The notes beneath the pieces were generated by a model. It was not told the DNA's origin. It saw only the letters and a list, made by a program, of their open reading frames with translations, and did no database searches. Made by a program: the position numbers and the translations under genes. This document shows positions 1-64,000 of a stretch of 64,000 nucleotides of DNA, one piece after another. Source of the stretch: Magallana gigas (lineage: Eukaryota); the NCBI RefSeq assembly GCF_963853765.1, contig NC_088857.1, positions 31,868,001 to 31,932,000 of the forward strand, read 5' to 3'. How positions within the stretch are numbered: position 1 is the stretch's first letter; the number at the start of each line of letters is the position of its first letter.

Positions 1-1231
1 AAAGACAGAACATGTTTTGTGGGCCTAGAGTTTGTGAAACGTCTAATTATAAGAAGCATGATTTTTTTTTTTTCTTAAGCTCATGACGAAAATTTTACTC
101 CAAAAACGCTACATATACCTTTAATGTTTGTTAATTAGACAATATTTTTTAAACAAATTAAGAGATGTTTTGATATGACTTTAATGTTGATTAATTAGTG
201 AATATATTTGAAACTAATTAAGAGATGTTTTGATATACACGCTGATGTACATTTATGCATACATCGCTTATCATTAAATTATATGTTGTATATCTATGAG
301 TCCTTTATCAATCTAGAAAGCGTTTGATGTAGTTTTATTTTGTTGTAGATAAAACATGTTGATGATATACTTATATTGGTTAAACCAGTATCTGTCTTAA
401 TATTTTTATTTTTCAAGACTCAACTATTTGGTTATTTACGGGCTTACTTATAATCAGTAACAAATGTTTCGGTTTTCTTTTGGTTGTCTTTTATAACTCA
501 TTTTATCACATGGCATAGTGTTTATAATTTCGTTGTAAGGTGTACGGTGATTTTTCACAATAAAGAATTTGAAAACAAAGATGAGTTTAAATCTCGTTAT
601 AATAATTAAATAAAAACAACTAATTTACATGTATGTTTGTATAATTATGTAGTGTTAACTTCCCTTCAAATTATGATTTTTAAAATCAGATAGATACTTC
701 TGGTGTCACAGATAGGATAAATAAAACATACGTACACGAGTAAATAATATTCACAGGATGTGAACAAAGATAAACGCTTTAAAAAGTTTCCTTTATAAAG
801 TGTTGAAATTATAAGTTGTCATTGTTATCAAGCAAGGAAGTGCACATATGAAATGTTACTAGTCTTGCGCGAATCAAGAGGATTCCGGACTTGCGGTTTA
901 TTCGCAAAGAAAGACAACTCTCTCAGTATATCATAAATATGTACATATCGGTTCGTATGCATGTACGTAAATGTTTTATTATGTTCTTATAAAAAAGAAA
1001 CTAATATGAATAAGGTATTTGGGTATTCAATGTGATTTTTACTTTTATTTTTTTCTCTTTAAAATTTTTTTTTAGTGAAATTGCGAAATATCAGACACAA
1101 TACAGTATAGAATTGTTATGTCCCAAGTAGTTCGCCATACAAGATCGATCGAACGTAAATAAGAAACTAAAGCCAAAGGCAAAGGTGATAGTGGTTTTTT
1201 GAGAGAAAACATAATACAACAGGGTTTGACA

Positions 1232-4881
<3,650 letters not shown>

Positions 4882-5843
4882 GACCTAAAGTGTGACGTCA
4901 CTTGAATGGAAGTTTGAAAAACATCCTTCAACGACCAATTCCTGATGAACCAACCCGATGTAAAAGATAAACAAAAAAGCCAAAGAGTATTGATTTTAAT
5001 AAATCTATTGAAATTAGAAGAACTTAAAACCAACTTGGTTTTTATAATCAGTATATTTAAACCATAATTTTAATGCATTTTAATTGTACATATCATATAT
5101 TATATTACCTACTTCATACACAAAGACAAGATTTTAAGTTTGCTTTATATAATTATGATTTCCAGATAGTACTGATGGCACCATATTTAATCATCTATGT
5201 TCTCTGAACTCTGTTTGATACCAAAGTTTATTTTACACAAAGTGGCAAAATAATTCATTGATTTTAAATTCAGTAGAATTGTTTTATTTGATAAATAATC
5301 AAATCTTATGTTTTAATTACGATAATTTCAGCACTACATGCATAGAAGTGACCTTACATTTGGCATATATAATATATCAACACATCAACATATAATATAT
5401 CTGTGTTATATCTGTGACATAAAATATATATACATTGTATACATGTATTTAATTTACTTTTACTATGACAAAATATTGGCAATTCAACCTTTTTTTTATT
5501 GATTATTTTTTTTTCTTTTATTCTTCATGTTTTACTATTTCTAGTATACTTGTTAATTTTGTACATTTGTTTTGTATAATTAAGTTTACCTGTATGTTCA
5601 ATCTAAAGGATGAAATACAATCAATTCATGTAAACTATATGATTGTTCAAAATATCTATTAAAAATCAAGAATTATATTTGTTCCAAATGTCCTTTCTTT
5701 TTTTCTTGGAAAGTATATCCTGCACTGTATTGTAAAATTTGTAACACAAGATAAGATACATTAAAAGTTTGAAATCGAAAGCTATATAATAATTATATAT
5801 AAACAATTAAGTTTTAAAGTCTTTGATTTTGAACTGAAGATAC

Positions 5844-8800
5844 ATGCGCGATCGACCATTACAACCGTTTTCCCGTATTGTCCACACCTTTGACCTACGG
5901 TGAGTGAACTTAGGAAGTCATTTATCTTGGGTGACTTTAAAACATATAAACCAATTTCTTCACAGGTGTATCATATCACATCAAAGAAAAATATATATTT
6001 GACAGATCTGACAATTTATTTAATCAGTTAATTAACGTTCTTAAAACTATAAAAGTATTCTTATGACAAGTATTTGGTTGATGTACTAATAAATGTGAAT
6101 TATACAACTAACCAACCTATTTTGAATATTTAATCACATCTATGGGAGATCAATCGCCGAGTATACTGCAATATGATAATGTTGTGCAAACAGAGCGCGC
6201 CATCTATCGACCGTGTATTGTACGATGTGGGTTTTATTGTTTTAGGGTATGTATATACATAATTAGACTTCATACTCTACCATTCTGTTCCAACTTCTAC
6301 CAGTCGGAAAACTCATAAACCGTGTTCTATCTTGAGGTCGTCAGCTACTTGAATAATTTTGCTCATATCTATACCCAATATTCATTTGAATTTTATAATA
6401 ACAAGTAAGGTCAACACTAGAACACAGCTTCTCCAATTTATCAGTCAGACTTGCAAACTGCAAGGTGTAAGACGAATTGGGGGCGGTTCTCTCTAACTGC
6501 AATACAGTTGTCTTTGGGGAGAAGGGTCTTTTATACTGATCTCCAGCAAAGTGGCTTCTTCGGTTGTGATCGTATCAGGGGTTTCCAGCGCTGCCGCCAA
6601 TTCCACAGACGAAAACATTCAAGTGGACATCATGACAGAAAACTACGCAGAGTTCGGCAAATCGACGGACCGGTCTCCCATCGTGCCCGAAATCTCTATT
6701 CGAAGCTTTACTTTTCGTGTAACTGAAATCGCTTTAGGACTGGTTGCGTTTTTGGCTGTTGTTGTGTGCATAATATTAGGATCAATGGTCAGCTCTGGTG
6801 TAGGCAATGGCTCAGATTCACCGTCCACAAGCGCTCAAGTTGGTCAAAACCAATTATGTGTATCCCCTCCATGTCTTAAAAGCGCGTCCTATGTAGTTTC
6901 CAATCTCAATACTTCTGTCAAGCCCTGTGATAATTTCTATAAATATGCTTGTGGGCGTTTCAAGATTGAAAATCCTTTGGATCCCGAAACTTCTTCGAGA
7001 ACCGTATACAGTAATATGTATTACCATAATGAAGAGAAACTCAAGAAACTTCTTGAATCCCCCATCGTCCGTAGCCAGGACTATTCCACGGAGCGGAAGT
7101 TGAAGCATTATTTTTCGTCGTGCACTGATACTTACCGGAAAGAGCGTGCTAAGGGATCACCTTTGATCACTAAGGTAATTAACAACATCGGAGGCTGGTA
7201 TGTACTCGGAACCTTCAACAACAACTCCTTTGATTTCCACAATGCCTTTCGGAAGGTCTCTGTCGATTACTGGACGGCAGCTTTCTACACGTTCCGGGTG
7301 GCAACTGACTGGTATGACTGGCATAAGAGAGTCATCGAGGTAATTTTCAGATTTTCATTACAAAAATATTCTATTGTTTTATTTTTTGCGCATTGCTTAT
7401 GTATAAAAATACCATATTTTATATGACAGTTGGACTACGCTGGTATGTCAATGTTTTGGTATTACTATACGGAACCTTCAACTGAAAAGGTTGGTATTAC
7501 ATGTAGTTATTGGTTTTCTTCATTTTTGCGGAGTAAAATTTGCCATGATCGCTTTCTAGCTTTAACAATAAACTATCTATATCTTTTCCAACGAAAGTTA
7601 TTTTTTCAAACAAAACTCTTTTCCAACATCTATGTAGAATCCTCACTTTAGAAACTACATTTTGCAACATGAGTGAGCAATTAATTGTTAACGCATTACT
7701 GATGATACTTATTCCGATGTACAACTGGCTACGAAAAAATACTAACACAAAAGATGCGAACTTATAAACTAAATTTGTAAGATTGTTTCTTTAGTATAGA
7801 AATGATATGAAGACATTCATGAGGCGTCTGGCGAATTTCCTCGTCAGAGATTCGAATATAACTTTGGACAACAATACGAAAAACGCACGTATAGAGACCT
7901 TTATCAATGACGCCTTCACCATAGAGATGAATCTAGCCAATGTAAGTACATGTATAATCCTAATTTGAAATTTGAAATAGATTTTACAGGATTATTTTTT
8001 ATAAACATGTATTAATTTTTTATGTTATTAAGAACAATGTTTTAATGGTTTAAATATATACGGTACTCATTACAAAATTTCAGATCACAAAGAACACAAT
8101 GCCAACGTCGGATCCCCACGCATACGAGAAGAGGGTGTCTATTTCTGACCTCAATACCATGCTTGGTACAGAGGTGGGTGTCCTATCAGTATGTGAGTCC
8201 ATTGTGATATGGAAGACACCCACTTAAGAGAACGCAATCTGTTAATGTATTTAGCATCATTTCTTTTTTAGATTGACTTCGCCACCCATATCCAATACAT
8301 GTTTAACGACGCCAATGTTGGTCCGTCCACAAAAATTGTTTTACGAGAAGCTGATTGGTTGAAAAAGATGAATGACATGATAGGGTCATTGGGGGCCAAT
8401 AAGACAAGGTATTTCGTAGTTTTTTTTTATAATGATATAGTTACACATTAAACAACCAATGCATCTTTCGTGTTAATAATTTTAGTTTAAACACTTAAAC
8501 ATGCCATCTCACTGATAAAGTATCTTGTAAATGAATGACAAAATAATTCTAAAGTTGGTGTTGAATAATGTAATAAAGTGATGTATAATATATTCATCAA
8601 ATGTAAATCTGTAATGGGTGATATCATATAGCAATGTAACTGAGTGTGCGAAATATGATTATATATAATAATTAGCTGTAAGTTGCCGAAAGATAGGACA
8701 ATACCATATAACATAACCTTTTACATGTAAACTTGTAAAGTAAAAAAATGTATAACCATGCGACAGAATGTTGAACAACTACCTGGTCTGGAAGGTGATG

Positions 8801-11800
8801 GATCGCTATGACGTAGAACTTTCCTGGGAGTACGTCCACGCCAGCCGCGAGTTCTACGTAGATAGGTACGGTATCCCGCAGTTCCTGGGAACCTGGCTTT
8901 ACTGTTTCCAAAACATGGATCGGTACCTTGGAGACGCGCTTAGTTCAATGTATGTCAGGGACCATTTCGCTGATAAAAATAAGGAAAAGGTGAGTTGACA
9001 TTTTTAACTCCCTCTTTGTCTTTCCTGTATAATTTTGACCTCCTTTTCATCTTTATCTTTTTTTTTGCGCAGGCTCATGAGATTCTGGACTATGTAAAGG
9101 AGGCATTGATTGACAGCACCATGCAAAACACGTTCATGGATGATGCTACAAAAGCCAGAGCGAAAGCCAAGGTAAGATTGTGTATGGCTATGCTGTTTAT
9201 CGTCTTGCATTTGACTTTGCGGACGATTCACCTCCAGGACAAATAATGAAGGAACTGGTTTTTTTATATGATGTTTAATATTTTTACTTATATGTGATTC
9301 ATTAATCCGTATTCATTTTTTACCCGAACGATTTTATTGGAAATAAAGGGGTTGGATTTATGAGGTTCTAATCCATTTCACACTTTGTTAACAGTTTACA
9401 GTGAACCAGTCTTTAATCTGTGAATGTTCTGTTAAAATCCGATCGCGAATGAGGATTTTACAACGGTTTCGATTTAGAAATTATTGAGTGCTATTGTTAA
9501 AATTTTACGATTTGAAATCTATAAAACGGTGGTTATATTTTCACCATATTGTGTTGTTAATCTTCATTAAAATACAATGTATAAGTGTCTCATACCACTT
9601 TAACATTGTTCAAAAACTGTTTTATCAATTTATCTGTTTAACAGATGCAAGGAAGCTTGGACAAACTTGGCTATCCAGATTTTATGATGAATGACGCGGC
9701 AATGGACAACCTGTACAGTAGTGTAAGTGTCAAAGTCTTCACGTAAGCTAGTTTTAACAAAAATATTTTTGCAGAGACTAACAATGCTATCCTTTTTTTA
9801 CAATGTGCACATTATTCGAATAAATAAAACTTCCTACTTACAATTAGTTGTTTTCACAATAAAAGCGTTTTTGATAATAAAATTTAAGTTCAATCTACAG
9901 TTAAAAACGGTTATAGCGAAGTGCCATGATACCAAGTGGTTTTGATTAGTTAATATACACTATACACGCATATCGCTATATAAAATTGAAAAAGGCTTCG
10001 CTGATGGCGTGATTTGGTTTTAAATGTTCTGCTGTAACCGTGTCATATCATGTTTTCAGTTTTAAGTTCTAACTACACCACATTTCCATGTATCACGTCC
10101 AAACCTTTCATAAAATCTTCCAGCTCAACGTGGACCAGTATGACTATTTCGGAAACCTCCTGAGCGTGAACAACTACATACAGAAGTCGTGGAACAAGAA
10201 ACTGAAGAACCACGTGAACAAAGAAGAGGAGTGGGTGTACCGGACGTACGACACCTTCATGTCTTACTACAACCCCTGGAACGAGCTGCTGGTGCCCGCC
10301 GGACTCCTTCAGTTCCCGTTCTACGACTACACGCTCCCTCACTTCATGAACTTTGGCTCTATGGGAAGCGTTATAGCTCACCATCTTGTCCATGGCATCG
10401 ATCACTCAGGTATTTAGTTCTCATACTAAGGTTTCATGAATGATTGTATTAATTTCATCATTTGATTGATTAATCGTATGTTAGAATAACTTTTCTTCAT
10501 GCTCGGAACAACATGTATCAGAAATTATAATTTACTTCTTTTGAATAGGTTGTTTTACAATTCATGTGAATGTTGCGTTCAAATTCAAAACGTACATGAT
10601 TATCAATACACCACATTGGGGTTCTTTCACCTTCAGGGGGATACTACAATGTGGAAGGCGTCTTTGAGGATTGGTGGAGCAACCAGACGACCAACAAGTG
10701 GATAGACGCCAAGAAGTGTGTGGAGAACTACTACAACAACCAGAGTATGGGTCCATTCACCATCCCAGGACAGACCATTCCTATCAAGGTATGTAGTATT
10801 GCCCTAGACAATTAGAGCAAAAGTGCTTTGTTCTGTGTTCCGAAACTACTTTTCATATTGCTGTGTGAATACATGGGTTTCCGTTTTACATATGATCTTA
10901 TAGAAAGAAATTTTATTAAACAAATACACCAGTTATTCAATTTTAATGTAGGACTTGTTAATCGCTCTTCAACGATACGTTGTAAAGATTTAACAACATC
11001 CTGTTTGAGTCACCTCAGAGCCTATATTTTTATTCTTATCATGTGTCTATGTTCAGGTACCAGTCAATGGATTAAGATGGTCAGCAGAAGCAATGGCTGA
11101 AACTAGTGGAGTCCAGATAGCTTACAAGGTAAACATCCTTATTTACAAACCAACTGATTTCTATCATATCTACGGTACAGTAAGGTTCACTTATTCATTA
11201 ATCAAATGATGCTAGGGATTTTATATGCATTGAACTGGGTGGAATTTATTACTTGTATTTTGTTTTGAAGGCTTACAAGAAATGGGTTCAGAAAAACGGT
11301 GGAGAGAAACTGGCTCCTGGATTAGGTCTGACCAACGACCAGATGTTCTTTGTCTCATATGCGCAGGTATACAGTTGAATGCATGTATCAACCAAAGCTA
11401 ACAATTATCGTATACTGTATATATATGTGTACATATAAAAATAAGTACATGTACATGTATAATGTCCGGGTATGTTCAAATCGAGTCCTTTTGAATTATC
11501 TTGATATGTAATAAACAAATGTTTATTTTGAAAATACCTCTTTTTAAGAAATTGATATTTTAGGTCTATTGAGTGATTCTACCGTTAAACATTAATTTTG
11601 ATTTTTTTACCCTCAGGCTAGCTGCTACAATAGAAATGACAATGTCGCCTATTACAACGCCGTCCGAGGAACAGTGTCAGAAGACATTAGGTAAAATAGA
11701 ACAGAACAATCGGCTTTTTTATTACTTTGTTCATCTGTTCATTTTGGAAAAAAAGCAAAATACGCTATCTTTGAAAAAAATTAAATGGTTGTGAAAAAAA

Positions 11801-11926
11801 AGAAATTTACGTTTCTTTTGCAGAACAAACAGTGCCTTGGCACAGATTAAGGAATTCTCAACAGCATTTAACTGTCCAGCAAAGACGGCCATGAATGCGG
11901 AAGTTAAGTGTGCCATGTATGGATAG
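5844..11926 (+). CDS. Neprilysin/ECE-like M13 family type II membrane protein, copy A, predicted non-catalytic; 821 aa from ATG 5844 or 774 aa from ATG 6632; exons 5844-5899, 6547-7339, 7430-7489, 7795-7941, 8084-8173, 8272-8408, 8767-8989, 9073-9171, 9645-9722, 10124-10409, 10637-10788, 11057-11128, 11271-11366, 11617-11690, 11824-11926
   Basis: All junctions are GT-AG and in frame (2466 nt). N-terminal TM (IALGLVAFLAVVVCIILG), CVSPPC...KPCDNFYKYACG, LGYPD, VPAGLLQFPFY, NFGSMGSVIAHHLVHGID and FNCP..MN..KC match M13 motifs. Exon 1 (5844-5899) is less certain than the rest. Confidence 0.9.
6380..6472 (+). promoter_or_regulatory. Candidate internal promoter and short non-coding exon of M13 (AT-rich box, TCAGTC initiator-like motif 6441-6446, GTAAGA donor 6467)
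   Basis: These motifs and the downstream acceptor (6546) are conserved in all three M13 copies (e.g. TCAGTC 47648, GTAAGA 47674, AG 47743). Confidence 0.4.
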
Positions 11927-13096
11927 AACCAAAAACGGATCCATTTCAATGCAAAAAGTATTACAAACGTCACGTGAAATCATCTGCACACATCAAGTGT
12001 TGGGAATGAAGTTTGCAAGAATAAACTTAAACATTTTGTGAATTGTTTTCAAAACTCACTCCAATTTACACAATTCTAAGCATATATGTATATGATCGTT
12101 TTAATGCCTATATAAAGCATTGTCCATGATATACCCGGTCTACTCAATATTGGTAATTAAATATAAACGCGTGCATTGCATACCCACATTCCTATTATTA
12201 TTTTTTAATAGCGGTGCTAGAGTTATAATATACAATCATATATGAACATGTATATAATAATAAATCTTTATTAAGATACTCTATTCTTAATCCTGACAAA
12301 CCGTATATGTGATTTCTATTACACATTCTCAGGACATTGTACAGGAATTTCAAATAAATTTTTGAAATGTTAATTTGTGTTTTAGTATTCTGTTAATTTT
12401 TATTATTAAAACTAAGTTAAATCAAACATCTTCAACAGTATTTTTAATTTCTAAACTCGTCAATTTTCTGTACTCAGCCACACAAAAACAATGAAGTAAT
12501 ATTAACCACCCTGTCAGCCTCTTGAAGCCATGCATGTTTTTGTGTTTGTACAATTTCAATCAAAGATTGAAAAGATATTTGAAACCGTAAATAAAAATTT
12601 GGCTTGTAAAATCGGTCCCCTTATATACGCTATAAAAGGGTATCCTTTAAAAGTAATTTAACAACTGTTATATATATATTGACAATTTTATTAAGTTAAC
12701 ATAATGGCGCCATATTGAGGATCACAAATGCGCCATACCTCTTCACAAGAGTCAGTTGCCCATGAACTAACAAAAACAATGTGCTAAATGTTCAATATGA
12801 AAACTAGCTACAACTTAAGTCTCTTCATGCGAGAAAGCTCCGAGACCATGCGAGGATCCAGAATTTTTTCAAAAGTGGGTCCAAGGGATAATTATATTGT
12901 TTTGCCGAGGGTAAGGGAGGTTGATATAGGCCTATTTTCTATAATTTTACTGAGTGAATTTAATAATTCTGAGTTACCCAGGTGGGGACCGGATCGACCC
13001 CTTCTTCCTCCCTAGATTCGAGCATGAGGTCTGTAGCTCTACAGAAAAAAGCCGAAAAGATACAGCTCCTCATATAAAGAAATAAAATTTACGACA

Positions 13097-13269
13097 CACA
13101 GTAATGGTATTTAAATCTAGCATATATACTATTTTTTAAACAATGCATATTTATTAACATAAAGTCGCTTATAACTCATATGAGCCTACGCCAATCGTTC
13201 AGGAGCACAAGTCTACAGTGTAGTTATATAATTAGAACAATATTGATACATGTATTTCTATTGCTGCAA
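13097..13269 (+). repeat. ~170-bp diverged direct repeat, left of channel block A (partner 19263-19427; unit B copies 39503-39674 and ~44995-45154)
   Basis: Shared TAATGGTATT..AATGCATATT..TAACTCATATGAGCCTACG(C/T)CAATCGTTCAGGAGCACAAGTCTA..ATATTGATAC(A/G)TGTATTTCTATTGCTGCAA. Confidence 0.75.
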
Positions 13270-13359
13270 ATAAAAAGCTGGGTAAAGTTTTTTTTCTATT
13301 TGTAAAAAACTTCAAATTTAATTCTTTCTTACATTGTACATATACAATTTGTTATCAAT

Positions 13360-13866
13360 ACTATAATTATACATGTACTCTCACATTTTTTTCCTTTGCA
13401 GAGCCTTTTAGATAGTTAAGTTTTGCTATCCAGCAATTGGAATTGGCATTTGGACACAATTATTAAGAATAATTCTCACACTTTTAAGAGTCCTTAAGAG
13501 AGATAAATGAAATTTAGCTATCTGCTAAATTGAATTGTCAATTTGACAAAATTAACGCCATTTCCGTAAAGACAAATACATTTATTCAGACTTGGCCTAA
13601 CTTAATTACAATAAAAGTGTTTGGTGGACCAATTATTGATATTGTATCATAATATTTTAGAGCCCCTAATAAGATAGAATAATGATATTAGGCTATCTGC
13701 TTATTAATTTGAAGTGCTACTTTGACAAATTATAAAGTATTACATGTATACTCGCACATTTTTTAAGAGCCCTTAAGAGAGATTTCTTAAGACGAATTAA
13801 TTGAATTTGGCTATCATCCAATTTGAATTGCCATTTTGACAAAATTATAAAGTATAATTCTCACAC
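13360..13866. repeat. Degenerate ~90-100-bp tandem repeat (GCTATC..AATTGAATTG(C/T)CA(A/T)TT(T)GACAAAATT..TCACAC..AGAGCCCTTAAGAGAGA)
   Basis: About four degenerate recurrences; paralogue at ~39760-40260. Confidence 0.45.
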
Positions 13867-13875
13867 AAATTCATG

Positions 13876-14021
13876 TAAGAAATATTGTAATTTTAGGACG
13901 GGTAATGCTAAATAACCTATTGAGATAGGTAGATGGTTTAATATTCCTGGAGTAAACAGAATTTGTAAATTATGTGCCTGCAATGAAATTGGGGATAAAT
14001 TTCACTATCTTTTCAAATGTA

Positions 14022-14104
<83 letters not shown>

Positions 14105-14256
14105 AGTTCAAGGGTTATATGTTTACCAAAATATTTCATAAGAAATCCAAATGTTGTGTTAAATTTGAAACACTGTTTAATGTCACAAACATAAACCAAC
14201 TTACCAATATTTGTAAACTATTATATACTATATTTTAGAGAGTTAGCTCTCTTGGT
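13876..14256 (+). mobile_element. LINE (non-LTR retrotransposon) ORF2 3' fragment, degenerate
   Basis: Translates FRTGNAK*PIEIGRWFNIPGVNRICKLCACNEIGDKFHYLFKC...LPKYFIRNP, the C-terminal CCHC region typical of LINE ORF2; interrupted by (AT)39. Confidence 0.8.
14025..14102. repeat. (AT)39 microsatellite
   Basis: Direct read; only a few units at the paralogous site ~40431-40440. Confidence 0.95.
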
Positions 14257-14442
14257 AAAATTTACCTATTTACCGCCATTTGTTTAAAGATCAGCATATT
14301 TTGTCGTACTTAGCACATCTTACTTAAAGATATGATAAAATACCATGTTGGACCAATTTGTGATAGTTTGTTTTCTTAATTTATATGACTTTAAAAGAGA
14401 ATTATATAAAAATTGGCCGTTGGCCATTTTCATCGCCTTTTT

Positions 14443-15060
14443 GGGAGTAGATTGTAATCAACTCTCCTATGCAATTACTCAGACAAACCAAAAGTGAAAC
14501 AGTGTTTGGACCTCAGCACAAATCATTGCTGCTGACAAGACTCAGTTCTTGGAAATAATTGATAAATTCGATGTCATGTATGCTAAAGCATTGTTTTTCA
14601 AGGAAACTTATTTATAAATACCTTGAAAAAAGTCAGATTTTAAATGGTACGAACAATTTAAATATTTTTGTAGTCGTATGTATTCCTACGCCAGAGTTCA
14701 ATATACGACGCTCGGCTGTCTCCGTAAATCCCTGTCAGAGATTTACAGTGTCAGCCGAGCGTTTGGTTGAACGAGACTAGAGTTCAATATTGCTTGGATC
14801 CATACAATTTTCGAGAAATATTTCTATTACTGATACATAGTTTGATTGAATTGATTTTATCTTTAAATATTATTTAACATGATTCATATGGGGGTTTCTC
14901 GACATTCTTGTCGAAAATGTCCAAAAATTCATATTACAAAAATGTTCGTAATTCAAATTAGAAACAACATGTACTTGTCATGGAAAATAACATATCATTG
15001 ATTTTAAAATAAATAAACATGGACAAAATCAACTCCCGTCAGTTCTTCCGTACTTTGATT
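14443..15060 (+). mobile_element. Non-autonomous DNA element with sub-terminal IR and internal hairpin (possibly Helentron-associated)
   Basis: 5' GGGAGTAGATT, 3' AAAATCAACTCCC-GTCAGTTCTTCCGTACTTTGATT, internal palindrome CGCTCGGCTGTCTCCGTAAATC...GATTTACAGTGTCAGCCGAGCG, T-rich flanks. Absent at the paralogous site (~40770); second copy at 17574-18167. Confidence 0.65.
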
Positions 15061-16172
15061 TAACCTTTACTACCGCCATATTTTCTCGTAGCCAGCATAA
15101 AGATTTTTTTATTGACGGAGATGGGTAAGAACGTTAGAAGGTTTGTGAAGTTTGCATAACCGATGACCCTAAAGAAATATTAGCCACTTAATTAACAGTA
15201 CTTTTGAAGGCAACATAACCTAGAAATGCGCCTTCAGATCAAAACAGACAATATCTAATATAAATTTAACGATGTGATACATTAACCTGTAAACCTGGAA
15301 ATATCAAATAAAGAGCAGATAATTGTCGCATAAATGCTGCTGGGATAATTAGCACTCATTCAAAAATTTAAAACAGAGAAGAAAAAAGCATATGGTTGTA
15401 GCAATTTAAAAAACATTGGAAGTTTCAGGCACAAAGTTGTTGACGCATGCCTCGTCCGGAGACACAAACTGGTAAAAAAAAATCTATAGTTATAGAAATA
15501 CAATTAGTATTGAAATCTTAGCTTAAATATGACTTTTCAATCTATATTTGGAGTGAGAATACCTACAATGTAGGCATTAAATGAAAAATTATGAAAGAAA
15601 TTTTCTAGAACACTAATGTCATAGAATCTGTGGTTTATGTTGAATATCTGTGCTATGAAGTAAAATGTCATTTTGTACAAATGTGCAATTTGATCAGAAA
15701 GTTTTATAAATTTAGCTGCAGATTGACTCGTGAAAGGTTTTTTTTTGGTCCTGACATTTGCCACGCAACTATTGATGATCAAATTAACAAACCATTTTCA
15801 AATATTTGAATTTAATGAAGTTAAAATTAAAGTTTCTGATTATAAGATTTATCATTTTGAAAAGTTGTATGATAGATTTGCATTTTGATTGTAAAACCGT
15901 ATCAAATGCCTTTCTGCTTTAAAGTATGTACTGATTTTAGTATTTGAGTTTATATGGAGAGAGAGAGATAGTGCATAAATGTCATATTATGTGAGCAAAA
16001 AGTACGTTATTTTCTTTAACGATCGGAGAAAAAAAAGGCACGTAAACAGGAAACAAGTGCGATAGCTGCATTAATTAGTTTTCATTTGTTTCCTTATTTG
16101 GTAAATGATATTAATTGTATATCAAACGATGAGCTCGTCTACAGTGAATACATCACTGCTTTTGGGAGAACA

Positions 16173-17357
16173 ATGAGGGCGGTTTATCTGGTTCTGGCTT
16201 TCTGTCTGCAGCAAGGCGTTGAGGGGTACACCTTAGATCAGGAGACACAGCTCCATGCAAATCTTACCACCGAATATGATCGGAAGATTAGACCTTTTAA
16301 AAATCAAACGGAACCCATACAAATCAGCATGGACTTTTACATGGAAAAACTCAAAGAGTTCTCGGAAAAGGAAAATAAGATAAGCGTCGTGGGATCTCTC
16401 TCTATAGAATGGAAAGATTTTCGTCTCACTTGGGATCCAACAGACTATGATGGCGATCTGAATCAAACATCTCTTTTTGTTTCTGATATATGGGCACCGA
16501 ATTTGTTTTTGTTAAATCCGTATGAAAAACAAACGCCAATTCTTTCAGATGGTACTGCCTGTACTATACAGGCCAATGGATATGTAACATGCCTGCTGGC
16601 TGACAATTTTGAAACAACGTGCAGTGCCGATATTTCGAATTACCCCTTTGATACTCAGATCTGTACATTGAAATTTTATGTTCAAGGATCTTTTGCTTCA
16701 AACACACTTCTCCAAAATGCATCATCAACCATTCGCTTGGACTTATATGAAATCCATGGACTGTGGTATCTAACCGGCACACGTAATTATATTCAAACGT
16801 ATCGGATTCGTGGGATGAGTTGTGAAGTTTTGCAACTTGAACTTAAAATGAAAAGGCGAAACAGCTATTGCGTATATAACATTTTGCTGCCAATCTTTTT
16901 TATAAATCTCATTCAGTTGTTTGTTTTCTTTTTGCCCTTGGAATCAGGCAAGAGAGTTGGTTTTTCCATGAAAGTTCTTTTATCTGTAGTAGTATTTTTC
17001 ACCATCATTCAAAGCAAATTGCCCGAGTTTTCTAAACCAAGTTTATCATCCCTTACTTTTAAACTGTTAGCTGATTTCCTGACTAGTATCTTTATTGTGT
17101 TATTTGTAGTAGTAATAAGCTTCATTTATCATAACAATAATCACGAAAGAATACCCAGTTTTATCAGAGAACATATCGAAAAAACAAAGGAAAAAAATGG
17201 TAATGAAAAAGAACTCAACATTACTTGGAAAGACGTTGCAAAGCTTCTAAATCGATGGGTTAGTAGATTAATTTTCGTTTGTTTGTATTTTAACTTTTCA
17301 TTTTATATGATTTTCAACCAAGTTACTTCTGTAAACGAGGTCGAAATTTCAAAATAA
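16173..17357 (+). CDS. Intronless Cys-loop ligand-gated ion channel subunit (nAChR-like, non-alpha), copy A, 394 aa
   Basis: Single ORF with signal peptide, WKDFRLTWDP, IWAPNLFL, Cys-loop CSADISNYPFDTQIC (C-x13-C), KRR-M1 (NILLPIFF), LPLESG-M2, M3 and M4. No vicinal CC in loop C. Confidence 0.93.
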   Translation: MRAVYLVLAFCLQQGVEGYTLDQETQLHANLTTEYDRKIRPFKNQTEPIQISMDFYMEKLKEFSEKENKISVVGSLSIEWKDFRLTWDPTDYDGDLNQTSLFVSDIWAPNLFLLNPYEKQTPILSDGTACTIQANGYVTCLLADNFETTCSADISNYPFDTQICTLKFYVQGSFASNTLLQNASSTIRLDLYEIHGLWYLTGTRNYIQTYRIRGMSCEVLQLELKMKRRNSYCVYNILLPIFFINLIQLFVFFLPLESGKRVGFSMKVLLSVVVFFTIIQSKLPEFSKPSLSSLTFKLLADFLTSIFIVLFVVVISFIYHNNNHERIPSFIREHIEKTKEKNGNEKELNITWKDVAKLLNRWVSRLIFVCLYFNFSFYMIFNQVTSVNEVEISK

Positions 17358-17573
17358 AAACGTTAGCGTCCATCCAAAATATTTTGAGTCATCTATATAC
17401 AATGAAATTATTATAATTATTTGAACATCAGAGAATTTGTATTTTAAAAAACCCAATACCTCCATAATATTTATTATCATTTTTACTAAGTAATTTCCAC
17501 CCCTTATAATTTTATTTTAAGTTATATTCACTCGTATCATTTATCTTGACTTTGTTCGCTTATTATCATTTTT

Positions 17574-18167
17574 GGGAGTTGATTTTAATCAACTCTCATA
17601 TGCAGTTACTCAGACAAATCGAAAGTGAAACAGTGTTTGGACCTCAGCACATATCATTGCTGCTGACAAGACTTACTTCTTGAAAATAATAGATATATTC
17701 GGTGTAATGTTTGCGAAAGCATTGTTTTTCAAGGAAACTTATTTATAAATACCTTGAAAATAGTCAGATTTTAAATGGTACGAACAATTTAGATATTTTT
17801 TGTAGTCGTACGTATTCCTAGCCAGATTTCAATATAGTCTCGTTCAACTCGGCGCTCGGCTGTCTCCGTAAATCCTTGTCGGAGATTTACGGTGTCAGCC
17901 GAGCGTTTGGTTGAACGAAACCAGAGTTCACTATTGCTTGGATCCATACGAGAAATATCTTTATTACTGATACATAGTTTGATTGAATTAATTTTATCTT
18001 TAAATATTATTTAACATGATTCATATGGGGGTTTCTCGACATTCTTGTCGAAAAAGTCCAACAATTCATATTATAAAAATGTGCGAAATTCAAATTAGAA
18101 ACTATATGTACTTGTCATGCAAAATAACATATCTTTGAATTCCCGTCAGTTCTTCAGTACTTTGATT
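17574..18167 (+). mobile_element. Second copy of the sub-TIR/hairpin non-autonomous element
   Basis: Highly similar to 14443-15060 and in the same orientation; hairpin at ~17834-17924; absent at the paralogous site (~43510). Confidence 0.65.
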
Positions 18168-18272
18168 TCAAATTTTATCTGTTTGTTTTTTAAAGATTTC
18201 AAAAACCAATGGAAATAAAAGACTTTTGAATAATATTTAAATGTTTAAATGACTTGTAGTTATGGGCCTATT

Positions 18273-18274
<2 letters not shown>

Positions 18275-18342
<68 letters not shown>
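18275..18342. repeat. (AT)34 microsatellite
   Basis: Direct read. Confidence 0.95.
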
Positions 18343-18346
<4 letters not shown>

Positions 18347-19857
18347 GTTTCATTTATGTACAATAAATAATAAAGCCATGACAGAAACTGCCAACACGTT
18401 TTCTATACTGTGTTCTGTCGAAATAATTGGTAAACACTAGTTCAGCATCATACAAACATGCAATGCCATCCCATGTTATCTTACAAGCCACTGCTATTAC
18501 ACTGAAGCTTAAACACGCAAAGCTGTTTTAAAATTTTGAATTAAGTATAGAATCTTTAAGCATCATAAAACCCCACAACCCCATGTTTGTTATGAATGAA
18601 GCTTATTGCCGAGGGAAGACAGTCCCATATTTTAAAAACTGACTTGAATTTTTGACCGAAAAAGCACTGTGACAGTTTTTCTGTTCAAAAAAGTATCTTA
18701 GATTAATAACAGGTAATATTTTAACTTTATATCTGATAAAGAGTATGGTCCAAACATTTTTTTTTAAAACCCATAAAAATATTAATATTAATGATAATAG
18801 AATGATTATTATTGAGAAGAAACTCTCTAATGCAATGAAATATTAGCCAGTTTCGTTAATGACTGCTAAATCAGTGCAAGATGTCACTTACGCAGTGCCT
18901 GATGAAAAATAAAAATTTGAAAAATTAACATCTATTTTATGCATATAAAATCGATGACTTTATTTTACGGGAAAGGGTAATCTGAATTTTGGTCGGGATC
19001 GGCCTGTGGCCTCCTTTTTTTATTTAAGTCTGAAAGCTCGGGATCAACATTCTTTTCCAAAAGTTGCTGAATAGAGAGTAGGTTGAAAAATTGTAGGGGA
19101 GAATTTTTGAAATTATATGCTGTAAAACATTGATAGAAATATCAAAATTTTCATCATCATTATAACTATTAATATTAATGACTTTCAACGAAGTGCATCC
19201 TGCTTTTCGGAAAATTACAGTTCCTCAAATAAAAAATTACAATTTAATTTAATTAACAGCATACAGTAGGCCTAATGGTATTCAAATCGTGCATATTTCC
19301 TATTTTAAATAATGCATATTCATTTATAGTACGTCACTTTTAACTCATATGAGCCTACGTCAATCGTTCAGGAGCACAAGTCTAATTAATTAGACCAATA
19401 TTGATACGTGTATTTCTATTGCTGCAATGTATTTAAAGTTGTATTATATACCACTGACATATATCTCTTTATAAGAGGCAGTCATAATAATTTAATTGCC
19501 CAGTTACATTGCTATATCAAACAGCACAATATACTGCCGCTACTTTTCGAGACATTAAATTAATAGTAATATAAAAAGTGAAGTACAACATGCCCATGTT
19601 GTTTATATCGTAGTTCATCATTAATTTAATTTTATCATTGATAAAAGCGTTTCCTCCAGTTAGAACATGGTTTGTGGTTCAGTCAATCAGATTTTCAAAA
19701 ACGATCTTTTTAGTCATCAAAATCCATCCTAGAAAATGATCTTTTGCTTAATTAATCTTTTGAAATAAATGTTAACTCCTATGAATCAAAGAGTTTGTTT
19801 TGAGCAACAGCTAAAACATACAGTTAAAATACATCTTAAAAACCCATTTCTACAATA

Positions 19858-19975
19858 CGAGCGCCAGGACCACCAACCTTCTTGGACTCGCATCATCTGG
19901 GGTCAGCGACCAACAGAGTTCTGTCGTAGCTGATCAGGACAACCTAAATCACGTTCTTGGAGGCCTCATCAACAT
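19858..19975 (-). pseudogene. RPS16: Orphan copy of the RPS16 last exon with its acceptor, nonsense codon
   Basis: Reads [37 protein letters not shown]; TAG at 19946-19944 replaces AAG; 3' end deleted; aligns to 55203-55320. Confidence 0.9.
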
Positions 19976-20639
19976 CTATAATAAAAACAGATTTGTTCAT
20001 GCAATAAAGTTTGCAGAAAACTGTACTCAATTTCTTCTATGAAATCCTGTACAAAACTTTGCCCATTAACTTTACTATAGCGATAGCAATTGATTGCAGA
20101 ATTGTTTATCATGATCGAAATTCGTTCCGACCAAATAACTGGTTTCTCGTATGAAAATATGTAGGTTTTTGACATGGTATTATTTTTTAAAGTTTTTTTA
20201 AATAACACAGAAAGTGTGATATGAATATTCTGTTTATGTGTAAATAAAAATAAAATACCGGTATAAAAATCACATTTCATTATAATTATTCAAAAGAAAA
20301 TCTTAAACAACTAGCAAAAAGATATAAATTGATAGTTTTACTTACCACATGTAGAAATATTTCAGTCCGTTCTACTTCTCAAAACAAAGTCTGCCCATGA
20401 AAAGTATTTATATTCAGATATCCGTTCGAAATTATTATCCTTTGGGATTGTAGTAACATTTACGTGTCCGGTTTAGACAATTGCGTTTTTATGCAATAAA
20501 AAGATGTCGAGTAAAAGTAAAATAAACACATTGTAGGTAGATTGTAACAGTACTTATTAGTATTACCTTTGATGATGTATGACAAGCTGAGCAGACAAGG
20601 CAGTGACATCTTGTTTTAACAGTCATTACAACACACAGT

Positions 20640-21052
20640 CCCTAAAACGCTCTACTTTCCTACTTGAATGGTAAGCGCACTCTGAGCGAACGGTGAGCGC
20701 ACGCTGAATGGAATTTGCAATTGGTGAGCAATTTTAACGGTAATTGGTAAGCGAACGCGGAGCGCAAACGCGAGTGCAAAGTGATCGGTGAACACACAGT
20801 GAACGATATGTGAACGCAAGATGAACGATTTATCTGAAAGCCTTGGGAGTTATTTTTACATTGTATTTCGTCGGTAATCAGGAAAAAATAATAAATAAAC
20901 TACATGTACGACTGTTATCAGCCAAAATATGATATTATCTGACTGAACGATCGATAAGTGAACGCTAAACGAACGGTGAGAGCAAAGTGAATGTTTTGTG
21001 AACGCACGGTGAGCGCACGAAGAAACTAGAACGTTCAGACAGTTATACAGAA
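20640..21052. mobile_element. Interspersed repeat with reiterated GAACGGTGAGCGCAC-like motifs
   Basis: Multiple GTGAGCG/GTGAACG motifs; the paralogue is split into ~46079-46387 and ~47104-47206 by an insertion. Confidence 0.55.
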
Positions 21053-21800
21053 CAATTTCCTCCACAAGCCACGGGGTCTTAACGGTCTCTAATAACAGTG
21101 CGACATTTAAGTCCGGACATGACAAAGTCCGGGCTTTTAGCTACCATTTCCGTTGGACATAGCTTACTTTTGTTTATATATCTTGGTGGGACATTTTACT
21201 TTGATCCTATCATGTCAGCATGAATGTACACATTGCTCTAGTTTTCTTGTAATTGTCTCTCAAATATCAAAATCCCATGGGATTTTGGTGGGATTTTTCA
21301 TCCCATCTCAAACCCCACCAAAATCCCATGGGAGAAAAAGTATTGTGGGATAAATTGTCCCATGTGGGACAAAAAATCCCATCATTCATAAAAGATGGGA
21401 TTAATTCTCCCATATAGGACAAAAAATCCCACATAATAAAGAAAATAGGATATATCCCATGATTTTTCACATAGGATAAATTTTCCCATATATCACAGAT
21501 ATCTTTCTCATGATTTCTCATAATAAATTATTTTCTTTTGTTATTTCACCTTAATTTGCACATAACATTAAACTCTGTCTCATGGCAATTGATTGGATCA
21601 ACAACTGTACAGACATTTCATATTTTCATCTGATATTAATCTTTTAAAGACATGTGAGATTGTATTGTGTTGATTTTTCAAAATACTGTAGGTGCATGTT
21701 TGCTATAAAATGCAGATTCTAATCCTAAATAAATAGTTATTTGGTTCTTCATTTTTAATCCATCTAATTAGACTTTCTTGTTATCTATTTCTTAGCAGAA

Positions 21801-21943
21801 CTGTCTTCCCACAAATGTTTATTTAAAAATAAAATTTGGTGTTATGACTAGTCATAACACCAAATTTTATTTTTAAATAAACATTTGTGGGACTAGTCAT
21901 AACACCAAATTTTATTTTTAAATAAACATTTGTGGGAAGACAG
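21801..21943. repeat. Spacerless 86-bp perfect palindrome (21807-21892) with a 45-bp tandem duplication of one arm
   Basis: Centre GACT|AGTC at 21849/21850; direct repeat 21846-21890 = 21891-21935; outer CTGTCTTCCCACA pairs with TGTGGGAAGACAG. Confidence 0.9.
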
Positions 21944-23121
21944 AACTAATAATTTCATTACATATTATATAGCTCTTTCTGGTAATTACCATAGGCGCTT
22001 CCCACCTAAAATCAGTGTATTAAAAATCCATCCGAAAAGAGATGAATATTTGGCACAATGATGTATAGATAGTGAGCGTCTAACAGGTGCAGTTCTTTAC
22101 CTCAGCAGATAGGAATGACCATTGTAAATGTTGCTGTGCAGTACTAATGCAACGCTAAAAAAATACCTTATGCAGATTGTAAACAACGAAATGTTTACCC
22201 AATGATGACGTTTTTTTTTCATATCTAATGCTCATAAACTTCTCATATTTCTCATGTACTCATTTCTCAATGTTCCCAGTTTCCATCTTGGAGTGTAATA
22301 ATTATGTTGAATTGCGAACCCGATTGTTAAATACACCCCCCCCCCCCCTCCCCCCCTTTTAAAAGAATTCGGAATACTATGACAATCTCATATCATGTTT
22401 CATGGAGTCAGGTGCACAGAACAAGAACCACATCGTCAATAACGGCGATTGTCTACGCCGCATTGTTACCCATTGTACGGATTTTTTTTAATAAAAGAGA
22501 GTAAAATATAACCTTTGAAAAAAAATGTTTTATATTGAGTTCAAAATCATGCTTAAATAACTGTATCAAGTTTTGTAGTTTGATTAAGTCATTATAGTGA
22601 GACTGTTTGGGGTTTTTTTTCAATGTGACTGTGTTGTTTTGATACATGTAAGAAGGTAACAAGACTTCAAATTGTCGCTAAGTTTAATAAATTTCACAAA
22701 CGCTATTTCTATTGGTTGGTTGCACCGAGCTCAGCTTGAGCGAGTTTCTGTACTTGTGTACATTACCTGCATACGTGTAAGTAACAGTATATCAAATAAG
22801 TGTATTTTAAAAATACATGCACATACATATAGTACAGAAGATCAAAGGTGGCAATGTTGCATACATCAACCCGTTAATTGCCAGACTGTCACCTTGATTA
22901 AAATTCTTATCCCTCGGTGGTTCGTTTTATATATACATGTAATTATATCCCCGACTGTTTAAGACTTGTTACCTGTAATTAAATCCGAGATGTACGGTTC
23001 TAGGATAACACAAAAGTGAAATTTTTGTTTCAAATTCAATTAACGGGTTACAATATTATTTCCCTATAAAAGAAATTATATATGAATTAACCATTTACCA
23101 AATGTTTCATTTTATTTTTTG

Positions 23122-23124
<3 letters not shown>

Positions 23125-23192
<68 letters not shown>
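23125..23192. repeat. (TC)34 microsatellite
   Basis: Direct read. Confidence 0.95.
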
Positions 23193-23195
<3 letters not shown>

Positions 23196-23791
23196 ATTAT
23201 TTGCTTGCTTAAGTACTGCTTTAAAGTACACCAGGGACAAACGGTATCTAGACTACCTACATGTAAAGTGCAGTCAATTTTTGATATGATGGAGATCTAT
23301 ATGTGAAAACATCCTGAAAATTTAACTGCGGTCGTATGAGTACTTTTCGAGATATTTGGGGGAAACCCGATTTCACACCTTCAGAACGATTTTTAATCAA
23401 GCCGATTTGGCGCGGGATGAACTGTGGCGTCACTGGGTCAACTACTATAATATGAGAAACAAGAATATCGTATGAAAACTGTTTGTTTTCTTGCATTGCA
23501 TTTTCTATATATGAACATTTTTTTTTTCGACCCTGAATGACTAAATTGATGTTGTTTGAGTTTAAACCCATATTTTATTGAACAAAAATGCCGAATTTGG
23601 AAACTTGTTAACGTTTGCTTCATGAATTTAGTCAAATGTGTGACACATTTTGCATCACATGTGTATCCTATGTAGCAAATTGACAATCAATCAAGGCACT
23701 GTTCTTATAAGAAATATTTTTTGAAATATTTTTTTGTAAAAGGTAACGTGGGGGGGGGGGGGGGTCTATTCCTCATATGAGACATAAAATT

Positions 23792-24143
23792 CAGGCACGT
23801 AGCATCGGGTGGGGGGGGGGAACTTGCATTTACCATGTTTACATATAAAAAATTGAATTATCATGGAGCCTCCCCCCCCCCCCCCCCACTTTTTGGGGGA
23901 GTATGTAAGTATTAATTAAGGAAATTAAGAGTGAAATCGAAGTTACAGATATATACCACGCCAGCTCCCGCCCCCCCCCCCCCCCCCACGAATAAGGATA
24001 TTTAAGATTTCAATTTCCCCTTTATTTTTTTGCTTGCTTGTCAAGATTTTTTGGATGAGTCTGAGATGTAATTTCAGGCAGGTAGCATCCTTTTTGAATT
24101 GTGGGGGGGGGGGGGGGCAATCAAAAACGATGCTACCTGCCTG
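23792..24143 (-). mobile_element. G/C-tract repeat family copy with CAGGCA(C/G)GTAGCATC termini, including a 69-bp mini-element at 24075-24143
   Basis: CAGGCACGTAGCATCG at 23792, CAGGCAGGTAGCATCC at 24075, and inverted CGATGCTACCTGCCTG ending at 24143. Confidence 0.65.
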
Positions 24144-25466
24144 ATATTACATCAATATTGCCCGATTATTCATTTTAATATTGATTTCGGACTATTAACA
24201 ATCAAAATAGCATGCACATTTTAACAAACAATCGAGGGATTATTAATGGATCAAGGCGAAATTTAAGTCCAAGATGGCCGCATGATGAAGTTTGTCTCGT
24301 AACTTCTTTGAAAATACGATAATGGAATTTTATTTTACACTTATTTACATCCTTTGTCAAGATATGTTAAAGTTTCTTTCAGTTTTAATAATGATTCAGT
24401 GTTAGTATAACAATTTAATTTAAGCTATTTGGAGTTAAATTGCTGACTATAGCGCTCGAAAGAAAGGTGTTCTTTATTGGACAAGAAATTAAGACCAGGG
24501 ACGTAATTACTTCCGAAATTATTACTTCATTATTACTTGATTGCATTTTTTAAACAAGGTTTAAATTGCTGAATTGTGAGTTTTGTCATTTTTTAGATGA
24601 TAAGATAAGTAACAATTAAGGCATATTTTGAACATTAGTTTCTTTTTTATAGTCTCATGCATGATTCTTTAACCACTGATTGACGGACTATACCCGTGTA
24701 TTAGCTAATGAATGCTTATTTTACACAGTCTAATTTAATTTATGTTTTAGCTGATAATAATTGAGTAGCTAATTATACACAAATCAATTTACCAGTCTAG
24801 AGGTGTGAAACCTCCTCTTTGTTCTCCAGACTCGTGTACCATGTGTATACATACCCCAGACACACACGTGTCTGGAGCAGTAGCTTCTTTAGTTTACCGG
24901 TGACATCGTCTCGGGTCATTCATGTGTGAAGGGAGATTATGTAATCAGCAACTGAATAATGAACATCAATCTGTCCATGCAAGCATTTAAGATATCGTAA
25001 TCATCGGTAAAAAAGGCGACGAGAATAGCCAAAATCCCTAAAAAGAAACTTGATTGTGCCAAAATAATTACGGATACAAATTTCTAAATCTACAATACTT
25101 AAAATAACTAGATACGTCAAAACATCAGAGCTCTATCAATTTTTTGTAATTTTTTACTGCAAAATGGTATTTATTTTGTAAAGCTTTTTAAGGTAATTTC
25201 CTTCCTGTTGATCTCGTAACCTCTTTTCCGCATGTTGAATAAGCAAATTAATCAAATAATGTTAAATATGTCGCCTTAACTATTATTATATTATGTAAGT
25301 AGAACAAATAATTTTCAATAATATCAGACTGATAGCATTCATGCCGTAAATACTCCATTTCATAGATCTTTATTTGTGATGCTGAATTAGTAAATATATT
25401 ATTCACCAATTCCTATATAATTGCTTTGTATATCTGTTTGTATTTTTTGTATTCATGTCGTTTTGT

Positions 25467-26044
25467 TAGCTGCAGGACTGTAGCTCCCGGTCTGAAAAAA
25501 TTCGGATGGACGACCTGGGAGCTACAGTGCCTCCCATAGTAAAAAACTGCAATTTACGGCGCACAAAAAATTGCGCTAAGTTTAGACTTATTAACCTTAT
25601 TTTCACACAAATTCTGTAAAAATAATTAGAACCATAAAATTCTTCAGCAAATTTACTACTGATATCATCACTTTACTTGCCTCAGACCTTCTCTTAAACA
25701 TGATAACCGACCTCGGAAAATGAAGTATGTTAATTTACGTCGAGATCGAGAGTCGCCATTTTTAAATGTAAACAAACATGCACCACTTTAATTGACAGGG
25801 CTGGGAATGGTGTTTAAAAGAATATCAGAGGCAAGTGAAGTGACAATATCTGTAGTAAAATGTCCGAGGAATTTTTTGGGATTAAATATTTGTACAGAAT
25901 GTGATCGTAGATGAGATTAATCAGTCAAAACCTAGCGCATTTTTTTGTGCGCCGTAAATTGCAGTTTTTTACTATGGGAGGCACTGTAGCTCCCAGGTCG
26001 TCCATCCGAATTTTTTCAGACCGGGAGCTACAGTCCTGCAGCTA
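25467..26044. mobile_element. Long-TIR MITE, 578 bp, 10-bp TSD (Mutator/MULE-like)
   Basis: 104-bp perfect TIR starting TAGCTGCAGGACTGTAGCTCCCGG; GTCGTTTTGT at 25457-25466 and 26045-26054. Confidence 0.88.
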
Positions 26045-26224
26045 GTCGTTTTGTATGTACATGTATATCGAGAAGGTCATTGTGTACACATCACAAGTCA
26101 ATCACAAGTCAGTGGATTTTGTCTAGATTTTTGTTTTCTCTTAACTTGATTAGCTATAGTGATTAATTTTGCTCTAAATTATAAAGTATTAATTATGAAG
26201 AAATTTTGGGGAAAAATCAGCGCT

Positions 26225-26302
26225 GCGAACGTGATTTGATCCCACGCTAGTACAATAGTGCTACTTACACCGCCCTCCGCGCAGCCACTGCGCCACTCCC
26301 GC
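26225..26302 (-). mobile_element. Degenerate tRNA-derived sequence (SINE head or tRNA pseudogene)
   Basis: Minus strand has an A box TGGCGCAGTGG (26295-26285) and a degenerate B box GTGGGATCAAATCAC (26245-26231) at tRNA-like spacing; no clean cloverleaf. Confidence 0.5.
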
Positions 26303-28211
26303 TTTAGTAATTATACAGGCTAATATTTTAAATATAAGGTAAGGCTATCTTATTAAAAAGGAAATAAACTGAAATTCGATTAAAGTGAAGCTAATTTTTT
26401 CTTCGGAATAATATATTCTTAAAAATATAGAGTATTTCACCCCTTGTTATGATTCTTTATTCAAAACTTGAATAATTACATTTCGATGTTTTATAGTACA
26501 TGTACTACCAGGGACATTTATGTATATATATGTATCACCGGTGCTATGGACACGGAATGCACCGATCCAGTTTTTTTTCCTTGGGGAGGGGGGGGGGGGG
26601 GTGGGTTCGGAGTGACAATTTAGTTTGCCAGGGGGTCAGAGGCATATTTTCGATATTTCTTTATGTATATTTAAATTTTCAAGGGGGTCCGTCCGGTCAA
26701 TGATACGCGTTTTGTCACTGCCGGTTTAGATTTACTTTTGATACTCAGCTTAGCATTAGCTTTGAAATTCATGATCATTTATACGTTCTAATTAGAAACC
26801 AATGATATTTTTTCATTATAGCCGAAGCACTTGTTCATGTCTTGAAAATGATGCTCAAAATCACACATGTATTGCATTTAACTTGGATTTACACGAAATA
26901 ATTTAATTGAATGATCAGCCCAAGTTTGTGGGATCCCATTTAATACAGGTTAAGAAGCCCGATAATTAACAGTGTTTTAAAACTTACGCACACTTGTATT
27001 GATTGGCAAAATGTGAATATAATAATCTTCGTTTCGGGATAGCATTGTAACGGGATTAGCAAAACCAGGCACGTTGGTGTCTCAATGGCAAAACAACTAC
27101 CATTTACTTAAAATGATATATGTCGCATTAATCCACGTAAATATCTTATGCCAAAAGCTATCTGATAAATAAATTAAATAATTCATTAATATTGCTAGTA
27201 ACGATTAAAGTTAACAAAATTGGTTAATAATGTTTACATTCACGTAATAAAAACTGTGTTTGTTTCGTGGAGACGGAAGACCTTAATGATAAGACAGTGT
27301 TCGGTGAAAACTTTCTCGCTTCTGAACTTCCAGTAAAAAAAAAATAAGAACCTTAAAAATGGATGAAAAACACTCCAAAATTAATCTAAAGATTCACAAT
27401 TCACTCCTTGTATGTGCCAAATTTCCATTTTATCATGCAACTTGATAAACTGGTTCACAGTTTCCAAAACTCGGAAGTGGAGTGAAGAAAAACGAGGAGA
27501 ATAATTTTGTTATCATGAGCAGTAAGTACATGTTTGTTCTTATTTATTTTCTTCACCCAATTTTAGCCGCAAGCGAGTTCACCTGTGTCACGTGTTTCTG
27601 TTCAATCTGGTTTCTGCTCGCACGTGTCTTACACGTGTATATCTCCATTCTTTGTAGAACAATAGGGTGCTAATTAATATACACAGACTGACACCTGTAG
27701 ATACTGCCATGTAAATTGGTGGATGCTTTAGGACAATAGGATAGTTATTAGGTATACACAGAATGTGTCTCCTTGGTCAGTTGACTTATCTATAAGGAAT
27801 TCATAATGAACACAACAAAGACTTTTGATGCTACATGTAAAGCTTATTTGTAATTGACATCAACACAATATTTAAAAGTTATTAAAAAGATATTATAAAT
27901 GAAATGAATGTGCAAGTAATAAAATGTTGAAAAAGTATATTATCATATATAGTCAATGTAATACAAATCATTGCATTCCTAAAACTATATGCATTGATCT
28001 AAATTGATAACGTTTAAATACAGTTTTGTTACTATACTTGTATTGTTTTCATTTTAAGGAAATATTTATAAGTAATATGAACAGAACCATATTTTAATTT
28101 TGTCATTAGTACAATTGGCAACATTTTAAAAAACATTATATAGTCTGGCATCATGTCTATTATAGACTGTGCACTGTTGTATTCTCTCATGGGGGGGGGG
28201 GGGGGGGGGGG

Positions 28212-28393
28212 GGAGTGAAGACTTTTGTTAGGAACCGTTTCTATTGTTATAGTCAAATTATTTTACTACTCCTATTACAAAGTAAACTCATATATCAACT
28301 TAGGAGTGAAGACTTTTGTCAGGAACCGTTTCTATTGTTATAGTCAAATTATTTTACTACTCCTATTACAAAGTAAACTCATATATCAACTTA
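28212..28393. repeat. 91-bp tandem duplication (2 copies)
   Basis: GGAGTGAAGACTTTTGT(T/C)AGGAACCG...ATATCAACTTA at 28212 and 28303. Confidence 0.9.
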
Positions 28394-28479
28394 TATTCTT
28401 CGAATAATATTAATTATACATGTGTATAAAATTTTTCTTTTTCTTTTTAAAATAAAAGTTTTCTTCTGAGACTGTAATC

Positions 28480-28660
28480 TAAGTTCATTTCAGAAGAAAT
28501 TGGAATGTGTCCTCTACATGTATTTCATCTACAGAGTTTTCATGTGCACTCAGTCTAGACAAGTTCACCCTGAAATGGTGCAGTCTCTATTTTCAGGGAT
28601 AGTACCCCACATCGAAACTGTGCTATTGTTGATCTAGCTAACAATATGTTTAGGAATGTT
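28480..28660 (-). mobile_element. LINE ORF2 3' fragment, degenerate
   Basis: Minus strand RSTIAQFRCGVLSLKIETAPFQGE...VEDTFQFLLK resembles the QFRCG..L.IETGR...VEDEFHFLL motif of LINE ORF2. Confidence 0.65.
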
Positions 28661-31600
28661 CATTGAGATGTATAATTTTCTAGGCAAGAATTTTCCTTTG
28701 ATAGTTTTTATGTTCTTAATTTAGGAGTATTTAATGTGGATATCCATTTGCCATCTTAGTTCATGTTCTAACTGCTGTTTACTGATATGAGTTAATATAT
28801 ACATGAAGTACATGGGGGCATATTTCCATAGGCTGCCAGTATATCTACATCATCTAGAATAGACATTGTGGTTTTATGAATAGTCCTTGTTACACTACTA
28901 CATGTACATTTTAATAAGTGTATTGTCAAACAACAATATTCATGTACATGATATACCATATGACTGCCCAGAAAGACAACAACTTCAGTAAATAATGAGT
29001 AACATAAATACAAGGCTTTTAGTTACTAAAACATCTTGTCAATGAATAGAAGAAGTCGATCAGAAATAATTAAGTACTACATGTAGGTAACTGCAAGTTA
29101 AAAATCAGAATTAATCCTTTAAAACCTATGGCCAAAAATTTTCAGAGAATCGAGAGAAAGAAAACAAATCCGGTATATATAATCATGTTCATATTAATTA
29201 ACTTTGAAACAAACCGGGGAGAGAGAGAGAGTTGTTGAACATTAGGGTTCACTGGTTAAAAATACATGTATGTATTCAGAGCTTTATTTAAGCTCATTGA
29301 GCAGAGTATTAGGACCAATATTCTATGTCTGTCTGTCGGTATGAATGAATGAGGTGATGGGTTTATAAATGTAGGAATGAATGTGTTCATGTATATGCTA
29401 AACAACAAGTTAATTTATCATCATATGACAAAAGTCAAGCTTATTATTTATTATCCAATTATCCTTTGTTTTGTATACAAATATATCAATAACATATCAC
29501 TCTGTAAACTGGTAAATTATACTACATACTATATTATACTATATTCTATGATTATTTTATAACACCACTTCTTGACTTTTTATTTTGGAGAGGGTTTATA
29601 TAGGCTTTGCCTGTTGCCTAATCCATTTGATTACTCAATAAAATATGCTTAAATTAGAGTATTAGGAAAAATTTAATATGAAACATAACTATTGAATAAA
29701 CATTTAAGTGTTTATAGTATAACCTCACAATATCCATAAAAGTACCACTGAGACCAACATAATACAACTGCATAATAAATAAATGTTATTTACGAAATTA
29801 ATGGGTTCCAGCTTCTGATCCGCCATTCAGTAGATATTTTAAAACAATCTTGACTAATAAATGTCAGTCATATAATAATGATTCCAATATAAGTCAATCA
29901 GATGAGCAAATCTAATGTTTTGAGGCTGTATGATCGAGCTATAATTTTTGAGAACCTGAAATTTATCACTATTATGGGACCCAGTTCATTTAACAGGCAT
30001 GGGAGTAATTACTTTTTCATAAAGGAAAAGCATGGGACAAAAACTTCCTTAGGTACCCGTGGGATGAACACTTCTTTAAAAATGAGTTACAATTCTCAAC
30101 TAAAGAGGAACAATTAATATCTTTAAACATATTTCATTTTAAAAAAAATAATCATTTAGGAGGGAGTTACTCTCATTATTATCCAAAACTGTGTGACTTG
30201 CTCTCTTTAACTTACACTAAAATTCTATGAAAAGATGAAATTAGAAAGCTTATGCAATTCTGAGAAAAAATATGCATCATATTGCCAATTCCATTGAGGT
30301 CTAAGAAAAATATAGCCATTTAAGTGAACCTACCATTTCCCCATACCTCTATTTAACACAGATTCATGGGGCTCTCCTTTAGTAAAACATATTAACTTAA
30401 TCTTTTAGACATCAATTGTTGTTCAACCACCTTATTCAGTACTACATACATCTACATAATATTACCATGATAAAAGCATCAAATCACTTAGAAATACTCT
30501 TACATGTATTACACTCCCCCTATTTTGATTGTCATAAAAAGCATTTATAGTTTGAAATATTTTACCTAATATTATGAAATTTGTGGCAATTTTCTAGGGT
30601 CATTTCTTACACATATTTGAAATAATCATCACTGATGCTCAGAAATTGCTCTTTTTTTGGTAAATTGGATGATTTGTAGCATTTTTATTCACAACTAGAC
30701 ATGCCATCCTGCATGTGTTTTTTTTTTTTTTCATGAAAATGGAAGTTTAACAATCATATTTAGTGAATATCTTATCTATTCTGGTTTCTAGTCTCCTTTT
30801 GATAAACCATATGCATGCTAAAACAGTAGGACCTGCAAGTATGATATATATGCCTACCTAATTTAATTTAAATAAAATTCAAACACACCAGGGTAGCTGG
30901 AGATGGATAAGAATTTCATGAAAAATGTTCAATTTTTACATGTATTTCTACATTTTTGACGCATATATACAATAAAAGGGTAAAAATATGTTGATTCTTG
31001 TTCGATTCAATAGAAGTACCATAAATATAGTAGCTAGATGTTATTTGAAGGTCAAGTGTACCTTTACATATCATACATGTATATGCGTAATAAAAGAAGA
31101 GAGATGATTTTTTAACTAATGTAAAAACATCTTAAATATCACTTTTGCACAGGATACATACACTTGGGTTTTTAAGGTTGATACTATGATAACTACATTT
31201 GTTTATATGTAATTACTACATTTGAAAGAGACATATTCTTATAAAAAAAAAATGGGTATTTATAATTAGTCAGGTTTCTTAATGTTATTTCATAAAACCA
31301 GAGAGCAACTTCACTGCAGATTTATAAATTTAATGATTAAATTGATAAAAACTGTTTTTATCGCTTATCTCAGTAATTAACTTAAGCCTATAAATTGTCA
31401 TCAGGATAGGAAATTCCAACTTTCTGGGTAGGCCAAATTTTACTCAAGTGGTGGCCATTCTACACATGTAACCGAAGAGGGAGTATTTATAAACTCTCCT
31501 TCTGTATGCATATAAAAATAATTGTTTACATTGTACCTTTTGTAATTAAGTCTCCCAAAGGAAGTTTGGAGACATTGTTTTTGAAAGCAGTTTCTTCTTT

Positions 31601-31994
31601 TTTCTTCTTTCTTGCCTTTGAACTTGTCCATCGCGTTTCTCAGAGATGGTTGAACAGAGTTGTACACAACTCAAGGATATGATAGGCCTGCATACCCTGT
31701 TTTAAATTTTGAATTTATTGTTTTTAAATTGGGGTTGGGCAACCATAGTTTTGGGGGGTCAAATAGGGGTGGGGTCTAACATTGAATCCTTAGGGAAAAA
31801 TTATACACTATATTGTAAATGGTTATAACTTGAAAACCGTTAAAGATATTGACATGGATTTTTCAAATGCTAAATATATTGAGTGTTAATTATGGTCAAT
31901 ACATGGTACATTATAGATATGATCTCTGGGGACTATAAATATTCCCCAACCCCCAGGTTAATGGGAAATTACCTAATATTTGAAAAACCGTGAC

Positions 31995-32475
31995 TCCTCA
32001 CCCTTAAACCATAAATATTCTTGTTCCTTGTGTAATGGGGCACCATATGGTATATAGGTTATGGCCAATTATGGGGGTGGTTCCGTCTACCCCTGACACA
32101 GGAAGTGCCCTAATTTAAATATCTCATTAAATTCCTATGAGATCCCCAACCCCAGACTACTTATATTCTTGTCATTTGTGTTAAGGGGCACCAAATGGTA
32201 TGTAGGTTATGGGCCCTGGGGGTTTTCCTGACCCCCATTGAACAGGAAGTGCCCAAATATCTCAAAAATGGTTGAGATCCCCCACCCCTAAACTAAATAT
32301 ATTTTTGTTCCTTGTGTCAAGGAGCATCAAATAGTATATAGGTCATGGGCCCCAAGGGTGGTCATGACCCCCCCCCCCCCCCCCCCCCCCTTTGAACAGG
32401 AAGTGCCCAAATATCTTGAAAATAGTCGAGATCCCCGCCCATTAATCATATATTTTCTTGTTCCTTGGGTCATGC
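31995..32475. repeat. ~145-bp degenerate satellite-like tandem repeat, ~3.3 copies
   Basis: Recurring CTTGTTCCTTGTGT..GGGGCACCA(T/A)ATGGTAT(A/G)TAGGTTATGG..CAGGAAGTGCCC..GAGATCCCC. Confidence 0.75.
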
Positions 32476-32563
32476 CGGTTCACCTGATGTACAGTATCAA
32501 ATCAAATCATATCAATCAATCAAAATTTTAAACAAAAATGAGTCTCCTTGCAGCAGTGAAAAG

Positions 32564-33109
32564 TAAGAGTTTATGGGTTTACATAAACATAAATATTTTC
32601 ATTAATATTCAATAGAATTGGTAATTTTTGGTATTTATTTTCTCAGAATTTGTTAAATCTTATTGTTATAAGCTCTATTAAGTCATTTCAAGAAGAATAT
32701 GTTATTGATGGTACATATAATTTAGCACGTGTAATTCATTAGATGGATATAATGACATTATCTAATAAATTAATACATTGGTTTTTTGAATACTAGTATT
32801 GCTTTTACTATAGACTATAAGATCAGACAATTGAATCATAAGAGTTTGTGGGTTTACATAAACAGAAATACTTTTATTAATATTCAATAGAATTGGTAAT
32901 TCTTGGTATTTATTTTCTCAGAATTTGTAAGATCTTATTGTTATAAGCTCTATTAAGTCATTTCAAGAAGAATATGTTATTGATGGTACATATAATTTAG
33001 CATGTGTAATTCATTAGATGGATATAATGACATTATCTAATAAATTAATACATTGGTTGTTTGAATATTGCTTTTACTAGACTATATGATCAGACAATTG
33101 AATCATAAG
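32564..33109. repeat. ~275-bp tandem duplication (2 copies)
   Basis: Copies start TAAGAGTTT at 32564 and 32839 and are near-identical. Confidence 0.9.
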
Positions 33110-34065
33110 TGTTTAGTTAACCCCAACATACAATCAATCAAGATGATATATTTAGAGGACTTTTTATCCTCTGGGATAAAATATCCCAACATGGTGATTC
33201 ATAGGATTTTAAATCCTATAAAAGCCTTTTAGAGGATTATTTATCCTATAAACACCAATGATGGGAGAAAAAATCCCACGGGAGTTTATATCCCACAAAG
33301 ATTTTTTTCTCCCATGGGATTTTAGTGGGGTTTGAGATGGGATGAAAAATCCCACCAAAATCCCATGGGATTTTGATATTTGAGAGACAATTACAAGAAA
33401 ACTAGAGCAATGTGTACATTCATGCTGACATGATAGGATCAAAGGAAAATGTCCCACCAAGATATATAAACAAAAGTAAGCTATGTCCAATGGAAATGGT
33501 AGCTAAAAGCCCGGACTTTGTCATGTCCGGACTTAAATGTCGCACTGTTTAATTTAACTTCATCAGATAATATTTTCGAAAAATATAAAAGAATTTAATT
33601 TATTTTAAAATTGCATTAACATATACATTATTCTATACAACTAACCGATTACTGATTGTGTAACCGGGTACCATCGTTCCGACCAAGTAACCGTTTAACC
33701 AGTTAGAGATTGCCATCCGCACTTTTTTTTTATTACAAAAATACAACAAAACTAACAAAATATCTTAATATTAAGGGTATGTATATACATAAATAACCTA
33801 ATAAAGCTACCATTCTGTTCCAACAGCTACCAGTCAGAGAACTCATAAACCGTGTTCTATCTTGAAGTCGTCAGCTACTTGAATAATTAGCTCATATCTA
33901 TACCCAATATTCATCTGAATTTTATAATAAGAAATAAAGTCAACACTAGAACAAAGCTTCTCCAATTTATCAGTCAGACTTGCAAACTGTAGGGTGTAAG
34001 ACTAAATAGCGAGCGGTTCTCTCTGCAACATTGTGGGGAGAAAGGTCTTTGAAACTGATCTTTAG

Positions 34066-37000
34066 CAAAGTGGCTTCTTCGGTTGTGATAGCATCAGGGG
34101 TTTCCAGTGCTGCCGCCAATTCCACGGAAGAAAACATTCAAGAGGAAACCATGACAGAAAACTACGCAGAGTTCGAAAAATCGACCGAGCGGTTTCCCTA
34201 GGTGCTCGAAATCTCCATTCGTAGCTTCACTTTTCGTGTAAGTGAAATCCCTTTAGGACTGATTGCGATTTTGGCTGTTATTGTGTGCATAATAATAGGA
34301 TCAATGGTCAGTTGACTGGCATAAGAGAGTCATCTGGGTAATCAGATTTTCATTAGAAACATATTTCTGTTGTTTTATTTTTCGCGCTTTGGTAATGAAT
34401 AAAAATATCATTTTTTGTTTGACAGTTGGATTACGCTGGTATGTCAATGTATTGGTATTACTATACGGAACCTTCAACTGAAAAGGATGGTATTAGTTAT
34501 TGGTTTTACTTCATTTTTGCGGAGTAAAATTTGCCATAATCGCTTTCTAACTTTAACAATAAACTATCTAGTTTTTCTTTTTCTAACATAAATGTAGAAT
34601 CCTCACTGTAGAAAGTACATTTTGCAACATAAGTGACTGAGCAATTAGTTGTTAGCGCATTACTTATGGTACTTATTCAAAAGTACAACTGGCTACGAAA
34701 TGAAATTAACACCAAAGATGCGAACTTATGAACTTCATTCATAATTTGTTCCTGTTGTACAGAAACGATATGGAGACATTCATGAGGCGTCTGGCGAATT
34801 CCCTCGTCAGAGATTCGAATATAACTTTGGGCAACAATCCAAAACGGCACGTATAGAGACCTTCATCAACGACGCCTTTACGCCTTTAGAGATGAATTTA
34901 TCCAATGTACGTACACATAATCCTAATTTTAAATTTTAAATAGAATGTACACTATCATTTCTTATAAACATTTAACTTTTTTCTCCAAATTGACATTTCT
35001 ATAAAAGGAATAATATTTTCTATTTTTATGTTGATAAGAACACTGTTTTAATGTTTTACATATCTACGGTACTCATTACAAAATTTCAGATCACAAAGAA
35101 CACAATGCCAACGTCGGACCCCCACGCTTACGAGAAGAGGGTGTCCATATCTGACCTCAATACCATGCTTGGTACAGAGGTGGGTGTCCTATCAGTCTGT
35201 AAGTTCATTTTAAAGCTGATTGGTTGAAAAGGGTGAATGACATGATAGGGTCATTGGGGGCCAATAAGACAAGGTATTTCGTGGGTTTTTTTTAATGATG
35301 ATATAGTTACACATTCAACAACCAATGCTTCTTGCGTGGAAGTTGGATTATTTATAATTTCAGTTTTTTAACACTTACATACCATCTCACTGATAAAGTA
35401 TCTTGTAAATAAATGTAAAAATAATTCTAAAGTTGGTGTTGAATAATGTAATAATGTGATGTATAATATATTCATCAAATGTAAATTTGTAATGGGCGAT
35501 ATCATATAGCAATGTAACTGAGAGTGCGAAATATGATTATATATATATATATATAACATGTATATCACATGCAGAATGTTGAACAACTACCTGGTCTGGA
35601 AGGTGATGGATCCCTATGACGTAGAACTTTCCGGGGAGTATGTCCCCGCCAGCCGCGAGTTTTACGTAGATAGGGTGTGTTCCCGTTGTGCACACATTTG
35701 ATAATTGGGTATAGAGCAATAGGTGTAATTTGTGTTGTGATAGCAATTATAGTCTGCTTTCAGTCAAAGATTTTACCAGGATTTTTTACTTGTGTTTAAT
35801 TATTCATTCATCAGCGCCATGAAACAAGAAATATATAGATATTTTGTTGTGTTTTAGACTTATCTAATAACTAATAACTGTCACCATTTTTTTTCACGTG
35901 ATAAAATAAAGATCATATTAATATTATTAGTCTTAAATTTCCGCTGACTGATAAGAAAAATAAGGATTAGAAGACTTTTACATTTTTGCCCATTTACTTT
36001 TAATATAAAACTCGATGAATTGAGGACAAATTGCTGGTCCCGAGCCAATTGGAAGCTGATTCAGTGGATAATTATATGATAAAGGGGAAAACTACACGGA
36101 CAGTCATGTGGGGTACTCCGTGTCTCTTTTTATAACTTGCATTGTAGCTGCAAAATATGTAAAACGCACGTTTATAATTGGTTGTTTGGTATCAACAGAA
36201 AGATGATTATGAAAAGAAACTGACCTTTATCACAAAATATTTCAATCTTCGAAGTAGCAGCCTTGACAGTAGATCTTATGATCGACATCACCGCTTTAGT
36301 ATATTGCGGGTCACTTTTCTGGATTTTCAAATCAGTAGCTCAATAAATTCCGACAAAAATAATAATTTAAGTACATGTAAATATTGATTCGATATACCTC
36401 AAACTGAAGAAGGTTGAAAATGTTTGAATCAGGTCTACATTTGAAAGGTTTTGTGAAAAAATATTTTCAGTTTTTGAAGCATATAAAAGTGCCTATTTAT
36501 CATCATATCATCATACATTAATTTGTCTAATAGTATTTTCTTCGATTATTCAAGCCACAGCATAAATGAAAATAATTAGCAGCGTTTTCTTTAGACACAT
36601 ATCCTCCATTTATGTAAGCAAAAACAATTAATGAATATTAATATATGATATTTTCTTTTCAAACTTGTAGCTGGAACTGGAACGAGCTGCTGGTGCCCGC
36701 CGGACTCCTTAAGTTCTCGTTCTACGACTACATGCTCCCTCACTTCATGAACTTTGGCTCTATGGGAAGCCATATAGCTCACCATCTTGTTTATGGCATC
36801 GATCACTCAGGTATTTTGTCATCTTAATAAGTTTCAATGAATTATTGTATCAATTTCATCATTTGATTTTTCAATCGTATGTTATAACGACTTTTCTTCA
36901 TTTTGAATTAAAATTATACATAAAGACCTTTTATGACCAGCTGTGTTCAGTGACATGCTAGGAACAACATGTATCGGAAATAATAATTTAATTCGTTGGA

Positions 37001-38398
37001 ATAGGGTGTTTTACAATTCATGTGAATATTTCATTCAAATTCAGAACTTACATAATTATCCATAAAACACATTGAGTTTCTTTCACTTCAGGTGGATACT
37101 ACAATGTGGAGGGCGTGTTTGAGGATTGTTGGAGCAACAGGACGACCAACAAGTGGATAGACGCCAAGAAGTGTGTGGAGAACTACTACAACAACCAGAG
37201 CATGGGTCCATTCACCATCCCAGGACAGACCATTCCTGTCAAGGTCTCTGGTATTGTCCTGGACCATTAGAGCAAACGTGCTTTCTTCCGTGTTCCGAAA
37301 CTATTTTTCATATTGCTGTGTGAATTCCTGGTTTTCCGTTTTATATATGATCTTATAGAATAGAAATTTTATTAAATACACAACTTTTTCAATCTTATTA
37401 AAGTAGGACTTGTTAATCGCTCTTCAACGATACGTTGTAAAGATTTAACAACATCCTGTTTGAGTCACCTCAGAGCCTATATTTTTATTCTTATCATGTG
37501 TCTATGTTCAGGTACCAGTCAATGGATTAAGATGGTCAGCAGAAGCAATGGCTGAAACTAGTGGAGTCCAGATAGCTTACAAGGTAAACATCCTTATTTA
37601 CAAACCAACTGATTTCTATCATATCTACGGTACAGTAAGGTTCACTTATTCATTAATCAAATGATGCTAGGGATTTTATATGCATTGAACTGGGTGGAAT
37701 TTATTACTTGTATTTTGTTTTGAAGGCTTACAAGAAATGGGTTCAGAAGAACGGTGGAGAGAAACTGGCTCCTGGATTAGGTCTGACCAACGACCAGATG
37801 TTCTTTGTCTCATATGCGCAGGTATACAATGTTAATGCATGCATTAACCAAAGCTAGCAGTTACTCGTCGTATACTATATACAATGTATATAAATATAAA
37901 AATAAAAATACATGTAACTATATTGTCCGCGAAGGTCAAAATAGAGTTCTTTTGAAATATCTTGATATACAATAAACAAATGTTTTTTTTGAAAATACCT
38001 CTTTTTATTAATAAAATTTTTATATTTTAGGTGTATTTTGGCGATTCTACTGTTAAACATTAATATTGATTTCGTTTACACTCAGGCTAGCTACTACAAT
38101 AGAAATGACAATGTCGCCTACTACAATGCCGTCCGAGGAACAGTGTCGGAAGACATTAGGTAAAACAGAACAGAACAATCTGCTATTTTATTGCTTTGTT
38201 CATCTGTTCATTTTGAAAAAAAAAACCCCAAAATATGCTTTGATAAAAGTTTAATGGTCCTGAAAATTAAAGCGAAATTTACATACATTTTGCAGAACAA
38301 ACAGTGCCTTGGCACAGATTAAGGAATTCTCAACAGAATTTAACTGTCCAGCAAAGACGCCCATGAATGCGGAAGTTAAGTGTGCCATGTATGGATAG
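34066..38398 (+). pseudogene. M13/neprilysin-like pseudogene, copy B
   Basis: ATG 34151 followed by TAG at 34199-34201; ~520-bp deletion in exon 2; exon 3 donor GT>GA; frameshift in exon 4; 5' part of exon 6 deleted; exon 7 to mid exon 10 replaced by ~1 kb of unrelated DNA; motif reads HHLVY. Exons 11-15 recognisable. Confidence 0.92.
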
Positions 38399-40269
38399 AA
38401 CCGAAAACGGATCCATTTCAATGCAAGAAGTTTTACAAACGTCACGTGAAATCATCTGCACACACCAAGTGTTGGGAATGAAGTTTGCAAGAATAAACTT
38501 ATACATTTTGTGAATTATTTGGAAACTCACTCCAATATACTCAATTCTAAGCAGATATGATCGTTTTAATGCCTATATAAAGCATTGTCAATAATATACC
38601 CAGTCTACATATTGGTAATTGAAAGCGTGCATAATATACAATCATATATGTACATGTATATAATAATAAATCTTTATTAACATACTCTATTAATAATCCT
38701 GACACACCGTATATGTGATTTCTATTACACATTCCCAGGACGTTGTACAGGAATTTCAAATAAATTTTTGAAAAGTTAATTTGTGTTTTAGTATTCTGTT
38801 AATTTTTATTATAAAAACTAACTTAAATCAAACAGCTTCAGCAGTATTTTTAATTTCTAAACTATACTCGTCAATTTTCTGCACTCAGCCACACAATAAT
38901 ATTGAAGTAATATTAACCGCCCTGTAAACCTCTTGAAGCCATCCATGTTTTTGCGCTTGTACAATTCCAATCAAAGATTGAAAAGATATTTCAAACTGTT
39001 AAAAAAAATTTGGCTTGTAAAATCGCTCCCCTTAGAGACGCTATGAAAGCGTATCCTTTTAAAGTAATTTAACAACTGTTATATAAATTGAAAACTTTAT
39101 TAGGTTAACATATTGGCGCCCCATTGAGGATCGCAAGTGCCCCATACCTTTTCACAAGAGTCAGTTGCCCATGAACTAACAAAAACAATGTGCTAAATGT
39201 TCAATATGAAAACTAGCTACAACTCAAGTCTCTTCATGCGAGAAAGCTACGAGACCATGCGAGGATCCAGAATTTTTTCCCAAGAGGGTCCGAGGGATAA
39301 TTATATTGTTTTTCCGAGGGTTAGGGGGGGTTGATATAGGCCAATTTTCTATAATTTTACTGAGCGAATTTAATAATTCTGAGTTACCCAGGTGGGGGGC
39401 CGGATCGACCCCTTCTTCCTCCCTAGATTCGAGCATGAGGTCTGTAGCTCTACGGAAAAGATACTGTAACAGCTCCTCATATAAAAAATAAAATTTACAG
39501 CACACAGTAATGGTATTTAAATCTAGCATTTATACTATTTTTAAACAATGCATATTTATTAACATAAAGTCGCTTATAACTCATATAAGCCTACGCCAAT
39601 CGTTCAGGAGCACAAGTCTACAGTGTTGCTATATAATTAGAACAATATTGATACATGTATTTCTATTGCTGCAAATGAAAAGCTGGGTAAAGTTTTTATC
39701 TATTTGTAAAAGTCTATAAAATTGTTTCTTACATATACAATTTGTTATCAATACTATAATTACATGTACTTGCACATTTTTTTTCCTTTGAAGAGCCGGC
39801 CCTTAAGATAGATTTATAAAGTTTCGCTATCCGGCAATTGGAATTGCCATTTGGAAAAAATTATTAAGTATAATTCTCACGTAAGAGAGATAAAAGAAAT
39901 TTGGCTCTCTGCCAAATTGAATTGTCAATTTGACAAAAATAACGCCATTTCCGTAAAGACAAATACATTTCTTCAGACTTGGCCCAACTTAATTACAATA
40001 AAAGTGTTTGCTGGACCAATTATTGATATTGTATCGTAATTTTTCAAGAGCCCTTAATAAGATAGAATAATTATATAAGGCGATCCGCTTATTAATTTGA
40101 AGTGCTACTTTGACAAATTATAAAGTATTACATGTATAATTGCATATTTTTTTCTTTCAAGAGCCCTTAAGAGAGATTTCTTGAGACGAATTAATTGAAT
40201 TTGGCTATCATCCAATTTGAGTTGCCATTTTGACAAAATCATAAAGTATAATTCTCACACAAATTTATG

Positions 40270-40596
40270 TAAGAAATATTGTAAATTTAGAGCGGGTAAT
40301 GCTAAATTACCTATTGAGATAGGTAGATGGTTTAATATTCCTTCCTGGAGAAAACAGAATTTGTAAATTACTAGTATTTGCCTGCAATGAAATTGGGGAT
40401 AAATTTCACTATCTTTTCAAATGTACTGATGTATATATATCCAGTTCAAGGGTTATATGTTTACCAAAATATTTCATAAGAAATCCAAATGTTTTGTTAA
40501 ATTTGAAACACTGTTTAATGTCACAAACATAAACCAACTTACCAATATTTGTAAACTATTAGATACTATATTTTAGAGAGTTAGCTCTCTTGGTAA
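40270..40596 (+). mobile_element. LINE ORF2 3' fragment (unit B paralogue)
   Basis: KKYCKFRAGNAKLPIEIGRWFNIP...; colinear with 13876-14256. Confidence 0.8.
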
Positions 40597-54285: not shown

Positions 54286-55174
54286 TTAAATCTTCTGTTA
54301 ATTTTCATTATGAAGACCAGGTTCAATCAAACAGCTTCAAACGTGTTTTTAAAGCATACTCGTCAACTATACCACACATGATACCGGCGAGGTTAATTGA
54401 TGTTATATGTACATGTATGTCATTGAATTAACCGGTAAGCCACTTGAAGCCATGCATGTTATTGTGTTGTTCCAATTCAATCAAAGATATAAAAGATGTT
54501 TATTGCGCAATCTAATTAAAAATGAAACTAGACTTGTAAATTCGCTTCTCTTCGATACAAAAATCTTGCAAGTCTAAATTAGATTATCATCAAAATGTGC
54601 GCTATATCTCTTCATGGGAGGCAGTTGCAGTTTGCCTATGAGCAGACCAAAACAATATGCTATATAAGCGTTCAATGTTTAAACTGACGCAACTCGTGTT
54701 TCTTAAAAATCGGAAACGTTTCCATTACTTAACTATCAACGAAATAGTTGCAGGTCCATGCGCGGAACCAGAAAATTTTTCAAGGGGGGTCCAAAGGACA
54801 ATTTGTTTGCCGGGAGGGGGCTAAGGCCTATTTCTTTTAATTTTACTACGTGAATTTAGTAAGTTTGAATTTTTCAGAGGAGGGTTGAACTCACTTCCCC
54901 GTCTAGTTTTGTGGCTCTACGGGAAAAATCAGATTGAATTGCCATAGAGCTAGTTCCTCCTATTCTTAAAACTATACAATTTATGGCACACAAATATGGT
55001 ATTTATATTGTGCTCATTTATTTTTTGTTGCTTTTATCAATATGCATATTAGTTTTATTATATACATTTGTTGCTTAAAATTCGCATTTACAACCCATTT
55101 CTTCTTCCTCCTCAAATAATGAAAAAAATAACAAAACTCTGAGTGAAGTGTCAATTTACAATTTAATGACCAGA

Positions 55175-59099
<3,925 letters not shown>

Positions 59100-59121
59100 T
59101 TCGAACCACTCGGTTTAGTTG

Positions 59122-59140
59122 CCGGAAGTAAAAGGAGGCA
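59122..59140 (-). promoter_or_regulatory. TCT/5'TOP-type start of RPS16
   Basis: Minus strand GCCTCCTTTTACTTCCGG, a pyrimidine tract ~25-40 nt upstream of the ATG, typical of ribosomal-protein genes. Confidence 0.75.
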
Positions 59141-60299
59141 GCGAGGTTAGCAGTGCATTGTGGGAAATTGGTCGACTGTACGTAAAGTTATTCGTGTATA
59201 GGCTAGAGTATGAGAGACGAAATAGAAGTACGATAGATATTTATTTACAACTGTGGAAACTTGATATTCTCAAAATACTAAAAAAGAAATTGTAGTGTTT
59301 GGTACAAATTTTAAATGCAGCAAGTTCAAAAAGATACAGCAAGATATTTAGACTTGATTTTTTTTTTTACCAATTCCCTATTTAAAAATGAAGAAAATCG
59401 CTCAGTTAATGCGAGACGATATAAAAAACAACAATGACATTTCACAAAAGAATTTGCGATGTTTAATATTCTTAATTGATGTTCATTACATAATTATGTC
59501 ACACTTTTAAACACACCTGTACCTGGATCTCAGATGGAATATTAAACTAAAAACTAATATACCTAGGCTTCTTAAATCCATATTCACTGTATATATACTA
59601 ACTACTACTTATGTATATATTATGAATGAAATACTTCTTAATCAAACTAATTTATACACACGATCAACCATTTTTAAGTACATTGATATGTATGCCCCCC
59701 CCCCCCTCAAATTTGCACACTTGGAGCATTTATAAATTTAATTTGTCTGTAAAATCGCTCATATTACAGGTTTACTGATAGGATGTATGTCCATTTGGTT
59801 TGATAAAATCTTTAAAAAATATTCAAAATACACGTATAGTTTAAAACTGTTCTTTCTGTAAACAAAGCTCGTCTTGTTTACATATGTTTTGTATTGAATA
59901 AGTTTCTCGCTTAATTTGTAATTCAATATTAGACTTTCAACCCTTTCTTTTAGCACAACAAAATAAAAAAGAAAATCGCAATCATCGTAAAAATATATAT
60001 GAAAAAAAAGACATTTGGAAGGAAGAAATCAATACGCTGTAGTTAAGCTTACTGTTTTCTGAATTTGATATGGCAAAGTGTAAATTATACCAGGAATATA
60101 TTCATAGGTGTTTGAAAAAAAAAAAACCAGGGACCAGCGCTTGTATTACACGCCTATTACCAAGACTATGAACACTAGATCTTACACCTACCCTACCTGT
60201 CGCACAGGTGAAATATTGATCTAGCAGCCAACTCTGAACAGCTGTCGCGAGAGAAAAACCATTCTTTGAACGCGATAATAGTGCGCCATCAGATCTGCT

Positions 60300-60469
60300 C
60301 CGAGTTTAACGGTGGATTTACGGGGAGAAATCTTTTAGGTTTTGTCTCTTTTTTTCCGTGTCCACCCCGGGGGTTACCTATGATAAAGCTGTCCTTCAAC
60401 TGCCCCCCTCCGTAGAGATTTCGGAAGACGCTTTTCATCTATTCCGCTCTTCGTTATATTTACGTCAAG
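60300..60469 (+). other. Possible non-coding first exon of a divergently oriented neighbouring gene
   Basis: GC-richer island ending in a consensus donor CAAG|GTAAGT at 60470; no downstream coding exon identified. Confidence 0.25.
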
Positions 60470-60909
60470 GTAAGTGATTAGAACAATAAATTTCAAAGTA
60501 AAATCTAAATCGATATTATATAAACGCTATTGTTATCAGTGTGATAGGGAGAGGCTTAATGCAGAATACTGGAGACTGGTATTCTCGGTTTTCTTCGTTA
60601 GAAATTATCTCTGCTCATAGCCATGGATACCATCATTATATTGAAAAATATGTGGAAAAAGAGATATTATTTCCGCTACATTTATCAATGTGGTTTAAAA
60701 AATACAGTTCAGTAACATGTGCTAAAGTGCGATATCTAATTTATTCCTTCTGTTTCCTGATTATTATTTTTTTGTAACATTGAACAGCTCTAAAATGGTG
60801 ATTTTAACCTTTTAATAAATTCTGATTTTAACACGGATTAGGAATTTCATGATTTTGGAGGGAAAAATTTTGGTAGGGAAGAATTTTTTTTTGGAAGTAT
60901 AGTTGAGTC

Positions 60910-61047
60910 TACCCCCCCCCCCCCCCCCCCCCCCACGGATTAGGATTTTGAAGATTTTTGGAAAACTTTAAATTTCCCTTTTTTGCTTGTCAAGATTTTT
61001 TGGATGGGTCTGGCCCCCCCACTTTCAAAAACGATGCTACGTGCCTG
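60910..61047 (-). mobile_element. G/C-tract repeat family copy
   Basis: Ends CTTTCAAAAACGATGCTACGTGCCTG, the reverse complement of the start at 1686. Confidence 0.7.
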
Positions 61048-64000
61048 AAAAGACAAATATTTACATGGAAAATTAAAATATATTTCAATAAATAAATACA
61101 CGGTTACTATCATTGCAGGCATGATGTATCGCATTTATACCCCCCCCCCCCCCTCAACCGTTAAAAACGATTATCATCCCCGCCCCCCAAAGATATTACA
61201 AAACACTGGTCTGGTCTGTTACAGTTAGGCCAGTATGTACAATGTAAATAGGTGTAGATAAATATCTGATCTCATTAAATGAATACCTGTATACAGTGAC
61301 ATCTAAATGCTAGCAGCAAAACTACAACCCAGCTGATAATTAGCAGTGAAGATGCAGACGAAAAGGTGGTATTTTCGTAATGGTATTGATCAAAACAACT
61401 TTATTAACGGATATGACTGTGCTTCCCTTTATTTAATAACTGAAGTTCACATTACAAACGTTTCAAATATTGCACCGCTCTCAAAATAAAGGGGGTGAAA
61501 ATTAAGAAAGGCTTCCTATAAATGGGCGAGAGCTGCATTCAAAATCTTTGATGGGTATACAGAAAATATTCTCGTTGGCATATATATGGGTACAACAAAT
61601 ACAAAAATGGACCCCTCCTCCGCCAATTTCTACGACGCTGTAAGGTAGAATCCTTTGATTCGTTTTGAACATGCATTTGCTAGATCCAATGGAAATTCAA
61701 AGTGTGGGGGGGGGGGGGGGGTCTAGATTCTTACACAAATCTTCATGAGGGTGATGGTAATGGTACAACTGCATACGGTATTCGATAAGTTTGACGTGTG
61801 TGCCTTGGAACAACATTTTATATAACAATGCCTTTAATGCTATAACTAGCGATGTCGCAATTTTTACGGATATAAAATCATTCTCTTACCACATGTTAAA
61901 TGACAGCCAAAAACCCAACGCAACTTATGCAATCAGGCAACAACAAAAAATAACGAAATGATGAGATAAAACTAATTTGTCATTCAGAATAATATTTTGT
62001 GAAATGTAGGAGATGCATGCCTTCATTTTACTAGCTTTATATCTGATTAAAAAAGAGACTTGATATATTAATTGATTGTATTTTTTTAGTCCAGTAAAAG
62101 AGTTAATGCTTTACCATTTACCGGGTTATTTTCGGCCCATGTTTGATTTTCGCCTTTCTACATTTGCACAAGATTTCGCCCCGTCTTGAATTCATCAGAC
62201 ATAAACACTGTTTTTTAATTAATACAGTTAAATATATTTTAAACTGATCCACTAACAACCAAGGTTAAAGAAGCGAAAATAAAACAGGGGCGAAAATTTT
62301 CATCCAGTATCAAAGATTTATAATAACTTATATTAATTACTACAATTATTGTATATTACATATACACTGCCGCACCTCTTCGCGGTTTGTAGCTTAAACT
62401 CCTGTCACAAGGGGGGCTGCGTTCTTAGGTCCTGTTGCCTCCATGAAAAATGCAAAACTGTAAATTGAGCGCAGTATATAGAGTCTCCTACAGCGGCGCA
62501 GCAACGCAGCGGCATCTTCATTTGACGCGGTAGGGTCACTCAGAAGCGTACTTTGAGCACATGCACAAACTACGCGCCTTGGGTCTGCGTTCTGCTTAGC
62601 ATGCAGTACATGTACGTGTAGAAACGACCTCTTGGAGTCCTTTGGAATGTCACTGCGTCACAAGAATGTCTTGGGCACGCATTCAACGCATTAAACACGC
62701 AGTGAACGCGAGATGGAATTTCTGCAAGCACGTCATGGGCAGTCAGCAAGAGCGCAGCCAGGAATGCAGTCAATCCGCTGAAACGCCTCAATCGCATTCT
62801 TGAAAGAGATATTTTATATAAACAAGTATATATTTTAGTTTCATGGGTTAGCTTGATATGTTTAAAAATAAACCAAATATATAGGTGCACTTTTCATTAG
62901 CTAATGTATTGTTCTCATCACAAATGATTACCCACAATGCCACACTAATGAAGGCCATATAAAGTACTGCACTTAGCTCCTGATAAATACAGACCATCAT
63001 CCCAAAAAGATATATGGCGTGATTTTTTCCCTCTTAATCTGGTGTGTCAGTAATCCCGTCCTTAACACGACAGTTGACGATTTTTTGTCGCACGTTAAAC
63101 CAGAAGTGACCTACTGAAAAACAACTTCAATCAAGTTCACATAGAAATGTGTATGAATTTCACATGTTTTTCTAGTAATTTCACACATTCACTTTGATTA
63201 ATCTGGTACATCATTCATGCATTTGCTTGTAATGTAGAAACTGTAACATACGATTTCAGCCTAAGGACTATTTGGTGAAATAACATGCATTTAAGGTCGT
63301 CTTCAGACCTTTTGATTTCTGAACAGTCATAATGCCTGCATTAGAACCATTTTAACAAGAGCTTGGATATTGGGTAGTTATGTTAAACAGCAATGTGACG
63401 TAGGCCTGTCTATTTCAATGTCAGCCACTCAGCCACGGCTCTCTGAAATCAACAAGATTTGTCTGGCTTTTGAGCGAAGACTACGCAATCGGTGCATATT
63501 TCGTTTGAAACCGCGTCATTTTTAACTTGTTTTGACGCAAGAAATAGATAGCTACTCCTTACTGAAAGTCCAAGGCCTTGTTAAAATGGTTCTTATTAGA
63601 AGGTATGGCATTTTCTTACAGATTCCGCTAACTTTCGTTACTTTTGATTTTAACCATTATAGATGCAACGTTTCGTTAACGAAGTGTTTGTATTAACTTT
63701 ATTTTCCTTCAGTCGCTTTCATGTAGTAATAATCAATTATTGCCGACGTCTTAATAAACATTTCATATATAATGATATATTTTCAAAATTGAAATTTTTA
63801 TTTAAAAAAAAAACCCAGTCGAAATTATGAGATAAATCTAATTAACGGCGTGTGTATATTTGCAGAAGGAGCTTGTTCAATGTAGACGTAATTTGTTTTC
63901 GTTTTCAAATGACAAGATTTTCGCACTGAGAGTTTTTACTTCATGCAGTAAATCAAAGAGCGTATTTGTCAACATTATCAACAAAACAAAGATTTTAAGA

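Follow-up and report, generated by a model that had tools for sequence, protein, structure and literature searches.

The DNA analysed here, a stretch of 64,000 nucleotides from Magallana (Crassostrea) gigas that we call the window, contains three M13-type gene copies: A and C are intact and arranged in tandem, whereas B has decayed. In both intact copies the HExxH motif of the M13 peptidases is replaced by HHLVH. We consider it probable that the encoded protein is a pseudo-peptidase with a preserved metal site, which acts by binding a ligand without cleaving it.

The features of the three copies are listed in Table 1. Every intron of copy A shows GT..AG, and the encoded protein is a 100% match to XP_011450746.3 (P0210), which carries the RefSeq name "endothelin-converting enzyme 1". 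This protein served as the reference in those analyses that required a stored sequence. Copy C differs from copy A at 33 residues and its protein shows 99.5% identity to the partial C. gigas protein P0185. In copy B, exon 1 is only 161 nt long and contains an in-frame stop, there are indels in exon 3 and truncations in exons 5, 6 and 9, and exons 7 and 8 as well as several splice sites are missing.

Table 1. Positions of the M13-type gene copies and their key features in the window
Feature	Position	Strand	Remarks
Copy A	6632-11926	+	Whole coding region; 14 coding exons, 774 aa
Copy A, exons 1-5	6632-7339, 7430-7489, 7795-7941, 8084-8173, 8272-8408	+	
Copy A, exons 6-10	8767-8989, 9073-9171, 9645-9722, 10124-10409, 10637-10788	+	
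Copy A, exons 11-14	11057-11128, 11271-11366, 11617-11690, 11824-11926	+	
Membrane anchor	6722-6790	+	About residues 31-53, N-terminal; type II topology, M13 domain extracellular
Exon 9	10124-10409	+	Encodes FMSY (for NAFY), HHLVH and the Asp of GID
HHLVH, copy A	10379-10393	+	Codons CAC CAT CTT GTC CAT
AEAMAE (for GENIAD)	11084-11101	+	E671 = E646 (third zinc ligand); E675 for D650
Segment aligned with H711 to R717	11671-11690	+	TVSEDI; R741 split over the intron to 11824
CAMYG and stop codon	11909-11926	+	C-terminus, in place of CxxW
Copy B	34151-38398	+	Pseudogene
HHLVY, copy B	36780-36794		
Copy C	47829-53322	+	Intact paralogue; 14 exons, exon lengths as in A, 774 aa
HHLVH, copy C	51674-51688	+	In place of M13 HExxH

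The protein clearly belongs to the M13 family. The HMMER search that the original prediction had proposed was run, and both Pfam domains matched above the cut-off: Peptidase_M13_N (PF05649) with 6.8e-69 across residues 98-499 and Peptidase_M13 (PF01431) with 7.7e-41 across residues 561-771 of copy A. A phmmer search gave 1.5e-92 for ECE-1 and about 1e-79 for neprilysin. The AlphaFold model has a mean pLDDT of 89, and Foldseek aligned this model with neprilysin and ECE-1 at TM values of 0.72-0.83 (E about 1e-40), so the model predicts the two-lobed M13 fold that encloses a chamber. The membrane anchor contains the 19-mer with the highest hydrophobicity in the protein and coincides with an AlphaFold helix at residues 30-54; a second hydrophobic segment was not found in the copy A protein. 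This single hydrophobic helix behind a short cytoplasmic tail gives the type II arrangement of the family, and the ectodomain contains 10 conserved Cys.

Residue equivalences were taken from HMMER alignments of the full protein to the human neprilysin and ECE-1 structures. The zinc ligands H583 and H587 correspond to H600 and H604 and are kept in copies A and C, as is the second-shell Asp D590 (D607). GENIAD is aligned with AEAMAE and hence E646 corresponds to E671, whereas D650 is changed to E675. On sequence the zinc site H600, H604 and E671 thus appears to be complete. The general base Glu584, in contrast, is replaced by H601, which leaves the protein without the HExxH of active M13 enzymes. 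The remaining motifs are altered as well: ENIAD reads EAMAE, where the change of D650 to E is conservative, NAFY reads FMSY (N542 to F559) in place of NAY/FY, and of CxxW the Cys is kept while the Trp at position W749 has become Tyr. The segment aligned with H711 (residues 735-737, in either alignment) contains no His; copy A has T, V and S there, and residue 735 is T in copy A and L in copy C. R717 is kept as R741. The hydrophobic S1' pocket is remodelled, with W693 to S, V692 to A and F106 to S/R. All 14 active M13 proteins in our comparison set possess N542, E584, D650, H711 and W749, whereas not a single member of the clade described below has the full set. Compared with human ECE-1 and neprilysin (3DWB, 1DMT), the oyster protein thus has both Pfam domains, the anchor, the fold, the disulfide cysteines, the three ligands, D590 and R717 in common, and it differs at Glu584, N542, D650, H711, W693 and CxxW at about 26-28% identity. 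Every observed detail of the original prediction that could be checked was correct. This applies to the position of HHLVH in copies A and C, to each of the neprilysin equivalences, to the retention of HH in the decayed copy B and to the central claim that general base, transition-state His and substrate-binding Asn have gone, with all three metal ligands and the acids of the second shell still in place.

The pattern extends far beyond the two oyster copies. In our tree the protein falls into a mostly lophotrochozoan clade of 63 rows with 100% SH-aLRT. The basal members of this clade still show HExxH, with H711 and CxxW absent. Among 21 orthologues of bivalve or basal gastropod origin, which share about 45-50% identity and only 14% invariant positions, H583, H587 and D590 are invariant, E646 is present in 20 of the 21 and the E675 position is nearly invariant. 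Most bivalves also retain the Arg of R717. Far more variation is seen at the Glu584 position, where most bivalves have Tyr, one has Phe, and abalone and limpets carry Asn or Gln. A His was observed only in oysters, in the scallop Argopecten and in one vent snail. Within the bivalve subclade (23 rows) three changes suffice to explain this position, and Tyr occurs in every major lineage. Caenogastropod orthologues show [RK]QxxH together with LALGE and have lost both H583 and E646. According to these comparisons the clade is old and shed H711, N542 and CxxW first, Glu584 after them and, in some snails, the metal ligands last. The oyster His has recently taken the place of a Tyr that is ancestral in bivalves and is not a designed fourth ligand. 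A single designed change from Glu to His was rejected because Tyr is the ancestral bivalve state. For the same position the proposed saturated His3-Glu site did not stand up as a conserved feature, since most orthologues have Tyr, Phe, Asn or Gln there. What bivalves and basal gastropods have conserved is the metal triad, with no catalytic residue beside it.

Under the explanation that we favour, the protein would be a type II membrane-anchored, glycosylated ectodomain with a complete neprilysin/ECE (M13) fold. The preserved residues of its metal site (H600, H604 and E671) are backed by D607 and E675, and all residues needed for hydrolysis, namely the general base Glu584, the transition-state His711 and the substrate-backbone Asn542, have been replaced. 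The closed M13 chamber probably still harbours zinc or another metal. The protein would bind a ligand, in all likelihood a peptide, and leave it uncut, either for sequestration or in a receptor-like capture of the kind proposed for Drosophila Nepl15. We infer the peptide binding by analogy; the S1' pocket, remodelled and polar, argues against the usual hydrophobic M13 substrates. A more specific version of this explanation, which we put forward tentatively and think rather unlikely, is that the zinc site without catalytic residues is a binding centre for peptides or small ligands, where the Tyr or His holds the ligand or caps the metal, and that it has been kept since before the split of bivalves and gastropods. 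The split between bivalves and basal gastropods is placed in the Cambrian. If true, the protein would be a metal-dependent, non-degrading receptor or buffer for neuropeptides; no M13 protein has so far been shown to act in this way.

The strongest competitor treats the residues of the metal site as a structural leftover; the outer surfaces of the protein would instead work in protein-protein interactions at the cell surface, with no role for the chamber or the metal. Such a role has been proposed for Drosophila Gone early and for inactive ADAMs, and Goe is altered at all key sites and still functional in vivo (PMC11266112). The caenogastropod orthologues persist despite the loss of two of the three ligands, and therefore the function of the clade cannot need a metal everywhere; the bivalve triad might persist for structural reasons only. 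The drift of the Glu584 position among H, Y, F, N and Q and the difference at residue 735 between copies A and C point in the same direction. However, a mere leftover fits poorly with the 21 orthologues, where so few positions are invariant and yet H583, H587 and D590 never change and E646 and E675 hardly ever do. Nor does it fit with the exon that bears the motif being the most conserved part of the gene. Exon 9 shows 99.7% identity between copies A and C compared to 70-85% for the flanking introns, and gene conversion may be the cause of this near-identity. In total we assign this explanation a low probability, roughly that of a minority view.

Less probable still is that the protein remains a hydrolase with altered chemistry, in which His601 (Tyr elsewhere) activates the water and which acts on an unusual substrate or at a special pH. 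The metal triad and the second-shell acids are complete and R741 (R717) is kept in most bivalves. His and Tyr are both able to serve in acid-base or metal-ligand roles, and next to the water on the zinc either residue might in principle permit some chemistry. However, the protein lacks three independent elements of catalysis or substrate binding together, namely E584, H711 and N542, and Phe, Asn and Gln are also tolerated at the Glu584 position in the orthologues. Furthermore, E584V neprilysin serves as an inactive control enzyme (PMC4954676) and equal losses of the general base mark accepted pseudo-peptidases (PMC11266112).

The expression data leave no doubt about the sequence itself. Spliced RNA contigs from four runs of four studies confirmed the CAC CAT codons; they cover positions 10124-10405 without any differing letter. 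Of the introns of copy A, 12 were recovered as joints in the RNA contigs; for the 13th the contigs showed loose ends that match. Letters specific to copy C were present in the RNA contigs of X6, X9 and X14, so both copies are expressed. HHLVHGID is identical across five oyster species; these species and the RNA contigs keep HH at the codon where a Glu had been named as evidence against the original prediction. Between copies A and C we computed a dN/dS of 0.11 at a dS of 0.18, and both 774-codon frames are intact, which together with the Pfam matches bears out the claim of an M13 homologue under purifying selection. The predicted count of 9 synonymous and 0 replacement differences was reproduced exactly for exon 11, the exon that encodes AEAMAE and that had been numbered exon 12. 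One of the three copies, copy B, has decayed, but the idea that HH is an assembly or annotation error, or that A and C are young pseudogenes that have not yet decayed, has next to no probability left and is refuted: the RNA contigs of the four studies, with their correct splicing, and the identical motif in the oyster orthologues rule out the former, and the dN/dS together with the intact frames rules out the latter.

The literature already knows M13 homologues without activity as a class (PMC8223033, PMC2259306, PMC11266112). Neprilysin-like (Nepl) proteins are defined by similarity to neprilysin with at least one of HExxH, ENIAD, CxxW and NAY/FY missing (Meyer et al. 2021, PMC8223033); in the oyster protein all four motifs are altered. 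Drosophila possesses 21 Nepl genes (PMC8223033), which are likewise expressed, conserved and often tandemly duplicated, and for which non-catalytic roles such as peptide sequestration have been proposed, the latter as a model for Nepl15 (PMC7822871). There are also differences. Goe (EAxxD...V) and Nepl15 (two ligands to Arg) have lost zinc ligands, whereas the oyster protein keeps the whole triad, and most Nepls are secreted, whereas the oyster protein keeps its membrane anchor. An independent origin of the oyster clade is likely because the fly expansions are reported to be Drosophila-specific (PMC2259306); the tree contained no fly Nepl sequences. The same type of lesion, in which the Glu of HExxH has become His or Gln and the His ligands are untouched, is found in ADAM29 (HHLGH) and ADAM7 (HQLGH) (PMC11266112), and HHxxH per se is thus already known from ADAM29. 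These are multidomain adhesion proteins of the M12 metzincin family and fold, with no homology beyond the short motif. In M14 AEBP1, CPXM2 and CPD-III the general base E270 is replaced by Tyr, like the ancestral bivalve state (PMC11266112). These pseudo-carboxypeptidases retain some of their metal site and function as binding proteins, though their fold and family are unrelated.

Whether the subfamily had already been described was left open by the original prediction. The class of inactive M13 proteins is known, but literature searches on the RefSeq accessions and on inactive molluscan M13 proteins, in which subscription journals were thinly covered, turned up no paper that calls this mollusc clade inactive. 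An earlier MEROPS listing as non-peptidase homologues may exist. Across mollusc genomes the proteins of the clade are named "endothelin-converting enzyme 1" or "endothelin-converting enzyme 1-like", and papers on pearl oyster and scallop treat such proteins as active peptide-processing enzymes (PMC7820862, PMC13212745). Judged by their residues, these proteins of the clade almost certainly do not cleave peptides, and the oyster protein would be a currently mis-annotated M13 pseudo-peptidase comparable to the Drosophila Nepl proteins. As the residue pattern speaks against cleavage, the inferences on activity in these papers need a second look. The clade also offers a dated, stepwise series of the death of an M13 enzyme. 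With a metal site that has outlived catalysis since the bivalve-gastropod split, it is a test case for the purpose of metal sites in pseudo-peptidases. Apart from the annotation and the stepwise series we are dealing with an ordinary case of a well-known phenomenon.

A search of the whole oyster genome with the exon 9 peptide matched only the three copies in the window. Other M13 loci are visible with the Pfam profile search and not with this peptide; the profile search, whose counts of M13 loci are lower bounds, found at least 10 further loci with a canonical HE[ILM]TH. Canonical M13 loci and the pseudo-peptidase copies thus coexist in the oyster genome, in what looks like a division of labour.

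Self-comparison of the window resolves one gene in three tandem copies, A, B and C, whose coordinates are listed in the table together with those of related and neighbouring loci. The model of copy A was assembled by hand, guided by homologues from a HMMER search of the whole library. Every residue of its translation is identical to library protein P0210 (XP_011450746.3, "endothelin-converting enzyme 1 [Magallana gigas]") and thus the window is from the Pacific oyster; the hand-built model and RefSeq are in agreement. Copy B is heavily decayed. The original prediction placed HHLVH in both intact copies, where we found it, and stated that the decayed copy also keeps the HH. The motif of copy B does still start with HH, but the full reading is HHLVY.

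Coordinates of the M13 gene copies, other M13 loci and neighbouring genes
Feature	Position	Description
Copy A	~6.2-12 kb	
Copy A coding region	6632-11926	14 coding exons, all introns GT..AG, 774 codons
Copy A exon 9	10124-10409	dead active site
Copy A HHLVH	10379-10393	CAC CAT CTT GTC CAT
Copy B	~33.6-38.4 kb	exon 1 shortened to 161 nt, in-frame stop; indels in exon 3; exons 5, 6, 9 truncated; exons 7, 8 missing; several splice sites lost
Copy C	~47.2-53.3 kb	14 exons, lengths equal to those of copy A, open 774-codon frame
Copy C exon 9	51419-51704	
Copy C HHLVH	51674-51688	
Other M13 loci (profile search)	G000 C3 12.60-12.71, 24.54, 26.63, 28.66, 46.90, 51.82 Mb; C1 20.95 Mb; C8 13.65 Mb	oyster genome contigs
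Channel subunit ORFs (+)	16086-17357; 41870-43093	intronless; 423 aa; 407 aa
LITAF-like gene (+)	~3502-4001	zinc ribbon; zf-LITAF-like 2.5e-07 on 3810-4001

In Pfam the full protein hits Peptidase_M13_N (6.8e-69) and Peptidase_M13 (7.7e-41), and its whole ectodomain aligns to human ECE-1 (1.5e-92) and neprilysin (~1e-79). These alignments bear out the claim that the zinc ligands are kept and the general base is replaced by His: neprilysin H583, H587 and E646 correspond to H600, H604 and E671 of copy A, and E584 to H601. D590 and R717 are retained as D607 and R741, D650 is E675, N542 is F559, there is no His at 735-737 to match H711, and C746xxW749 reads C770xxY773. Also altered are the equivalents of W693 (S), V692 (A) and F106 (S in copy A, R in copy C), which we take to line the neprilysin S1' pocket. 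This polar remodelling of the pocket suggests a ligand that would be unlike the classical hydrophobic M13 substrates. The AlphaFold model (52 sequences in the input alignment) is confident, with a pLDDT of 89 and a pTM of 0.82, contains one N-terminal membrane helix (30-54) and matches neprilysin and ECE-1 in Foldseek at E ~1e-40 and TM 0.72-0.83. Ten ectodomain Cys are common to the oyster protein and active M13 proteins.

We infer that peptidase activity has been lost, because three elements are absent together: the general base, the transition-state His and the Asn that contacts the substrate backbone. Furthermore the E584V mutant serves as the standard inactive control for neprilysin (PMC4954676), and the neprilysin-like (Nepl) pseudo-peptidases of Drosophila are defined by lacking at least one of these motifs (PMC8223033).

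We surveyed the motif state of the 150 library representatives nearest to the motif exon. Among the distant ones the state is HExxH; the majority of the nearest ~45 do not, with states including HY, HF, HM, RQ, RF and KH. Homologues named "endothelin-converting enzyme" (1-like or homolog) come from bivalves, gastropods, nemerteans, an annelid, a brachiopod, a bryozoan and amphioxus. In a tree of 77 full-length proteins (IQ-TREE, LG+G4, quick search, SH-aLRT support) all of them fall into one 63-row clade (100% support) that branches from among active M13 proteins; the placement of amphioxus calls for caution, with long branches flagged nearby. H711 and the Trp of CxxW are absent from all 63 members, and HExxH or HExxN persists in a few members near the base (a bryozoan, nemerteans and two others). 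On these grounds H711, N542 and CxxW were lost first and Glu584 later, a deep order to be read cautiously given the long branches. A bivalve subclade (97% support) and the adjoining group of vent-snail, abalone and limpet sequences make up the oyster gene's orthologue set. The caenogastropod orthologues carry [RK]QxxH with LALGE, so that only one of their three metal ligands remains.

Across 17 bivalve and 4 basal-gastropod orthologues 108 of 774 positions are invariant at an overall identity of ~45-50%. H583, H587 and D590 are among the invariant residues, and the E646 and D650 positions are each Glu in 20 of the 21 sequences; none of them has Asn at N542, Trp at W693 or His at H711. Tyr occupies the Glu584 position in Pinctada, Mytilus, Tegillarca, Pecten, Ylistrum, unionids, Mercenaria, Ruditapes and Mya, His in five oyster species, Argopecten and Gigantopelta, Phe in one Tegillarca paralogue, Asn in Haliotis and Gln in Patella. 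As Tyr occurs in every major bivalve lineage it is the parsimonious ancestral state; three changes account for the 23 bivalve rows, and TAT to the oyster CAT is a single transition. The pattern does not point to the specific "His3-Glu" metal site that had been proposed, since Tyr is the usual fourth residue and Phe, Asn and Gln also occur there. Two scallop proteins in the same 90% cluster (P0222 and P0223) are otherwise near-identical and read HHLVH in Argopecten and HYLVH in Pecten, a second, independent exchange between Tyr and His where the general base used to be. Of all library representatives P0002 (Tegillarca granosa, 609 aa) is the one closest to the motif exon; its gene model omits several exons, among them the counterpart of the GENIAD exon, which is probably an annotation gap and not biology.

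The gene is constrained, as predicted: copies A and C differ at 33 amino acids with a dN/dS of 0.11 (dS 0.184, dN 0.021), and their introns are only ~76% identical. The reported exon with nine synonymous and no replacement differences is 11057-11128, and the count was reproduced. Exon 9 differs at 1 of 286 bases (synonymous differences expected ~10; Poisson P ~4e-4), identity is 87.5-97.4% in the remaining exons, and in the introns flanking exon 9 it drops to 70-85% within 10 bases of either splice site. Either exon-bounded gene conversion or synonymous-site constraint would explain this.

Contigs of four public runs (four studies, two organism codes) match the exons and skip the introns; depth in the intron bins is zero, hence the runs are RNA. 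GT..AG joints lie at the exact model coordinates for 12 of the 13 introns, with intron 8989/9073 represented by matching loose ends. A Glu codon (GAG or GAA) in place of the second His, which would have contradicted the prediction, is excluded, as contigs from all four runs cover 10124-10405 (282 bases) with no differing letter. Both copies are transcribed, since copy-C letters occur in exons 7 and 10 (e.g. the F619H codon) of contigs from runs X6, X9 and X14, and copy-A letters in those from X3. At 7972 the contigs of three runs end loosely, and coverage is higher over intron 3 and exon 4 (7972-8155), which suggests that a further transcript, an alternative exon or a repeat overlaps this stretch.

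The protein is distinctive in having retained the metal triad and its second shell, but not the catalytic residues, since the bivalve/gastropod split, which points to selection on metal binding or local structure. Our preferred reading, modelled on the sequestration proposed for Nepl15 (PMC7822871), is a membrane-anchored, metal-containing chamber protein that would bind a ligand without cleaving it. The main rival is that the metal site is only a structural relic and the function resides on the outer surfaces, as proposed for Drosophila Gone early. Residual or altered hydrolysis at the kept triad is possible but unlikely given the joint loss of catalytic residues.

The kind is already known: flies and nematodes have well-documented inactive M13 homologues (PMC2259306, PMC8223033), and a 2024 pseudo-peptidase review covers such homologues together with HHxxH in ADAM29, HQxxH in ADAM7 and losses of the M14 general-base Glu to Tyr (PMC11266112). 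In our literature search the mollusc clade was nowhere found recognised as inactive, and two papers treat clade members as functional ECE (PMC7820862, PMC13212745). The oyster gene is mis-annotated, and its noteworthy feature is the long-preserved metal site. Ordinary M13 peptidases coexist with it, as at least 10 loci with canonical HE[ILM]TH exons (a lower bound, the profile search being exon by exon) lie on other chromosomes, at least three of them clustered at C3 12.6-12.7 Mb.

Two ORFs in the window encode a subunit of a Cys-loop ligand-gated channel (Neur_chan_LBD 5.9e-35, Neur_chan_memb 8.3e-12). Each is part of a repeat block, the blocks being ~92% identical, with one ORF downstream of copy A and the other downstream of copy B; the ORFs were thus co-duplicated with the M13 gene. 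Upstream of copy A is a LITAF-like gene, which one UniProt model (948 aa) joins to the M13 gene, so that 133-aa LITAF proteins are drawn into the same 90% protein cluster as M13.

What the first reader, a model, noticed from the sequence alone, without database searches (positions are those of the whole stretch)
16941..16997. Near-identical channel paralogues differ by two charge-gaining changes in the pore: E-1'K and T6'K
Seen: A reads ESGKRVGFSMKVLLS (AAG 16950-16952, AAA 16971-16973); B reads ESGERVGFSMTVLLS (GAG 42683-42685, ACT 42704-42706). The 6' change needs two nucleotide substitutions. Known: by alignment to alpha7 (GEKISLGITVLLS), -1' Glu is the main cation-selectivity ring and 6' faces the lumen. 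Inference: B is a cation-type subunit, while A places lysines at two pore-facing positions and may be anion-selective, non-conducting or a dominant-negative modulator in heteropentamers, i.e. a possible recent excitatory/inhibitory switch. Early decay of A cannot be excluded, but its ORF is intact and two hits at pore-lining sites among 21 changes is notable.
Basis: partly seen in the sequence, partly recalled or inferred. Interest (0 to 1): 0.8.

Follow-up and report, generated by a model that had tools for sequence, protein, structure and literature searches.

The report
Oyster channel paralogue with two pore lysines
One of two tandem, near-identical oyster Cys-loop channel genes has replaced the pore's cation-selecting glutamate and a lumen-facing threonine with lysines, a real change found in no other relative examined, but whether it rewires ion flow or marks a copy drifting out of use is untested.

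Summary
Gene A (16173-17357) reads AAG and AAA at M2 positions -1' and 6'. Gene B (41906-43093) reads GAG and ACT. Both are intronless nAChR-like Cys-loop subunit genes in a ~26 kb segmental duplication of an oyster (Magallana) chromosome.

An outgroup paralogue shows that both lysines arose in A. They are unique among 101 paralogues of this genome and 206 M2 segments of database relatives. The only other carrier is A's counterpart in an independent M. gigas assembly. A-specific 31-mers occur in 19 runs from 10 studies, so this is neither an assembly error nor a private variant.

A's ORF is intact and diverges far less than its flanks (3.2% against 8.4%, no frameshift). A few reads and one contig from RNA libraries are A-type.

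The selective regime on A's own branch is ambiguous: 12 nonsynonymous to 5 synonymous changes, omega about 0.64, not distinguishable from 1. A lacks the Pro-Ala motif of known anion-selective relatives. A and B both lack the canonical ACh-binding Trp and Tyr and the vicinal Cys pair.

My best reading (0.4) is a maintained subunit that lowers or abolishes cation conduction, most plausibly in heteromers with B. Early loss of function is nearly as likely (0.33). An excitatory-to-inhibitory switch is unsupported (about 0.1).

The parts
16173..17357 (+). Gene A: intronless Cys-loop (nAChR-like, non-alpha) subunit, 394 aa plus stop, signal peptide MRAVYLVLAFCLQQGVEG
   Evidence: ORF. Pfam PF02931 and PF02932. 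AF2 model pLDDT 93.6 with M1-M4. Foldseek TM 0.84 to muscle nAChR chains.
16950..16952 (+). Codon AAG = Lys260, M2 position -1' (the intermediate-ring position, Glu in relatives)
   Evidence: Derived relative to B and outgroup L003. Unique among 101 paralogues.
16971..16973 (+). Codon AAA = Lys267, M2 position 6' (Thr in relatives); two nucleotide changes from ACT
16950..17018 (+). M2 pore helix of A (residues 260-282); 9' Leu, 13' Val and 20' Ser unchanged
   Evidence: DSSP on the model, H260-282. M2 census.
16620..16664 (+). Cys-loop C150-x13-C164 with YPFD, intact in A and identical in B
   Evidence: Translations. Invariant columns.
41906..43093 (+). Gene B: paralogue of A, 395 aa plus stop, 95% amino-acid identity to A
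   Evidence: 99.7% identical to M. gigas UniRef entry P0036.
42683..42685 (+). Codon GAG = Glu, -1' of B (ancestral state)
42704..42706 (+). Codon ACT = Thr, 6' of B (ancestral state)
16422..16790 (+). Codons 84-206 of A, nearly identical to B (B coordinates 42155-42523): probable gene-conversion tract
   Evidence: dS is 0.012 here, against 0.20 in codons 1-83 and 0.17 to the outgroup. The longest difference-free run is 258 nt, P = 0.003.
6241..20940 (.). Segmental duplication unit 1 (M13-peptidase-like exon plus gene A)
   Evidence: Self-BLAST. Flanks are 8.4% diverged with 0.11 indels per substitution.
33582..46385 (.). Segmental duplication unit 2 (contains gene B). A partial third unit at 47249-53346 has no channel gene.
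   Evidence: Self-BLAST. tblastn finds only two channel copies in the window.

Best explanation
A and B are tandem paralogues of the bivalve-expanded, intronless nAChR-like Cys-loop family. They still exchange sequence by gene conversion. B keeps the family's cation pore: -1' Glu, 0' Arg, 6' Thr, 9' Leu.

In A, a haplotype block running from M1 to just after M3 has changed. It fixed E-1'K and T6'K in the pore, and K321N, K322N and R329S just after M3. The change at -1' reverses the charge of the ring that dominates cation conduction in nAChRs. The change at 6' adds a second basic ring inside the lumen.

Shown here: the lysines are real and derived, they are present in different individuals, the ORF is maintained, and transcription is low.

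Inferred: A homopentamers would conduct cations poorly or not at all. A's likely role is as a ring-charge-tuning or conductance-suppressing subunit in heteromers with B-type subunits. Such heteromers would have lower cation conductance and Ca2+ permeability. Co-assembly is plausible because ECD residues 84-206 of A and B are identical.
For: - Polarity and uniqueness of the lysines.
- Independent M. gigas protein P0039 keeps both lysines and the whole A block.
- A-specific words are held fully by 19 runs from 10 studies under two organism labels.
- The ORF is constrained. CDS divergence is 3.2% with one in-frame indel. Flanks are 8.4% diverged with 65 indels in 6.7 kb. A CDS evolving neutrally since the duplication would be expected to carry about 5-6 indels, giving P(no frameshift) of about 0.01-0.1.
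- Pairwise dN/dS between A and B is 0.34.
- RNA evidence. In polyA run X45, 2 of 3 reads at 16950 and 2 of 2 at 16985 are A-type. All of its roughly 14 fragments lie in one orientation. RNA-library run X28 holds an A-type contig over 17020-17180 at depth 2.4, against 13.7 for B-type.
- Literature. In muscle AChR the open-channel potential falls linearly with each -1' charge removed, and a fully neutral ring gives almost no current. A single beta E-1'K subunit still assembles and gives ACh currents (PMC2217203). Natural gamma and epsilon subunits carry Gln at -1' (PMC2233820).
Against: - A's own branch has 12 nonsynonymous to 5 synonymous changes (omega about 0.64), not different from neutral (P = 0.28). 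B's branch has 5 to 7 (omega 0.19, P = 0.005).
- A-derived changes are random with respect to family conservation (mean percentile 0.49).
- The two A alleles differ at 6 residues, against 1-2 between B alleles.
- Gene conversion from B could keep A's ORF open without any selection on A.
- A-specific RNA evidence amounts to two reads and one low-depth contig. Run X44 shows mixed read orientation.
- No ligand, tissue, partner or current is known.
Confidence: 0.4

Rival explanations
1. Relaxed constraint or early non-functionalisation. A is a redundant young duplicate in a birth-and-death family. The two lysines are damaging hits tolerated because B supplies the function. The ORF is still open through chance, recent onset of decay, or repair by gene conversion.
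For: - A-branch omega of about 0.64 is not distinguishable from 1.
- A's substitutions hit conserved and variable columns alike. Three of seven scoreable hits fall in the top 18% most conserved columns.
- There is more amino-acid variation between A alleles than between B alleles.
- A-type depth in RNA libraries is lower than B-type.
- Jiao et al. report more unexpressed, pseudogene-like members among intron-poor oyster nAChR genes (PMC6896357).
- A gene-conversion tract covers codons 84-206.
Against: - There is no stop or frameshift in either independent A allele, although flanking DNA accumulates 0.11 indels per substitution.
- Nonsynonymous divergence is well below the flank rate.
- The same K/K block is kept in many individuals under two organism labels.
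- Some A-type RNA is present.
Confidence: 0.33
2. True charge-selectivity inversion. Rings of Lys at -1' and 6', next to 0' Arg, make A homomers or A-rich heteromers anion-selective. This would be a route to inhibition different from the Pro-Ala route.
For: - Electrostatics at -1' dominate selectivity. GlyR A-1'E alone makes a predominantly cation-selective channel (PMC2233820).
- Molluscan and flatworm nAChR-type channels have become anion-selective before (PMC4055736; PMC13174522).
- The A/B clade has already lost the acidic 20' ring (Ser), so -1' is the only acidic ring inside M2.
Against: - Every characterised anion-selective member uses Pro-Ala at -2'/-1'. A keeps Gly at -2' with no insertion.
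- In alpha7, neutralising -1' alone did not invert selectivity. It also needed additional mutations and it reduced currents severely (as summarised in PMC2217203).
- Five buried lysines at 6' may be deprotonated or may occlude the pore.
- No functional data exist.
Confidence: 0.1
3. Functionally near-silent change. The Lys side chains snorkel away from the permeation path or are deprotonated, so A remains a (weaker) cation-channel subunit and the change is nearly neutral.
For: - The adjacent 0' Lys/Arg ring of nAChRs hardly interacts with permeant ions although it is next to -1' (PMC2217203).
- From my own knowledge, not checked here because the papers are not held: Cymes and Grosman report alternative rotamers of -1' side chains and large pKa down-shifts of lysines engineered into M2.
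Against: - -1' Glu is kept in 96 of 101 paralogues and in 201 of 206 database M2 segments, and no member has a basic residue at 6'. This argues that these sites are not free to vary.
- Merely removing -1' charge lowers the pore potential and conductance (PMC2217203).
Confidence: 0.12
4. Artefact. The lysine codons are assembly or sequencing errors, or A and B are two haplotypes of one locus falsely assembled in tandem.
For: Oyster genomes are highly heterozygous, and false duplications are known in older assemblies (my own knowledge).
Against: - The same K/K block occurs in an independent M. gigas annotation that also has B-type genes.
- A-specific 31-mers occur in 19 runs from 10 studies.
- Flanks differ by 8.4% with many indels and different repeat insertions, far above allelic divergence.
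- The assembly has 29 contigs for 564 Mb.
Confidence: 0.03

Closest known systems
Expanded intronless, tandem nAChR-like genes of bivalves (Jiao et al. 2019, PMC6896357)
   Same: A and B are intronless, lie in a tandem or segmental duplication, and have the LBD plus channel-domain architecture. More than 100 paralogues exist in this genome. The UniRef name is 'neuronal acetylcholine receptor subunit alpha-6'.
   Different: That paper does not analyse pore residues. The K-1'/K6' pair is not described there. It is unique among the 101 paralogues examined here.
Engineered intermediate-ring mutants of muscle nAChR (Imoto 1988; Wilson et al. 2000, PMC2217203), including beta E252K
   Same: The position (-1') is the same, and for beta E252K so is the substitution (Glu to Lys). 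One Lys-bearing subunit still assembles and gives currents. Conduction scales with ring charge.
   Different: Those are laboratory mutants of one subunit in a heteromer. A is a natural gene, carries a second Lys at 6', and its partners are unknown.
Natural ring-charge variation in muscle nAChR: gamma and epsilon subunits with Gln at -1' (PMC2233820 introduction)
   Same: It is a precedent for a subunit that lacks the -1' carboxylate and tunes a heteromeric cation pore.
   Different: Gln is neutral whereas Lys is basic. No vertebrate subunit has a basic 6' residue (my own knowledge).
Anion-selective nAChR-type channels of Lymnaea and Schistosoma (van Nierop 2005; MacDonald 2014, PMC4055736)
   Same: They are lophotrochozoan or platyhelminth nAChR-family members that lost the -1' Glu and changed ion selectivity.
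   Different: They use a Pro-Ala motif. A has Gly-Lys. They keep ACh-binding residues (SmACC-1 has YxCC). A and B do not.
Cephalopod chemotactile receptors (for example squid CRB1, PDB 8eiz)
   Same: They are diverged molluscan nAChR-like receptors without canonical ACh binding. CRB1 matches A at E = 4.9e-22. A preprint reports mixed selectivity motifs in that clade (PMC13174522).
   Different: A matches classical nAChR chains better (E = 4.6e-34). [quoted passage not shown] No tree was built here.

Membership tests
Pentameric Cys-loop ligand-gated ion channel subunit | Neur_chan_LBD plus Neur_chan_memb domains above the Pfam gathering score | tested here: met
   For A, PF02931 scores 121 bits (cut-off 26) and PF02932 scores 46.5 bits (cut-off 28.1). 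B gives similar values.
Pentameric Cys-loop ligand-gated ion channel subunit | Cys-x13-Cys loop and four transmembrane helices in an nAChR-like fold | tested here: met
   C150 and C164 are present. The AF2 model has pLDDT 93.6 with helices 230-253, 260-282, 293-319 and 352-393. Foldseek TM is 0.84 to human muscle nAChR.
nAChR alpha subunit (as the automatic name 'alpha-6' implies) | Vicinal Cys-Cys in loop C (YxCC) | tested here: not met
   There is no CC pair anywhere in the loop C region of A or B (translations).
Canonical ACh-binding principal face | Loop A Tyr and loop B Trp (cation-pi) conserved | tested here: not met
   In the HMMER alignment to human alpha3 (6pv7_A), loop A Tyr aligns with Leu and loop B Trp aligns with Gln. 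The wider family consensus keeps a Trp there, as WGY.
Cation-selective pLGIC pore signature | Glu at -1' (intermediate ring) preceding a basic 0' | tested here: not met
   A has Lys at -1'. B, L003 and 96 of 101 paralogues meet this feature.
Anion-selective pLGIC pore signature | Pro-Ala at -2'/-1' before 0' Arg | tested here: not met
   A reads S-G-K-R with Gly at -2' and no insertion. The motif definition comes from PMC4055736.
Bivalve intronless tandem nAChR expansion | Single-exon CDS, tandem arrangement, many lineage-specific paralogues | tested here: met
   Both genes have uninterrupted ORFs. They lie in a ~26 kb segmental duplication. The genome gives 105 matches, mostly open frames.
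Cephalopod chemotactile receptors | Placement inside the CR clade; gating by hydrophobic contact ligands | not tested
   The only evidence is a pairwise match to CRB1 at E = 4.9e-22, weaker than the match to nAChR chains. No phylogeny or ligand data were obtained.

The most novel reading that the evidence does not exclude
A is a naturally evolved pLGIC subunit that inverts or abolishes cation selectivity through lysine rings at -1' and 6', not through the Pro-Ala motif. It arose within a still-converting tandem pair. The A/B pair would then be a natural before-and-after experiment on how few substitutions switch the sign or silence a Cys-loop channel.
Probability: 0.1. Interest if true: 0.7.

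Novelty: new variant of a known kind. Interest (0 to 1): 0.4.

Why it matters
Charge selectivity of Cys-loop channels has been mapped largely with engineered mutants. All known natural cation-to-anion transitions in the nAChR branch use one motif, Pro-Ala.

Here a natural, intact and transcribed gene has a basic residue at the main selectivity ring and a second one inside the lumen. It sits next to a 95%-identical sister with the ancestral pore. The pair offers a ready-made, minimal test of how ring charge sets conductance and selectivity. It also tests whether bivalve receptor expansions generate silencing or modulatory subunits.

If A is simply decaying, the pair instead illustrates how young duplicates in a birth-and-death family lose their pore first, while gene conversion keeps the rest intact.

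Tried and rejected
- The look-up of encoding contigs for P0039 was busy on the first try and then returned no record. No DNA of the second A allele was available, so no allele-level dN/dS could be computed.
- Papers not held: van Nierop 2005 and Cymes and Grosman 2016 and 2008. Their content is cited only as my own knowledge or through papers that summarise them.
- The search of earlier findings by place and by words returned nothing.
- A region-restricted word search designed to pull out other proteins with K at these sites found only E/T-type clusters.
- Complex prediction was not run. Residues 84-206 of the ECD are identical between A and B, so a predicted A-B interface would add nothing, and a pentamer exceeds the size limit.
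- Gene A and gene B as false haplotype duplicates was considered and rejected (see rivals).
- The upstream ATG of B (41870), lost in A, was considered and dismissed as irrelevant. UniRef models and the signal peptide start at the shared Met (16173 / 41906).

Full report
**What is there**

The window is a 64 kb piece of chromosome-scale contig C5 (31.868-31.932 Mb) of a 564 Mb oyster genome. UniRef names of near-identical proteins point to Magallana (Crassostrea) gigas or a very close relative. B is 99.7% identical to M. gigas entry P0036.

Two uninterrupted ORFs encode Cys-loop receptor subunits: A at 16173-17357 (394 aa) and B at 41906-43093 (395 aa). Both have Neur_chan_LBD and Neur_chan_memb domains. 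They lie in a segmental duplication, units 6241-20940 and 33582-46385. A partial third unit at 47249-53346 has no channel gene.

An AlphaFold2 model of A is confident (pLDDT 93.6, pTM 0.84). It shows the beta-sandwich ECD, M1 at 230-253, M2 at 260-282, M3 at 293-319, a short post-M3 helix and a long MA-M4 helix. Its best structural matches are muscle, Torpedo and alpha7 nAChR chains, with TM-scores up to 0.84.

**Check of the observation**

The codons are as reported. A gapless HMMER alignment to Torpedo and human beta1 chains puts K260 on the intermediate-ring Glu (-1') and K267 on 6'.

A and B differ at 38 of 1182 aligned nucleotides, by 20 amino-acid substitutions and by one codon indel. 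The 6' change (ACT to AAA) takes two adjacent substitutions. Three other codons of the pair also carry two differences, so that alone is not unusual.

**Polarity and uniqueness**

The nearest outgroup paralogue, L003 on contig C2 (89% identical), has Glu and Thr, so both lysines arose on A's branch.

I extracted M2 from 101 of the 105 genome matches. Position -1' is E in 96, D in 2, absent in 2 and K in 1. Position 6' is T in 74, A in 17, S in 3, N in 3, G in 2 and K in 1. A is the only K in both columns.

Among 206 M2 segments of 193 database proteins, K at either site occurs only in P0039. That set includes the 148 nearest 50%-cluster representatives from a full HMMER scan. A word search centred on A's M2 found no other K/K cluster.

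**Not an error or a private variant**

P0039 (UniRef A0A8W8NJF3, M. gigas, another assembly) is 98% identical to A. It carries both lysines and the rest of the A-specific block: I244, N321, N322, S329, I331 and the missing Leu.

A 96-nt stretch in which every 31-mer is A-specific is held completely by 19 runs from 10 studies dated 2012-2025, under two organism labels.

The flanks of A and B differ by 8.4% with 65 indel events in 6.7 kb, and they carry different repeat insertions. A and B are therefore paralogues, not haplotypes.

**Expression**

Evidence is thin but positive.
- In polyA RNA run X45, with about 1% of the run sampled, 25 reads (about 14 fragments) were laid. All have the first mate on the minus strand, as expected for sense transcripts in a stranded library and unlike DNA contamination (P about 1e-4).
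- In X45, 2 of 3 reads at 16950 and 2 of 2 reads at 16985 carry A's letters. B and the C2 paralogue both differ at these positions.
- In RNA-library run X28, a 161-nt contig over 17020-17180 is A-type. It shows 3 differences where B-type would show 12. It has T at 17172, as implied by P0039. Its depth is 2.4, against 13.7 for the B-type contig.
- Caveats: run X44 had only five reads, in mixed orientation. Contigs cannot prove transcription. Run X18 laid nothing.

**Selection**

Pairwise dN/dS between A and B is 0.34, similar to each copy against the outgroup (0.34 and 0.27).

Divergence is mosaic. dS is 0.20 in codons 1-83, 0.012 in codons 84-206 and 0.058 in codons 207-395. The difference-free run of 258 nt has P = 0.003 under a uniform model, while synonymous divergence to the outgroup in that tract is normal (0.17). 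This indicates gene conversion. P0038, from the other assembly, is a chimera with A's N-terminus and B's remainder.

Polarised counts are as follows.

| Branch | Nonsynonymous | Synonymous | omega | Test against neutrality |
|---|---|---|---|---|
| A | 12 | 5 | about 0.64 | P = 0.28 |
| B | 5 | 7 | about 0.19 | P = 0.005 |

The difference between the two branches is not significant (Fisher P = 0.15; relative-rate P = 0.09).

A-derived changes fall at random with respect to conservation across 94 paralogues (mean percentile 0.49). The -1' column is in the top 5% most conserved and the 6' column in the top 13%.

Against full neutrality, the CDS is 3.2% diverged with one in-frame indel. The immediately adjacent 1.1 kb upstream and 130 nt downstream are 9-10% diverged with frequent non-triplet indels. 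A neutrally evolving A would be expected to hold several frameshifts, giving P of about 0.01-0.1 for none. Gene conversion from B weakens this argument.

**What the pore change should do**

This is inference from established work.
- In mouse muscle AChR, the open-pore electrostatic potential near -1' is about -230 mV with four Glu. It rises by about 57 mV per charge removed.
- A fully neutral ring gave almost no current. A single beta E252K subunit still gave ACh currents, although unstable ones (PMC2217203).
- GlyR A-1'E alone makes a mainly cation-selective channel, so charge at -1' prevails over 0' Arg (PMC2233820).
- Known anion-selective nAChR-type channels of Lymnaea and Schistosoma replace the Glu with Pro-Ala (PMC4055736). 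A does not: it reads S-G-K-R.
- The A/B clade has also lost the acidic 20' ring (Ser). That leaves -1' as the only acidic ring inside M2, and A has reversed it.

A homomers should therefore be poor cation conductors. Whether they pass anions is open. A few A subunits in a B-type pentamer should lower conductance and Ca2+ permeability.

The same A block also lost three basic residues just after M3 (K321N, K322N, R329S). The net charge on the cytoplasmic face is thus roughly conserved. I note this but cannot interpret it.

**What these receptors are not**

The automatic name 'alpha-6' is misleading. There is no vicinal Cys pair. Aligned to human alpha3, loop A Tyr is Leu and loop B Trp is Gln, although the wider family consensus keeps that Trp.

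The ligand is therefore unknown. The phrase 'excitatory/inhibitory switch' presupposes a synaptic role that nothing here supports.

**Verdict**

| Reading | Weight |
|---|---|
| Maintained subunit with a cation-repelling pore, probably modulatory | 0.40 |
| Early loss of function | 0.33 |
| Near-silent change | 0.12 |
| Genuine anion switch | 0.10 |
| Artefact | 0.03 |

This is a new variant within a known, very large family. It is interesting mainly as a natural minimal pair for testing pore electrostatics.

Noticed in passing
L067 (G000:C7:33577613-33578581) and L088 (G000:C7:33572433-33573356): Two neighbouring paralogues lack the -1' Glu through a one-residue deletion (D-Q-G-R-V and E-E-G-R-V in place of S-G-E-R-V). 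They are further natural departures from the cation-pore signature in this genome.
   Followed up: no
window 6551-7426 and 47709-48605 (+): The duplication units also carry a first exon of an M13 (neprilysin-like) peptidase (PF05649, E about 1e-23). UniRef entries P0012 and P0014 appear to join the channel's ligand-binding domain to residues of this peptidase exon, from an alignment fragment. This is probably a gene-model error or a read-through.
   Followed up: partly
P0038 (UniRef A0A8W8NC67, M. gigas) against window genes A and B: This protein from another assembly is a chimera. Residues 1-22 are A-type (A3, Q13, T20, D22) and the rest is B-type with Glu and Thr in M2. It points to recombination or gene conversion, or to copy-number variation of this array between individuals.
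   Followed up: partly
window 14438-15004 and 17569-18141: A ~570 bp direct repeat (89% identity) brackets gene A. One copy is about 1.2 kb upstream and the other about 0.2 kb downstream. No counterpart flanks gene B. It may be a mobile-element insertion specific to unit 1.
   Followed up: no
M2 position 20' in L001-L004 (window A and B; C2:60.98-61.00 Mb): The A/B/L003/L004 clade has Ser at 20', followed by Lys at 21'. Most paralogues have Asp or Glu at 20' (68 of 101). The outer acidic ring was therefore already lost before A changed its -1' ring.
   Followed up: partly
window 20940-33582: About 12.6 kb separates duplication units 1 and 2 and has no counterpart between units 2 and 3, which are adjacent. 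It contains internal repeats (32015-33114) and an inverted match, 21094-21369 against 33549-33274.
   Followed up: no
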